A stretch of 32,000 nucleotides of DNA from Halomicronema hongdechloris C2206 (GTDB taxonomy: Bacteria; Cyanobacteriota; Cyanobacteriia; Phormidesmidales; Phormidesmidaceae), in the NCBI RefSeq assembly GCF_002075285.3, contig NZ_CP021983.2, positions 1,440,001 through 1,472,000 on the forward strand, written 5' to 3'. The number at the start of each line of letters is the position of its first letter. Within the stretch, counting starts at the first letter, position 1. Positions 1-32,000 of the stretch are shown one piece after another. The notes beneath the pieces were generated by a model, which saw only the letters and a list, made by a program, of their open reading frames with translations, did no database searches and had not been told where the DNA came from. Position numbers and translations under genes: made by a program.

Positions 1-225
1 CAGTTCTCGGCCGTTGTTGTCGAAAATGGCGTCAAAGCGGCTATCGCTAAGGGCCTGCTTCAGGGCATCTGTGTCTTTGCGATCGCATCGAATCTGCTCC
101 ACCCCAGCCACAGGAGCGGGCCGATTGCCCCGGTTTAGCAGCACCACCTCATGGCCTTGATCGACTAACAGCCGAGTCAGGAAGACGCCGATAAACCGCG
201 TTCCCCCCATTACTAAAATCCGCAT
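1..225 (-). CDS. NAD(P)-binding epimerase/dehydratase-family (extended SDR) protein; N-terminal part only, gene runs off the left edge
   Basis: Reverse-strand ATG at 223-225. Translation MRILVMGGTRFIGVFLTRLLVDQGHEVVLLNRGNRPAP... has a Rossmann GxxGxxG motif (GGTRFIG). The frame is open to position 1. Confidence 0.7.
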   Translation of the reverse strand, partial: MRILVMGGTRFIGVFLTRLLVDQGHEVVLLNRGNRPAPVAGVEQIRCDRKDTDALKQALSDSRFDAIFDNNGREL

Positions 226-517
226 GGGACCCTCCATCCGTGTAATCAATGTTTATCTTAAGACGGGCCGATCCTGGAATTCGATGTTAAAAAGCGGCTC
301 CCCTGGGAAAATGTCTCGTAAGCTAGGGCCATATCCCCTGGCCATTTGCCCCAGTGGGTGACTCGTTCCTATCCTAAATTCAGCTCGAGATAGTTGGGCT
401 CGACATGAGTCATCGCCCCTGAGGCACCCCCCGTAGCTGGATTTGGACAAGGTTTAGAATAGGGATTGACTCTGGCTCTGCGGGCCTGAGCGGTCTGGCG
501 TCGACATAAGGTCTAGC

Positions 518-1546
518 ATGCATCAGCTTGAGCACGCCTACAGAGTCCTGGATCTACACCCGGGAGCCTCCCTAGAGGAGATCAACCAGGCCTATAAGGA
601 TCTGGTGTTTATCTGGCATCCCGATCGTATTCCCCAAGAGAATACCCGCCTGTTAGAGAAGGCCCAGGAGAAAATCAAGCAGCTCAATCAGGCCCGAGAC
701 CTATTGAGGTCCCACAACAAGACCAAAGGCGGGGTCCGCTCCCATGCCTACAGCGCCTCCGGCAATAGCCATGGGAACCAGGCGTCAGGTTATCCGCGCA
801 GTGACGCCTATCGGCCGCCAGCCGCTTCCTATTACAGCAACCGTTATCGCTCTGCTGGCTATACCCGTGGCTCCAGTAGCAGTTATCGCCCGGGATATAC
901 CGACAGCTACCGTAACGGCTATCCTGGCAGCCACAATAGTTACAGCAGCCATCGCTCCGGTTATACGAATCCCTACCGCCCTGGCTCTACCCACCAGAGT
1001 CAGCCCAATGGCAGGAGTACCAATGGCAGTCAGTACTCTAGTCAGCGCTCTAACGGCAACTCATCTAGCAGCAATGGCTCCCAGGCAGCCAGCAGCACCA
1101 GCAGTAGCGGCCACCGGCAGAGCCCATCCCAGCAGAATGTGTCCCAACAGGCCTACAACGCCTACCGGGCTCGCCAGCAAAATCCCGACCTAAGCGGCAC
1201 CGATCTCAGTGGCGCCAACCTACGGGAGAAGGACCTCTCCGGGCGTAATCTCAGTAATGCCAACCTGAGCGGCGCCGATCTCAGTGATGCCTTTCTCCAC
1301 AAGATCAACCTGAATCGGGCTAATCTCTGCCGGGCCAAACTCTTTCGGGCCAATTTGCTGCAAGCCGACCTCAGCCACGCCAACTTGCGAGAGGCCGACC
1401 TGATTGGTGCCGATCTCAGTGGCGCCAACCTCAGCGGTGCCGATCTCAGTGGCGCCAAGGTGGGCTTTGGGGGCAAGGTCATGGTGAAACTAACCAGCAC
1501 TATTCTGACCGGTACCATCATGCCAGATGGCACTATCCATGACTGA
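518..1546 (+). CDS. J-domain protein with a Ser/Tyr/Arg/Asn/Gly-rich low-complexity linker and C-terminal pentapeptide repeats
   Basis: N-terminus AYRVLDLHPGASLEEINQAYKDLVFIWHPDRIP carries the HPD motif (His codon 617-619). About 150 aa of YR/SY/GY-rich low complexity follow. The C-terminus is a run of A(D/N)LSGANL-type pentapeptide repeats (about 1190-1470). Confidence 0.85.
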   Translation: MHQLEHAYRVLDLHPGASLEEINQAYKDLVFIWHPDRIPQENTRLLEKAQEKIKQLNQARDLLRSHNKTKGGVRSHAYSASGNSHGNQASGYPRSDAYRPPAASYYSNRYRSAGYTRGSSSSYRPGYTDSYRNGYPGSHNSYSSHRSGYTNPYRPGSTHQSQPNGRSTNGSQYSSQRSNGNSSSSNGSQAASSTSSSGHRQSPSQQNVSQQAYNAYRARQQNPDLSGTDLSGANLREKDLSGRNLSNANLSGADLSDAFLHKINLNRANLCRAKLFRANLLQADLSHANLREADLIGADLSGANLSGADLSGAKVGFGGKVMVKLTSTILTGTIMPDGTIHD

Positions 1547-1849
1547 ATCTTGCCAGCATTCTTTCAAGAGTGCTGACATCCAGAACCCGACAGGCTTTCA
1601 CAAATTTGACGGCCATAAGCTGGCAAGACTCTCCCGACAACGCCGAAAGAGTCCTGCACGTGGATTGATTAACGGCTACAGCGCTTTTGAGGCCAGTGAG
1701 GTACACGACTGACCATGAACTTCCTTGATCCCGGGAGGCAGGCTGTACCTCATCCCGCAAGGAAATACTATATGGCTGGAATCACCAGATGGTGCTCTAG
1801 CAAAGAGGTCATGCCCACTGTTAGGACAGGTAGGGCCAGGTAGCATCGT

Positions 1850-2032
1850 TTAGCGACATACGGGCAACCCTGGGGCATAAGCCTCAATCACCCGCCCCGT
1901 CTGGCTGCAGGTGATCATCAAGTAATCACACTGGGGACACTGGGTCCGAACCAGATGTTCAGTGTCGATATAGTAACGCTCTGCTGTGTTGCCACAATTG
2001 GGACAAGCTACTTTTTGAAACACGCTAACCAT
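1850..2032 (-). CDS. Small zinc-ribbon protein (two CxxC pairs), conserved hypothetical
   Basis: MVSVFQKVACPNCGNTAERYYIDTEHLVRTQCPQCDYLMITC... contains CPNC and CPQC. The ORF is open to 2098, but the ATG at 2030-2032 has GGGAG 7 nt upstream, so the shorter form is preferred. Confidence 0.55.
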   Translation of the reverse strand: MVSVFQKVACPNCGNTAERYYIDTEHLVRTQCPQCDYLMITCSQTGRVIEAYAPGLPVCR

Positions 2033-2467
2033 TTGAAAGCTCCCGACCAATAAAAAATAATTAAAGTCAAGACGACGTTTGACACGTTTTGAACACACTG
2101 GCTATGACATTGACCGAAGAACGGTTTACCCAGAGAAATCGCTTAGTTCGCGACGGATATATTTGCAAATCTCAATTTTTCTAAATACTGTTCAATAGCC
2201 TGCTCATATTATGTCAACTCTGCTGGCAAGACGCAACTGAGGAAAACAGGGCTGGGATCATGGAAAGTCAAGGGATATAAGTTGATCTCAACCATGGGAA
2301 TATCCGTTGAAATAGAGTTTTTTCCTCTAATCAACTTCTACTCTTATCCCTTGCTTAGGGGCCCTGAGACGATAAAATTACAGATTTTCTTTAGAGAATG
2401 GTATTGTAGAGGCCCTAGCGCTCCCTAATCCCCTCAGACGACCGTAATTGTCGGGTCATAGCGCCGC

Positions 2468-2881
2468 TTGGGGGCAGGGCTGAGAAACCCGTGGGAGAAT
2501 TTAACCGTGATTTTTATGCACTATCCCCCGTTTCCAACAGGGCTCGCTACCATGGATCGGTCTGCCTGTCGCCGTGGGGATGCTTTAGCCCAGCTGATCG
2601 CCCAATTTCCCCAAGTAGAGCGGGTGGCCTGTAGCCATTTACACCGCCCCCTTCAGCGGCGCTGGGCCAGTACTGTTGCCAGTGTTGCCCCTAGTGTGGC
2701 TCACCAAATTCAACTGACCTTACAGCCTCAGCACCCCTTAGCCCTGACCCTAGAACCTGCAGCATTTTACCTGCACCAGTGGTTACCCACCTCTGGTTTA
2801 GTGACCCATACCGTGTATATTGGGCCATTCCCCACCTATACTTACAAGACTGGCGAACCGGTGACCGAATGCCTAAGCTGA
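2468..2881 (+). pseudogene. C-terminal remnant of a CpdA-like calcineurin-type metallophosphoesterase (N-terminal catalytic half missing)
   Basis: VIFMHYPPFPTG...MD...VERVACSHLHR matches the HHPP and GHxH blocks of the C-terminal half of metallophosphoesterases. No DxH, GDxxD or GNHD blocks occur upstream. There is an in-frame TAG at 2458-2460 and only a TTG start, and 2100-2460 is AT-rich non-coding DNA. Confidence 0.5.
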
Positions 2882-2942
2882 TTGTTTATCGGCGACAGGG
2901 ATAAATCTCAGAATCTCTGTCGATTGCAAGAGGACGCTATTG

Positions 2943-5126
2943 ATGGCTGTGAAGCTCCCCTGGCTGTCTGACTTTTTGAAAGCCCGATTATCTCGGCGCA
3001 TAGTGCTGTGGGTCTTCCTCAGCATCGTCGTCATTGAGGCCATTATTCTAGTACCCTCTGTCTATCGGCGAGAGCGGGAACTCTTGCAATATCTACAATC
3101 TTTATCGGCCACCCATGCCCTGGGTCTCTTGGATAATCTAGCCATTGACGAGCTGCAAGGACAGGCCCTACTAGAGGCATTGCGTAGCCTACAGCACCAA
3201 GATGTGGTCTTGGGGGGGGCTCTCTATACCGCCAATGGCACCCTAATTGGAGAATTTGGGGAGCCGCCCGAGTTAACCTATACCCGCTTCCAGACAGGCC
3301 AGTCTCAGCATTACAGTCGTCGTCACAATCGCTACGACGCCGTCTGGACCATGTCGCCCCTCGAGGGCGACTATGTGCTGATTATTCGCCATGATGCGAC
3401 TTGGGTGCAGCAGGAGTTTTTTGGGTTTGTGGGGCGGATCGCTGGCTTGGTGGTGATTATCTCGGCTTTTGTCACCGGGGCTACCATGATTGTGTTAGAG
3501 CGGCTTCTGATTAAGCCGATCATGGGGCTGCGACAGGACCTGCTCAAGGCTGGCCAAGTTATCAGTCAGGATTGTGATACAGGGCAGGTTTGCTTTCGCT
3601 CCCTCAATCCCGACCGGCATGACGAACTGGGGGATGTGACCATGGCCTTTGAGCAGATGTTTCGTCAGATTACCGATGCGATCGCAACTCGCAAGCGGGT
3701 CGAAGCTGATCTGCGCCAGTCAGAGGAAAAATTTGCCAAAGCCTTTCAGGCTAGTCCCAATCCCATGATTATCAGTACCCTAGCCGATGGTCGCCTGATT
3801 GAAGTCAACGACACCTTTTTGCATCTCTACGGTGATACCTCGGCTCAAGTGATCGGGCAAACAGCCCTGGAACTCGACCTCTGGGCAGATCCTCAAGATC
3901 GGGAAGACATGATCGATACCCTGAGACACCAGGGCTATATCCGCAATCGAGAGTACTGCTTCCAAAATCAGCAGGGTCAGCTGCGCACGGTGCTGTATTC
4001 CTGTGAGCAGATTCAGATTAATCACCACCCTTGCATTCTATCCGTGGTGAATGACATTACCGAACGCAAGCAAGCGGAACAAGCCCTGCGCCAGAGCGAA
4101 ATCCGCTTTCGCACCCTAGTGGAGCAGGCGGCAGATGCCTTTTTCGTCATCAACAGTGACGGTCGCTTTGTCGATGTGAATCAACAGGCTTGTGACAGCC
4201 TGGGATACCAGCGGCAGGACTTACTGCAGCGCCATGTCTGGGATATCGAAGCGGTCATGACCCCAGAACGCTTTCAGCAGCTCTGGCAAAGCTTACAAGA
4301 GCAGAACTTCGGTACCCTCGAAGGTAAGCATCGCCGCCGGGACGGCAGTCAATTTCCGGTAGAAGTTCGCCTAGGGCTCCTGAGACTCAATAACCATTGC
4401 GCTGTCCTAGCGTTGGCTCGCGATATTAGCGAGCGTAAGCAGGGAGAACAGGCCCTGGCCCGTCTGGCCGAAGTCGGCGAGTTGGCTGCCATGATCGTCC
4501 ACGAAGTCCGTAGTCCATTGACTACCGTGCTTATGGGCCTACAGTCGTTTCAGCAACTAGAGTTGCCCCAGCGTCCCCGACTCCGGCTGCAGCTAGCCCT
4601 AGAGGAATCCCAGCGGCTGCAACGGTTGCTGAATGAAATCCTCATGTATGCTCGCCAGCAAACCTTGAACACTACCGAACTGGAACTGAATCAGTTTCTC
4701 AAGGATATGCTGGTCACGATGAAGGAGTTGCCGAGTTGCGATCGCACCATTGAGTTTCAGCCCACCCCGACCGCTGTTCCTATCACCGCCGACCCCGACA
4801 AACTCAAACAAGTCTTCATTAATCTGCTCAGTAACGCCTGTGAAGCCACTAGCGAGGGAGATACTGTCCGTTGTTGGATAACCCCTGAGACAAATTGGGT
4901 GAAGGTTTACGTCCACAACGGTGGCGAGCCCATTCCACCAGAGATTCTCCCCAAGCTAACTCGCCCCTTCGTCACCACAAAAAGCTCTGGTAATGGCCTC
5001 GGCCTAGCCATCACCCACCGCATCATCGAAGCTCACAATGGTACCTTAACCATCGATTCTTCAGAGACTACTGGCACCACGGTAACCGTGTCATTACCAG
5101 CCACCCAAGCCCACATATCCAATTAA
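2943..5126 (+). CDS. Membrane sensor histidine kinase (2 TM + extracytoplasmic domain, HAMP, two PAS domains, HisKA, HATPase_c)
   Basis: Two hydrophobic segments flank about 130 aa. A HAMP-like DELGDVTMAFEQMF is followed by two PAS units, each ending in the ...DITERKQAEQAL / ...DISERKQGEQAL linker. H-box is AAMIVHEVRSPL; N and G boxes are INLLSNACEA and SSGNGLGLAI. ATG at 2943 (the ORF opens at TTG 2940). No response regulator is adjacent. Confidence 0.9.
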   Translation: MAVKLPWLSDFLKARLSRRIVLWVFLSIVVIEAIILVPSVYRRERELLQYLQSLSATHALGLLDNLAIDELQGQALLEALRSLQHQDVVLGGALYTANGTLIGEFGEPPELTYTRFQTGQSQHYSRRHNRYDAVWTMSPLEGDYVLIIRHDATWVQQEFFGFVGRIAGLVVIISAFVTGATMIVLERLLIKPIMGLRQDLLKAGQVISQDCDTGQVCFRSLNPDRHDELGDVTMAFEQMFRQITDAIATRKRVEADLRQSEEKFAKAFQASPNPMIISTLADGRLIEVNDTFLHLYGDTSAQVIGQTALELDLWADPQDREDMIDTLRHQGYIRNREYCFQNQQGQLRTVLYSCEQIQINHHPCILSVVNDITERKQAEQALRQSEIRFRTLVEQAADAFFVINSDGRFVDVNQQACDSLGYQRQDLLQRHVWDIEAVMTPERFQQLWQSLQEQNFGTLEGKHRRRDGSQFPVEVRLGLLRLNNHCAVLALARDISERKQGEQALARLAEVGELAAMIVHEVRSPLTTVLMGLQSFQQLELPQRPRLRLQLALEESQRLQRLLNEILMYARQQTLNTTELELNQFLKDMLVTMKELPSCDRTIEFQPTPTAVPITADPDKLKQVFINLLSNACEATSEGDTVRCWITPETNWVKVYVHNGGEPIPPEILPKLTRPFVTTKSSGNGLGLAITHRIIEAHNGTLTIDSSETTGTTVTVSLPATQAHISN

Positions 5127-5598
5127 ACGGCACCTTTACTCACCATCACTGTCTTCCAAAGAAAGACTATTCTATGTATGTATTCATTCAGCCATAGCAC
5201 ACCGATGAGCACCGTGACCATAAAACAAGATAGATTAACCCCAAAGAACGAATACCTATAGCAACTATAAAGTTTCGTCCAGTTGCAGCTTGATTAGTCA
5301 TCAAAAATCGAAATGTTGCATAGCTAGCTTCATCGTCAATGATTAACCTAGCTCTAACTAGTAACAATAACTATACTATTCATCAAATATCAATTTCTAA
5401 CTAACCGAGGATTTCAGAAAGCCTGTAATAATAACCTGTCCGCAGACTTAGGAAAACTTTATAGTAACTTAGAAAAGGCAGCGCCTGGTTGAAGTTCACA
5501 TGAACGCGCTTGCTACTAACAGAAGCAAGGCGATACCTTCGGGATTGTAGTAGGTTCACCTATCCTACAGACAGACTGCGGAGAGTAACTCTTCACCC

Positions 5599-7527
5599 AT
5601 GGCAATGAAAGAACTCTTACCCTGGCTACCTCAACATCAAAGTATTCGCGAGGCACTTGCTAACTATAGTAAAGGCATAGGTCTACAGGATAGAATTGAA
5701 TATCTCCGCACAATTGCAAAGCACGACCTCGACTTTACTCAAATCACTCGAGTTGACCGGCGTCTACAGGAAATCATAACAGACCATTCCAACCAGATTA
5801 AAGGACTGCAAACTGTTAAAATTGCCATCCTAGCTTCCTCAACAGTAGATCATCTGCAGTCAGCCATTCGGGTGTCTGCACTGCGCCGAGGATTAATTGC
5901 TCAGTGCTATGTTGCTCCTTATGGTCAGTATCATCAGGAGCTCTTAAATTCAAATTCTGGTATATATAAATTTAAGCCAGACATCGTTATTTTAGCTGTT
6001 AATAGCCATGATATTGGCATACAACTGCCATGCTCCTGCACTGCCCAAGAGGTTGAAAATGCCGTAGAGAAAAGAGTAAATGAATGGATACAACTCTGGG
6101 GAATAATTGATACAAAGCTACAAGCAACTATCATTCAACACACGATGGTAATTCCCCCTGAGCGGTTATTTGGGCAATATGATTCTGTACTAGCAGCTGC
6201 CCCAAGTAACATACTCGTGCAAGTCAATGAATGCTTGCGTCGTAAGGCTGCAGAGCATAAAGTTTTACTGTTAAATCTTGATGAAATTGCCGCCTTTGTT
6301 GGCAAAAGTAAGTGGTGCAACCCTACACTTTGGTACCATTCTAAGCAAGATGTTTCTCCAGTATATGCTCCCCTATACGGAGATTATCTAGCTCGGGTAA
6401 TAGCAGCTATTCGGGGGATATCATATAAATGCCTAGTCCTAGATTTAGATAATACTCTTTGGGGTGGTGTTATCGGTGATGATGGCTTAGAGGGAATTAT
6501 TCTCGGACAGGGAGATGCTATTGGTGAAGCCTATCAAGCATTTCAAGCCTATGCAAAAGCGCTAAAAGAACGAGGAATAATTCTAGCAGTATGCTCTAAG
6601 AATGAAGAGATAAATGCCTTAGAACCATTTGAACATCACCCAGAGATGATTCTAAAAAAGGAAGATATTGCCGTTTTCTTTGCGAACTGGGAGGATAAGG
6701 CAACAAACCTCCAACGTATTGCTAAGCATCTAAATATCGGACTAGACTCTCTGGTATTCTTTGATGATAACCCTGTCGAACGAGCAGTGGTAAGGCAACT
6801 AACTCCTGCTGTTGCTGTCCCCGAAGTTCCCGAAGATCCAGCTCTATATGTTCGTTACTTATCAGATGCTGGATATTTTGAAGCTATTTCTTTTTCTGGC
6901 GATGACACTAAACGGGCAGAGCAGTATCTGGCAAACAGTCGTAGAAATGAATTAAGGGAGAAAACTCAGGACCTGGAGAGCTTCTTAGAGAGTCTCCACA
7001 TGGAAATGACTGTTGGGCCGGTTGACAAAGTTTCCTTGCCAAGGGCCACTCAGCTGATAAATAAAAGCAACCAGTTTAACCTCACAACTCGTCGCTATAC
7101 CGAAACTCAAGTCAAGCAGATGAGTGAAGATCCAGATATTTTATGTCTTCAAATTCGTCTCAAAGATGATTTCGGAGACAACGGATTAATCAGTGTTATC
7201 ATCGCAAAGCCAATCTTACTAGGATCTGAGCAAGCTCTTCATATTGATACATGGCTAATGAGTTGCCGTGTATTAGGTCGACAAGTCGAGAAAGAAGCCC
7301 TGAATATCTTGGTTAATCAAGCTAAGGAAAGAGGGTACAGTACATTACATGGAGAATATATTGAAACTGCAAAAAACCAGATAGTAAGGGATCATTATAC
7401 TAATCTTGGATTTAAGCTACTATATGAAAAACAGGAGCAAGATAAAGCATTTAGAAGTCTATGGTCATTGAATACTAGTAACTTCGAAGAGTTCAAAACT
7501 ACTATCAAAAGTAAAGTTCTTATTTGA
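5599..7527 (+). CDS. FkbH-like three-domain protein (N-terminal alpha/beta domain, HAD subfamily IIIC phosphatase/loader, C-terminal GNAT-like domain)
   Basis: Signature LVLDLDNTLWGGVIGDDGLEGI (DxDxT of FkbH/HAD-IIIC), then AVCSKNEE and FFDDNPVER. C-terminal GNAT-like block is WLMSCRVLGRQVEKEAL...GF. The stop is 12 nt before the ACP gene. Confidence 0.85.
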   Translation: MAMKELLPWLPQHQSIREALANYSKGIGLQDRIEYLRTIAKHDLDFTQITRVDRRLQEIITDHSNQIKGLQTVKIAILASSTVDHLQSAIRVSALRRGLIAQCYVAPYGQYHQELLNSNSGIYKFKPDIVILAVNSHDIGIQLPCSCTAQEVENAVEKRVNEWIQLWGIIDTKLQATIIQHTMVIPPERLFGQYDSVLAAAPSNILVQVNECLRRKAAEHKVLLLNLDEIAAFVGKSKWCNPTLWYHSKQDVSPVYAPLYGDYLARVIAAIRGISYKCLVLDLDNTLWGGVIGDDGLEGIILGQGDAIGEAYQAFQAYAKALKERGIILAVCSKNEEINALEPFEHHPEMILKKEDIAVFFANWEDKATNLQRIAKHLNIGLDSLVFFDDNPVERAVVRQLTPAVAVPEVPEDPALYVRYLSDAGYFEAISFSGDDTKRAEQYLANSRRNELREKTQDLESFLESLHMEMTVGPVDKVSLPRATQLINKSNQFNLTTRRYTETQVKQMSEDPDILCLQIRLKDDFGDNGLISVIIAKPILLGSEQALHIDTWLMSCRVLGRQVEKEALNILVNQAKERGYSTLHGEYIETAKNQIVRDHYTNLGFKLLYEKQEQDKAFRSLWSLNTSNFEEFKTTIKSKVLI

Positions 7528-7539
7528 GGAAAAGCTATA

Positions 7540-7785
7540 ATGAGTCGCGAAAAAATTTATGAGCAGCTGAATACAGTGTTTCAAGATGTCTTTGATGATG
7601 ATTCAATCAAAGTAGAAGATAATACATCAGCGAAGGATATTAGTGCCTGGGATTCGATGGCTCATATTAACTTGGTTTTGGGCACTGAACAAGAATTTGG
7701 GATTAAGTTCAGAACATCCGAGGTGGCAAAGCTTAACAATGTGGGAGAATTCATTGACTTGATTCAAAACAAGCTAGCTAGCTAG
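7540..7785 (+). CDS. Acyl/peptidyl carrier protein (ACP/DltC-like)
   Basis: 81 aa and acidic, with WDSMAHINLVLGTEQEFGI, the DS(L/M) phosphopantetheine-attachment motif (Ser39, codon 7654-7656). It sits between the loader and the MBOAT. Confidence 0.85.
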   Translation: MSREKIYEQLNTVFQDVFDDDSIKVEDNTSAKDISAWDSMAHINLVLGTEQEFGIKFRTSEVAKLNNVGEFIDLIQNKLAS

Positions 7786-7967
7786 CTAGAGAATATGACT
7801 CACCAAATTCTTTTAGTTTCAGTGTGTAAACCTAGGCACTAAATCCAAGGTATTGCCGTAGAAAAACCATCAGTAATGACTGGATGTAAATCCAAATTGC
7901 TTGATGAAGCCTCTAATTCTTCTAATAAAGAAGCAAATTAAATTCTAACTTAGTTGAATTCAAAATA

Positions 7968-9572
7968 ATGCTTTTTAATTCATACGAATTCATTCTACTA
8001 TTTGTGCCGATAACACTTATCGGATTTTGCTTAGTTACTAGATTGAAGCACCAAAGACTTACAATTTTTTGGCTTGTTATTGCATCTTTTTTCTTCTACG
8101 GCTGGTGGAATCCACCTTATTTACTATTACTGCTGCTATCGATTGGAGTGAACTATATTCTAGGCCAAGCTCTGAATCGAGCTTATATGGCAGAAGATGA
8201 AAGTGTTGGTAAGGTGCTGCTTATCGGCGGCATAGTCTTCAACCTAGGTCTTATCGGCTATTATAAATATTTTAATTTTTTTGTAGACAATGTTAATGCT
8301 ATTGTCGGCACATCATTTAATATATCTGCAATTGTTTTGCCTCTTGGCATTTCATTCTATACCTTTCAACAAATCTCTTATTTAGTTGATAGCCTAGAAG
8401 GGGAGACAAAACACTATAGGTTTATAGATTATTGCCTGTTTGTCAGCTTCTTTCCACAGCTTATTGCTGGTCCTATTGTTAGTCACCAAGAAATGATGCC
8501 CCAGTTCTCTAGAAGGGGCAAATTCGGGATTAGTCAAGAGAGCCTAGCAATAGGCTTAACAATTTTTTCAATAGGCTTATTTAAAAAGGTAATTCTAGCA
8601 GACCAAATTGCTCTCTATTCAACCCCTGTATTTAATGCTGCTGATCAAGGTGTTTCGCTGACAATAGCAGAGGCTTGGATGGGAGCATTAGCGTATACTA
8701 TGCAGATTTATTTCGATTTTTCTGGCTACTCTGATATGGCGATTGGCATAGCTCGGTTATTTAGTATTCAACTGCCTCTTAACTTTAATTCCCCTTATAA
8801 AGCAGTCAATATTATTGATTTTTGGGGACGCTGGCACATGACATTAACACGCTTCCTTACACGTTACTTGTATAATCCAATCGCCCTAAGCTTGTCTCGA
8901 AAACGAGCCCGTGATGGAAAAGACCTGATTAAGAGAGGAGTTGGAAGCTTTAGTGCGTTTACTGAACTACTGGCATTTCCTACCATCACTACCATGTTCC
9001 TGGCCGGACTCTGGCATGGTGCAGGCTGGCAGTATATTGTATTTGGTTTACTTCATGGGTTGTATCTTACAGTAAATCACGGCTGGCACATGTTACTTAA
9101 GGCATTTGGCCAGGTTCCTAAGAAGACAACATGGTGGCAAAATCGGCTGGGTCATCTACTAACTTTTGGGTGTGTTGTCGTAGCAATGGTTTTCTTCAGG
9201 GCACCGAGTGTTAATAATGCCATAACTATTTTGTCAGCGATGGTAGGAGCTAACGGTATATCTTTAAGCGATGGTGCCTTATTTACAAATCAGCTATTCA
9301 GCAATGCAAAATTGGGACTCTTATGGATAGTAGCTTTAATGGCAATTACGTTTTTATGCCCCAATACACAGGAATGGCTATCAGAACATAGTCCTGCTTT
9401 GGATTATAAACCCATAAATCCTACCAAGCCTTTTCATAACTGGGCTAGTTATATTCAGAAACATTTGAAATGGCAGCCTAATCACGCTTGGGCTATGATA
9501 ACAGCTGCAATTGCTGTAACAGGTTTTCTAGGACTTTCAGGGGTTAGTGAATTTATCTATTTTCAATTCTAA
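7968..9572 (+). CDS. Membrane-bound O-acyltransferase, AlgI/DltB/PatA type (MBOAT)
   Basis: Polytopic. Alignable by eye to AlgI along its whole length: LPLGISFYTFQQISYLVD, FFPQLIAGPI, ALAYTMQIYFDFSGYSDMAIG, and FWGRWHMTLTRFL with the invariant His (codon 8835-8837), then GLWHGAGW. Confidence 0.9.
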   Translation: MLFNSYEFILLFVPITLIGFCLVTRLKHQRLTIFWLVIASFFFYGWWNPPYLLLLLLSIGVNYILGQALNRAYMAEDESVGKVLLIGGIVFNLGLIGYYKYFNFFVDNVNAIVGTSFNISAIVLPLGISFYTFQQISYLVDSLEGETKHYRFIDYCLFVSFFPQLIAGPIVSHQEMMPQFSRRGKFGISQESLAIGLTIFSIGLFKKVILADQIALYSTPVFNAADQGVSLTIAEAWMGALAYTMQIYFDFSGYSDMAIGIARLFSIQLPLNFNSPYKAVNIIDFWGRWHMTLTRFLTRYLYNPIALSLSRKRARDGKDLIKRGVGSFSAFTELLAFPTITTMFLAGLWHGAGWQYIVFGLLHGLYLTVNHGWHMLLKAFGQVPKKTTWWQNRLGHLLTFGCVVVAMVFFRAPSVNNAITILSAMVGANGISLSDGALFTNQLFSNAKLGLLWIVALMAITFLCPNTQEWLSEHSPALDYKPINPTKPFHNWASYIQKHLKWQPNHAWAMITAAIAVTGFLGLSGVSEFIYFQF

Positions 9573-9707
9573 TATAATCATCATACTCATTGAAAATTGA
9601 AATTGAAAATATAGTTTAGTCAAATATATTGCCGGTGTCAGCTTCCATTTCTGATTTGATAAGCAAAATGAGAGTCTTGTCTAGCTTAAAAGATAGTCCA
9701 AGGTCCT

Positions 9708-10826
9708 ATGTCTTCATATGCTAAATCATTAAAGTTCTTCGCTGGCTTTTCAGCTATTTACCTAGCAGCTGTTGCTTGCATTAACCTTTGGCTAGATCCT
9801 TTCGGTTTGAGAAATCACGGAGGTAGACTTAGTCATGCTCGTCTTGTGAAGGCCATTCAGGTTAACCGACTTAATCCAGATGTTGTTTTCGTTGGTTCTT
9901 CCAGTGTAGCTATTGGCCTAAATCCTGAACATGAAGTGTTTCAAGACTATAAATCAGTTTATAACTTAGGTATCTTCGGGGCAAATTTTTACGAGTTAGG
10001 GCATTATTTTCGGCATGCAGCACATGGGGATAACCTCGAGAAGGCCTTTATTGCCTTAGACTTTTATGGATTTAACAAGTTCATGGAGGTAAAGCCCGGT
10101 TTTTCGGAAAGTCGACTAAATTCAAGGCGAATGCATCCTCGAGACTTTCTAGAGCTATATTTTTCGTTAGAGGCCTTGACTCTAATTAGGGATGCCAATG
10201 TAGAAGAAAACTATTTTGCTTCCAACGGACTTCTACCTAAACTTCAAAATTGGAATATACAAGACCGAGAAGAACTTTTTGCTAAGCATCTACAGCAAAA
10301 TATATTAGAGGAAGGAGGGATGTATTATGGAGATTATGCCCTTTCTGAGAAAGCATTTCAAGAATTAGCCCATGTTGTCTCACTGGCTCAAAAAGAAAAC
10401 ATCGACATTCAATTTTTCCTGCCTGCTCCTCATGCTACTCTTTTTCATTATGTCTTAGATACTCCCGAATATTGGACAATCTACAAAGAGTGGTTGCGGA
10501 AAATCGTCAAAATTTACCCAGTATGGGATTTTTCAGGATGTAATAGAATTACGACAAAGTCTGTAGATTCAAGTGAAGAGTATTATGAAGATCCACTTCA
10601 CTTTACTCCCAAAGTAGGGAGCCTGATGATTGAACGAGTATACGCACGTGAGTCAAGTGAACTTCTACCGAAATTTGGTATCTATGTAACGCCTGATAAT
10701 GTTGATAGCCATTTGAAGGAAGTTGAAAAGCAATGTGATCGCTGGAAACAGGAAAATCCAAAGACTATTGCATGGCTAGAAAGTCTAAACCTTAAGCCAG
10801 CATTAATATCTTCTCGTCAAGAATAG
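9708..10826 (+). CDS. N-terminally anchored SGNH/DltD/AlgJ-like putative extracytoplasmic acyltransferase, paralog 1
   Basis: Single N-terminal hydrophobic anchor. VVFVGSSSV is a candidate nucleophile block, and EDPLHFT is a DxxH block like SGNH block V, the DltD Asp/His or the AlgJ/AlgX DxHW. It lies directly downstream of the MBOAT. Confidence 0.6.
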   Translation: MSSYAKSLKFFAGFSAIYLAAVACINLWLDPFGLRNHGGRLSHARLVKAIQVNRLNPDVVFVGSSSVAIGLNPEHEVFQDYKSVYNLGIFGANFYELGHYFRHAAHGDNLEKAFIALDFYGFNKFMEVKPGFSESRLNSRRMHPRDFLELYFSLEALTLIRDANVEENYFASNGLLPKLQNWNIQDREELFAKHLQQNILEEGGMYYGDYALSEKAFQELAHVVSLAQKENIDIQFFLPAPHATLFHYVLDTPEYWTIYKEWLRKIVKIYPVWDFSGCNRITTKSVDSSEEYYEDPLHFTPKVGSLMIERVYARESSELLPKFGIYVTPDNVDSHLKEVEKQCDRWKQENPKTIAWLESLNLKPALISSRQE

Positions 10827-10905
10827 TTGAATGGATTAATCAGGAGCCTAGGAAATAGTATCTATAAACTTTACTCACTTATGATTTTTACTTATCTTTA
10901 GCAGC

Positions 10906-12009
10906 ATGTCTTATCATAGTAAATTTCTCAGGAACTTCTTTAGTTATACTGCAGCTTGTATGCTCGTTGTCTTGGGAGTTAATGCATTTGTAGACCCTTA
11001 TGGAATTCGTAAGGCTGGAGGACGAGTTGCAAATGATCGATTAGTCAAAGCTATTAAGGTTTCTCAAATAAAACCAAAGGTTGTCTTTTTAGGATCATCA
11101 GGTGTTGCTAGGGGACTTAATCCTAGTCATACTGCTTTTTCAGAAAGTAGACCAGTTTACAATTTGTCTCTTTTAGGGGCTAGTATTTATGAAATAAAGC
11201 GATATTTTGACTACGCGGTTGCGCATAACAAACTTGAGCATGCCATTATTGGCCTTGATTTCTATGCATTTAATGACTCTAGGGAGGTAAGGCCTGGTTT
11301 TTCAGAAACAAGACTGAATTCCCAATATATTTCCCCTAAAGATCTTTTAGGCATTTATCTATCTCTTGATTCCCTCAACCTAGTAATGAATCCTGATCAG
11401 AGAGGATATTATTTCGCTGATGATGGAACATATGAGCATCGAATTCAAATAGGCATAGAACGCCAGTTCGAGATAAAGCTTATTGAAGACTTTACTCAGT
11501 CCGAACAAATGTATTGGAACTATAAGTTTTCTGAGGCAACAATTGGTCACTTTCAGTCAATAGTTGAATCTGCCGATTCAGAAGGGGTTAGAGTTGATAT
11601 TTTTCTACCTCCGTTGCATGCAACTTTATTTTATTCTGCAATGATGTCTAACTACTGGCCAACTTACGAAAAATGGTTAAAGAGAATTGTTAATATTCAT
11701 CCTGTTTGGGATTTTTCGGGATGTAATACTATTACTACCGAGCCAATCAGCGGAGAAATGAATTGGTTTGAGGATCCATCCCACTATACTGAAGAAGTAG
11801 GTGATCTAATCCTTAATAAACTATCTGAAGCTGAGAGTGGAAAGTCACTAAGAGACTTTGGCCAATATGTGACATCTGAAAATGTAAATGAGCACCTCCA
11901 ACAGGTTAGATCTCAATGCCAAAAATGGTCAAATTCTAACCCTAATATTATGCATTGGCTAGAGGAACTTAACCTAATAAATCGAATGAAGATCTCAACA
12001 GCAGAATAA
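10906..12009 (+). CDS. N-terminally anchored SGNH/DltD/AlgJ-like putative extracytoplasmic acyltransferase, paralog 2
   Basis: Collinear with the previous protein end to end. Shared blocks: VVFLGSSGV, YNL, LDFYAFN, PGFSETRLNS, FLPPLHATLF, HPVWDFSGCNTITT, EDPSHYT. Confidence 0.6.
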   Translation: MSYHSKFLRNFFSYTAACMLVVLGVNAFVDPYGIRKAGGRVANDRLVKAIKVSQIKPKVVFLGSSGVARGLNPSHTAFSESRPVYNLSLLGASIYEIKRYFDYAVAHNKLEHAIIGLDFYAFNDSREVRPGFSETRLNSQYISPKDLLGIYLSLDSLNLVMNPDQRGYYFADDGTYEHRIQIGIERQFEIKLIEDFTQSEQMYWNYKFSEATIGHFQSIVESADSEGVRVDIFLPPLHATLFYSAMMSNYWPTYEKWLKRIVNIHPVWDFSGCNTITTEPISGEMNWFEDPSHYTEEVGDLILNKLSEAESGKSLRDFGQYVTSENVNEHLQQVRSQCQKWSNSNPNIMHWLEELNLINRMKISTAE

Positions 12010-12087
12010 AAATATAATTTTATGAATTATCGAACCTATTATTTAATAATAGGATAGTAGAAGCTAAAGTCATCATCTGGCAACACC

Positions 12088-13623
12088 ATGGAATTTCCAT
12101 TACAGCATAAAACTTCAATTTCTTTCTCTTCAGGTGATCTTGACCTTTTTAGCAAGGCAAGCCATGATCGTAACCCTTTGCATCTCTCCGAAGACTATGC
12201 TCGCAAAACTCCATTTGCCCAACGTGTAGTTTTTGGCGTTTTGGGTGGTTTATCTTGTTTAAAGTATTTACAGGACCGAGCAGATTTTCAACTGAAAAAA
12301 ATTTTTCTAGAATTTTTAGGTCCCTTATTTATTAATCAGTTTTATTCATTAGAGATAACTGAAAGTTCACAGGAGCAAGTAACTGCGCGGATTTTCGATG
12401 GTAGACGCCTAATGCTAAAAATGAAAGTGAATTTTCGACCAGGAAATTCACCGACCATTCAGGCCGTATCAGCACAAGCCTCCCGTACCGAGGCTGTAAT
12501 GTTGTCGCCATCAGAACTGACTAGGGGCATTAAGTTGGATGAAGCAACATATTGCCCTAATCTTGAAGCATTACGTATATTAGCTTATCAACTGAGTTTA
12601 CCTGAGAAAGGTGTTGGTGAAGTAGAGATAGCCACATTACTTTGGGCAAGTTACTTCGTGGGAATGGAGTTACCAGGATTCCAAGCACTTTTTTCTAAGC
12701 TAACTCTTAGCTTTGAAAATTCTTTACCCAATCTAAAAAAACCATTTTCCTATACTAGTTCATTAACCTATTTTGACGACCGCTACAATTTACTGCGCAC
12801 AAAAGCTGAGTTATCTGATAACGGTAAATCATTTGCTACTGGAGAAATCCAATCCTTTATTCGCCCTACTTCAACTATTAGTACTTCTCAATATCTCGAG
12901 ACTCTACTGCCGAGTTCTGAATTCTTAAAGGGAAAAGTAGCCTTAGTAACAGGAGCTAGTCGAGGTTTAGGGGCTGCAATTGCACAATCGCTAGCATTGC
13001 AAGGATGTACCGTTCTAGCTAACTTTCTCCGAAGTTATCCTGAAGCTAAATCGCTACAGAAAGCGCTAGAAAATGCACCTGGCCAAGTTATTTTGATGCA
13101 AGGTAATGCAGCGGAATTATCTTGGTGTCTTTCAGCTAAGCAGGAAATTATTTCTAGATATGGCAAGCTAGACTTCTTGATTTGTAATGCTTGTCCTGCT
13201 ATATTACCCCTCTGGTTAGAGCCAACAGCTGTTGATCGGGTGAATGAATATGTCGCTCAAAGCCTAGCTCTCATGAGTGTACCAATGTCTACCTTTCTCA
13301 GTTTAGTATCTGAGAGCTTAGGCTGGAACATTGTTATTTCATCAATCTATGCCAGTCAAGCTTTTCCGGCAGACTTACCTCACTACGTTATCGCGAAATC
13401 TGCAATTGAAGGTCTCACAAAGGTAGCAGCCTCTGAATACAAGGATATTAACTTTGCTATAGTAAGACCTCCCAAATTGCTGACTGATCAGACAAACACG
13501 CCTATCGGTAGACAAAATGCTATATCTGTCGAGAAAGTTGCCGTTTCTATCACAGAGCATTTAAGAAATGTATCTAATAAAACTCAGATAGATATATTAG
13601 AGAATATTTGGGAAATAGATTAA
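12088..13623 (+). CDS. Fusion protein: MaoC-like (R)-hydratase/dehydratase hotdog region + classical short-chain dehydrogenase/reductase
   Basis: N-terminus ASHDRNPLHLSEDYARKTPFAQRVVFGVL is the MaoC hydratase D-x-N-P-x-H motif. The middle, about 150 aa, is probably a second hotdog repeat. C-terminus has KVALVTGASRGLGAAIA (TGxxxGxG), ISSIYAS and YVIAKSAIEGL (YxxxK). Confidence 0.8.
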   Translation: MEFPLQHKTSISFSSGDLDLFSKASHDRNPLHLSEDYARKTPFAQRVVFGVLGGLSCLKYLQDRADFQLKKIFLEFLGPLFINQFYSLEITESSQEQVTARIFDGRRLMLKMKVNFRPGNSPTIQAVSAQASRTEAVMLSPSELTRGIKLDEATYCPNLEALRILAYQLSLPEKGVGEVEIATLLWASYFVGMELPGFQALFSKLTLSFENSLPNLKKPFSYTSSLTYFDDRYNLLRTKAELSDNGKSFATGEIQSFIRPTSTISTSQYLETLLPSSEFLKGKVALVTGASRGLGAAIAQSLALQGCTVLANFLRSYPEAKSLQKALENAPGQVILMQGNAAELSWCLSAKQEIISRYGKLDFLICNACPAILPLWLEPTAVDRVNEYVAQSLALMSVPMSTFLSLVSESLGWNIVISSIYASQAFPADLPHYVIAKSAIEGLTKVAASEYKDINFAIVRPPKLLTDQTNTPIGRQNAISVEKVAVSITEHLRNVSNKTQIDILENIWEID

Positions 13624-13664
13624 TGGTTTTTCCCTAGGAATTGAATTTCAGTTTCCTAAAGATA

Positions 13665-14811
13665 TAGCAATCCCAGTTGATTTATGAACAAGGTGAATAT
13701 TCTTCTATTTTAGAAAAATCGAACTTTTGATGATCTATAAAGAACTCAAACAGATACTTTACAGCGGGGAAAGAACGACACAACCTCCAAAATCTTCTCA
13801 ATGAATTTTTGGCTTGTAACCAAACATCTTCCACTGGATTTTGTTCTGGTGAATTGGGTGCAAATAGAATACATTTGAATTGCCATTCTGTCTCTTCCTT
13901 CCCATGATTGACTGTAGCTAAAAAATCTTTGATCTCTTGTGACTTATGATAACTAGCGCCATCCCAAATTAATGCGATTTGCTTCCCAGGATTTTGTTCC
14001 TGCAAGTACTTCATAAAAGCAACTGTATTCTCTCCATTCCCTTTCTCGTAAGGATGCAAAATAAATTCTTTTGTTTGATAGTTTAATGCGCCATAATATG
14101 TTTGCCTGATTCTCTCGTTTGTAATAGGGATTTCGATTCGCATATCTGTCTTGCCCCAGACATATCCACAAACATCACCCCAAAGGAGATGACACTCATC
14201 CAAAAAAAGTACAATCAATTCCCCAGACTCAATTTTGAACTGGTTTTGACGGATAAATCCTTGGATTTCTTCTCTTTTTTTTTGACTAGAGCTGGATCAG
14301 ATTTCGGGTTGGTTTTTTGAGATTTCTTCCAACTAATACCTGCTTCCGAAAAAAGTGTATAGTAGCTTTGCTTAGACTTGTAAATCACATCATAATGTTC
14401 ATCTAAATATGAAACTAATTCATCAAAGTTCCAGTAGTTTCTGGTTCTCAGCCACGAGATAATTTCTGTACGATCATCTGGGGTTAGGTAACTTTTTGAT
14501 CCTTGGTAGCCGAGTTTAATACCTTCAATGCCTTGTGCTTCGAATCTGTTCTTCCAATATGTAATAAAAGACTTGTTTATTCCCAGAAATTTGGTAATCT
14601 TAAAATATGGCTCACCCTCCAATGCCATTTTTACAGCCAATGCTCGCTTAAGCTCTCTTGAATCAGGATTACTACTTATAAAGTCTGATAGAATAGCACG
14701 ATTATCTACTTTTTGTTGGTGTTCTAATTGAAAACTATTCATGAGTACAACTGTATTGACAGCTTGATGATATTTATATACTACCCATTCTAAACTCATT
14801 TAGGGTTGCTA
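13665..14811 (-). mobile_element. IS630-family insertion sequence with TA target-site duplication
   Basis: Imperfect terminal inverted repeats start with TAGCAA (13665-13688 versus the reverse complement of 14788-14811, 17/24 matches by eye). TA flanks each end (13663-13664 and 14812-13). The size, about 1.15 kb, fits one two-frame DDE transposase. Confidence 0.8.
13682..14799 (-). CDS. IS630-family DDE transposase, two overlapping frames joined by a probable programmed -1 frameshift
   Basis: OrfA (14215-14799) has an HTH-type N-terminus. OrfB (13682-14218) carries DECHLLWGD, IWDGASYHKS and NSPEQNPVEDVW (D, D, E). The orfB frame is -1 relative to orfA and stays open back through an A9 run (T9 on the + strand, 14275-14283). 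Slippage there gives ...ALVKKKREEIQGFIRQNQFKIESGELIVLFLDECH. Confidence 0.8.
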
Positions 14812-14989
14812 TATGGCGTAATCTATTTTTTAGAAACTGGAATTCCAGTTGTACCAGAGCATGAACTCTCATAAACTGCACAAGATCTGGACGGTAGTAA
14901 CTCAGGAATAATTTCAACTACTCCAGAGTAACTGATAATGGCAGCATCTTAACTTTTTAAACAAGATATATATTGTCTGTCTTTTATCC

Positions 14990-15084
14990 AAAAATAACCA
15001 ATCAGCATGGCCAAAAAGGCAGCTTTACATAGAAAATTTTTACGATATGAGTGCAATATCTTCTGTCTTTTATTGGTTATTTTT
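14990..15084. repeat. Perfect 13-bp inverted repeat (AAAAATAACCAAT / ATTGGTTATTTTT), each arm preceded by the 12-bp direct repeat TCTGTCTTTTAT
   Basis: Inverted-repeat arms at 14990-15002 and 15072-15084 with a 69-nt spacer. Direct repeats at 14976-14987 and 15062-15073. Both lie in the 570-bp AT-rich spacer between the IS and the kdsB-like gene. Confidence 0.6.
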
Positions 15085-15434
15085 CATATATTTCTAGTGA
15101 AAGACTGTATAAATAAACTTTGAGAAATGACATAGATTAAATTCTATAAGGAACTTCTTGATTGTATGAAATCGTATTTTTTAATTATACTAACATAAAG
15201 ATTTTCTGAGATAATCTTATACATTTAAAAGTAATCTGTTTATTTTTAAGGATTACATAGATTATCAGCTAAATGAAGTTGATTTCATAAAAATCGGATT
15301 TTGCCATGTTTTTTTAATAAAGCGATTCATTATATCTAGATGTGGAATACGATATTCGCTTATCCTATTAATGCTCGGAAAACTCCAATATGAAATTGGA
15401 GAAAAACGGATATTTGAGGAGTTTAGAGCTAAGA

Positions 15435-16166
15435 ATGATGGCTAAAGTGACAGGGGTTATACCTGCCAGATATAAATCAACTCGCTTCGAGGGTAAGCCT
15501 CTCGCTATTCTTGAAGGCAAAACCATGATCCAAATGGTTTATGAGAAATGTTGTAAGAGCAAACTCTTAGATCAGATCATGGTTGCTACAGATGATCAGC
15601 GTATCTACGATAACGTCTTATCTTTTGGTGGAAATGCAATTATGACCGAAACCAATATTGCCACTGGAAGTGATCGTTGCTATGAGGCCGTTAAGTATGA
15701 TAGCTGTGATATTGTAGTCAATATTCAGGGTGATGAACCACTCATTGATCCGAACGTCATCGATATTTGTATTCAGGCCTTGATAGATGCACCAGAAGCA
15801 GTGTGCTCAACCCCAGTAGTCAAATCAAATAACCCAGACGAGATTAATTCTCCCCATGCAGTTAAAGTAGTACTCAATAAAAAACTTGAAGCACTTTACT
15901 TCTCAAGATATCCAATCCCTTTTTTTCGTAATAATCTAGATGATGAAATCTATTATCGACATATTGGATTGTATTGCTATCGTAAATATTTCCTAGAACA
16001 ATTTGTCTCTATGGCCCAAACCTTTTTAGAACTTTCCGAGTCATTAGAGCAGCTTCGTATTTTAGAAAACGGATATAAGATTCAGTGTTGCCTAGTTGAT
16101 TATGAATCAGTTGGAGTAGATACCCCAGAAGATTTAGAGAAAGTTAAGCGGCTTTTGAAAATATAG
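15435..16166 (+). CDS. kdsB: 3-deoxy-ulosonate cytidylyltransferase (CMP-Kdo synthetase family)
   Basis: Alignable by eye to E. coli KdsB over the full length: GVIPARYKSTRFEGKPL, VATDD, TGSDR, VNIQGDEPL, AVKVVL, ALYFSR, HIGLYCYR, LEQLRILENG, GVDTPEDLEKV. The ORF opens at ATG 15390, but homologs begin just before the IPARY block, so ATG 15435 is preferred. Confidence 0.85.
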   Translation: MMAKVTGVIPARYKSTRFEGKPLAILEGKTMIQMVYEKCCKSKLLDQIMVATDDQRIYDNVLSFGGNAIMTETNIATGSDRCYEAVKYDSCDIVVNIQGDEPLIDPNVIDICIQALIDAPEAVCSTPVVKSNNPDEINSPHAVKVVLNKKLEALYFSRYPIPFFRNNLDDEIYYRHIGLYCYRKYFLEQFVSMAQTFLELSESLEQLRILENGYKIQCCLVDYESVGVDTPEDLEKVKRLLKI

Positions 16167-16205
16167 ATTTTATTATTAATTGAATACTACTGGAACTAAG
16201 AGGAT

Positions 16206-17246
16206 ATGCAGATGTTGACTAAAATTCCGAAGATTTCTTGTTCTCTTTTGGCGGCATTAGATAGTGATTACTCCCTAACAGATGTTCTAAAAAAACTAGA
16301 TATCGTTGGTGTAGATATTATTCATTATGACGTCAGTGATAATGCAAAGACTTTAGATCTTAAGGAGATTAATAAATTACGTACTAGCACCTGCCTACCA
16401 TTTGATGTACATTTAAGTGTCGAAAATCCCGATCCATATCTAAAAGATGTTCAGCTTCAGCCAGAAGATTATTTTTGTCTTCATGTTGAAAATAATCTGA
16501 GCTGGGCACAACTTGAAGAAGTACGACATAAGGTTGGTTGTAATTTTGGTTTGGCAATTAACACAGACACTCCTGTAAGTGATCTATTTGACAAAGCACA
16601 AATTCTCGATTATGTGCTGTTTATGTCTGCCACCCCTGGTGTTTCTGGTGGACAGTTTAACGATCAAGTAATCAGTAAGATCAAGGCATTTCGTCGCGCC
16701 TTTCCAGAGGTTAAAGTGCACGTAGATGGTGGTGTCAACCATTTATCTGCTGCCCTATTAAGAGAGTTAGGAGTTGATGTCCTCATCTCTGGTTCTTACA
16801 TCTTAAAAAATGAAGATTATCTAGTTCAGCTAACTAAGCTGTTTGGTAAGAACCTATACCTGCGTGTTGCCGATATTATGAGGGCTCATGAACAGGTACC
16901 TCGTGTCACCCCAGATACTGACATTTGTCAGACAGTCTTAGAAATGAATACTAAGTTGGTTGGTTGCACTTGTGTCGTAGATCATGACAACCGCTTGCTT
17001 GGTCTAGTGACGGATGGAGATGTTCGTAGAAGATTGATTCTTCAACCTGATTTGTCTAGTCTAAAGGCAAAGGATTTAATGGCAAAGCATCCCTTTGTTA
17101 TTACACCAGATGTGCGACTCCTTAATTTGCTACGGGAACTAGATAAGAGACGTGCAGGATTTGATGTGATTCCAGTTATAGATGCATCTGAACAATGTAT
17201 TGGTCTTGTCTGGTTACGAGATATTATTTCAAGTCACGCTTTATAA
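16206..17246 (+). CDS. Fusion: ribulose-phosphate 3-epimerase-like TIM barrel + KpsF/KdsD-like CBS-domain pair
   Basis: N-terminal about 215 aa carry RPE blocks IIHYDVSD (H-x-D...D), FDVHLS, MSATPGVSGGQF, VHVDGGV and ISGSYI. C-terminal about 125 aa are VADIM...LLGLVTDGDVRRRL...VIPVID...IGLVWLRDI, two CBS motifs resembling the tail of arabinose-5-phosphate isomerase. Alternative start ATG 16212 has GAGGA 7 nt upstream. Confidence 0.7.
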   Translation: MQMLTKIPKISCSLLAALDSDYSLTDVLKKLDIVGVDIIHYDVSDNAKTLDLKEINKLRTSTCLPFDVHLSVENPDPYLKDVQLQPEDYFCLHVENNLSWAQLEEVRHKVGCNFGLAINTDTPVSDLFDKAQILDYVLFMSATPGVSGGQFNDQVISKIKAFRRAFPEVKVHVDGGVNHLSAALLRELGVDVLISGSYILKNEDYLVQLTKLFGKNLYLRVADIMRAHEQVPRVTPDTDICQTVLEMNTKLVGCTCVVDHDNRLLGLVTDGDVRRRLILQPDLSSLKAKDLMAKHPFVITPDVRLLNLLRELDKRRAGFDVIPVIDASEQCIGLVWLRDIISSHAL

Positions 17247-17297
17247 GCTAGCAAACAGATTTCTTGATTCTCTCAGTACATAGATCTAGGTAAGGAT

Positions 17298-18320
17298 ATG
17301 ATTATTAAACTCAGCCAATCTTCTACCGATATGGCTCTAAAGCACCTGGTGAAATGGTTTGCTCAGCAAGATGTTGAAGCCCGTCAGATTAACTGGGGAG
17401 CTCAGGTATTATTGGTTACCTCTTCGAAATGGAAAGGGGACGCTGACTATCTCAAAAGTATAGATGGGGTTGAATCCGTTACTGAGATGACAGCAGATTA
17501 TCAACTCTGTACTCGTAAATTTCAACCTCAAGACACCGTGATTGATTTAGGTGACGGCGTCATTTTTGGTCGTGGTGCAACTGTCATGATGGCGGGTCCC
17601 TGTGCGGTTGAGTCAGAAGACCAAGTCATGCGGACTGCTGAATTTTTGCGTAGTAAGTTTGACATTAAAGTATTTCGAGCGGGGGCATTTAAGCCTCGCA
17701 CATCACCCTACACATTCCAAGGCCTTGCAGATGAAGGACTAAATTTGTTAGCCAAGGTTCGTAAAGAATTTGGCATGAAAATTATCACTGAAGTTAAAGA
17801 TACAACTCACCTGGCAGCAGTCGCTGATGTAGCTGACATCATCCAAATTGGAACCAAGGCCATGTACAACTTTTCCCTTTTGGCTATGTGCGGTCAGCTT
17901 AAGCAGCCAATTGTCTTAAAGCGGGGCTTTATGACAACAATTAAGGAGTTCTTGCAGGCAGCTGATTTTATTCTTAGCAGTGGTAACTCTAAGGTTATTC
18001 TATGCGAGAGAGGTATTCGTAGCTTTGAACCTCAAACCCGTTTTTGCTTAGATGTTTGTTCTGCTGCTTTAATCAAAGAGTTAAGCCATCTGCCCATTGT
18101 TCTCGATCCCTCACATGCCATGGGTATTGCAGCTCAAGTGCCTCTTGTTGCTCAATCAGCTGCGGCTTTAGGTGTTGATGGACTATTAATCGAGACTCAC
18201 CCTGATCCTGCTAATGCAAAGAGTGATAAAGAACAAGCACTGTCTTTTGAGGAATTTGGTCGAATAGTGCCAGTTCTAGATAAAATTTGCACTGCAGTAG
18301 GCCGGAGGCTGATTGCGTGA
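17298..18320 (+). CDS. Type I-beta DAHP-synthase-like PEP-utilising aldolase with Thermotoga-type N-terminal ferredoxin-like domain; substrate uncertain
   Basis: MMAGPCAVES (metal Cys), FRAGAFKPRTSPYTFQGL (a DAHPS-type KPRTS block, not the KANRSS block of KDO8P synthase), IIQIG, VLKRGF, ILCERGIRSFE, LDPSH, IETHPDP. The N-terminal about 90 aa (...SIDGVESVTEMTADYQLCTRKFQPQDTVIDLGD) resembles the regulatory domain of T. maritima DAHPS as I recall it. Confidence 0.75.
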   Translation: MIIKLSQSSTDMALKHLVKWFAQQDVEARQINWGAQVLLVTSSKWKGDADYLKSIDGVESVTEMTADYQLCTRKFQPQDTVIDLGDGVIFGRGATVMMAGPCAVESEDQVMRTAEFLRSKFDIKVFRAGAFKPRTSPYTFQGLADEGLNLLAKVRKEFGMKIITEVKDTTHLAAVADVADIIQIGTKAMYNFSLLAMCGQLKQPIVLKRGFMTTIKEFLQAADFILSSGNSKVILCERGIRSFEPQTRFCLDVCSAALIKELSHLPIVLDPSHAMGIAAQVPLVAQSAAALGVDGLLIETHPDPANAKSDKEQALSFEEFGRIVPVLDKICTAVGRRLIA

Positions 18321-18985
18321 GTTCCCTTCTCCTTGACTCCATTCTTGATAGTTGCCAAGCAGTCATCTTTGATATGGATGGCGTGATAGCAGATACTGAA
18401 CCACTTAAGTTTCAGGCTTATCAATTTGTATTTCGAGAGGAGTATGGGATTGAGCTACCAATCGAGGATATAGCTTGGCGAGGTATGAAAGAGCAGTCTG
18501 TAATTGCCTATTGGTTCAATAAATTTCAGCTGGTGGGTGATCCTCAGAAACTAATTGAGGATAAGCGAGCTGCCTACCATTCTCTTTTGGTGCAAGGTAA
18601 AATCACAGCAATACCTGGCATCATGGCATTTATCAAATATCTTCGATCGCTGGGCAAGTTGCGGGCAGTTGCCACGAGCTCTAGTTGCCAAGAGGCGGTT
18701 ATGGTATTAGAAGCTCTGCATATAAGGGATGCCTTTCATCAGGTTATAACTCGAGATGATGTGCAAAGAATGAAGCCTGATCCAGAAGTTTATCTTGCTG
18801 CAGCATCAGCCTTAGGAGCCAATCCATCTAATTGCATAGTCTTTGAAGATAGTCAGTCGGGAGTTGGTGCTGCTAAGGCAGCTGGAATGTTTTGTGTGGG
18901 AGTGTTAACTTCATTTTCAAGAAAATCTCTTGGGCCCGTCGACCAAGTAATCAATGATTTCACAGATTTAGCTATAAATTTTTAG
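18317..18985 (+). CDS. HAD-superfamily hydrolase, subfamily IA (beta-phosphoglucomutase/sugar-phosphatase-like)
   Basis: Motif I VIFDMDGVIADTEP, motif II AVATSS, motif III KPDPEVY, motif IV VFEDSQSGVGAAKAAGM. The in-frame GTG at 18317 overlaps the upstream stop (GTGA, 18317-18320), which suggests translational coupling. The ORF track opens at 18287. Confidence 0.8.
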   Translation: MSSLLLDSILDSCQAVIFDMDGVIADTEPLKFQAYQFVFREEYGIELPIEDIAWRGMKEQSVIAYWFNKFQLVGDPQKLIEDKRAAYHSLLVQGKITAIPGIMAFIKYLRSLGKLRAVATSSSCQEAVMVLEALHIRDAFHQVITRDDVQRMKPDPEVYLAAASALGANPSNCIVFEDSQSGVGAAKAAGMFCVGVLTSFSRKSLGPVDQVINDFTDLAINF

Positions 18986-19282
18986 AATTTACAATGGAAA
19001 TGTTTTCTAACCATGGAATATCTCTTTGCGTCATGACTAGAATTTAAGTCACTTTTTTGGCTTAAATCCAAGCTTCAAAAGCTAATAGCAGAGAAAAAAT
19101 CCAGGAATTCTCTCATCTATATCATATAAGTATCTATTAAAATCTTTATAACCCTCAAAATCCTGAAAATGTTTCTAGTTTAGTCCTAAAATTTCTCCAT
19201 TAGTAGAATTCTTAGCCCAAATTTAAGCTTATTGTGGCGAACAAACCTTAATATTGAGACTGTCTATAATTAGAATAAAAAT

Positions 19283-20659
19283 ATGTCTACCAAGTTTCTT
19301 AAAGATACTATCCGGAAAATAATAGAACCACTAGAATCATCGATTTTGTCAGACAAATATTTTGGACTTCAAAAAAGCCTTGGCTATTCGGATAGGCTGA
19401 ATCTAGTTTGTAAGTATGCTCAGAACAAATTCAATTCCCAATCTTCGGAAGCATACCCTGAGATTACTTTCCTGCTTTATTCGAAGGCCTGTGAAAGGTT
19501 GTTAATACCGTTAGTGTTTAATTTATTACAGCGCCCAGAAGTTCAGGATGGAAAGATTCATGTCAATGTGATCGTGTTGTTTGGTATCCATCGCCTCAAA
19601 CTAATGGATTCTAATTTAGAGGAGTTGCAGAAGATGAGATGCCAAATTCAAACGGATTATTTTAGTTTGATACGTGCCTGCTATCAACCTAACCAAAAGC
19701 TAGTTGTGCTTTGCCTAGATCATCGTAAGGTTTATAGATATCACTTTTGGGGTGTCGACACCGTAGATACTTTGAAAAGTCACGGTGTAAGTACACTTTC
19801 TATTCAGCACGGTGGAACTCGTGCTGACAGTGTTGAAGAATTGGCTTCTGCAGCTTCAGATATGGTTCTGGTATGGGGAAAGCGAGTCTACAGAGAAATC
19901 GTGGAAAGATACAACGGAGATCCTCGCAGGTTTCACATAGTTGGTAATCCTTTACATGATCGGTTAGCTAATATTGATAATGTTCAAGTTCAAAGCCAAT
20001 TTAAGGACCACTATCCAGAAGTAAGTTCACAGCTAGGTCAAAAACACGTAGTTCTCTTAGCAACCTGTCTTCATACTGAATACCGAGGCATGGAGAATGA
20101 GGTGCAAATGTATCGAGATTACATTCGACATATTTATAGTAGTATTGATTTTTCTCGTACACTACTTCTAGTTAAGATGCATCCTCTCGATACATTAGCT
20201 CCTAATCTTTACATTCAAGCTATTCCTGATGAGAATTCTAAAAAATCAATAATAGTCATTGAGCCTACAGTCTCTAATTTAGATATTTACTCATTATTGT
20301 CAATTTCTGAGCTCCTAATAACCCGTGCCTCAACAGTTGCTGAAGAAGCAATGTTGATGGGAAAAAATGTTATTTCATTTGACCTTTTGCCAGACGGTCC
20401 CTCAAAGAACTATAGGCATTTAGAGGAGTATGGTAGCTACACTACTGTTTATGCAAACCCAGAAAACGAGCTAAAAAAAGCAATCAATTATTCTCTATCT
20501 GAGGCAGTATCAGAGCAGAATAAAAATACTTCTCTCATTGAAGAGGAGTTAACTTGCAGTTTAGATGGTCATTCAACCGATAGAGCTGTCAATGAAATTT
20601 TAACGTACTTTTGGCATAAAAACTATCAAAACTATTATGAAAACGGTTGCACTTGTTGA
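19283..20659 (+). CDS. GT-B-fold protein of the 2-epimerase / capsule-synthesis (KpsS/KpsC, TagF)-like superfamily; candidate glycosyl (ulosonate?) transferase
   Basis: Blocks SIQHGGTRADS, FHIVGNPLHDRL, LLLVKMHPLD (HP motif) and LLITRASTVAEEAMLMGKNVISFD resemble the two Rossmann halves of GT-B enzymes of this superfamily. The exact family was not resolved by eye. Confidence 0.4.
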   Translation: MSTKFLKDTIRKIIEPLESSILSDKYFGLQKSLGYSDRLNLVCKYAQNKFNSQSSEAYPEITFLLYSKACERLLIPLVFNLLQRPEVQDGKIHVNVIVLFGIHRLKLMDSNLEELQKMRCQIQTDYFSLIRACYQPNQKLVVLCLDHRKVYRYHFWGVDTVDTLKSHGVSTLSIQHGGTRADSVEELASAASDMVLVWGKRVYREIVERYNGDPRRFHIVGNPLHDRLANIDNVQVQSQFKDHYPEVSSQLGQKHVVLLATCLHTEYRGMENEVQMYRDYIRHIYSSIDFSRTLLLVKMHPLDTLAPNLYIQAIPDENSKKSIIVIEPTVSNLDIYSLLSISELLITRASTVAEEAMLMGKNVISFDLLPDGPSKNYRHLEEYGSYTTVYANPENELKKAINYSLSEAVSEQNKNTSLIEEELTCSLDGHSTDRAVNEILTYFWHKNYQNYYENGCTC

Positions 20660-21896
20660 TGCTAATCACGGTCGCGGTCATCATCTAACTTACATGAGGT
20701 TCTTTTGTAGAACATTACTAGAGTTAGGATATCGCACCTTGGTGTTTTATCCAGAACCTGATGCTGTGATAGATTGGCTCAAAATACATTTTCCTGAACT
20801 TATAGAGAACTTATATGTCTTTAGAATTGACGAATATGCTCATCGTAAAGTACCTCTAATCGGGAAAATTTCCTCTAAATTGCAACCTCTAGTGGTAATA
20901 GCGAGATGGAGGTATACCAACAGAATTATCAAGCAGGCAGTGAAGGCAGTTGGGCATGAACCTGATTTAGTATTCTTCAACTGGCTAGATAATTACTTAA
21001 GTTATTTTCTATCTCATCATCTTATCGACCTGATTTTCCCATTCAAGTGGTCTGGCATTTACTTTAGACCAGGAGACTTACGCTTCAAGAAGCGCACTTT
21101 CCTATCTCACTATGCGATCGCAAGATCACCTCGGTGTCAGGCCTTGACTCTTTTGGATGAAGAATTCTCTAGGATCATAGAAGATAAGTTAAATATCCCG
21201 ATTATTCCATTTCCAGATTTAACTGATGAAACGCCACCTGATACAGCACTAGGTGTTATTAAGCAGATAAAATTGCAAGCAAGGGACAGAAAAATTATTG
21301 GACTTATTGGTTCTTTAAGTAAGCGAAAAGGACTCTTTACTTTTCTTGAAGCAGCTCAAAGGCTAGTTGAAAAAGATTATTTTTTTGTCCTTGCCGGTCC
21401 TCTTAATAAAGCAACCTTTCACCAGGAATATGATCAAAAACTTTCAGATGAGTTTCAAAGATTGGAGAGAATGATAAAATCACCACCAGAAAATTGCTTT
21501 TTCTATCTCCAATCAATTCCAGACGGTGCCGAATTTAATGCTTTTATAAATATATTTGATATTCTATTTGCAGCCTATGAAAATTTTCCCTACAGTAGTA
21601 ATATTTTGACCAAGGCAGCTGTTTTTCGGAAACCGATTATTGTAAGTGATGGTTTTTGCATGGAAAAGAGAGTGAAAAGATTTCAGTTTGGATTGTCAAT
21701 TCCAGAAGGAAATGTAGCCGCATGTGTTAAGGCAATTCAACTTCTGTCTGAGTCATCTTCATCAGATGGTCTTAGCCTTGAATTCGATTTTGAAGGCTAT
21801 AAACAGCTTCATTCGACAAAGAGACTTGGCGAGATCTTTACAGCACTTTTAGGAGATCATGAGCTAAAGACAGCATTGAATGCTAGTAATTCTTAG
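20637..21896 (+). CDS. Glycosyltransferase, GT-B fold (GT4-like)
   Basis: MKTVALVDANHGRGHH N-terminus. C-terminal half has IGLIGSLSKRKGLFTFLEAAQRL...FFVLAGPL...ILTKAAVFRKPIIVSD, typical of the donor-binding domain. It overlaps the upstream gene by 23 nt. Confidence 0.6.
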   Translation: MKTVALVDANHGRGHHLTYMRFFCRTLLELGYRTLVFYPEPDAVIDWLKIHFPELIENLYVFRIDEYAHRKVPLIGKISSKLQPLVVIARWRYTNRIIKQAVKAVGHEPDLVFFNWLDNYLSYFLSHHLIDLIFPFKWSGIYFRPGDLRFKKRTFLSHYAIARSPRCQALTLLDEEFSRIIEDKLNIPIIPFPDLTDETPPDTALGVIKQIKLQARDRKIIGLIGSLSKRKGLFTFLEAAQRLVEKDYFFVLAGPLNKATFHQEYDQKLSDEFQRLERMIKSPPENCFFYLQSIPDGAEFNAFINIFDILFAAYENFPYSSNILTKAAVFRKPIIVSDGFCMEKRVKRFQFGLSIPEGNVAACVKAIQLLSESSSSDGLSLEFDFEGYKQLHSTKRLGEIFTALLGDHELKTALNASNS

Positions 21897-21940
21897 GAAT
21901 GTTTTATTTAGAATAATGAGTCTATACCCAGGGAGTAGAG

Positions 21941-22996
21941 ATGAAAGTATTAGTGACTGGTTCAAGCGGCTTAATTGGTTCGGAAGCCGTTGAGTACTAT
22001 GATCGGGAGGACCATGAGGTCATTGGCGTAGACAATAACATGCGCGCTGAGTTCTTTGGTCCTAAAGGGGATACCATTTGGAATCTCAGTCGCCTGAAGG
22101 ATAGTACTCAAAACTTCGAACATCATAATATTGATATTCGTGATCGTGCTGCAGTCTTTCAGTTATTTGAGGAAAAGCCCTTCGATCTCATTATCCATTG
22201 TGCTGCACAACCCTCCCATGACAGGGCTTGCCAGATTCCTTTGCTAGACTTCGAAGTGAATGCATTGGGTACGGTTAATCTTCTAGAGGCAACTCGCCAA
22301 TTTTGCCCTGAGGCCGTATTTATTCATATGAGCACTAACAAAGTTTATGGAGATGCTCCTAACGAGGTACCTCGTATCGAATTAGAAAAGCGCTACGATT
22401 ATGAGCGCTCTGAAGACTATAATGGCATTTCGGAAGAATGTCGGATCGATCGGTGTTTACATTCTCTATTCGGTGCATCTAAGGCTGCAGCCGACATTGT
22501 AGCTCAGGAGTATGGTCGCTATTTTGGCATGAAGGTGGGAATCTTTCGCGGCGGTTGCTTGACTGGACCTTCTCACTCCGGTGTAGAGCTGCATGGCTTT
22601 TTATCTTACCTAGTGAAAGTAGCTGTCAATGGTGATACTTACAAGGTGTTTGGCTATGAAGGCAAGCAAGTTCGCGATAATATCCATAGCTATGATGTGA
22701 TCCAAGCATTTGAAGCATTTCGTTGTAATCCGCGCCCTGGGGAAGTTTATAATCTAGGAGGTGGACGAGGAAATAGTGTTTCTATCTTGGAAGCCTTTGA
22801 TCTAGTCAGTGACTTAGTAGGGCGAAAAATCCAGTGGATCTATGTCGACCAAAATCGCATCGGTGACCATATCTGCTATATTTCTGACCTCAGGAAAATG
22901 AAATCACATTTTCCTGGGTGGGATATTACTCGTAGTCTAGGCAATATTTTAGAGGAAATGGTTGAGGCCGAACAGGCACGATTAGTTCGGGTCTAA
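21941..22996 (+). CDS. Extended SDR, CDP-paratose/tyvelose 2-epimerase-like NAD-dependent epimerase/dehydratase
   Basis: [14 protein letters not shown] (GxxGxxG), [68 protein letters not shown]. The expected YxxxK Tyr is Phe (codon 22469-22471). Confidence 0.75.
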
Positions 22997-23067
22997 TAGA
23001 ATCAGATCTGGACAGATATGATGTATCGGTGATTCTGACAGTTAATAGCCTTGAGTCTTAAGTTAGC

Positions 23068-23100
23068 ATGGGTGGGAATTCACCCGCCCATATGCTTTTT
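23068..23100 (+). terminator. Rho-independent terminator after the epimerase gene
   Basis: ATGGGTGGG-aattca-CCCGCCCAT is a 9-bp GC-rich stem (one G-U pair) with a 6-nt loop, followed by ATGCTTTTT. A T-run is present only on the + strand. Confidence 0.65.
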
Positions 23101-23195
23101 GAATTCTCGAATTTCAGAGACCTGTAAATTCTCATAGAAAACTTACAATAGGCCTTACTATTTCTTGAAATTAATTGTAAAGATTAAGATTTACG

Positions 23196-24359
23196 ATGTT
23201 TAAATTAGCTATTTCTAGAAGGCTAAATGTCCTAAACTTAGTTTCTGATAAACCGACATCAAAAACTTGGCTCCCATCTTTGGATGGATTACGTGCTATT
23301 GCACTACTGTTAGTTTTTCTAGAGCATGTCACCGGCAATGTTTTTGTCGAAGACGCTAGTAACGATGGATCTATTTCTACCGCTTTTTTGAATTTTGGTG
23401 ATGCTGGAATGGGTCGCTCAGGAGTTTATCTGTTTTTTGTACTGAGTAGTTTCCTGTTAACATCACAGCTACTTCGTCCGGGCATAAGACTTAAAAGTTT
23501 TCAGCTATGGATTAATTATGTATATAAACGATTGATCAGAGTCTATCCATTATATGTTTTTGTTTTAGTAGTCTATACTATTTTTTCTAGCTTCCAATAT
23601 AACATTCAAGACTTTTTTGAGCATGTAACTTTACAAGAGGCTGGAAATCATTTCTGGACAATTCCAGTAGAAGTAAAATATTACATATTGCTACCCAGCA
23701 TTGCACTCATAATAACCAAGCTTTTGAGGCGTAGACTATCGCTAGTTCTTATCGCTTTTACCGGAATTTCAATTATACTAAAGCTATTTGAATCGTCCAT
23801 TTTGTCTCTGGATCGTTTATCGCTTTTACCTCATTTGCCGATCTTCTTTATTGGTTCTATAGCAGCTTTAATTCATGTGGATTTATTTAGCAAGAGGGAC
23901 ATTGGTGTCAAATATAAGACCTGGATGGAGATAGTATCTATACTTTCAATACTCGCCATACTACTTAGCTATAAAACTGCTGCCAGTTCCTTTCTTTGGA
24001 ATCTTATTTTTGGCTATGAAATGCCAGAAATTCCTTCAAATCATTGGTTATATATCCTACATGGATTGCTTTGGTCAATCTTTCTGATATCTCACTTAAA
24101 TGGAAGAGGTTGGATAGGCGGTTTGTTAGCTTGGAAGCCACTACGATATATCGGTGTAATTAGCTTTGGTATGTATCTATGGCATATTGCTATCTTAGGT
24201 TATCTAAATGCTCATTTAGCTGTGCCTAGCATGATTAAATTTATTGCTATTTTCTGTGTTACATCAGCTGTTTCTACAGTGACTTACATTATGATTGAGA
24301 GACCTATAACGAAATTTAAGTTTCCATTTAACCAAAAATCTTACTACTTGACTAGATAG
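23196..24359 (+). CDS. Acyltransferase family 3 (OafA/WecH-like) integral-membrane O-acyltransferase
   Basis: LPSLDGLRAIALLLVFLEH N-terminal signature. About 10 predicted hydrophobic helices. ISFGMYLWH near the C-terminus. Confidence 0.8.
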   Translation: MFKLAISRRLNVLNLVSDKPTSKTWLPSLDGLRAIALLLVFLEHVTGNVFVEDASNDGSISTAFLNFGDAGMGRSGVYLFFVLSSFLLTSQLLRPGIRLKSFQLWINYVYKRLIRVYPLYVFVLVVYTIFSSFQYNIQDFFEHVTLQEAGNHFWTIPVEVKYYILLPSIALIITKLLRRRLSLVLIAFTGISIILKLFESSILSLDRLSLLPHLPIFFIGSIAALIHVDLFSKRDIGVKYKTWMEIVSILSILAILLSYKTAASSFLWNLIFGYEMPEIPSNHWLYILHGLLWSIFLISHLNGRGWIGGLLAWKPLRYIGVISFGMYLWHIAILGYLNAHLAVPSMIKFIAIFCVTSAVSTVTYIMIERPITKFKFPFNQKSYYLTR

Positions 24360-24379
24360 AAATTGCTAGATAGAAATTG
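24352..24379. repeat. Perfect 14-bp tandem duplication CTAGATAGAAATTG x2 spanning the stop codon of the AT3 gene
   Basis: 24352-24365 and 24366-24379 are identical. The TAG stop of the AT3 gene is at 24357-24359. Confidence 0.9.
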
Positions 24380-24495
24380 TTTGTTGCATTATGGCCTACA
24401 TGAGTTTCAGATTTGTCTGTCAAGCCTTAATATTTGTCTTTTTTGGGCTAAGAGTGGTGTTTTAAGGCTCGGAAATAGCTATTGATGCTAGCAAT

Positions 24496-25749
24496 ATGAA
24501 ATCTCTTATTTTGAGTACTTCGGACATTGAGGGGGGAGCTGCTAGGGCTGCCTATCGACTTCATCAGGGATTGCAGGCAATGGGCAGTCCCTCGCAGCTG
24601 TTAGTAAGAGCTAAATTTAGTGGCGACAAAAGTGTGATCGTTGAAAAATCAATGCTCACTAAGTTGGGGCCACCGATGAATACGCTGATGATGCGGCGAT
24701 ATCCCCAGCGGCAGCGCAAGTTGTTCTCATCCCAGTGGTTTCCGGATGCGATCGCATCTCAAGTTGCCCGTCTCAACCCCGACGTGGTCAATCTTCACTG
24801 GGTCAGCAATGGGTTCTTGCGCATTGAGACCCTAGCCAAACTGAAAAAACCCCTGTTTTGGACCTTGCAGGACATGTGGCCCTTCACCGGCGGCTGCCAC
24901 TATAGCGAGGCCTGCGATCGCTATCAACAGGCCTGTGGTCGCTGCCCCCAACTCAAAAGCAATCGTGAGCGTGATCTCTCTCGGTCAATATGGCAGCGTA
25001 AACGCAAGGCCTGGAAGGGCATTAACCTGACCATCGTCACCCCCAGCCATTGGATGGCAGATTGTGTCCGGGCTAGTTCTCTATTGCAGCATCGGCGGGT
25101 AGAAGTCATCCCGTTCTGTCTGGATACTTCACTATACCGCCCACTCCCCACAGCCTTGGCCCGTCAGGCCCTGAACCTGCCGGCAGACAAACGCCTCGTC
25201 TTATTTGGGGCCCTATCCGCCACTTCCGATCACCGCAAAGGCTTTCATCTACTTGTGCCGGCCCTGAAGCGCCTCAGTCAGCAAGCTCAGTGGCAAGACA
25301 CCGTTGAGTTGGCCGTCTTTGGTAGCTCTGCCCCGGCTACCCCTGTTGACCTAGGGTTCAAGGCCCATTACCTAGGCTCCTTTCAAGACGATCTAAGCTT
25401 GGCGTTGATTTACTCAGCCGCCGACGTCATGGTAGTGCCATCCCTCTACGAATCCTTCGGCCAGACCACTTCGGAAGCCCTAGCCTGCGGTACGCCAGTG
25501 GTTGCCTTCAATGCGACGGGGCCTAAAGATGTGGTCGACCACCAACTGAACGGATATCTGGCCAGCCCTTACGACGTCGACGATTTAGCCCATGGCATCG
25601 GCTGGATCTTGGCCGACCCGGAGCGACATCAACGGTTGAGTCTACAAGCGCGAGAAAAGGCAGAGCATGCTTTTCCCTTGCGGCGCCAAGCCCAGGCGTA
25701 CCTAACCCTATTTGAGCAGGTCCTGAGCCAGTCCGCTGCGACTGCTTAG
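24496..25749 (+). CDS. Glycosyltransferase family 4 (GT-B, retaining type), GC-rich host-like composition
   Basis: GGAARAAYRLHQGL N-terminus. C-terminal PSLYESFGQTTSEALACGTPVVAFNATGPKDVVDHQLNGYLA is an E-x7-E-type motif. It contains two HIP1 sites (24748-24755 and 24914-24921). Confidence 0.85.
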   Translation: MKSLILSTSDIEGGAARAAYRLHQGLQAMGSPSQLLVRAKFSGDKSVIVEKSMLTKLGPPMNTLMMRRYPQRQRKLFSSQWFPDAIASQVARLNPDVVNLHWVSNGFLRIETLAKLKKPLFWTLQDMWPFTGGCHYSEACDRYQQACGRCPQLKSNRERDLSRSIWQRKRKAWKGINLTIVTPSHWMADCVRASSLLQHRRVEVIPFCLDTSLYRPLPTALARQALNLPADKRLVLFGALSATSDHRKGFHLLVPALKRLSQQAQWQDTVELAVFGSSAPATPVDLGFKAHYLGSFQDDLSLALIYSAADVMVVPSLYESFGQTTSEALACGTPVVAFNATGPKDVVDHQLNGYLASPYDVDDLAHGIGWILADPERHQRLSLQAREKAEHAFPLRRQAQAYLTLFEQVLSQSAATA

Positions 25750-25765
25750 GGTTAGGATGTCGGGG

Positions 25766-26131
25766 TTAGGACGTCTCCAAGACCCCCTCTGGGGAAGGGG
25801 CCGTAGCTAATAGGGCATCTAAGCGGCCTTGGCGGTCTAGGGCGTAGAGCTGATCACAGCCACCAATATGCTGGTCGTTGACAAAGATCTGGGGCACCGT
25901 TTTGCGGCCGTGGGCCCGCTTAGCCATGCGCAACCGCGCCCCACCATCGCCGTCAATTTTGTACTCGGTGAAGGTGACGCCTTTCCACCACAGCAATAGC
26001 TTGGCTCGAATGCAATAGGGGCAGGTCTGCCAAGTATAGATTTCCACATGGGCTTTGATGGTTTCTGGGTGGCGACCCAGCCATTGGTTAATTCTGTGTT
26101 GAAGAGTCATGGCGATGGTGGCGTTTGACAC
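25766..26131 (-). CDS. Glutaredoxin (CPYC dithiol type) with a short N-terminal extension
   Basis: VEIYTWQTCPYCIRAKLLL...TVPQIFVNDQHIGGCDQL is a classic Grx fold signature. Confidence 0.85.
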   Translation of the reverse strand: MSNATIAMTLQHRINQWLGRHPETIKAHVEIYTWQTCPYCIRAKLLLWWKGVTFTEYKIDGDGGARLRMAKRAHGRKTVPQIFVNDQHIGGCDQLYALDRQGRLDALLATAPSPEGVLETS

Positions 26132-26459
26132 GACTAACAGTATCTTAGCGGACCCCCATGTCTCAGCATCAAGCTATAGCCACTGCCACAATATTTTGTG
26201 CGGTGGCGAGCCAGTCAGCCTCCCTAGATTGGGCCATGGGGCGATCAGTCATGTCCTAAGCTGACTGGCCAACGCTATAAATTGCCCCGATTGCCTAGGC
26301 ACCCCGAGGCTGCATTGAGATAAGGTTTATTGAGCTCTGTGAAGGCTGGTGGGATCTTCTGGCAAATTCGGGCATGCTAGGGCTATTAGCCGTGATCCCC
26401 AATCGCGATTATGCCCAGCCGGCTTCGTTATCTAGGCCCAGCGGCTACCGTCGACTTGG

Positions 26460-26996
26460 ATGGGATCACATGTTGCCAGGGATGAGCCCTCCATGACTGA
26501 CGCTATTACCCTCCCTATTGCTCCAGCCGGGCCCGGCACCGCTAGTGTCGCTGCTAACGTTGGGGAGACACGCCAAGAGGGAAGCGAGTACTTTTGGTTT
26601 CAGCGGGGCGTGCTGTTGGCGAATTCCCAGCAATATGCAGAGGCCTTAGTCGATTTCGAGGCTACCCTGGCCCTGTTTCCCACGCTGATAGAGGCATTGC
26701 TCTACCAAGGCGTATGCCGGCTGCATCTGCGACAGCCAGCAGCGGCCCTAGCGAGTTGCGATCGCATCCTAACCCTAGTTCCCCATCATACCCAGGCCCT
26801 GCTATTCCGTGGCGTCGCCCTGCAGCAGCTAGGCCAGTATCGTCAGGCTTATGCTGTTTATGACCAAGCCCTTGAGGGTTTCTGTTGTCCTCTGCAGCAG
26901 CACTGGTGGCATCATCTGCCCTCCCTAATCACTCCCTGGCAATCTCTCTGGAACCATATCCTCTCCAGTCGCCATTCTGTTAAGCCTCTCAGCTAG
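26460..26996 (+). CDS. TPR-repeat protein
   Basis: Three consecutive 34-residue-like units (ANSQQYAEALVDFEATLALFP..., EALLYQGVCRLHLRQPAAALASCDRILTLVP..., QALLFRGVALQQLGQYRQAYAVYDQAL). An alternative start is ATG 26493. Confidence 0.6.
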   Translation: MGSHVARDEPSMTDAITLPIAPAGPGTASVAANVGETRQEGSEYFWFQRGVLLANSQQYAEALVDFEATLALFPTLIEALLYQGVCRLHLRQPAAALASCDRILTLVPHHTQALLFRGVALQQLGQYRQAYAVYDQALEGFCCPLQQHWWHHLPSLITPWQSLWNHILSSRHSVKPLS

Positions 26997-27257
26997 AGAG
27001 TTGCCGGATTCCAGGAATGCGGCTGCAGAAATGCCAAATTTGGTAGAGGCGTTAGCATTTTCCATTAGATACACTTAGCTAGGCTGAGCCAGTCCAGCCC
27101 CAGATCCGTTGGTTTGCTGAAAGCAACCCTCTAGTCCGGACCTGGGCGATCTAACGTCTGATGCCCTCGTCGGCCTCCTGCAAAGCCAAGATTCATTGGC
27201 AAAACCAGGAATGCCAGCGAGTCTACCGTTGCCCTGACCCATCACTCACTGTCTTAT

Positions 27258-29507
27258 ATGGTTTGTCAAACCCCCATTGATCAAATCAAACGCATCACAG
27301 AAAACCAGCATGACAATCCCTTCGAGATCCTGGGATCCCATGTGCTTGAGGACCAGGATCATCACAAGCGTTGGGTAGTGCGAGCCTTTTTGCCCAATGC
27401 CGATGCCGTCTGGGTGATCAATCCGGAAGCACGCCGTCAGCATCCCATGCAGTCCGTCCATCATCCTCATTTCTTTGAATGTGAGGTCGAAGCTGATGAA
27501 CTGGCCATGAACTATCTCCTCAAGATCAAGGAAGGAGAGCACGAGCGGGTAATCCATGACCCCTATGCCTTCAAGACCCCCCTGCTGACAGACTACGACA
27601 TTTACCTATTCGGCGAGGGCAATCACCATCGCATCTATGAAAAGATGGGAGCCCATCCCGTGGAAGTCGACGGAGTTGCCGGTGTCTACTTTTCCGTCTG
27701 GGCTCCGAATGCCCGTAATGTCTCCATTATTGGCGACTTCAACCAGTGGGATGGCCGCAAACATCAAATGCGGCGGCTGAACGGTGGCGTCTGGGATCTA
27801 TTCATTCCTGAGTTAACGGCCGGGACAACCTACAAGTACGAGATTAAAAATCCAGCCGGTCATCTTTACTACAAGTCAGATCCCTACGGTTTCCAGCAGG
27901 AAGTGCGCCCGAACACGGCCTCTGTCGTCAACGATCTGGAATACACCTGGGGGGATGACGATTGGCTCGAGGCTCGTCGCCACCAGGACCCGCAGCAAGA
28001 GCCGATTTCTGTCTACGAAGTGCATTTGGGCTCCTGGCTCCACGCCAGTGCTGACCAGCCCCCCGAGCCAGGAGAGGTGGTTCGAGTCTCCCAGAAGCCA
28101 GAGGGGCGATTTCTCACCTATCGGGAACTAGCCCATACCCTGGTTCCCTACGCGAAAGAGCTGGGGTACACTCACATTGAAGTGCTGCCTGTAGCCGAGC
28201 ATCCCTATGACGGCTCTTGGGGCTATCAGGTAGCCGGGCACTACGCCCCGACGTCCCGATTTGGCACCCCCCAGGACTTTATGTATTTTGTCGATCAGTG
28301 CCATCAGCAGGGCCTAGGGGTCATTGTCGACTGGGTGCCTGGGCATTTTCCCAAAGACAGTCACGGGCTCGCCTGCTTTGACGGCTCTCATCTCTATGAA
28401 CACGCCGATCCTCGCAAAGGGGAACACAAGGGCTGGGGCACCCTGGTCTTCAACTACTCCCGGCGCGAGGTCAGCAACTTTTTGATTGCCAACGCCCTGT
28501 TTTGGTTTGACAAGTACCACATCGATGGTATTCGGGTCGATGCCGTGGCCTCGATGTTGTATCTGGACTACGATCGCAAAGACGGGGAGTGGGTGCCGAA
28601 CCGTTTCGGGGGCAACGAGAATTTAGAGGTCGTCGACTTCCTGCGGCAGCTCAACTATCTAATTTTTGGCTACTATCCAGGGGTGCTCTCCATTGCGGAG
28701 GAATCCACGGCCTGGCCCAATGTGTCGCGGCCTACCTACATTGGCGGCCTGGGCTTCAACCTGAAGTGGAACATGGGCTGGATGCACGACATGTTGGACT
28801 ACTTCAGCACCGATCCCCTCTATCGTCGCTATCACCAAAACCACATTACCTTTTCCATCTGGTACGCCTTCAGTGAAAACTTCATGTTGGCCCTCTCCCA
28901 CGATGAGGTGGTCCATGGCAAGGGCAATCTCTACCAAAAGATGCCGGGAGATGAGTGGCAGAAACTGGCCAACCTGCGCGCACTCTACGGCTACATGTAC
29001 ACTCACCCTGGCAAGAAGACCCTGTTCATGGGCATGGAGTTTGGCCAGACCAGCGAATGGAACTGCTGGCTAGACCTCGATTGGGGATTGTTAAACCAGA
29101 TTCCCCATCAACAGCTGAAGCAGTTTATCGGTGACTTGAATGCTCTGTACAAGAGTCAGCCGGCCCTCTACACCGATGATTTCTCTGCCGCCGGGTTTGA
29201 GTGGATTGATTGCAACGATGCTGACAACAGCGTGGTGTCGTTTATCCGCCAAGCTAAGGACTCCCCGGACTTCCTCGTGACGGTGTGTAACTTTACCCCG
29301 ACCCCACTCTTTGACTATTGGGTCGGGGTACCTGAACCCGGCCACTACCAGGAGCTGATTAACAGCGACGCCGAGATCTATGGCGGTAGCGACACGGGCA
29401 ATTTTGGCGGCAAAGACACCCAGCCCTGGCCGGAGAATCCCCGCTGGCCCCATGCCCTCAGCTTGACCTTGCCTCCCCTGGGGGTGCTGGTATTGAAGCT
29501 GTCTTAG
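27258..29507 (+). CDS. glgB: 1,4-alpha-glucan branching enzyme
   Basis: Full-length GH13 branching enzyme: [85 protein letters not shown]. Confidence 0.95.
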
Positions 29508-30877
29508 CAGTGCTCGAGGCACAGTCGGCGGAAATGATCGCCCCGCACCTCGAAGTCAGGGTATTGATCAAAGCTGGCACAGGCTGGAGACAATAGCACG
29601 GTGCGAGCCTGCTGGGCTGGGGCTAAATCCCGAGCTCGGACCAGGGCTCGCTTCATGGTGTCGACAATTTCATAAGCCGTGTAGCCCACCTCGTCGAGGC
29701 GGTGGGCCAAGTCGGGGGCCGCCGTTCCGATCAATAAAACGGTAGCCACCTTTTTCTGAATCAACTGGAGCCATGCCTGGTCGTCCCCAGGTTTGGCGTC
29801 TCCCCCGGCGATTAAAACTACCGGGGCTGTCACCGACTGGAGGCCGACGGCGGCAGCATCATAGTTGGTTGCTTTGCTGTCGTTGATGAAGTCGATGGAT
29901 TGCCAAGTGCAGATATGCTCGAGGCGATGGGGCACCCCTGAAAAATTGGCCACGGCAGCTGCGATCGCAGCGGGTGCGATATCGGCTAGATGGGCAGCGG
30001 TCACGGCCAGCAACAGATTTTGCCAGTTATGCTGTCCCACCATTTGGAAGGCATCGACTGCGACGATGGGCTGTCCTTGGCAGATGACCCAGCCACCTTC
30101 TAAGTAGGTGATGGGACCGGTGGTGGCCTGGCCGGAGCCATGGGTAGGAGCTGAAGTCAGGGGGACCTTGCCGGCGATGCTGGTCCAATATCCCTGGGAA
30201 AAGTGGTCAGGAATACGGCGCCGCAAAAAGGGGTCATCTCCATTGAAGACCCTGGCTTCGCAGCGATGCAGCAGCGAGGCTTTAATGGCAAAGTAATTGT
30301 CTAGGGAATAGTGGCGCTGGAGATGATCGGGGGTGAAGGTGGTCCATAGGCCAATTTGGGGAGCCAGGGTGGCGGCGGCCTCGATCTGATAGCTGCTGAC
30401 CTCTGCAATCACCCAATCGGGTACCTGATCACTCAGGGCCAGTTCACAGGCAGCGTAGCCAATGTTGCCACAGGCGGGGGCACGGAACCCGGCAGCTTGG
30501 AAGATAGCTGCAGTCAGGGCAGTGGTGGTGGTCTTACCATTGGTGCCAGTGATGCCGACCCAGGGCCGATCCTTCAAGAAGCGCCAGGCCAGTTCCATTT
30601 CGCCGATGACTTCTAGCCCCTGCTCCCGGGCGGCGATAAGGGCAGGGCTATCCCACGGCACGCCCGGACTGACCACCACCAGATTGACGGCTTCGCTGGG
30701 GTCGAAGCTATAGCCTAGGCGCACGGTAATGCCAGCGGTTTCTAGGGCGCTCTGCTGGTCCAGCCAGCGAGGAGCCGGGTTGCGATCGCTTAAGACGACG
30801 TGCCAGCCATCTTGATGCAGCAATCGGGCGGCGGCAATGCCGGATCTGCCAAGGCCAATTACGTGGGCATTATTCAT
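29504..30877 (-). CDS. murD: UDP-N-acetylmuramoyl-L-alanine--D-glutamate ligase
   Basis: [15 protein letters not shown] (Rossmann), [12 protein letters not shown] (P-loop), [16 protein letters not shown], and a Mur ligase C-terminal domain. The start lies 3 nt downstream of the glyS stop, so the two likely form an operon. Confidence 0.9.
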
Positions 30878-30880
30878 TGA

Positions 30881-32000
30881 TCAACTTTTAACAATGGCAC
30901 CAAAGTCTGCCAATACGCGGGCATGATTACGCAGCAAGCCCAGGAGATTAAGTCGATTGCGGCGAATGGCTGCATCCTCAGCCATCACCAGCACGCTATC
31001 TGGCCCATCAAAGAAACGACTAACCACAGGGGTGGCTTGTTCTAAGCCAGCCACTAACTGACTGTAGTCCCGCTGGGCTTGGGCTGCCTGGGTTTGGGGC
31101 AATAGGGTCTGCAACGTTGCCAAGAAGGCCTGTTCTGAGGGTTGCTGAAACTGATCTGGGTCAACCACTGGTGTGGGATCGAGTATGTCGGTGTCGAGGT
31201 CCCCTTGGGCCGCTAGGCGAGTGGCCCGATTCACCGTCTCATAGATTCGCTCCAGGGTGCCATCTGAGCGCATGGCGTGTAGAAAACGGGCCCGGTCCCG
31301 GGCATCGAGCAGATCGCTCAGCATCCGTTGGGCATAGTCGGCATCAGCGTCTCCTAGCACGGCGTTGACTAGGTCATAGTCGATGGCTAACTCGTCCTGC
31401 AGCAGCGTCCGTATCCGTTGCAGGAAAAAGTCTTGCAACTGCTGCTCTAACTCCTTGGGCTGGGCCACGGTCAGGTTGGGATTCGCCGTAAAGTCTGCGA
31501 TCACGGTTACCAGGAGCTGCTCTAGGTTGATGGGCAACTCGGCTGTCCAGGTGACATTGACAATGGCATTGGCGGCTCGACGCAGGGCAAAGGGATCGGA
31601 GGAGCCGCTGGGTAACTGCCCTAGGCTAAAAATTCCCACCAGGGTATCGAGGCGATCGGCCATCCCCACTACTTGACCGGCGAGGGTTTGGGGTAGGGGG
31701 TCGTCGGCGCCGCGGGGCAGGTAATGTTCGGCGATGGCCACGGCCACGGCATCGGCTTCCCCCTGGTGGCGGGCGTATTTTTCCCCCATGATGCCTTGAA
31801 GCTCAGGAAATTCCCCCACCATCTGGGTGACTAGGTCGGCTTTACACAGTTGGGCCGCCCGTTGGATGACTTGCCGTTCGGGGGCGGCCAGGGACAGCTG
31901 GGTGGCGATGTGATCGGCGATGGCGACGATCCGGTCGACCTTATCGGCCATGGAGCCCAGCCGTTCTTCGAAGGTGACCTGATGAAGTCGCTTGCTGAAG
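30881..32000 (-). CDS. glyS: Glycine--tRNA ligase beta subunit, C-terminal part (gene runs off the right edge)
   Basis: [24 protein letters not shown] and [14 protein letters not shown] blocks. The reverse frame stays open from 31951 to the window end (...[21 protein letters not shown]), so the Met in the ORF track is internal. Confidence 0.85.

Follow-up and report, generated by a model that had tools for sequence, protein, structure and literature searches.

We propose that a six-gene module of the cyanobacterium Halomicronema hongdechloris C2206 encodes a carrier-protein-dependent MBOAT-SGNH system that O-acylates an extracytoplasmic glycan, a reading which we regard as reasonably likely but by no means secured. 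The original prediction had described the module as Dlt-like, with its carrier protein charged by an FkbH-type enzyme instead of an adenylating ligase. Computationally this is largely supported by domain identities, the conservation of catalytic residues, predicted folds and gene linkage across phyla. There is, however, no biochemical or genetic evidence, and the chemistry remains an inference: this holds for the use of the acyl carrier protein (ACP) as donor to the MBOAT, and likewise for the 1,3-bisphosphoglycerate (1,3-BPG) substrate, the acyl group and the acceptor glycan. The analysed stretch of DNA (hereafter the window) comprises 32,000 nucleotides, and the six co-directional genes lie inside a low-GC polysaccharide island (GC content 33-45% across positions 5001-25000 versus 53-60% in most of the flanks). 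The features are as follows.

5599..7527, + strand: FkbH-like loader, 642 aa (open reading frame and profile matches)
7540..7785, + strand: stand-alone ACP, 81 aa (open reading frame and ACP models)
7968..9572, + strand: MBOAT, 534 aa (PF03062, TIGR04091)
9708..10826, + strand: paralog 1, predicted membrane-anchored SGNH/DltD-like protein, 372 aa (AF2 model, Foldseek, sub-threshold DUF1574)
10906..12009, + strand: paralog 2, architecture as paralog 1, 367 aa (similarity to paralog 1)
12088..13623, + strand: MaoC hot-dog dehydratase/SDR reductase fusion, 511 aa (PF01575, PF00106, PF13561)
13662..14814, - strand: IS630-family insertion sequence (DDE_3 and HTH domains, inverted repeats)
15390..25749, + strand: sugar genes, probable source of the acceptor glycan (domain assignments, synteny in locus L005)

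All six predicted open reading frames were recovered on the forward strand, and the motifs on which the prediction relied (LDLDNTLWGG, DSM with Ser39, FWGRWHMTL, GSS(S/G) with D-P-x-H, and the MaoC/SDR signatures) could be located in the translations. Profile-HMM assignment matched the FkbH, ACP, MBOAT, MaoC and SDR models; DUF1574, of the SGNH clan, stayed below threshold for both paralogs (E 1e-4 for paralog 1). Since every protein has strong homologues and the six-gene order is kept at ~60-70% identity in other Leptolyngbya-like cyanobacteria (L005, L092), the module is far beyond chance.

The assignment of the first gene as an FkbH-type loader is well founded. The protein combines an N-terminal BF1531/FkbH_N domain (PF21211), a HAD-IIIC phosphatase and a C-terminal GNAT fold, and scores 301 bits against the TIGR01686 FkbH domain (cutoff 147). 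LDLDNTLWGG occupies residues 281-290 (DNA 6439-6468) and supplies D282-x-D284-x-T, and Cys556 lies in MSCRV of the GNAT-fold domain (DNA 7258-7284); DxDxT, SKN, DD and the MSCRV Cys are invariant among 57 homologues. The protein matches PDB entry 3slr (BF1531) at E 3e-72, and in a Foldseek search its AF2 model (pLDDT 92.4) again matched 3slr over the N-terminal and HAD portions, and GNAT folds over the C-terminal one. With the FkbH/OzmB/ZmaN glyceryl-ACP loaders it shares the TIGR01686 domain, made up of HAD-IIIC and a C-terminal domain bearing the Cys, and like them it has its own ACP gene alongside. Its identity to the short FkbH encoded in a zwittermicin-type cluster is 30%, and the two have the catalytic residues DxDxT and MSCRV in common, whereas the long N-terminal BF1531-like domain is absent from short ZmaN-type enzymes. 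The enzyme is thus expected to transfer a glyceryl unit from 1,3-BPG to the adjacent ACP, the chemistry being inferred. FkbI/J/K/G-type oxidation or methylation enzymes and a KS are not found in the window, and therefore the product should not be a PKS extender or starter; unlike that of the FkbH/OzmB/ZmaN loaders, its predicted fate is export as an ester.

The ACP gene starts 12 nt past the stop codon of the loader gene. Its product matches ACP models at E 1e-9 and PDB entry 2lml (a putative ACP) at E 3e-19, but the DltC model at just 2e-4, under its equivalog cutoff. The modifiable serine that had been predicted is present, Ser39 in W-D-S-M (DNA 7648-7659) being the phosphopantetheine attachment site, and W37-D38-S39 is 99% conserved in 82 ACPs encoded downstream of FkbH-like genes. 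In a set of 84 FkbH loci from other bacteria, an ACP adjoins the FkbH gene in ~81, and an MBOAT, scored within a flank of +/-10 kb, is found in ~60, usually next to FkbH-ACP. These FkbH-ACP-MBOAT loci come from cyanobacteria, Alpha-, Beta- and Gammaproteobacteria, Acidobacteriota, Elusimicrobia and Myxococcota and show several gene orders, so that the adjacency is conserved across phyla; the module is present in hundreds of bacterial species. FkbH-ACP loci without an MBOAT hold another acyl-acceptor enzyme (WcbI, LbH/hexapeptide or NRPS condensation domains). FkbH-ACP, with or without MaoC/SDR, is a portable cassette that supplies the donor and is combined elsewhere with LbH, WcbI and NRPS condensation partners. 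The cassette therefore needs an offloading transferase, for which the MBOAT is the obvious candidate here. A literature search found no published account of an FkbH-ACP-MBOAT-DltD-like arrangement, in agreement with the prediction that it is uncharacterised. This uncharacterised module is widespread, and the proposal is directly testable.

The inference on the acyl group rests on the MaoC-SDR fusion, a widespread family of ~500 aa. The protein retains the catalytic hydratase-2 Asp/His (H26-D-R-N-P-L-H32) and SDR Tyr/Lys (Y433-x-x-x-K437, YVIAK), along with TGASRGLG at 288-295. Trans-AT polyketide synthase loading modules of the DH-KR-FkbH-ACP type provide a lactate starter, and the activity set here (dehydratase, ketoreductase, FkbH, ACP) is the same; in some loci, such as L001, even the gene order MaoC-SDR, FkbH, ACP is that of these modules. 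By this analogy, the fusion probably turns glyceryl-S-ACP into lactyl-S-ACP, and therefore the locus would probably install lactate rather than glycerate. An FkbH loading domain has also been tabulated as yielding D-lactate-ACP from 1,3-BPG (BiGMeC table, PMC7901079). Unlike in the synthases, however, the activities here reside in discrete proteins and not in megasynthase domains. Since the MaoC and SDR domains are not PKS-type DH and KR, the lactyl route is an analogy and its outcome inferred. Moreover, we are aware of no proven case of an O-lactyl ester on a bacterial polysaccharide, where lactyl ethers and pyruvate ketals are usual; glyceryl esters occur in gellan-type polysaccharides. Lactyl is our best guess, made with slightly less than even confidence; unmodified glyceryl is doubtful though a real possibility, and some other group would account for the rest.

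The mechanism could also be left unchanged with unmodified D-glycerate as the group moved, the MaoC-SDR protein acting elsewhere or making another C3/C4 derivative (pyruvoyl, hydroxypyruvoyl). To our knowledge all characterised FkbH enzymes stop at glyceryl-ACP, and the MaoC-SDR gene is accessory: it is present in ~1/4 of FkbH-ACP-MBOAT loci, and glyceryl-ACP must therefore be a competent donor in the remaining ~3/4. We nonetheless consider this explanation unlikely for the present locus, as the retained catalytic residues argue for action on the ACP-bound unit and tight linkage of the fusion to FkbH-ACP recurs in unrelated contexts. In 5 of 6 distant contexts, and likewise in L001 and L005, homologues of the fusion are encoded next to an FkbH-like gene and the gene of a carrier protein of 75-78 aa; they accompany FkbH-ACP in MBOAT, LbH/WcbI-acyltransferase and NRPS surroundings.

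The MBOAT scores 72 bits against PF03062 and 173 bits against TIGR04091 (DltB), under the equivalog cutoff of 375, and residues 121-411 match the PDB DltB entries 8jem and 6bug at E 2e-27. The predicted catalytic His290 lies in FWGRWHMTL (residues 285-293, DNA 8820-8846), which aligns with the catalytic-His segment of DltB. The C-terminus is F529-I-Y531-F-Q-F534 (FIYFQF, DNA 9552-9569), of the FxYxxF class; among 59 high-scoring MBOATs located beside FkbH-ACP, 55 have this motif as their very last residues. FxYxxF has been defined as an acyl-Tyr shuttle motif, fused in PatA/AlgI-type MBOATs and carried by the separate peptide DltX in Dlt (PMC12148441). Judged by its sequence, the MBOAT is DltB-like yet no plain DltB analogue; as a DltX-type FxYxxF is fused at its C-terminus, the system can be viewed as a hybrid that unites the carrier-protein donor of Dlt with the fused shuttle of PatA/AlgI.

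The two putative SGNH partners are 42% identical. Paralog 1 carries GSSS at 63-66 (DNA 9894-9905) and DPLH (DNA 10590-10601), with a predicted triad of Ser65, Asp295 and His298; G63, S65 and H298 do not vary among 76 relatives, and the family has 6321 representatives. With its AF2 model (pLDDT 94.5), the top ten PDB matches in Foldseek were all DltD (E 4e-5 to 1.5e-3, probability 0.97-1.00), followed by other SGNH proteins and PatB; although significant, the likeness to DltD is loose (TM 0.32-0.37). Paralog 1 is therefore predicted, from its model, to be an N-terminally membrane-anchored, extracytoplasmic SGNH/DltD-like acyltransferase, its activity being inferred. The claim that both paralogs are SGNH/DltD-like thus stands for paralog 1, whereas paralog 2, for which there is no model, has only the same motifs (G63-S-S65-G and D290-P-S-H293, DPSH) with all invariant residues kept. 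By analogy with AlgJ/AlgX, paralog 2 may act as a further transferase or serve as a relay. Both lineages occur side by side in related cyanobacteria (L005, as well as P0122/P0135 and P0128/P0131 on shared contigs).

Two functions might, however, simply lie side by side: the MBOAT and SGNH proteins would form an acetyl-CoA-dependent O-acetylation pair of the PatA/PatB or AlgI/AlgJ type, and FkbH-ACP-MaoC/SDR would feed another, cytoplasmic transferase, for example in nucleotide-sugar or ulosonic-acid acylation. Of 63 metagenomic loci with an MBOAT beside the paralogs' SGNH-like family, 59 have neither carrier protein nor FkbH, and therefore the MBOAT/SGNH pair can use a non-ACP donor, presumably acyl-CoA. 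A fused FxYxxF is likewise typical of acetyl-CoA users such as PatA, and elsewhere FkbH-ACP-MaoC/SDR clearly serves non-MBOAT transferases. Nevertheless, we find this possibility rather improbable. No other ACP-dependent acyltransferase (LbH, WcbI, condensation domain or FabH-like) is encoded in the window, the recurrence of the MBOAT beside FkbH-ACP in several gene orders speaks against it, and the minimal four-gene cassette on S. meliloti pSymB has no other transferase candidate. In addition, MBOATs adjoining carrier genes lie outside the clade that carrier-less MBOATs form in a tree, although the sampling of both sets may partly explain the split; the donor type is not obviously readable from the MBOAT sequences. 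Finally, the same SGNH-like family occurs in AMP-ligase-ACP-MBOAT-SGNH arrangements (L139, L149), and therefore carrier-dependent versions of the pair exist with different loaders.

The carrier-dependent acylation system that we favour shares with Dlt (DltA-DltC-DltB-DltX-DltD, D-alanylation of teichoic acids) a stand-alone carrier-protein donor, a DltB-homologous MBOAT, a membrane-anchored SGNH partner whose best structural match is DltD, and the FxYxxF tyrosine shuttle. It differs in having an FkbH-type HAD/GNAT enzyme in place of the adenylating ligase, a shuttle fused to the MBOAT rather than a DltX microprotein, two SGNH paralogs, a Gram-negative-type host, a predicted hydroxy acid instead of D-Ala, and presumably a polysaccharide instead of teichoic acid as acceptor. 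With PatA/PatB, AlgI/AlgJ/AlgX and WssH/WssI it has in common the extra C-terminal MBOAT helices with fused FxYxxF, the extracytoplasmic SGNH partners and the polysaccharide context, two SGNH-like partners being found in alginate acetylation too (AlgJ, AlgX). Those systems use acetyl-CoA, and non-Dlt MBOAT/SGNH pathways are said in a 2025 paper to lack a carrier protein (PMC12148441), whereas in this module the MBOAT is accompanied by an ACP, a loader and a tailoring enzyme, and the SGNH partner is of an uncharacterised DUF1574-like lineage and not of the AlgX/DHHW/PatB families.

If this system operates as we envisage, the HAD Asp of the loader would dephosphorylate 1,3-BPG in the cytoplasm, and the glyceryl group would be held on Cys556 before moving to the phosphopantetheine arm at Ser39. 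The MaoC-SDR protein would then dehydrate glyceryl-S-ACP to the enol of pyruvoyl-S-ACP and reduce it to lactyl-S-ACP, a logic already proposed for the DH-KR-FkbH-ACP modules. After docking of the ACP at the cytoplasmic face of the MBOAT, His290 may catalyse acyl transfer to Tyr531 of the fused shuttle at the outer face. The acyl-Tyr could be passed to Ser65 of one or both DltD-like paralogs, which would attach the acyl group as an ester to a hydroxyl of the polysaccharide that the neighbouring CMP-ulosonate and glycosyltransferase genes produce.

Those genes (15390-25749) encode a KdsB-type cytidylyltransferase, an Rpe-like/CBS fusion, a DAHP-synthase-type aldolase, a HAD phosphatase, three glycosyltransferases, an NDP-sugar epimerase/dehydratase and an AT3 acyltransferase. 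They are the probable source of the acceptor, itself inferred; flippase, polymerase and export genes are not found in the window, and the acceptor is therefore not identified. As had been predicted, domain searches of the window found no adenylation enzyme, ketosynthase or PPTase, and no acyltransferase of the PKS type, the only other acyltransferase being the AT3-family membrane protein (23196-24359). That the MBOAT acylates a small molecule from an FkbH-derived starter (polyketide, nonribosomal peptide or glycolipid), as proposed for MBOATs of suomilide/aeruginosin clusters, is very improbable: close FkbH-like homologues (56% identity) do adjoin NRPS modules or form fusions with them, and cyanobacterial aeruginosin-type clusters hold FkbH domains and an MBOAT, but KS, A, C and TE domains are all missing from the window, the module sits in a polysaccharide island, as in most other loci, and an FxYxxF shuttle with extracytoplasmic SGNH partners is a hallmark of polymer acylation.

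Synteny of the module with the sugar genes is conserved in L005, where the CMP-ulosonate genes directly follow the MaoC-SDR gene and the junction has no IS630-family element. The element in H. hongdechloris has two open reading frames (13682-14218 and 14215-14799) and 27-nt terminal inverted repeats (13662-13688 and 14788-14814); it interrupts the cluster and is no part of the module. As a counterpoint, in the H. hongdechloris genome itself this element separates the module from the sugar genes.

MBOAT-SGNH acylation systems are at present sorted into two kinds: the Dlt system, which has a carrier-bound donor, a separate DltX and D-alanine as the transferred group, versus acetyl-CoA users in which the shuttle is fused. 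The Halomicronema module belongs to neither Dlt nor PatAB/AlgIJX. We consider it probable, though by no means assured, that it is a carrier-dependent MBOAT-SGNH acylation system fed by an FkbH-ACP pair. The whole finding is an inference drawn from gene context, sequence and structure prediction. The module resembles Dlt in having a presumed carrier donor, a DltB-like MBOAT and a DltD-like transferase, but it has neither DltA nor a separate DltX, and the FxYxxF motif ends the MBOAT itself; the lack of DltA and DltX is the ground for rejecting a plain Dlt orthologue. It resembles PatAB and AlgIJX in its fused Tyr shuttle and polysaccharide context, but those systems are carrier-less, whereas here ACP and loader genes lie directly upstream of the MBOAT. 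According to ORF calls and a motif check, all six genes of the original prediction are present, with the motifs it quoted in place:

5599-7527, + strand, FkbH-like protein (loader), 642 aa
7540-7785, + strand, carrier protein (ACP), 81 aa
7968-9572, + strand, MBOAT, 534 aa
9708-10826, + strand, SGNH-like paralog 1
10906-12009, + strand, SGNH-like paralog 2
12088-13623, + strand, MaoC-SDR fusion protein, 511 aa

Profile-HMM searches agreed with the families proposed for them, matching FkbH_N, TIGR01686, HAD-IIIC, ACP, MBOAT, MaoC and SDR models and, weakly, DUF1574 for the paralogs.

The loader (XM38_013650, 100% identity) scores 301 bits against the TIGR01686 FkbH domain (cutoff 146.65; model positions 3-320 of 323), and profile searches also match it to FkbH_N and HAD-IIIC. 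PDB 3slr (BF1531, N-terminal and phosphatase domains) matches at E = 3e-72. With 57 homologues as input, AlphaFold gave a model (pLDDT 92.4) whose N-terminal and HAD parts align with 3slr at TM 0.87 on target and whose C-terminal domain matches many GNAT acetyltransferases, confirming the proposed HAD-IIIC/GNAT assignment. Residues D282, D284, S333-K-N, D389-D390 and S555-C556-R-V are invariant among the 57 homologues. On a Bacillus thuringiensis plasmid there is a short FkbH homologue, 30% identical over residues 277-606, that keeps DxDxT and MSCRV; the gene order there is hybrid NRPS/PKS, LLM oxidoreductase, ABC exporter, HAD-IIIC phosphatase and NRPS. We take this locus to be the zwittermicin cluster and the short FkbH gene to be zmaN. 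The zmaN product is a biochemically characterised glyceryl-ACP loader. The FkbH profile and fold, the invariant residues and the zmaN-type alignment together make it a well-founded, if untested, inference that the loader puts a glyceryl unit from 1,3-bisphosphoglycerate (1,3-BPG) on the ACP. The loader shares with the FkbH family the TIGR01686 domain, the HAD DxDxT and the Cys of the C-terminal domain, but the partner genes of FkbH PKS/NRPS systems are lacking in the window; related FkbH-like genes elsewhere do occur in NRPS clusters. It is an FkbH-family protein operating outside PKS/NRPS. As a separate observation, for the BF1531-like residues 1-270 (window 5599-6400) some homologues have Lipase_GDSL_2 (SGNH) Pfam matches, and an 'ASST' stretch stands at the expected place of block I; this N-terminal domain is perhaps an SGNH domain that has degenerated or that serves in editing.

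The ACP gene begins 12 nt downstream of the loader, and ACP models match its 81-aa product at E = 1e-9. Across 82 ACPs encoded downstream of FkbH-like genes, W-D-S39 is conserved to 99%. The match to PDB 2lml (E = 3e-19) is stronger than that to the DltC equivalog model (E = 2e-4; 21 bits, cutoff 68). As judged from these scores, the product is a carrier protein closer to generic or specialised ACPs than to DltC, and not a DltC orthologue. A palindromic tetranucleotide run, (CTAG)4 at 7772-7789, covers the last codons and the stop of this gene (K-L-A-S-stop).

For the MBOAT, the sole NCBIfam match is the DltB model (173 bits, equivalog cutoff 375), and residues 121-411 align with solved DltB structures at E = 2e-27, the catalytic-His segment included. 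His290 is conserved. The C-terminus is about 120 residues longer than that of DltB and finishes in F529-I-Y-F-Q-F534, the last six residues of the protein, and a microprotein of its own for the motif is not needed; an FxYxxF end is found in 55 of 59 high-scoring related MBOATs. Anderson et al. (2025) regard FxYxxF as an "acyl shuttle" (PMC12148441). In Dlt it resides on the microprotein DltX, whose Tyr gets D-Ala from DltC via DltB, and in PatA, AlgI and similar proteins it is fused to the MBOAT C-terminus, the Tyr being auto-acetylated from acetyl-CoA (PMC12148441). The shuttle of the window MBOAT is fused, as in PatA, and its gene neighbourhood includes a carrier protein, as in Dlt. That the ACP is its actual donor is inferred from conserved gene linkage.

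In each of the two paralogs, which are 42% identical, Lys or Arg residues precede an N-terminal TM helix, and this should place the catalytic domain outside the cytoplasm. G63, S65, D274, F275 and H298 are invariant in 76 relatives, and the motifs G-S-S65 and D295-x-x-H298 fit putative SGNH blocks I and V. The AF2 model of paralog 1 (pLDDT 94.5) has DltD as all of its best ten Foldseek PDB matches (E = 4e-5 to 1.5e-3, probability 0.97-1.00); PAF-AH/GDSL proteins and PatB rank next. TM-scores against DltD are low (0.32-0.37, at 12-14% identity), so the likeness is at the level of the fold and not close. The proposed SGNH/DltD-like nature of the paralogs is therefore supported by a model for paralog 1; for paralog 2 it rests on retention of the same motifs. 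Against DUF1574 (PF07611, SGNH clan) the paralogs reach 22.1 and 17.1 bits (cutoff 29.1), with only the C-terminal third aligned, which on profile evidence makes them distant DUF1574 relatives below formal membership. The family numbers 6321 representatives at 50% clustering. Its two paralog lineages are retained together in related cyanobacteria, suggesting a division of labour comparable to that of AlgJ and AlgX.

The identity of the acyl group is less settled. In the fusion protein, the MaoC domain retains the hydratase-2 Asp/His (H-D27-R-N-P-L-H32) and the SDR domain retains TGxxxGxG and YxxxK. Dehydration of 2,3-dihydroxypropanoyl-S-ACP would give the enol of pyruvoyl-S-ACP, and ketoreduction would then yield lactyl-S-ACP. 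The same logic has been proposed for DH-KR-FkbH-ACP loading modules. FkbH loading has also been tabulated as 1,3-BPG to D-lactate-ACP (PMC7901079). By this analogy lactyl may be the likeliest group here within the main model, a choice that we can make only tentatively. The main alternative is that glyceryl itself is transferred: it is what the loader is inferred to attach, and a MaoC-SDR-like gene is present in only about 21 of 84 loci carrying FkbH-like genes. Nonetheless, the approximately 500-aa fusion is a widespread family, and in five of six distant contexts its neighbours are an FkbH-like gene and a carrier of 75-78 aa. In three of the six (L085, L086 and L174, about 5000-11400 in each) an ABC transporter and an acyltransferase of the hexapeptide (LbH) type accompany them, and two lie within NRPS/PKS clusters; the sixth is an NRPS cluster with no visible FkbH. 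A Niveispirillum plasmid (L090, 9001-13481) carries FkbH, ACP, a WcbI-family putative acyltransferase and an SDR, and elsewhere an ACP and then an NRPS module come after a C-domain-FkbH fusion 56% identical to the loader. Given their recurrence with varied partners, we regard FkbH, ACP and MaoC-SDR as a functional unit supplying more than one kind of acyl acceptor; in the LbH- and WcbI-paired loci this donor cassette may have a cytoplasmic counterpart.

A rival explanation would make the MBOAT pair an ordinary acetyl-CoA system that happens to stand next to an unrelated FkbH cassette. The fused shuttle is compatible with it, as is a reverse survey of 80 metagenome loci started from the paralog family: an MBOAT adjoins the paralog-family gene in 63 of them, and a carrier protein is nearby in only four:

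L092, paralog-seeded locus with carrier, of the cyanobacterial FkbH type
L139 792-5572, AMP-binding ligase, ACP, MBOAT and DUF1574-like SGNH gene in that order, in a sugar-nucleotide cluster
L149 4363-9179, the same four genes in the same order, in a sugar-nucleotide cluster
L154, FabH, FabG and ACP, 2.7 kb from the MBOAT

The rarity of carriers indicates that MBOAT and DUF1574-like protein together make up a general O-acyltransferase of two components, usually working without one. FkbH-ACP is one among several plug-in donor modules. L139 and L149, though not of the Dlt family proper, are truly Dlt-like in layout and represent a further carrier-dependent MBOAT system that is uncharacterised. 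When 109 MBOATs were placed in a neighbour-joining tree, 48 carrier-less ones and that of L154 formed one clade, and all FkbH- and AMP-ligase-linked MBOATs fell outside it. The tree fits donor specialisation, but carrier-less and carrier-linked sets were sampled differently and we give it light weight.

The linkage seen from the FkbH side makes the acetyl-CoA explanation unlikely in our estimation. FkbH-like proteins of 640 aa are very common (at least 8000 matches, all E <= 1e-10), with at least 595 stretches confirmed in species-representative genomes. In 84 loci analysed by ORF calling and phmmer, the co-occurrence expected from the original prediction was recovered: the ACP follows the loader in about 81 loci, and in about 60 an MBOAT lies alongside the FkbH-ACP pair, either upstream or downstream. 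Among the taxa represented are Stutzerimonas/Pseudomonas, Paraburkholderia, Acetobacteraceae, Rhizobium, Acidobacteriota, Elusimicrobia and Myxococcota, and chance clustering is rejected because synteny is conserved across phyla. In most of the 84 loci single-sequence phmmer did not detect the SGNH partner, since it is too divergent for such a search. Clustering and hhalign revealed three divergent clusters of membrane-anchored proteins (about 330-360 aa) adjoining these MBOATs, one clearly related to the paralog profile (92% probability) and two weakly (71-77%). A minimal cassette on S. meliloti pSymB (L089, 5858-10893) consists of an MBOAT ending in FLYQGF, a 409-aa protein, an ACP and an FkbH-like gene. 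Capsule export genes of the rkpR/S/T type follow about 5 kb downstream of it. The 409-aa protein matches the paralog profile weakly and contains GGS and DPGH; it has no Pfam match, despite its 'TonB-dependent receptor' annotation.

A secondary-metabolite role is very improbable: no FkbI/J/K/G-type genes and no KS or C partners were found in the window. In full-text literature searches FkbH and MBOAT did appear together, only in aeruginosin/suomilide NRPS papers. An extender-unit role in polyketide synthesis (methoxymalonyl- or hydroxymalonyl-ACP) is rejected on the absence of FkbI/J/K/G and KS genes. Profile searches upheld the earlier claim that the window has no adenylation, KS, PKS-AT or PPTase gene, and none of its ORFs has an AMP-binding domain of a DltA-type ligase.

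Under the carrier-dependent reading, the FkbH enzyme would divert glycolytic 1,3-BPG to a dedicated carrier, with optional conversion to lactyl, and the acyl group would be exported via the shuttle-bearing MBOAT and the DltD-like transferases to form glyceryl or lactyl esters on surface polysaccharides. The module would pair a carrier donor with a fused shuttle, an enzyme harvesting an activated glycolytic intermediate replacing the ATP-dependent ligase. We see it as a real possibility, if somewhat short of even odds, that FkbH-carrier-MBOAT glyceryl/lactyl esterification is a widespread, unrecognised class of bacterial envelope modification. Our literature searches found no description of an FkbH-ACP-MBOAT arrangement and nothing linking HAD-IIIC and ACP with polysaccharide, FkbH with O-antigen, or FkbH with lactate and BryA. 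At present, carrier use among MBOAT-SGNH pathways is held to be limited to Dlt (PMC12148441). If true, this would be the second carrier-protein-dependent pathway of that type, offering candidate enzymology for gellan-type glycerate esters and a modular family in which FkbH, an AMP-ligase or no loader feeds one MBOAT/SGNH core. The finding is widespread and mechanistically coherent, and would extend a freshly established paradigm. Its confirmation would provide new donor chemistry for acylating envelope polymers, a function for three large "hypothetical" families (BF1531/FkbH-like, DUF1574-like and MaoC-SDR fusions) and engineering parts for polysaccharide esters influencing gelling, immunogenicity and phage recognition. 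Lactate or glycerate esters would then be predicted on capsules, O-antigens or EPS of hundreds of species, including Stutzerimonas, Paraburkholderia, Sinorhizobium, Acetobacteraceae, Acidobacteriota and cyanobacteria.

The module lies in a low-GC island (about 5000-25000; 33-45% GC versus 53-60% in most of the flanks). The bordering genes are of the housekeeping kind (upstream a PAS histidine kinase; downstream glutaredoxin, a TPR protein, GlgB, MurD and GlyS); the island is of the polysaccharide type. Beyond the module it contains, by domain assignment for the genes:

13662-14814, IS630-family element inserted upstream of the sugar genes, right after the module; its DDE_3 transposase spans two ORFs and its ends are inverted repeats of 27 nt
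15390-18985, CMP-ulosonic-acid gene set downstream of the module: KdsB-type cytidylyltransferase, Rpe-like/CBS fusion, DAHP-synthase-type aldolase, HAD phosphatase
same island, three glycosyltransferases and an NDP-sugar epimerase/dehydratase
23196-24359, AT3-family membrane acyltransferase

The acceptor is probably an ulosonic-acid-containing glycan made by this island, but no flippase, polymerase or exporter genes occur in the window, which makes this assignment the weakest link. Scans for promoters and terminators gave just as many hits as in shuffled controls, so operon boundaries are left unclaimed, and Rfam and tRNA scans of the window gave no matches. The presence of the AT3 acyltransferase means that the glycan may bear an extra (acetyl) ester by a separate route. 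The ulosonic-acid set is unusual in composition. Its cytidylyltransferase scores above the KdsB-type model cutoff; the aldolase reaches 380 bits with the Bacillus-type DAHP synthase model (cutoff 335) versus 130 bits with KDO8P synthase; and a ribulose-phosphate-3-epimerase barrel is joined to a CBS pair typical of KdsD/KpsF, with a HAD-IA phosphatase alongside. The product of the set may be a 3-deoxy-heptulosonic acid or a different ulosonic acid that is not Kdo. It also adjoins the acylation module in an Elainellaceae relative with the same six-gene order (L005), where the IS630 element is missing at the junction and the CMP-ulosonate genes come straight after the MaoC-SDR gene.

Follow-up and report, generated by a model that had tools for sequence, protein, structure and literature searches.

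The surface-polysaccharide locus of Halomicronema hongdechloris C2206 holds four packed co-directional genes (15435-18985, + strand of the 32,000-nt window, the whole stretch of DNA analysed), which encode, in this order, a KdsB-type cytidylyltransferase (KdsB1), a ribulose-phosphate-3-epimerase (RPE)-fold protein fused to CBS domains (RPE-CBS), a type I-beta DAHP synthase (DAHPS) and a HAD-IA phosphatase. We tentatively propose that this cassette is a self-contained source of a CMP-activated 3-deoxy-2-ulosonic acid that replaces Kdo in the surface polysaccharide, with RPE-CBS opening a route through D-threose-4-P to CMP-3-deoxy-D-lyxo-heptulosonate, a reading whose chance of being correct we place somewhat below even. 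If true, the product would be a Kdo analogue one carbon shorter, made by a previously undescribed route.

Organisation and conservation of the cassette

The four open reading frames reported in the initial annotation were all found in place on the + strand, with the described gaps of 39 nt (16166 to 16206) and 51 nt (17246 to 17298) and a GTGA overlap that could be read directly (GTG start at 18317-18319 over TGA stop at 18318-18320), and its domain assignments for the four genes were upheld by Pfam and NCBIfam. The gene bounds needed correction at three starts (Table 1); the refined KdsB-like, RPE-CBS and HAD sequences each matched public records exactly. KdsB1 most likely starts at ATG 15435 (243 aa), which is preceded by GAGGAG and exactly reproduces the 243-aa RefSeq model, and not at 15390 as in the longest ORF. 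The start of RPE-CBS was moved to 16212 (344 aa), and the HAD protein starts with the GTG at 18317 (222 aa, identical to ASC70437).

Six further loci of cyanobacterial type showed the same gene order, the RPE-like gene lay directly 5' of the DAHPS-like gene in all ten independent loci examined (33-91% identity), and the dN/dS values of the four genes were 0.02-0.19. The arrangement is thus far beyond chance, and all four genes are under purifying selection. The RPE-like/DAHPS-like pair spans several phyla, with Clostridia, Proteobacteria, a Tara Oceans contig and a phage-like contig among the ten loci, and at least 24 cluster pairs of the two families share an identical size of the largest contig. 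The RPE-like and DAHPS-like genes probably form a functional module. Fusions of the RPE-CBS type are rare; 5.8 billion proteins gave about 48 clusters, and about 185,000 species genomes gave 6 loci. Non-cyanobacterial modules carry an RraA-like gene and in some cases also a ThDP enzyme, and the scheme proposed here leaves the roles of both unexplained, which counts against it. The HAD gene is kept 3' of the synthase gene in L001, L003, L007, L008, L010 and L012. The cassette is located within a glycan island of 37% GC in a genome of 56% GC.

Table 1 Features of the locus, with positions in the window
Feature	Position	Strand	Basis
IS630-type insertion element, upstream of the cassette	13662..14814	-	DDE_3 and HTH domains
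Upstream module: FkbH-domain protein, ACP, MBOAT, DUF1574-like protein, unknown protein, MaoC-SDR fusion	5599..13623	+	
KdsB1: KdsB-type CMP-ulosonate cytidylyltransferase, cassette-specific clade	15435..16166	+	NCBIfam
RPE-CBS: RPE-fold barrel with KdsD/KpsF-type CBS pair	16212..17246	+	Pfam, Foldseek
Type I-beta DAHP-synthase-like PEP aldolase, N-terminal regulatory-type domain	17298..18320	+	NCBIfam, 1RZM alignment
HAD-IA (beta-phosphoglucomutase/YqaB-like) phosphatase	18317..18985	+	PF13419 114 bits; TIGR01509 75 bits (cutoff 29)
GT-B-fold protein XM38_013770, follows either cassette type	19283..20659	+	Sequence family, AF2 model
GT1-family glycosyltransferase XM38_013780, conserved assembly set	20637..21896	+	PF00534
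NAD-dependent sugar epimerase/dehydratase (SDR)	21941..22996	+	PF01370 133 bits
Acyl_transf_3 membrane O-acyltransferase	23196..24359	+	PF01757 105 bits
GT4 glycosyltransferase, 3' end of the low-GC island	24496..25749	+	PF00534, PF13439

Properties of the encoded enzymes

The synthase scored above the cutoffs of two DAHPS models (NF006421, 380 bits, cutoff 335; TIGR01361, 319 bits, cutoff 268) and failed the KDO8P synthase (KDO8PS) model (130 bits, cutoff 314). It matched Thermotoga maritima DAHPS (1RZM) over its full length, keeping C102, the KPRTSPY block, the K, R, H, E and D residues and an intact set of metal ligands, and the KANRS block of the KDO8PS type was not present. Phylogenetically, it grouped in a clade holding all RPE-linked synthases, nested with a DAHPS of housekeeping context (58% identity). 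Only A186T, T192F and E316S separate the RPE-linked clade from this relative, and no changes in the substrate motifs were found between them. Judged by its sequence, the cassette enzyme retains every DAHPS (tetrose-phosphate) signature, and it is a proposed candidate for a 3-deoxyheptulosonate-7-P synthase. The HAD-IA enzyme, for which Pfam and NCBIfam gave no KdsC/HAD-IIIA match, is likewise a candidate ulosonate-phosphate phosphatase; a precedent for a phosphatase other than KdsC is AtGPP2, the capped HAD enzyme that serves as the plant KDO8P phosphatase.

RPE-CBS contains a Ribul_P_3_epim domain (PF00834, 122 bits) and two CBS domains, and its top-scoring CBS-containing families were KpsF/KdsD (65 bits). 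It fell below the rpe equivalog cutoff (TIGR01163, 119 bits vs 212.6); its RPE-like domain shares 26-27% identity with Synechocystis RPE, and conserved loop features of RPE are missing from it. H40, D42, H69 and D174 do not vary, nor do the phosphate loops; in comparison with RPE, the MDGxFVPN loop is shortened by four residues, and of the three active-site Met residues two have given way to other residues, at position 44 to Ser, Thr, Cys, Ala or Lys and at position 71 to Ser, Thr, Ala, Cys or Ile. In the AF2 model (pLDDT 89.8), the predicted barrel resembled RPE (Foldseek TM 0.84-0.86) more closely than allulose-6-P epimerase, and the top CBS matches were the CBS pairs of arabinose-5-P isomerases. 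With its catalytic and metal residues invariant, its loop shortened and its Met residues replaced, RPE-CBS may be an active epimerase with an altered pocket, and we propose it as a candidate for the first committed step. The replacement of Met by smaller polar residues is not an obvious adaptation to a smaller substrate and counts against a tetrose phosphate.

KdsB1 exceeded the cutoffs of TIGR00466 (202 vs 155 bits) and NF003952 (300 vs 193 bits), and forms its own clade with 37-42% identity to canonical cyanobacterial KdsB, from which about 11 strictly clade-specific positions set it apart. The residues that correspond to E. coli Q98, D100, H181 and Y185 do not vary. Q98 and Y185 read the axial C5-OH, and their conservation is expected in any KdsB and thus weakly diagnostic. 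E. coli KdsB accepts Kdo-8-N3 and handles 5-epi-Kdo poorly (PMC12199768). L007 and L008 retain both KdsB1 and a canonical KdsB (KdsB2), each with a dN/dS of about 0.105.

Relationship to canonical Kdo loci

Orthologues of the downstream GT-B protein (41-57% identity) were found in Leptolyngbya NIES-3755, Geitlerinema PCC 9228, Baaleninema sp., Almyronema epifaneia and a metagenome contig. In four of these five loci (L017, L018, L019 and L100), canonical KdsD-KdsB-KdsA-KdsC genes lie 5' of the glycosyltransferase set, and in the fifth (Almyronema, L101) the contig begins at KdsC, ahead of the set; in all five, the GT-B gene directly follows the canonical Kdo cassette. L018, L019 and L101 also carry orthologues of GT4 (66-72% identity) and clear orthologues of GT1, the gene after GT-B (48-50%); the top GT1 match in L017 reached 25% only, and GT1 and GT4 of L100 were compared with L010 only. 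Since an orthologous set follows canonical Kdo genes, the cassette occupies the Kdo slot. This supports two points of the initial annotation, namely that the cassette follows a Kdo-like four-step logic with the cytidylyltransferase as the sole orthologous enzyme, and that it feeds the downstream glycosyltransferases.

In the GT-B tree, cassette-linked and Kdo-linked proteins were interleaved, which suggests compatible donors. Between the matched loci L010 (cassette) and L100 (canonical), GT-B was 82% and the flanking genes 78-89% identical, so that GT-B diverged no more than its neighbours across the cassette switch; an undiverged GT-B is most simply explained by a donor that stayed the same, namely Kdo. 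In L010, a canonical KdsA-KdsC fusion is retained, and neither KdsD nor KdsB2 was found within 18.8 kb. This gene set would fit a supply of arabinose-5-P by RPE-CBS and the activation of Kdo by KdsB1.

Proposed pathway and alternative explanations

The product of the cassette is probably not Kdo, as suggested by the DAHPS signatures, the separate KdsB1 clade, the two loci with both KdsB types and the one with KdsA-KdsC. The earlier idea of a heptulosonate in place of Kdo thus gains indirect support from the DAHPS-like substrate motifs, the KdsB1 clade and the coexisting canonical Kdo genes. From gene content, conservation, selection and synteny with canonical Kdo loci, we infer every substrate and product of the following route. 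The RPE-fold domain would epimerise C2 of D-erythrose-4-P to give D-threose-4-P through its conserved metal and acid/base site. Since erythrose-4-P is ribulose-5-P minus C1, the chemistry would equal that of ribulose-5-P to xylulose-5-P; to our knowledge, no tetrose-phosphate 2-epimerase has been described in the RPE family. The DAHPS-type enzyme would condense D-threose-4-P with PEP to 3-deoxy-D-lyxo-heptulosonate-7-P, the HAD-IA enzyme would remove the phosphate, and KdsB1 would form CMP-3-deoxy-D-lyxo-heptulosonate with CTP. DAHPS enzymes may accept D-threose-4-P, a point on which a literature search found nothing. The KdsD-type CBS pair would probably serve end-product control over the first committed step. 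3-Deoxy-D-lyxo-heptulosonate has the carbon skeleton of Dha, for whose biosynthesis we know of no route, and resembles Kdo in ring stereochemistry, with C8 alone missing. Such a ring would explain handling by a KdsB-type enzyme and by the glycosyltransferases of Kdo loci, and is consistent with the invariant Q98 and Y185 of KdsB1.

A serious rival, although in our view a rather unlikely one, is that ordinary CMP-Kdo is made by non-orthologous displacement. RPE-CBS would then replace KdsD by giving D-arabinose-5-P (through 2-epimerisation of ribose-5-P or isomerisation of ribulose-5-P), the DAHPS-like enzyme would be the KDO8P synthase, the HAD-IA enzyme would replace KdsC, as a capped HAD does in plants, and KdsB1 would be the KdsB of the donor lineage. 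The shared position ahead of orthologous transferases, the interleaved GT-B tree with high identity across the switch, the KdsD-type CBS pair and the gene set of L010 all favour this explanation, and canonical genes are partly or wholly missing from every cassette-type locus, as expected of functional replacement. However, the synthase passes the DAHPS and not the KDO8PS cutoffs and has KPRTSPY instead of KANRS, with unsubstituted substrate motifs; KdsB2, maintained by purifying selection beside KdsB1, would be redundant if both activated Kdo, and L010 would hold two synthase/phosphatase pairs making one product. In addition, the module occurs with ThDP and SDR enzymes in Clostridia and the phage-like contig, where Kdo is unexpected, and the phosphate loops and modelled fold of RPE-CBS are RPE-like, unlike those of allulose-6-P epimerase, which has a longer substrate.

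It is unlikely that erythrose-4-P is used directly, with CMP-3-deoxy-D-arabino-heptulosonate (DAH) or another heptulosonate as the product and with RPE-CBS in a different role, for example in regulation only or on some other sugar phosphate of this glycan. Although the synthase is a DAHPS by every sequence criterion, with erythrose-4-P as the textbook substrate, and the clade-specific KdsB1 positions could reflect a changed ring, the strictest linkage, that of the RPE-like gene to the synthase gene, would be left unexplained, and erythrose-4-P is a central metabolite that makes a dedicated supply enzyme unnecessary. DAH would carry the ring of 5-epi-Kdo, a poor substrate for E. coli KdsB, whereas the C5-OH readers of KdsB1 are unchanged, and this C5 epimer would need acceptance by transferases nearly identical to Kdo-linked ones. 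Chance clustering of a housekeeping shikimate DAHPS, a Calvin-cycle/pentose-phosphate RPE, a generic phosphatase and an LPS kdsB would agree with the generic names in public annotation and with the N-terminal regulatory-type domain of T. maritima-type DAHPS that the synthase retains, but is highly improbable given the gene order kept in seven cyanobacterial-type loci and the pair in ten across phyla, always inside glycan clusters. RPE and DAHPS are needed by every cyanobacterium, whereas the fusion is confined to so few genomes; the divergence of its RPE-like domain and the low GC of the island against the chromosome also argue against chance. For the last two reasons, the refuting case named in the initial annotation, with no DAHPS and no rpe in the genome other than those of the cassette, is very unlikely.

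Neighbouring genes

The GT-B family of XM38_013770 comprises 89 clusters, mostly cyanobacterial, with invariant H300-P301 and Q175-H176-G177. Its AF2 model (pLDDT 92) was nearest to generic GT-B folds in the PDB (UDP-GlcNAc 2-epimerases, TarL), and the protein is a candidate CMP-sugar transferase with a putative donor. The SDR is highly conserved, sharing 90% identity with its counterparts in L001 and L007 and 83% with that of L101, where the Acyl_transf_3 homologue (57% identity) occupies an equivalent position. The IS630-type element, whose transposase is broken up over two ORFs (14215-14799 and 13682-14218) between imperfect 27-nt terminal inverted repeats, was not found in the syntenic loci L001 and L007 and is outside the pathway. 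The upstream module, which encodes FkbH (TIGR01686, 301 bits), an ACP-like 81-aa ORF (7540-7785), MBOAT and MaoC plus adh_short domains, belongs to the low-GC island, shows synteny with L001 and L007, and probably serves the O-acylation of a glycan.

Gene models and enzyme families of the cassette

The initial annotation described four co-directional, tightly packed genes encoding a KdsB-type cytidylyltransferase, an RPE-like barrel with a CBS pair, a type I-beta DAHPS-like aldolase and a HAD-IA phosphatase. The packing was confirmed, with gaps of 39 and 51 nt followed by a GTG start overlapping the preceding TGA stop, and family-model searches bore out all four domain assignments. The four ORFs on the + strand stood as described, while three of the starts were refined (see the table). 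Public records of H. hongdechloris match the synthase, the GT-B protein encoded downstream and, with the starts corrected, the remaining cassette proteins exactly.

Coordinates of features in the window and in related loci
Sequence	Feature	Positions	Strand	Remarks
Window	Polysaccharide island	5200-25750		ca. 37% GC; flanks ca. 56% GC
Window	Upstream module	5599-13623	+	FkbH-domain protein, 81-aa ACP (7540-7785, DSM motif), MBOAT, DUF1574-like protein, 367-aa unknown protein, MaoC-dehydratase/SDR fusion
Window	IS630-type element	13662-14814	-	imperfect 27-nt terminal inverted repeats; transposase as two ORFs overlapping by 4 nt
Window	KdsB1 gene	start 15435 (not 15390)	+	15390-16166 publicly named as an ordinary kdsB
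Window	RPE-CBS gene	start 16212	+	16206-17246 publicly named 'ribulose-phosphate 3-epimerase' or 'CBS domain-containing protein'
Window	DAHPS-like synthase gene	17298-18320	+	publicly named '3-deoxy-7-phosphoheptulonate synthase'
Window	HAD-IA phosphatase gene	start 18317	+	
Window	GT-B gene	19283-20659	+	
Window	Gaps at sulfotransferase sites of related loci	18986-19282; 24360-24495		
L001	Sulfotransferase genes	13243-13770; 19184-20050		cassette type
L018	Sulfotransferase gene	5712-6620		canonical Kdo type
L019	Sulfotransferase gene	7648-8484		canonical Kdo type
L010	KdsA-KdsC fusion gene	15985-17397		Geitlerinema sp. BBD
L003	RPE-like/DAHPS-like locus	8568-15586		non-cyanobacterial
L005	RPE-like/DAHPS-like locus	8665-12005		non-cyanobacterial
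L012	RPE-like/DAHPS-like locus	2155-6273		non-cyanobacterial
L015	RPE-like/DAHPS-like locus	7378-12571		non-cyanobacterial
L014	Region with DAHPS paralogue (P0175)	8001-11254		spore-forming Firmicute

The KdsB-like protein (KdsB1) passed the CMP-Kdo synthetase models TIGR00466 (202 bits; cutoff 155.2) and NF003952 (300 bits; cutoff 193). The equivalents of E. coli Q98, D100, H181 and Y185 are conserved, and after the E. coli numbering of Q98 and Y185 had been checked, both residues, by which KdsB reads the axial C5 hydroxyl of Kdo, proved invariant in KdsB1. The KdsB1 clade is separate from canonical cyanobacterial KdsB, with 37-42% identity to the KdsB proteins of canonical loci.

RPE-CBS failed the KdsD test, having no SIS domain and a catalytic domain of the PF00834 family (122 bits). 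Its CBS pair is the only part that matched KpsF/KdsD (65 bits, residues 212-335); it is 34-37% identical to cyanobacterial KdsD CBS pairs, and in the predicted structure its closest PDB matches are the CBS pairs of arabinose-5-phosphate isomerases. In the barrel, the His/Asp/His/Asp metal and acid-base set (H40, D42, H69 and D174) is invariant and the RPE-type phosphate loops are kept, and the modelled fold matched RPE structures with Foldseek TM scores of 0.84-0.86, being nearer to RPE than to allulose-6-phosphate epimerase. The protein scored below the rpe equivalog cutoff (TIGR01163, 119 bits; cutoff 212.6), and its family has an MDGxFVPN loop with a 4-residue deletion after the HxD motif and replacements at two of the three active-site Met residues. 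The (beta/alpha)8 fold, the metal and acid-base set and the phosphate loops are shared with RPE and D-allulose-6-phosphate 3-epimerase (AlsE), but RPE-CBS is ca. 25-33% identical to RPE, carries a C-terminal CBS pair and in no case lay in a pentose-phosphate or Calvin-cycle setting. The possibility of an HPS- or KGPDC-like enzyme was rejected on the grounds of the RPE metal site and of membership of the RPE family.

The synthase passed the DAHPS models NF006421 (380 bits; cutoff 335) and TIGR01361 (319 bits; cutoff 268) and failed the KdsA models TIGR01362 (130 bits; cutoff 314) and NF003543 (129 bits; cutoff 242). It carries the KPRTSPY motif and is 27-29% identical to cyanobacterial KdsA. 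The alignment with Thermotoga maritima DAHPS (1RZM) ran over the full length, with the Cys, KPRTSPY, Lys, Arg, His, Glu and Asp positions kept, and the likeness to this shikimate-pathway enzyme extends to an N-terminal regulatory-type domain and to the metal, PEP and erythrose-4-phosphate motifs. Unlike it, however, the cassette synthase lies in a glycan island, is translationally coupled to a phosphatase, always has an RPE-like gene upstream and shows a G-T-K variant of the G-A-R/K motif, and its product is expected to be dephosphorylated and CMP-activated instead of being cyclised to dehydroquinate. The island setting, the RPE linkage and the low GC content argue against this protein being the housekeeping aromatic-pathway DAHPS of the genome. 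An enzyme of housekeeping context that is 58% identical to the synthase falls into the same clade, and just three conserved positions, none of them in the tetrose-phosphate motif, divide the RPE-linked synthases from this relative. Since almost no residues separate the two, use of erythrose-4-phosphate and of threose-4-phosphate cannot be told apart from the synthase sequence.

The HAD gene product passed the HAD-IA model TIGR01509 (75 bits; cutoff 29.4) and matched PF13419 (114 bits). It gave no match to the KdsC model TIGR01670, its best families being HAD-IA and beta-PGM, and a BLAST comparison with cyanobacterial KdsC sequences found nothing at E<=1e-3. Arabidopsis GPP2 has been described as a capped HAD KDO8P phosphatase with limited similarity to KdsC (bioRxiv 10.64898/2026.05.02.722439); the substrate of this plant enzyme is KDO8P, and like the HAD-IA protein as proposed here, it places a capped HAD at the ulosonate dephosphorylation step.

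Conservation of the gene unit

The fusion of RPE and CBS domains was found in ca. 48 clusters among 5.8 billion proteins, none of which is functionally named, and at six loci when one genome per species was considered (ca. 185,000 species). A metagenome scan with the RPE-CBS alignment, in which the peptide patterns were over-general, yielded no further fusions, its matches being CBS pairs of KdsD-like proteins and ordinary RPEs. The order KdsB-like, RPE-CBS, DAHPS-like and HAD recurs in the cyanobacterial-type loci of a metagenome contig (L001), two Elainellaceae (L007 and L008) and Geitlerinema sp. BBD (L010), and without HAD on a 3.4-kb contig (L009), which ends there; the same GT-B and GT1 genes follow wherever the contig reaches. 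An RPE-like gene was directly followed by a DAHPS-like gene in all ten independent loci examined, which include a Clostridia MAG, a Proteobacteria MAG, a Tara Oceans contig (33% identity of RPE-CBS) and a phage-like contig whose RPE-like protein lacks the CBS pair. In addition, at least 24 RPE-like clusters have a longest contig of the same size as that of a DAHPS-like cluster. RPE-like proteins, with or without the CBS pair, were always found beside a DAHPS-like aldolase in glycan loci of cyanobacteria, Chloroflexota, Bacillota, Elusimicrobiota, Proteobacteria and the phage-like contig. Purifying selection acts on each of the four cassette genes (dN/dS 0.02-0.19). Given the conserved order, the invariable pairing and this selection, chance clustering of housekeeping genes was set aside.

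The cassette on the 3.4-kb contig, which is assigned to an 'Oligoflexales' MAG, is 72-84% identical to the cyanobacterial versions, and the contig is most likely a cyanobacterial one that was wrongly binned. Between the two Elainellaceae loci, dS was 0.11-0.30 for KdsB1, RPE-CBS, DAHPS, HAD and GT-B, 0.67 for the second, canonical-clade KdsB (KdsB2) and 1.9 for MaoC-SDR, suggesting that recombination exchanged the cassette block at a later time than the adjoining genes.

Exchange of the cassette with canonical Kdo genes

The family of the GT-B protein comprises 89 clusters, most of them cyanobacterial. Upstream of the GT-B orthologue in Leptolyngbya sp. NIES-3755, Geitlerinema sp. PCC 9228 and a metagenome contig (loci L017 to L019), genes for KdsD (SIS+CBS), KdsB, KdsA and KdsC were found; GT1 and GT4 orthologues directly follow GT-B in L018 and L019, while L017 gave only a weak GT1 match (25%). 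For the unlabelled branches of the GT-B tree, it was predicted that one cassette type or the other would lie upstream, and both branches tested fitted the prediction: in Baaleninema (L100), KdsD-KdsB-KdsA-KdsC immediately precede GT-B, and the Almyronema contig (L101) begins with KdsC and continues with the five-gene order of the window (GT-B, GT1, NAD-epimerase, acyltransferase and GT4). Identities between the window and the canonical-type loci were 41-57% for GT-B, 48-50% for GT1 (L018, L019 and L101), 83% for the NAD-epimerase (L101) and 66-72% for GT4 (L018, L019 and L101). In the matched pair of Geitlerinema sp. BBD, which has the cassette, and Baaleninema, which has the canonical genes, the flanking genes are 78-89% identical and GT-B is 82% identical. 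Cassette-linked and Kdo-linked members are interleaved in the GT-B tree, which indicates that the sugar-supply module was swapped repeatedly beneath essentially the same assembly machinery.

The cassette thus has in common with the canonical CMP-Kdo pathway (L017, L018, L019 and L100) the four steps of aldose phosphate provision, PEP condensation, dephosphorylation and CTP activation, the slot upstream of orthologous GT-B, GT1 and GT4 genes, the KdsB family and, in the enzyme of the first step, a CBS pair of the KdsD type. It differs in having an RPE barrel for the SIS domain, an I-beta DAHPS (KPRTSPY) for the KDO8P synthase (KANRS type), a capped HAD-IA for the HAD-IIIA KdsC and a KdsB of a separate clade (ca. 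40% identical), and in being ordered KdsB-first instead of KdsD-first. That the Kdo logic is kept while three of four enzymes are replaced, as proposed from the sequence at the outset, is directly supported by the exchange of the supply module under orthologous glycosyltransferase genes, and the overall interpretation given then is likewise supported. The cassette is a nucleotide-ulosonic-acid supply cassette of non-orthologous enzymes, including an uncharacterised enzyme family. CMP-nonulosonate and CMP-Kdn pathways likewise condense PEP with an aldose or aldose phosphate, dephosphorylate where needed, activate with CMP and have their genes in glycan loci, but the cassette has a synthase of the DAHPS/KDO8PS family instead of NeuB, a KdsB-type instead of a NeuA-type cytidylyltransferase, and a predicted product of seven instead of nine carbons.

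Kdo-type sugars play a central part in bacterial envelopes and in plant pectin, and how they are made is regarded as well understood. The cassette would be a second way of building a Kdo-type sugar, block-exchanged for the canonical genes under nearly unchanged glycosyltransferases, so that the replacement of a pathway can be studied here as a clean natural experiment. It also sets apart a rare and uncharacterised family, the RPE-like proteins, some of which lack the CBS pair.

A fold search with the predicted structure of the GT-B protein returned generic GT-B neighbours alone (UDP-GlcNAc 2-epimerases, TM 0.55-0.67, and TarL), and no sequence match was found in the PDB. NCBIfam matches to BFO_1060 and TIGR04396 were weak and below cutoff, and the invariant HP motif is present. 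The comparison with CMP-sugar-dependent Kdo or sialyl transferases (GT99, GT107, GT38, GT52 and GT80) was based on weak or generic matches of this kind.

Retained Kdo genes and the predicted product

Both Elainellaceae loci carry KdsB2 together with KdsB1, and dN/dS of KdsB2 between them was 0.105, the same as for KdsB1. Both have therefore been maintained after the arrival of the cassette, which is unexpected for redundant enzymes. No KdsA, KdsC or KdsD was found within 21 kb of the cassette in these loci. Beside the cassette of Geitlerinema sp. BBD lies a gene for an intact 470-aa KdsA-KdsC fusion. Its two halves each scored above the curated cutoff, with identities of 85% and 76% to their Baaleninema counterparts, and neither KdsD nor a further KdsB was found within 18.8 kb.

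Based on these results, we tentatively propose that the cassette may be the first genetic route to CMP-activated 3-deoxy-D-lyxo-heptulosonate, which has the carbon skeleton of Dha, with an RPE-family D-tetrose-4-phosphate 2-epimerase, which would be a new enzyme activity, acting under KdsD-derived CBS control. Erythrose-4-phosphate is ribulose-5-phosphate minus the C1 hydroxymethyl group, and the distance from the phosphate to the carbonyl-adjacent carbon is the same in both. An RPE-type reaction on erythrose-4-phosphate would give D-threose-4-phosphate, which DAHPS enzymes reportedly accept, and the DAHPS reaction would then yield 3-deoxy-D-lyxo-heptulosonate-7-phosphate; after dephosphorylation, the sugar would correspond to Kdo minus C8 with identical ring stereochemistry. 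Since DAH made from erythrose-4-phosphate would have the ring of 5-epi-Kdo and the product from threose-4-phosphate that of Kdo, RPE-CBS would fix the stereochemistry of what ends up as the axial C5-OH, as KdsD does via arabinose-5-phosphate. The CBS pair may confer end-product control, and PDB 4O9K is presumably a CBS pair of the arabinose-5-phosphate isomerase type with CMP-Kdo bound. Literature searches for this gene combination, CMP-heptulosonic acids, threose-4-phosphate and the binding of CMP-Kdo by arabinose-5-phosphate isomerase CBS pairs found nothing pertinent. Epimerisation of DAHP itself was ruled out, since its C3 is a methylene and no carbonyl adjoins the carbon that lies as far from the phosphate as in the RPE reaction.

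Formation of CMP-Kdo by an analogous route appears rather unlikely to us, yet it stays a serious rival because of the genes retained in Geitlerinema sp. BBD and the Elainellaceae. The presence of KdsA-KdsC with neither KdsD nor KdsB2 nearby in the former, and of KdsB2 with no KdsA, KdsC or KdsD nearby in the latter, could mean that RPE-CBS supplies arabinose-5-phosphate, or the missing genes could sit elsewhere in the genome. The near-unchanged GT-B across cassette switches would also be explained most simply by an identical donor. On the other hand, a synthase that is a DAHPS at the sequence level, a KdsB1 clade of its own (37-42% identity to canonical-locus KdsB), the selection on both KdsB1 and KdsB2 in the Elainellaceae and the KdsA-KdsC fusion kept by Geitlerinema sp. 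BBD together argue against ordinary Kdo as the product. DAH or another heptulosonate as the product is the second rival and is improbable, and for DAH the ring would be that of 5-epi-Kdo. Among Kdo analogues, 8-azido-Kdo is tolerated by E. coli KdsB, whereas 5-epi-Kdo is a poor substrate and 5-deoxy-Kdo is not accepted (PMC12199768). The hardly altered transferases across cassette switches and the invariance of the KdsB residues that read the C5-OH argue for a product that would be very Kdo-like.

Dha shares the 3-deoxy-D-lyxo-heptulose skeleton with the proposed lyxo-heptulosonate but itself has a C7 carboxyl. Since the cassette has no evident C7 oxidase, Dha itself is not claimed as the product, and to our knowledge no Dha has been reported from H. 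hongdechloris. Dha occurs with Kdo in RG-II and prasinophyte walls (PMC3355719) and, according to a reference cited in PMC5713287, in the LPS core of Rhizobiaceae. RG-II reviews as of 2025 list both its biosynthesis and its activated form as unknown (PMC3355719, PMC12168206). If the lyxo-heptulosonate proposal is correct, the cassette would supply genes with which formation of the Dha skeleton could be tested for the first time, together with a candidate for the activated form of Dha-type sugars, and how plants, green algae and rhizobia make Dha, a long-standing question, would become open to experiment.

The island around the cassette

The polysaccharide locus is a low-GC island bounded by a PAS histidine kinase on one side and a TPR/GlgB region on the other, and the flank genes are ordinary (DnaJ-pentapeptide protein, PAS histidine kinase, GlgB, MurD and GlyS). 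In L001, the island occupies the same site and the kinase is 89% identical; this shared insertion site indicates that the island predates the split of the two strains. Scanning of the window for Rfam RNAs, tRNAs, promoters and terminators gave nothing above chance.

The module upstream of the cassette looks like a system for carrier-protein-dependent O-acylation of an extracellular glycan, with glyceryl-ACP chemistry feeding MBOAT. The IS630-type element lies between the MaoC-SDR gene and the cassette and is not present in the syntenic L001 and L007; it may cut the cassette off from an upstream promoter. Related loci of both cassette types contain sulfotransferase genes, which the window does not, and gaps of the window match their sites. 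The polysaccharide is probably sulfated in some strains, and the putative sulfated polymer recalls the sulfated Kdo/Dha-rich polymers of prasinophyte algae. The public names of the cassette genes include housekeeping labels (rpe and shikimate DAHPS) that mislead automated metabolic reconstruction, in which the proteins would be wrongly counted as pentose-phosphate and shikimate enzymes.

The RPE-like/DAHPS-like pair outside cyanobacteria

In the non-cyanobacterial loci (L003, L005, L012 and L015), the pair is usually preceded by an RraA-like gene of the class II aldolase/decarboxylase family, the stop/start of which often overlaps the module. In the Clostridia MAG and the phage-like contig, genes for an acetolactate-synthase-like ThDP enzyme and an SDR come after the pair, and the nucleotidyltransferase varies among loci, being of the PF00483 type or NeuA/PseF-like. 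These differing partners indicate that the pair is a two-enzyme unit that can be reused to supply differing chemistry downstream, and suggest a family of unexplored sugar pathways built on this core.

In L015 and L016, the stand-alone RPE-like gene lies amid long runs of very small ORFs, with a weak match to Acb1 (anti-CBASS); these contigs may be phage genomes with their own ulosonic-acid-type glycan genes. Two DAHPS paralogues of a spore-forming Firmicute (P0175 in L014, and P0179) are nested inside the RPE-linked clade. Both have lost the Cys metal ligand (AGPG in place of AGPC) and carry a KRRTSPY motif, and they may be pseudo-enzymes or have a changed function; the L014 copy adjoins genes for a NeuB-type synthase and a HAD-IIIA phosphatase.

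What the first reader, a model, noticed from the sequence alone, without database searches (positions are those of the whole stretch)
16206..17246. Domain swap: the CBS pair typical of arabinose-5-phosphate isomerase is attached to an RPE-type TIM barrel instead of a SIS domain
Seen: the N-terminal half keeps what I recognise as the RPE metal and catalytic residues (H-x-D in IIHYDVSD, H in FDVHLS, D in VHVDGGV) and the phosphate-binding PG-SGGQ and GS loops. One cushion Met of canonical RPE (HLM) is Ser here (HLS). The C-terminal half is a CBS pair with LVTDGDVRRRL, very close to the GIFTDGDLRR block of KdsD/KpsF. Established: KdsD, KpsF and GutQ are SIS+CBS. RPE family members (Rpe, AlsE and others) epimerise C3 of ketose phosphates and normally have no CBS tail. 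Inference: the regulatory or oligomerisation tail of the Kdo-pathway entry enzyme has been recombined with a different sugar-phosphate-converting catalytic domain. This implies a different entry substrate for an ulosonate pathway under similar control.
Basis: partly seen in the sequence, partly recalled or inferred. Interest (0 to 1): 0.7.

Follow-up and report, generated by a model that had tools for sequence, protein, structure and literature searches.

The report
RPE-like epimerase with KdsD-type CBS tail
A cyanobacterial gene fuses a sugar-phosphate epimerase barrel to the sensor tail of the first Kdo-pathway enzyme, and it always sits beside a DAHP-synthase-like gene, so it probably starts an uncharacterised pathway to a Kdo-like acidic sugar for a surface polysaccharide.

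Summary
ORF 16206-17246 (+, 346 aa) has an RPE-type barrel (residues 9-199) and a CBS pair (residues 221-340). The closest relatives of the CBS pair, by sequence and by fold, are the tails of arabinose-5-phosphate isomerases (KdsD/KpsF).

The four RPE metal and acid/base residues are invariant. Two of the three Met "cushions" and the canonical MDGxFVPN loop are lost across the whole fused family, so it is not a standard Rpe.

In all 16 loci with enough flank, the gene lies next to a type I-beta DAHP-synthase-like gene. These loci come from cyanobacteria, Clostridia, Elusimicrobiota, Bacteroidota-like contigs, a Proteobacteria MAG and viral or phage-like contigs. A phosphatase (HAD-IA or KdsC type) and a cytidylyltransferase usually accompany the pair. 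In this window the cytidylyltransferase is KdsB-type.

The module-level reading is strong: this is the CBS-bearing, probably regulated, first enzyme of a Kdo-like 3-deoxy-ulosonate pathway.

The substrate is inferred. My best guess is 2-epimerisation of erythrose-4-P to D-threose-4-P, which would yield 3-deoxy-D-lyxo-heptulosonate, the C7 homologue of Kdo and a possible precursor of Dha. The main rival is a different route to arabinose-5-P and ordinary Kdo.

No characterised member and no specific NCBIfam model was found. I rate it a new variant of a known kind.

The parts
16206..17246 (+). RPE-CBS fusion protein (346 aa), the finding itself
   Evidence: ORF; Pfam and NCBIfam; AF2 model and Foldseek
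16230..16802 (+). RPE-type (beta/alpha)8 barrel, residues 9-199. Metal and acid/base residues H40, D42, H69, D174 are kept. Cushion Met residues are replaced by S44 and S71. The MDGxFVPN loop is shortened.
   Evidence: PF00834 E 2.3e-35; TIGR01163 rpe scores 119 bits, below its 212.6 cutoff; residue comparison
16842..17225 (+). KdsD-type linker (FGKNLYLRVADIM) and CBS pair, residues about 213-340
   Evidence: PF00571, two stretches; KpsF/KdsD best among CBS families; 41% identity to a KpsF tail; structural best hits 3k2v, 3fna, 4o9k
15390..16166 (+). KdsB-type CMP-ulosonate synthetase (cytidylyltransferase). The true start is probably about 16-18 codons downstream, because relatives are 240-242 aa.
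   Evidence: NF003952 300 bits (cutoff 193) and TIGR00466 kdsB 202 bits (cutoff 155); best PDB match is KpsU 1gq9, E 5e-52, with the KdsB motifs kept; relatives' lengths
17298..18320 (+). Type I-beta DAHP-synthase-like aldolase with N-terminal ferredoxin-like domain; the invariant partner of the RPE-CBS gene
   Evidence: NF006421 380 bits (cutoff 335), TIGR01361 319 bits (cutoff 268), KDO8P_synth only 130 bits (cutoff 314); near-gapless alignment of the catalytic barrel to T. maritima DAHPS with C102, KPRTS, H, E, D kept; adjacency in 16 of 16 loci
18287..18985 (+). HAD-IA phosphatase (beta-phosphoglucomutase family hydrolase), in the position that KdsC holds in the Kdo pathway. Start codon uncertain.
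   Evidence: PF13419 E 1e-32; conserved after the aldolase in L001, L008, L009, L011, L012, L014; replaced by KdsC/YrbI-type phosphatases in L098, L100, L102, L103
19283..20659 (+). Glycosyltransferase-like protein (BFO_1060 family / surface carbohydrate biosynthesis protein); candidate transferase for the CMP-sugar
   Evidence: NF046086 E 2e-16 and TIGR04396 E 2.5e-9, both below cutoff; follows the module in all cyanobacterial loci with enough downstream flank (L009, L011, L012, L014)
13662..14814 (-). IS630-family element inserted upstream of the module. The transposase is split into two ORFs. Not part of the pathway.
   Evidence: NF033545 hits on both ORFs; 27-nt imperfect inverted repeats at 13662-13688 and 14788-14814; no transposase gene is called in the corresponding 417-nt gap of L009

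Best explanation
The protein is the first, CBS-regulated enzyme of a conserved three- or four-gene module that makes a Kdo-like 3-deoxy-2-ulosonic acid for a surface polysaccharide.

Shown:
- It is an RPE-fold metal-dependent barrel with the two Asp acid/base residues intact.
- It carries a CBS pair homologous to that of the Kdo-pathway entry enzyme KdsD.
- It is always encoded next to a DAHP-synthase-type aldolase, usually together with a sugar-acid phosphate phosphatase and a CMP-forming cytidylyltransferase.

Inferred:
- An RPE-type 1,1-proton transfer needs a carbonyl with an adjacent CHOH carbon and a phosphate. The aldolase product (a 2-keto-3-deoxy acid) has no such centre. The epimerase must therefore act before the condensation.
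- The conserved module contains no isomerase, so the epimerase most simply acts on the aldose phosphate itself.
- Erythrose-4-P is ribulose-5-P without C1. Its O1 and O2 would sit where Ru5P O2 and O3 bind the metal, and its C2-H where the Ru5P C3-H sits.
- The proposed reaction is therefore D-erythrose-4-P to D-threose-4-P.
- The DAHPS-like enzyme then condenses D-threose-4-P with PEP to give 3-deoxy-D-lyxo-heptulosonate-7-P.
- The HAD phosphatase removes the phosphate, and the KdsB-type enzyme makes the CMP-sugar. This C7 acid has the same ring stereochemistry as Kdo at C4, C5 and C6.
- The CBS pair probably senses a CMP-ulosonate or another nucleotide and throttles this committed step.
For: Fold and residues:
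- RPE barrel with invariant H40, D42, H69, D174.
- Changes concentrated in the loops that follow the metal ligands: both Met cushions on strands 2 and 3 are lost, and the FVPN loop is shortened across the family. That fits a substrate altered at the C1/C2 end.

CBS tail:
- It is specifically KdsD/KpsF-like.
- The RPE-only phage-like form P0051 ends right after the shared linker, which suggests the fused form is ancestral.

Synteny:
- An RPE(-CBS) gene lies beside a DAHP_synth_1 gene in 16 of 16 loci.
- Phosphatases are HAD-IA or genuine KdsC/YrbI family.
- A CTP_transf_3 gene is adjacent in 10 of 16 loci.
- A viral contig carries RPE-CBS, the aldolase and a cytidylyltransferase with no isomerase.

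The partner is DAHPS-type, not Kdo8P-synthase-type:
- It passes the DAHPS cutoffs and fails the KDO8PS cutoff.
- It keeps KPRTS, and its catalytic barrel aligns with T. maritima DAHPS with almost no gaps.

Non-redundancy with Kdo synthesis:
- In Geitlerinema the same cluster also encodes a true KdsA-KdsC fusion (424 bits against a 242 cutoff), so the DAHPS-like gene is not simply the Kdo8P synthase.

Kdo-type accessory parts:
- The KdsB-type cytidylyltransferase, the KdsC-type phosphatases and the KdsD-type CBS pair all fit a product with a Kdo-like ring. That ring needs the threo, not the erythro, tetrose phosphate (stereochemical reasoning, established carbohydrate chemistry).
- From memory, not checked here: type I-beta DAHP synthases accept D-threose-4-P in vitro.
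Against: - No enzymology exists, and no ligand modelling was possible because model coordinates are not exposed. The substrate assignment rests on parsimony.
- Free 3-deoxy-D-lyxo-heptulosonic acid is not, to my knowledge, a reported bacterial glycan component. Only its 7-carboxy form, Dha, is.
- A DAHPS-like protein inside the partner clade (58% identity) occurs without an RPE neighbour in a housekeeping context (L099). The partner may therefore be an ordinary E4P-using DAHPS. If so, E4P and D-threose-4-P would compete.
- Triads next to an MsbA-like transporter (L103) and scattered in the chromosome on Bacteroidota-like contigs look like core LPS functions. That would fit ordinary Kdo equally well.
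- The role of the RraA-like gene present in 7 of 16 loci is unexplained.
Confidence: 0.4

Rival explanations
1. The barrel supplies arabinose-5-phosphate and the module is a non-orthologous route to ordinary Kdo. It would do this by isomerising Ru5P as KdsD does, or by 2-epimerising ribose-5-P. The DAHPS-like enzyme would then act as a Kdo8P synthase.
For: - The gene order mirrors KdsD, KdsA, KdsC and KdsB role for role.
- The cytidylyltransferase passes KdsB cutoffs and keeps the KdsB motifs.
- Several triads use genuine KdsC-family phosphatases. One sits beside an MsbA-like transporter and glycosyltransferases.
- The CBS pair comes from KdsD.
- Ribose-5-P to arabinose-5-P is also a 1,1-proton transfer next to a carbonyl.
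- From memory: some archaeal type I-beta DAHP synthases accept arabinose-5-P weakly.
Against: - The partner scores as DAHPS (319-380 bits, above cutoffs) and only 130 bits on KDO8P_synth (cutoff 314). It keeps KPRTS rather than KANRS, and its barrel aligns almost without gaps to T. maritima DAHPS. From memory, Kdo8P synthases carry an extended beta7-alpha7 loop that DAHP synthases lack; this was not checked here.
- Geitlerinema has a true KdsA-KdsC fusion in the same cluster, which would make the module redundant.
- Canonical KdsA is common in cyanobacteria.
- An aldose-ketose isomerase would not be expected to keep the exact RPE epimerase dyad.
Confidence: 0.2
2. It is an ordinary ribulose-5-P 3-epimerase that has gained a regulatory tail. 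It would raise non-oxidative pentose-phosphate flux to erythrose-4-P for a genuine DAHP synthase. The product would then be 3-deoxy-D-arabino-heptulosonate (DAH) or shikimate-pathway DAHP.
For: - Best family hits are RPE models, and all four catalytic residues are present.
- The partner passes DAHPS cutoffs.
- An in-clade DAHPS-like gene occurs alone in a housekeeping context.
- One triad lies near tyrA and an aminotransferase.
Against: - It scores far below the rpe equivalog cutoff (119 against 212.6 bits) and is only about 25-28% identical to solved RPEs, including the Synechocystis enzyme.
- The MDGxFVPN loop and two Met cushions are lost in every fused member. All canonical and divergent RPEs aligned here keep them. 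From memory, allulose-6-P epimerase keeps them too.
- A phosphatase in the operon is incompatible with feeding the shikimate pathway.
- RPE is a near-equilibrium housekeeping step, which makes it a poor control point.
Confidence: 0.1
3. It epimerises some other phosphorylated keto sugar, for example a 3-hexulose-6-P or a heptulose-7-P. An enzyme encoded elsewhere, or the RraA-like aldolase where present, would then convert the product into the acceptor for the aldolase. The resulting acid would be none of those considered above.
For: - Loss of bulky Met residues and shortening of the loop could mean a larger, not a smaller, pocket at the C1 side.
- An RraA-like class II aldolase-type gene is translationally coupled upstream in 7 of 16 loci. 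Its best NCBIfam match is the archaeal hexulose-6-P synthase/RraA fusion.
- Where the RraA-like gene is present, the cytidylyltransferase is not KdsB-type.
Against: - The cyanobacterial loci and the Bacteroidota-like triads lack the RraA-like gene and any extra conserved enzyme. The two-gene core must therefore work on its own.
- No candidate isomerase is conserved.
Confidence: 0.2

Closest known systems
KdsD / KpsF / GutQ arabinose-5-phosphate isomerases (SIS + CBS pair)
   Same: - Same C-terminal linker and CBS pair (41% identity; best sequence and structure matches).
- Same position as first enzyme next to an aldolase of the DAHPS/KDO8PS family and near a KdsB-type cytidylyltransferase. Canonical kdsA-kdsD pairs are seen in L033 and L087.
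   Different: The catalytic domain is an RPE-fold barrel and there is no SIS domain. The chemistry is therefore expected to be metal-assisted epimerisation, not SIS-type aldose-ketose isomerisation.
Ribulose-5-phosphate 3-epimerase family (Rpe, AlsE; PF00834)
   Same: Same (beta/alpha)8 fold, His/Asp/His/Asp metal site, two Asp acid/base residues and phosphate-binding Gly loops.
   Different: - Two of the three Met cushions and the MDGxFVPN loop are missing.
- PGFGGQ becomes PGxSGG.
- It scores below all NCBIfam RPE cutoffs.
- It carries a CBS pair.
- It lies in glycan clusters rather than central-metabolism contexts.
Kdo pathway KdsD-KdsA-KdsC-KdsB
   Same: Same four roles in the same kind of operon: sugar-phosphate converter with CBS tail, PEP-dependent aldolase, phosphatase, CMP-forming cytidylyltransferase. 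KdsB and, in some loci, KdsC are true family members.
   Different: - The converter is RPE-fold.
- The aldolase is DAHPS-type (tetrose-phosphate type).
- The phosphatase in this window is HAD-IA.
- The module co-occurs with a true KdsA-KdsC fusion in one cluster.
Thermotoga maritima-type (I-beta) DAHP synthase with N-terminal regulatory domain
   Same: The partner protein aligns end to end (E 2e-85). The Cys/His/Glu/Asp metal ligands and KPRTS are kept.
   Different: - It is encoded with a phosphatase and a cytidylyltransferase, which implies a free sugar acid rather than a shikimate precursor.
- GAR becomes G(T/A)K and GGRR is lost across the clade. These changes also occur in an in-clade gene without an RPE neighbour, so they are not proof of new specificity.

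Membership tests
Ribulose-phosphate 3-epimerase (functional Rpe) | (beta/alpha)8 barrel of the PF00834 family | tested here: met
   Pfam E 2.3e-35 over the full profile; Foldseek TM 0.79-0.86 to solved RPEs
Ribulose-phosphate 3-epimerase (functional Rpe) | His-Asp-His-Asp metal site with two Asp acid/base residues | tested here: met
   H40, D42, H69, D174 are invariant in 19 members and kept across about 90
Ribulose-phosphate 3-epimerase (functional Rpe) | Three Met cushions and the MDGxFVPN loop | tested here: not met
   S44 and S71 replace two Met residues, and the loop is shortened by 3-7 residues. All canonical RPEs aligned keep them.
Ribulose-phosphate 3-epimerase (functional Rpe) | Score above curated equivalog cutoff | tested here: not met
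   TIGR01163 119.4 bits against a 212.6 cutoff; NF004076 129.7 against 165
Ribulose-phosphate 3-epimerase (functional Rpe) | Interconverts Ru5P and Xu5P | not testable with these tools
   Needs an enzyme assay
KdsD/KpsF/GutQ arabinose-5-phosphate isomerase | N-terminal SIS domain | tested here: not met
   No SIS hit. KpsF/KdsD models match only residues 212-342.
KdsD/KpsF/GutQ arabinose-5-phosphate isomerase | C-terminal CBS pair of the KdsD type | tested here: met
   TIGR00393 E 5.7e-18 on the tail; 3k2v, 3fna, 4o9k are the best structural matches; 41% identity including the linker
Kdo-type ulosonate pathway (module level) | PEP-dependent aldolase of the DAHPS/KDO8PS family encoded alongside | tested here: met
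   Adjacent in 16 of 16 loci
Kdo-type ulosonate pathway (module level) | The aldolase is a Kdo8P synthase | tested here: not met
   KDO8P_synth 130 bits against a 314 cutoff; DAHPS models are above their cutoffs
Kdo-type ulosonate pathway (module level) | Sugar-acid phosphate phosphatase and CMP-forming cytidylyltransferase present | tested here: met
   HAD-IA and a KdsB-type enzyme in the window; KdsC-family phosphatases in L098, L100, L102, L103
Kdo-type ulosonate pathway (module level) | Product is Kdo | not testable with these tools
   Needs sugar analysis or in vitro reconstitution

The most novel reading that the evidence does not exclude
The RPE-like barrel is the first known dedicated erythrose-4-phosphate 2-epimerase. 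The module would then be the missing biosynthetic route to CMP-3-deoxy-D-lyxo-heptulosonate, the C7 homologue of Kdo. [quoted passage not shown] The synthesis and activated form of Dha are still listed as unknown in plant cell-wall reviews. A UDP-glucose-dehydrogenase-family gene lies next to the module in three loci and could perform the C7 oxidation.
Probability: 0.3. Interest if true: 0.8.

Novelty: new variant of a known kind. Interest (0 to 1): 0.68.

Why it matters
If the module makes a C7 Kdo homologue, three things follow. It would add a new enzyme activity to the RPE superfamily. It would define a new CMP-activated acidic sugar in bacterial and phage glycans. It would give testable candidate genes for the unsolved origin of Dha.

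If instead it makes Kdo, it would be a non-orthologous replacement of two Kdo-pathway enzymes that are antibiotic targets.

Under either reading, current annotation is misleading. The proteins are named "ribulose-phosphate 3-epimerase" or "CBS domain-containing protein", and "3-deoxy-7-phosphoheptulonate synthase". These names wrongly assign them to the pentose-phosphate and shikimate pathways.

Tried and rejected
- Metagenome scan with the family alignment. The tool chose the CBS motif, so it returned mostly canonical KdsD genes. This was useful only as proof that the motif is KdsD's.
- Genome scan. It found only 6 species because the pattern was specific to the cyanobacteria-like subgroup. 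I first read this as extreme rarity and dropped that reading.
- Partner-specific changes as markers of a new substrate. The changes are GAR to GTK and loss of GGRR. I rejected them as diagnostic because an in-clade gene without an RPE neighbour has them too.
- Test for canonical KdsA in the window organism (Halomicronema hongdechloris, identified), using the contig length in the hit list. The result was inconclusive: the list of 120 was filled by other cyanobacterial KdsA proteins at 76-100% identity.
- Cluster-member look-up for taxon names of the triad carriers. No names were returned.
- Literature searches for the fusion, for an E4P/threose-4-P epimerase, for Dha genes and for the 4o9k ligand. 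Nothing relevant was found except reviews stating that Dha synthesis is unknown. The Geobacter genome paper was irrelevant.
- Inspection of the active-site pocket. Not possible, because model coordinates are not exposed.
- Promoter and terminator scan of 14800-19400. Counts were no higher than in shuffled sequence, so it says nothing about operon structure.
Full report
**What is there.** The window carries an ATG ORF at 16206-17246 on the + strand, 346 aa. Pfam assigns residues 9-199 to the ribulose-phosphate 3-epimerase family over the whole profile (E 2.3e-35) and finds two CBS motifs from residue 221 (E 6.7e-14). An AlphaFold2 model built on 19 relatives is confident (mean pLDDT 89.7, pTM 0.84). 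Against the PDB, the barrel matches solved RPEs (TM normalised to target 0.79-0.86). The tail matches best the isolated CBS pairs of arabinose-5-phosphate isomerases (3k2v, 3fna, 4o9k).

**Residues.** In an alignment of 19 family members, H40, D42, H69 and D174 are invariant. So are the phosphate-loop glycines (P144, G145, G148, G175, G176) and S195-G196-S197. These are the RPE metal ligands and the two Asp acid/base residues, as shown by alignment to human and Synechocystis RPE.

In fact the first cushion is also lost (DVM to DVS), and the canonical MDGxFVPN loop is shortened. PGFGGQ becomes PGxSGG.

These changes hold across about 90 fused relatives, down to 25% identity. Every canonical or divergent stand-alone RPE in the same alignment keeps HLM and MDG. 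The protein also falls well below the curated cutoffs of all RPE models (TIGR01163: 119 bits against 212.6). It is a member of the fold family but fails two defining features of a working Rpe.

**The tail.** Among all CBS-containing families in NCBIfam, the best hits are KpsF (E 5.7e-18), KdsD (9.5e-18) and GutQ (8.7e-13). The next family is at 1e-6. The tail is 41% identical over 129 residues to a KpsF-family protein. The similarity starts in the linker that joins SIS to CBS in that protein (FGKNLYLRV against LGRNLFLHV).

A collection scan with the GLVTDGDVRR-type motif returned mostly matches confined to the tail. Two of them, checked, are canonical KdsD genes lying next to canonical KdsA. 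A 216-aa RPE-only relative from phage-like contigs ends exactly after this linker. That suggests loss of the tail from a fused ancestor. "Domain swap with KdsD" is therefore a fair description.

**How common.** The fusion is not unique. An exhaustive profile-free search of 1.84 billion cluster representatives gave 56 proteins at E <= 1e-30. About 80 representatives of 315-360 aa from its best 150 were aligned with the query, and nearly all keep the fused-family signature. Sources name these proteins only "CBS domain-containing protein" or "ribulose-phosphate 3-epimerase". No NCBIfam model is specific for them. I found no paper on them.

**Context in the window.**
- The partner gene is 100% identical to a protein of Halomicronema hongdechloris C2206.
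- The gene sits in a low-GC island: 36-42% GC at about 5,000-24,500, against 52-59% in the flanks. The island is full of polysaccharide genes.
- Immediately upstream is a cytidylyltransferase that passes the KdsB cutoffs. It is most similar to the capsule enzyme KpsU and keeps the KdsB motifs.
- Immediately downstream is a full-length Thermotoga-type DAHP synthase homologue. It is above the DAHPS cutoffs and far below the Kdo8P-synthase cutoff.
- Next come a HAD-IA phosphatase and a glycosyltransferase-like protein of the BFO_1060 / surface-carbohydrate type.
- The four roles match KdsB, KdsD, KdsA and KdsC one for one.

**Context elsewhere.** I collected 16 distinct loci with a family member and enough flank.

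| Group | Loci |
|---|---|
| Cyanobacteria-like (L013 is labelled Oligoflexales) | window, L009, L011-L014 |
| Clostridia MAG | L001 |
| Marine contig | L003 |
| Elusimicrobiota | L005 |
| Phage-like contigs | L006 |
| Proteobacteria MAG | L008 |
| IMG/VR viral contig | L017 |
| Bacteroidota-like contigs | L098, L100 |
| Others | L102, L103 |

In all 16 loci a DAHP_synth_1 gene lies next to the RPE-like gene. In L102 one cytidylyltransferase gene lies between them.

- A phosphatase follows in 11 loci. It is HAD-IA in seven. It is a genuine KdsC/YrbI-family enzyme in L098, L100, L102 and L103.
- A CTP_transf_3 gene is adjacent in 10 loci.
- Seven loci add an RraA-like gene, usually overlapping the start of the RPE gene.
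- Two loci (L001, L006) instead continue into an acetolactate-synthase-like TPP enzyme. In L001 a CDP-glucose pathway gene lies just upstream of the module.

The pairing is far too consistent across phyla to be chance. The gene belongs to a sugar-acid module, not to central metabolism.

**What the module makes: the shown part.** A PEP-dependent aldolase, a sugar-acid phosphate phosphatase and a CMP-forming enzyme define a 3-deoxy-2-ulosonic acid pathway.

The aldolase is DAHPS-type. It has KPRTS, its catalytic barrel aligns with T. maritima DAHPS with almost no gaps, and the metal ligands are conserved.

In Geitlerinema the same cluster also encodes a true KdsA-KdsC fusion (424 bits against a 242 cutoff). 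The DAHPS-like gene is therefore not just that organism's Kdo8P synthase.

**What the RPE-like enzyme does: inference.**
- RPE chemistry moves a proton on a CHOH carbon next to a carbonyl, on a phosphorylated substrate, through a metal-bound enediolate.
- The aldolase product has its carbonyl between a carboxylate and a CH2 group, so nothing there can be epimerised. The enzyme must act upstream of the condensation.
- The conserved core has no isomerase. A virus carries the core with only a cytidylyltransferase added. The simplest reading is that the enzyme converts a central metabolite directly into the aldolase acceptor.
- Erythrose-4-P is Ru5P minus C1. Placed with its phosphate in the same site, its aldehyde O1 and its O2 take the metal positions of Ru5P O2 and O3, and its C2-H lies between the two Asp residues. 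That gives D-threose-4-P.
- Condensation with PEP, on the same face as in DAHPS and KDO8PS, gives 3-deoxy-D-lyxo-heptulosonate-7-P. Its C4-C6 configuration (L, L, R in Fischer terms) equals that of Kdo. DAH from erythrose-4-P has the opposite C5.
- This explains why Kdo-type parts accompany a DAHPS-type aldolase: the KdsB-type cytidylyltransferase, the KdsC-type phosphatases and the KdsD-type CBS sensor. It also explains why an epimerase is needed at all.
- It also fits the fact that the sequence changes cluster in the loops following the metal ligands.
- I put this specific reading at about 0.4, and the module-level reading at about 0.8.

**Rivals.**
1. The barrel makes arabinose-5-P, from Ru5P or by 2-epimerising ribose-5-P, and the module is an alternative Kdo route. 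The KdsC-type phosphatases and a triad next to an MsbA-like transporter speak for this. The DAHPS character of the aldolase and the co-resident KdsA-KdsC in Geitlerinema speak against it. About 0.2.
2. It is a plain Rpe that boosts erythrose-4-P supply. The failed cutoffs, the lost motifs and the phosphatase in the operon speak against it. About 0.1.
3. It epimerises another keto-sugar phosphate, with help from RraA-like or unlinked enzymes. This cannot be excluded, but the RraA-free two-gene core argues against it. About 0.2.

A caution applies to the aldolase. A DAHPS-like gene inside the partner clade occurs without an RPE neighbour. The clade-wide substitutions I first took as specificity markers (GAR to GTK, loss of GGRR) cannot be used as such.

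**The CBS pair.** It is retained in every clade except the phage-like short form. In KdsD the same module sits on the committed first enzyme. From memory, PDB entry 4o9k is such a CBS pair with CMP-Kdo bound; the title was cut off in the output and I could not verify it.

**Novelty and value.** The parts are known folds and the logic is that of the Kdo pathway, so this is a new variant of a known kind. It is nevertheless an uncharacterised, widely dispersed module that is misannotated into two central pathways.

Its most interesting reading would supply a new enzyme activity and a candidate route to Dha-type sugars. Reviews from 2012 and 2025 still list the biosynthesis and activated form of Dha as unknown. 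UDP-glucose-dehydrogenase-family genes lie beside the module in L003, L008 and L017. They could oxidise C7, but such genes are common in glycan clusters, so this is only a hint.

Noticed in passing
window 13662-14814: IS630-family element with 27-nt imperfect terminal inverted repeats. Its transposase is split into two ORFs (14215-14799 and 13682-14218, minus strand). It lies between the MaoC-SDR gene and the KdsB-like gene. The closely related locus L009 has no transposase gene called in the corresponding 417-nt gap.
   Followed up: partly
window about 5000-24500: Low-GC island (36-42% GC against 52-59% in the flanks) holding the whole polysaccharide cluster. It is flanked by a PAS histidine kinase on one side and a GT4 glycosyltransferase and glgB on the other. 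This suggests horizontal acquisition. L009 has the same PAS histidine kinase on the left side.
   Followed up: partly
window 5599-13623: A probable polysaccharide acylation set: an FkbH-like protein (642 aa), an MBOAT (534 aa), a weak DUF1574-like protein, an unassigned 367-aa protein and a MaoC-dehydratase/SDR fusion (511 aa). L009 also has an 84-aa ORF after the FkbH-like gene that could be a carrier protein.
   Followed up: no
L001 6568-13586; L006 7378-12571: In a Clostridia MAG and in phage-like contigs the RraA / RPE / DAHPS-like module runs straight into an acetolactate-synthase-like TPP enzyme and an SDR. In L001 a glucose-1-P cytidylyltransferase lies just upstream. The 2-keto acid may serve as the acyl-anion donor for a YerE-type branched-chain sugar. 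This would be a second use of the module.
   Followed up: partly
L001 7365-7997; L003 7351-8001; L005 7361-7999; L008 2891-3517; L017 12514-13152; L102 7647-8282: An RraA-like (class II aldolase / oxaloacetate decarboxylase family) gene is coupled to the module in 7 of 16 loci. Its best NCBIfam match is the archaeal hexulose-6-P synthase/RraA fusion. Where it is present the cytidylyltransferase is a weak PseF-like type, not KdsB-type. Its role is unexplained.
   Followed up: partly
L014 15985-17397: A 470-aa fusion of a true Kdo8P synthase (KdsA) with a KdsC/YrbI phosphatase, in a Geitlerinema MAG. It lies in the same cluster as the RPE-CBS module.
   Followed up: partly
L017 9938-14939; L006/L007: An IMG/VR viral contig and phage-like contigs with many small unassigned ORFs encode the module. 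In L017 the order is RPE-CBS, DAHPS-like, cytidylyltransferase, RraA-like, UDP-glucose-dehydrogenase-family protein, epimerase. This implies virus-directed synthesis of the sugar.
   Followed up: no
L011 8845-13499; L012 2268-6906: Elainellaceae loci carry two KdsB-type cytidylyltransferase paralogues, one before and one after the module. The second is about 38% identical to the window's KdsB-like protein, and the L011 copy passes KdsB-type NCBIfam cutoffs.
   Followed up: no
L098 4951-7716; L100 5000-7473; L103 5001-7502: A compact triad of RPE-CBS, DAHPS-like and KdsC-family phosphatase occurs without an adjacent cytidylyltransferase. On two Bacteroidota-like contigs it lies outside glycan clusters. 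In L103 it lies beside an MsbA-like ABC transporter. Whether these genomes lack kdsA and kdsD could not be checked.
   Followed up: partly
window 15390-15440: The KdsB-like ORF as listed (258 aa) is probably too long at its 5' end. Relatives are 240-242 aa and homology starts near residue 19 (MAKVTGVIPARY).
   Followed up: no

Follow-up and report, generated by a model that had tools for sequence, protein, structure and literature searches.

A probable DAHP synthase-derived Kdo-8-phosphate synthase in a putative CMP-Kdo cassette of a cyanobacterial glycan island

Introduction

The 340-aa protein studied here is encoded in a 32,000-nt window (the whole stretch of DNA that was analyzed) of Halomicronema hongdechloris C2206. 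It carries a lysine in place of an arginine of canonical type I-beta DAHPS (R187K), and we refer to the K-type offshoot of type I-beta DAHPS as the K-clade and to the canonical I-beta DAHPS as R-type. The type I-beta DAHPS of T. maritima (1RZM/1VR6/3PG9) shares with the protein the fold and the two-domain architecture of a ferredoxin-like domain plus a (beta/alpha)8 barrel, 43% identity, the metal ligands, the KPRTS motif, and four of the five PEP-binding basic residues. Unlike the T. maritima enzyme, the K-clade protein shows R186K, N187A, and Q189Y (T. maritima numbering) in the beta4-alpha4 loop and lacks basic residues behind DPSH. It also has the substitutions N249F, Y224F, and G311K and changed residues in the N-terminal domain and linker, and its gene belongs to a Kdo-type operon, not to aromatic biosynthesis. 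KdsA (TIGR01362; Aquifex 1FWW and E. coli 1D9E) belongs to the same superfamily, uses the same PEP-aldol chemistry, and probably shares the product and pathway position of the K-clade, which has neighbors of the same kind (KdsB, KdsC, KdsD or an analogue) and occurs in genomes without KdsA. However, the identity to KdsA is 25–30%, and the K-clade protein has KPRTS for KANRS, GTKAMYN for PAFLCRQ, a short beta7-alpha7 loop, and an additional N-terminal regulatory-type domain.

Duplicates of Kdo-pathway genes are well known from capsule loci, such as KpsF and KpsU beside KdsD and KdsB. The E. coli group 2 capsule duplicates kpsF and kpsU resemble the present case in that a surface-polysaccharide locus has its own Kdo-supply genes; the CMP-Kdo synthetase of the window is nearest to KpsU, and the CBS pair of its Rpe fusion protein is KpsF/KdsD-like. 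Unlike in E. coli, the isomerase barrel is of the Rpe type and not SIS, the locus adds its own synthase and an HAD-IA phosphatase, and the host is without any core Kdo pathway. The BagF/FevY paralogues of secondary-metabolite clusters are also I-beta DAHPS homologues taken into a dedicated cluster, but they make DAHP for aromatic products, whereas the cluster in the window is of the glycan/CMP-sugar type. A literature search found no publication on the K-clade, on Bacteroidota without KdsA, or on a role of an Rpe-CBS enzyme in making Kdo.

Results

The 340-aa protein matched PF00793 with 234 bits and exceeded the cut-offs of the DAHPS models NF006421 (380 bits, cut-off 335) and TIGR01361 (319 bits, cut-off 267.75), but not those of the KdsA model TIGR01362 (129.8 bits, cut-off 314) and the BagF/FevY model NF041229 (260 bits, cut-off 700). 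The phmmer alignment with T. maritima DAHPS 1RZM covered residues 1–337 with an E value of 1.8e-85. In the AF2 model, which had a pLDDT of 93.8, the N-terminal domain showed the order beta-alpha-beta-beta-alpha-beta (E2-5, H11-23, E28-33, E36-41, H49-54, and E58-62). Full-length 1RZM was the top structural match of the model (TM 0.85), and the barrel of the model superposed on 1ZCO with an rmsd of 1.9 A (both by Foldseek). The preliminary description, which had recognized a Thermotoga-type I-beta DAHPS with an N-terminal ferredoxin-like domain, agrees with these results.

The K-type sequences formed one clade apart from R-type I-beta DAHPS and KdsA (FastTree SH 98; IQ-TREE SH-aLRT 99). As judged from these trees, the K-clade is descended from within DAHPS I-beta, separately from KdsA. 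No K-clade member was found in 300 other sampled cyanobacterial genomes at E<=1e-110, and the idea that the clade is widespread in cyanobacteria was dropped on this ground.

Two blocks of the protein were altered in the alignment with 1RZM. In block 1, the T. maritima enzyme has IIQIGARNAQNF and the 340-aa protein has IIQIGTKAMYNF (phmmer). The R, N, and Q of this block were found in 20/20, 20/20, and 19/20 canonical I-beta enzymes, respectively, whereas K187, A/S188, and Y/F190 together were found in 87/87 clade members and 0/24 canonical sequences. The protein thus reads GTKAMYN where the DAHPS block is G-(A/S/T)-R-N-x-Q-N, and both the consensus first given for block 1 and its alteration proved correct. 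Y224F, N249F, and others were further fixed differences between the clade and canonical I-beta DAHPS, and the N-domain and linker residues V4, G33, G42, P67, and K69, conserved in canonical enzymes, were substituted in the clade. In block 2, DPSHSGGRRD of T. maritima aligned with DPSHAMGIAAQ. At least one K or R was present at positions 277–279 in 18/20 canonical enzymes versus 16/87 clade members, and the earlier observation of basic-residue loss holds here as only a tendency that does not define the clade. The GRRD sequence had also been taken as the general consensus, which it is not; canonical enzymes vary at this place (GKSSL, GLSGL, GIRAK, etc.), and GRRD is Thermotoga-specific.

The metal ligands C102, H273, E299, and D310, which had been noted as retained, and K132–S136 (KPRTS) were present in the protein and 100% conserved in the 87 clade members. 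The PEP ligands R127, K132, K208, and R238 were likewise conserved in 100% of the clade members. Four of the five PEP ligands are intact, and the fifth, the GAR arginine (Arg186 in T. maritima), is replaced by lysine throughout the clade. The GAR arginine, which contacts the PEP phosphate, has been described as a completely conserved PEP site, and the GRRD block is not among the listed PEP ligands (PMC6362186); our contact assignments are based on this source and on background on the enzyme family. The suggestion that PEP handling or the donor itself has changed is not supported by the four conserved residues and by the charge-preserving replacement of Arg186. The notion of block 2 as a conserved PEP-phosphate contact was also dropped, since canonical enzymes differ there. 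A basic PEP-phosphate residue had been expected at block 1 in KDO8PS as well, but KdsA reads PAFLCRQ at this position, with Phe at the place of the GAR arginine (PAFLxRQ). Of the KdsA traits, neither the KANRS motif nor PAFLxRQ nor the extended beta7-alpha7 loop was found in the aligned 340-aa protein. Both altered loops, beta4-alpha4 and beta7-alpha7, correspond to those with which KDO8PS binds its acceptor D-arabinose 5-phosphate (A5P). PDB titles 'r106g kdo8ps with pep and a5p' agree with this assignment. Because the changes lie in acceptor-binding loops, they point to an altered aldose-phosphate acceptor, and in the favored reading the donor would still be PEP and only the acceptor would differ.

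The K-clade gene is located in a low-GC glycan island among genes for a CMP-Kdo synthetase, an Rpe-CBS protein, an HAD enzyme, and glycosyltransferases (Table 1), and Pfam and NCBIfam scans of the window detected no aromatic-pathway genes near it.

Table 1. Features of the putative CMP-Kdo cassette and of the K-clade protein, in window coordinates
Feature	Position	Strand	Evidence
CMP-Kdo synthetase of KdsB/KpsU-like type (258 aa), with which the cassette starts	15390..16166	+	TIGR00466, NF003952, 1GQ9
Rpe-type TIM barrel with KdsD/KpsF-type CBS pair, 346 aa, putative arabinose 5-phosphate supplier	16206..17246	+	PF00834, two CBS
K-clade DAHPS-I-beta-like PEP aldolase, 340 aa, putative Kdo-8-phosphate synthase	17298..18320	+	Profiles, 1RZM match, trees
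N-terminal ferredoxin-like (regulatory-type) domain, ~residues 1-65	17298..17492	+	AF2 secondary structure; aligns with T. maritima DAHPS N-domain
KPRTS motif, DAHPS aldose-phosphate phosphate site, kept	17691..17705	+	R134, T135, S136 in 87/87 clade members
beta4-alpha4 block IQIGTKAMYNF (R187K, N188A, Q190Y), clade signature	17841..17873	+	Alignment to 1RZM
beta7-alpha7 block DPSHAMGIAAQ: metal His273, then loop without basic residues	18105..18137	+	Alignment to 1RZM
HAD-IA phosphatase (beta-PGM/YqaB-like), putative sugar-acid 8-phosphate phosphatase	18287..18985	+	PF13419 1e-32, TIGR02009 142 bits
Two overlapping GT-B glycosyltransferases 3' of the cassette, candidate CMP-sugar users	19283..21896	+	Pfam/NCBIfam; syntenic in L004, L006

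The CMP-Kdo synthetase scored 202 bits with the kdsB equivalog model TIGR00466 (cut-off 155) and 300 bits with NF003952 (cut-off 193). Its nearest solved relative was the E. coli capsule enzyme KpsU (1GQ9, E 5e-52), relative to which the motifs PARYxSTR..GKPL, QGDEP, LEQLR, and GVDTP were intact, and its gene is the sole PF02348 gene of the complete host genome. The top match of the CBS part of the Rpe-CBS protein was kpsF/KdsD (TIGR00393, 5.7e-18). Its barrel keeps the His/Asp/His/Asp metal ligands, and the MDGxFVPN loop and the Met of HLM are altered; a normal Rpe is encoded elsewhere in the genome. The HAD-IA ORF, whose start codon is uncertain, overlaps the synthase gene by 34 nt. An HAD-IA gene followed the K-clade gene on the 3' side in all subclade-A loci with downstream sequence (L004, L006, L007, L128, L129, and L152), and KdsC takes its place in Bacteroidota loci. 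The plant protein GPP2, which we take to be an HAD-IA enzyme, was counted as a precedent for such an enzyme acting as Kdo8P phosphatase. GPP2, which is not a KdsC, has been reported to be the plant Kdo8P phosphatase (preprint 10.64898/2026.05.02.722439).

Rpe-CBS, KdsC, KdsA plus KdsD, a KdsB-like protein, or an HAD-IA protein was encoded within 3.5 kb in 93/101 K-type loci versus 0/55 R-type loci, and 63 of the 64 K-type loci flanked by 1.5 kb or more had a Kdo-type neighbor. The most frequent K-type operon consisted of Rpe-CBS, the K-clade gene, and KdsC (41 loci), and the Rpe-CBS homologue was immediately upstream of the K-clade gene in most loci. Rpe-CBS was absent where KdsD adjoins the K-clade gene, as in the kdsA-kdsD-K operon of Paludibacteraceae and in L074. 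This replacement of Rpe-CBS by KdsD fits A5P as the shared intermediate.

The distribution of the K-clade was complementary to that of KdsA and KdsD. Among the Bacteroidota genomes carrying the Rpe-CBS/K-clade pair (33 + 5 genomes, 38 in all), KdsA and KdsD were each found in 0/38 (0/33 + 0/5), WaaA was found in 34/38 (30/33 + 4/5), and KdsB was found in 5/5 of those checked, most genomes in the comparison being MAGs of unknown completeness. KdsA was present in 182/251 genomes of the Bacteroidota phylum sample. In the isolate Marinoscillum luteum, the K-clade gene is directly followed by KdsC (TIGR01670, 145 bits), WaaA is present, a canonical DAHPS is encoded in a trpB-trpA operon, and no KdsA was found in the genome; the third PF00793 match is a 366-aa protein of the DAHPS-CM type as judged by size and score only. 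In the complete cyanobacterial host genome, two ordinary DAHPS, one I-alpha and one canonical I-beta, are encoded elsewhere, no KdsA, KdsD, or WaaA was found, and the lone CMP-Kdo synthetase lies in the K-clade operon. The K-clade therefore has the functional setting of KdsA, namely Kdo-gene neighbors and presence where Kdo is used, which concerns its role and not its family. Its own clade, the two other DAHPS in the genome, and the Kdo-type context support the view, proposed at the outset, that the protein is a neofunctionalised paralogue in a glycan locus, and they speak against a shikimate enzyme.

Discussion

These results suggest that the protein is probably a Kdo-8-phosphate synthase that arose from DAHPS, and that its gene, the third of four in a putative CMP-Kdo operon within the low-GC glycan island, most likely serves to make Kdo for a surface polysaccharide. 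The residues, the monophyly of the clade, the gene neighborhoods, and the distribution complementary to KdsA/KdsD are observations; which acceptor is used, what is produced, and what the Rpe-like enzyme catalyzes are inferred. In the proposed pathway, the protein with the Rpe barrel and KdsD-type CBS pair would supply A5P and could be a Ru5P isomerase or, as the analogy of allulose-6-P 3-epimerase suggests, a ribose-5-P 2-epimerase. The K-clade enzyme would then condense PEP and D-arabinose 5-phosphate to Kdo 8-phosphate by the metal-dependent DAHPS/KDO8PS mechanism, the HAD-IA enzyme would dephosphorylate Kdo8P, and the KpsU-like enzyme would form CMP-Kdo for the neighboring glycosyltransferases.

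Several observations stand against Kdo8P as the product, and they are accommodated by a possible but rather unlikely alternative in which the K-clade makes another 3-deoxy-2-ulosonate phosphate that is activated, after dephosphorylation, by the CMP-Kdo synthetase for a glycan. The Rpe-like enzyme would in that case epimerise an aldose phosphate next to the carbonyl, e.g., erythrose-4-P to threose-4-P, which corresponds to the conversion of ribulose-5-P to xylulose-5-P minus C1, and the product with PEP would be, e.g., 3-deoxy-lyxo-heptulosonate 7-P, DAHP itself, or a C8 epimer. KPRTS is kept, KANRS is absent, and the beta7-alpha7 loop is short as in DAHPS, which makes the acceptor site look tetrose-sized by sequence. 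In the Rpe-like barrel, the metal ligands of the epimerase are preserved and the loop over ketose C1–C2 is changed. KdsA adjoins the K-clade gene in L046, L051, L065, L074, and G123 (kdsA in L046, L074, and G123 was counted for this alternative), and the Geitlerinema cluster L006 has a true KdsA-KdsC fusion (TIGR01362, 405 bits) beside the full cassette, which implies either redundant isozymes or different products. Since duplicates of Kdo-pathway genes are known from capsule loci, however, this coexistence needs no different product. In the Clostridia locus L007, the trio is joined by a ThDP enzyme instead of a CMP-Kdo synthetase; an RraA-like aldolase and a sugar-1-P nucleotidyltransferase are also encoded, and this set points to additional processing at the locus. 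On the other hand, a non-Kdo sugar would have to underlie the lipid A-core of those Bacteroidota in which KdsA and KdsD are missing while WaaA, KdsB, and a neighboring KdsC are present, the substrate appears obtainable from KdsD where the clade gene lies beside KdsD without Rpe-CBS, and the CMP-Kdo synthetase of the window clears the kdsB equivalog cut-off. Somewhat more doubtful still is the proposal that the K-clade and its Rpe-like partner yield an undescribed 3-deoxy-ulosonic acid and not Kdo, candidates being a C8 epimer and a lyxo-heptulosonate that derives from an epimerised tetrose phosphate and has the Dha carbon skeleton. We know of no biosynthetic route for Dha.

A synthase using both E4P and A5P, which would cover the DAHPS and Kdo8PS roles where it is the only protein of the family and chiefly the Kdo8PS role in the present cyanobacterium, is improbable in our estimate. 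I-beta DAHPS, e.g., the P. furiosus enzyme, accept five-carbon sugar phosphates, and this was counted for such bifunctionality, as was the retention of KPRTS. The K-clade protein was the sole PF00793 member in 10/30 pair-bearing Bacteroidota MAGs, with chorismate synthase in 6/10 of those, and these MAGs could reflect incompleteness or DAHPS activity. The 12 genomes without a third family member encoded chorismate synthase in 9/12 cases and type II DAHPS in 0/12, for which reason type II DAHPS was dropped as the enzyme filling the gap. However, a second PF00793 match, assigned to the DAHPS-CM type with four such proteins scanned, occurs in about 20/30 pair-bearing genomes, its lack in the remaining third fits MAG incompleteness because chorismate synthase itself is absent in 3/12, and the two ordinary DAHPS make a DAHPS role unneeded in the genome of the window. 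Another observation, which stands against the favored reading, is that about one quarter of the sampled genomes of the Bacteroidota phylum had neither KdsA nor the K-clade; 14 of these had R-type DAHPS only and 50 had no KdsA-model match, and no PF00793 protein was found in the five of these 50 that were rechecked. By far the least probable explanation is an ordinary aromatic DAHP synthase isozyme with a conservative Arg-to-Lys change, placed in the glycan island by chance. The scores above both NCBIfam DAHPS cut-offs, the name DAHPS given in public sources, and the presence of all catalytic residues but one agree with it, but the residues R, N, Q, Y224, and N249, fixed in canonical enzymes, are substituted throughout a monophyletic clade, Kdo-type neighbors occur in most clade loci and in no canonical locus, and the genome has its other DAHPS and no aromatic-pathway genes nearby.

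If the product were a non-Kdo ulosonate, a new sugar would be present in a cyanobacterial glycan and even in the lipid A-core of Bacteroidota that lack KdsA, with the Rpe-like partner catalyzing a new aldose-phosphate 2-epimerisation. In the favored case of Kdo8P synthesis, the Rpe-barrel partner may also catalyze a new reaction, and the K-clade would represent a second, independent origin of Kdo8PS from DAHPS stock, in which few fixed substitutions (R187K, N188A/S, Q190Y/F, N249F, and the beta7-alpha7 loop) would make acceptor-length specificity directly testable. The labels "3-deoxy-7-phosphoheptulonate synthase" and "ribulose-phosphate 3-epimerase" that annotation pipelines assign would then be wrong for all of the genes concerned, which would distort the metabolic reconstruction of aromatic biosynthesis and LPS. 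The opening two reactions of an envelope pathway that is essential and a drug target would be run by unassigned enzymes in many Bacteroidota, and the same would apply to glycan islands of cyanobacteria and Firmicutes.

Sequence and predicted structure of the K-clade protein

The K-clade protein of the window aligned end to end with the Thermotoga maritima DAHPS (1RZM; E 1.8e-85). In this alignment, Thermotoga IIQIGARNAQNF is replaced by IIQIGTKAMYNF in the first block (nt 17841–17873) and DPSHSGGRRD by DPSHAMGIAAQ in the second (nt 18105–18137), as the preliminary description had given them, and the metal ligands C102, H273, E299, and D310, which it had listed as retained, are present together with the KPRTS motif. 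The structural comparison it had suggested was performed on an AlphaFold model (47 homologues as input; pLDDT 93.8) consisting of a beta-alpha-beta-beta-alpha-beta N-terminal domain followed by a barrel. The closest structural match was full-length 1RZM (TM 0.85), and KDO8PS structures ranked after it (TM 0.60–0.70, 24–30% identity). By sequence, the protein belongs to the I-beta DAHPS superfamily branch and was not placed in KdsA by membership tests.

Canonical (R-type) and K-type sequences were compared column by column, using 120 database homologues, 80 species-genome loci, 80 metagenome loci, and whole-genome sequences, and split cleanly. The canonical block is Q-x-G-(A/S/T)-R-N-x-Q-N, with Arg, Asn, and Gln in 20/20, 20/20, and 19/20 sequences, respectively, whereas the K-type block is G-(T/A)-K-(A/S)-M-(Y/F)-(N/D), with Lys in 87/87 (the window protein and 86 others). 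Position 249 is Asn in 20/20 canonical and Phe in 87/87 K-type sequences, and M220Q, Y224F, S254C, P257A, G311A/K, and K69Q are also fixed. The PEP ligands other than the Arg of the altered block, R127, K132, K208, and R238 in window-protein numbering (PMC6362186), are 100% conserved in both groups, as are the metal ligands and the E4P ligands R134, T135, and D310. At least one basic residue occurs at positions 277–279 in 18/20 canonical versus 16/87 K-type sequences. The loss of basic residues described for the second block thus holds as a depletion, but its GRRD consensus is a Thermotoga feature, other canonical enzymes carrying GKSSL, GLSGL, GIRAK, and others. Both trees recovered the K-type sequences as a monophyletic group (FastTree SH-like 98; IQ-TREE SH-aLRT 99), with subclade A comprising cyanobacterial, Clostridia/Bacillota, and metagenome sequences, including the window protein, and subclade B a large Bacteroidota group.

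Gene context in the window and in cyanobacteria

The K-clade gene is the third in a tight same-strand gene run, followed by genes for glycosyltransferases, an SDR, and an acyltransferase.

Genes of the putative CMP-Kdo cassette in the window
Product	Position	Strand	Remarks
KdsB/KpsU-like cytidylyltransferase (CKS)	15390–16166	+	Above kdsB equivalog cut-off
Rpe-type barrel fused to CBS pair	16206–17246	+	CBS pair most like KpsF/KdsD
K-clade DAHPS-I-beta-like ORF	17298–18320	+	340 aa
HAD-IA phosphatase	18287–18985	+	After K-clade gene

The CKS has E. coli capsule KpsU as its best solved relative. In the Rpe-like partner, the His/Asp/His/Asp metal ligands are retained, but the MDGxFVPN loop and one cushion Met are lost (IHVDVMDGRFVPN to IHYDVSDNAKTL with a 4-residue deletion; HLM to HLS), which suggests a substrate without the ketose C1 end. 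Read from its first TTG, the HAD ORF shares its first 34 nt with the 3' end of the synthase gene (18287–18320); its true start is probably further downstream, and the two genes may therefore be translationally coupled. The entire glycan locus lies in a low-GC island (5500–24500; 34–40% G+C, flanks 51–59%), where two short minus-strand ORFs (13682–14799) divide it into two modules.

The complete host genome (5.58 Mb, one contig) encodes elsewhere an AroFGH-type I-alpha DAHPS, a canonical I-beta DAHPS, and a normal Rpe (G000:C1:2169435-2170070). KdsA, SIS-type KdsD, WaaA, and a second CKS were not found in it. Since KdsA and KdsD are missing, the CKS of the operon would have no substrate unless the operon itself makes it. 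The K-clade was not found among 300 other sampled cyanobacterial genomes; the same cassette occurs in an Elainellaceae MAG, Geitlerinema sp. BBD, and metagenome contigs (L004–L006, L128). The Geitlerinema glycan cluster that holds this cassette also contains, next to a methyltransferase gene, a 470-aa true KdsA-KdsC fusion (L006:12780-14192; TIGR01362 405 bits, TIGR01670 168 bits).

Gene neighbourhoods and distribution in Bacteroidota

Among 160 loci, which are not phylogenetically independent, a Kdo-type neighbour (Rpe-CBS homologue, KdsC, KdsA + KdsD, KdsB-like, or HAD-IA gene) lay within 3.5 kb of 93/101 K-type versus 0/55 R-type genes, and at loci with enough flank of 63/64 K-type genes. 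The commonest order in Bacteroidota was Rpe-CBS, K-clade, KdsC (41 loci). Where SIS-type KdsD is adjacent, Rpe-CBS is absent (kdsA-kdsD-K in Paludibacteraceae; SIS-kdsA-K at L074), as expected if both supply A5P. R-type domains in ORFs of 655–674 aa (L076:1078-3048, L081:109-2076, and L209:211-2235; Desulfatitalea and one other genome) may be two-domain fusions or over-extended ORF calls.

Whole-genome searches revealed that KdsA and KdsD are distributed complementarily to the pair of Rpe-CBS and K-clade genes. In 33 pair-bearing Bacteroidota genomes, KdsA and KdsD were each found in 0/33 and WaaA in 30/33; in five further ones, KdsA, KdsD, KdsB, and WaaA were found in 0, 0, 5, and 4, respectively. 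An even sample of the phylum contained KdsA in 182/251 genomes and the K-clade in 5/251, four of which had Rpe-CBS and no KdsA, the fifth having kdsA 1 kb away. In 50/251 genomes there was no KdsA-model match, and the five of these that were rechecked had no PF00793 protein; 14 more checked genomes had only R-type DAHPS, with KdsA not found (examples across both sets: G027, G032, G036, G048, G052, G007, G012, and G017). About two-thirds of the pair-bearing genomes had a second PF00793 match resembling the Bacteroidota DAHPS-chorismate-mutase fusion in size and score (four such proteins scanned), so that DAHP supply is covered there. In the clearest case, the isolate Marinoscillum luteum, WaaA is present, KdsA was not found, and KdsC directly follows the K-clade gene. 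At L122:693-3721 of this isolate, a trpB-trpA operon ends with its canonical R-type FL-domain DAHPS, which provides a positive control for genuine aromatic-pathway I-beta context. A third PF00793 match (366 aa) resembles the DAHPS-CM type in size and score.

Proposed reaction and alternative

The Arg-to-Lys change keeps the charge and the metal and PEP sites are otherwise intact, so the K-clade enzyme would most likely condense PEP with an aldose phosphate by DAHPS/KDO8PS chemistry. In KDO8PS, A5P is anchored through its phosphate by the PAFLxRQ Arg (R106 in Aquifex) and enclosed by the closing beta7-alpha7 loop; titles of the PDB entries matched in the structural search agree with this. Both remodelled loops, beta4-alpha4 and beta7-alpha7, are thus acceptor contacts in the sister enzyme, which argues for a changed acceptor and not a changed donor. 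The observation in the preliminary description stands, and its interpretation survives in part, without the altered PEP handling or donor. Genome context points to A5P as the acceptor and Kdo8P as the product. The Rpe-like partner could plausibly convert ribose-5-P to arabinose-5-P, a reaction equal to allulose-6-P to fructose-6-P minus C1. GPP2 of plants is an HAD-IA enzyme. A precedent for the HAD-IA enzyme of the cassette, which may act as a Kdo8P phosphatase, is the report that the plant Kdo8P phosphatase is this GPP2 and not a KdsC (preprint 10.64898/2026.05.02.722439).

We consider Kdo8P synthesis the probable role; a serious rival, rather unlikely in our judgement, is that the clade makes a distinct ulosonic acid. 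Against Kdo8P, the acceptor site looks sized for a tetrose, judging by KPRTS and the short beta7-alpha7 loop, about a quarter of the sampled phylum has neither KdsA nor the K-clade, and the K-clade protein is the sole family member in one-third of pair-bearing MAGs, most of which have chorismate synthase. A Clostridia MAG locus (L007:5492-11517) also speaks against it: no CKS is present there, and the Rpe-CBS/K-clade/HAD trio is flanked by genes for a sugar-1-P nucleotidyltransferase, an RraA-like aldolase, and a 601-aa ThDP enzyme. This arrangement is a hint of further processing of the ulosonate, e.g., decarboxylation, in Gram-positive carriers. A further point against Kdo8P is that KdsA coexists with the K-clade in a few operons and that the Geitlerinema cassette contains the true KdsA-KdsC fusion; redundant Kdo-supply genes (KpsF, KpsU) are a known pattern in capsule loci, and we accordingly weighed this coexistence as isozyme redundancy.

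The literature search found no paper describing such a role for the K-clade. The clade-defining residue set, the contrast between K-type and R-type neighbourhoods, and the finding that carriers lack KdsA and KdsD yet keep WaaA, KdsB, and KdsC are new here. By context, the K-clade protein would work like KdsA; by sequence, it falls outside KdsA.
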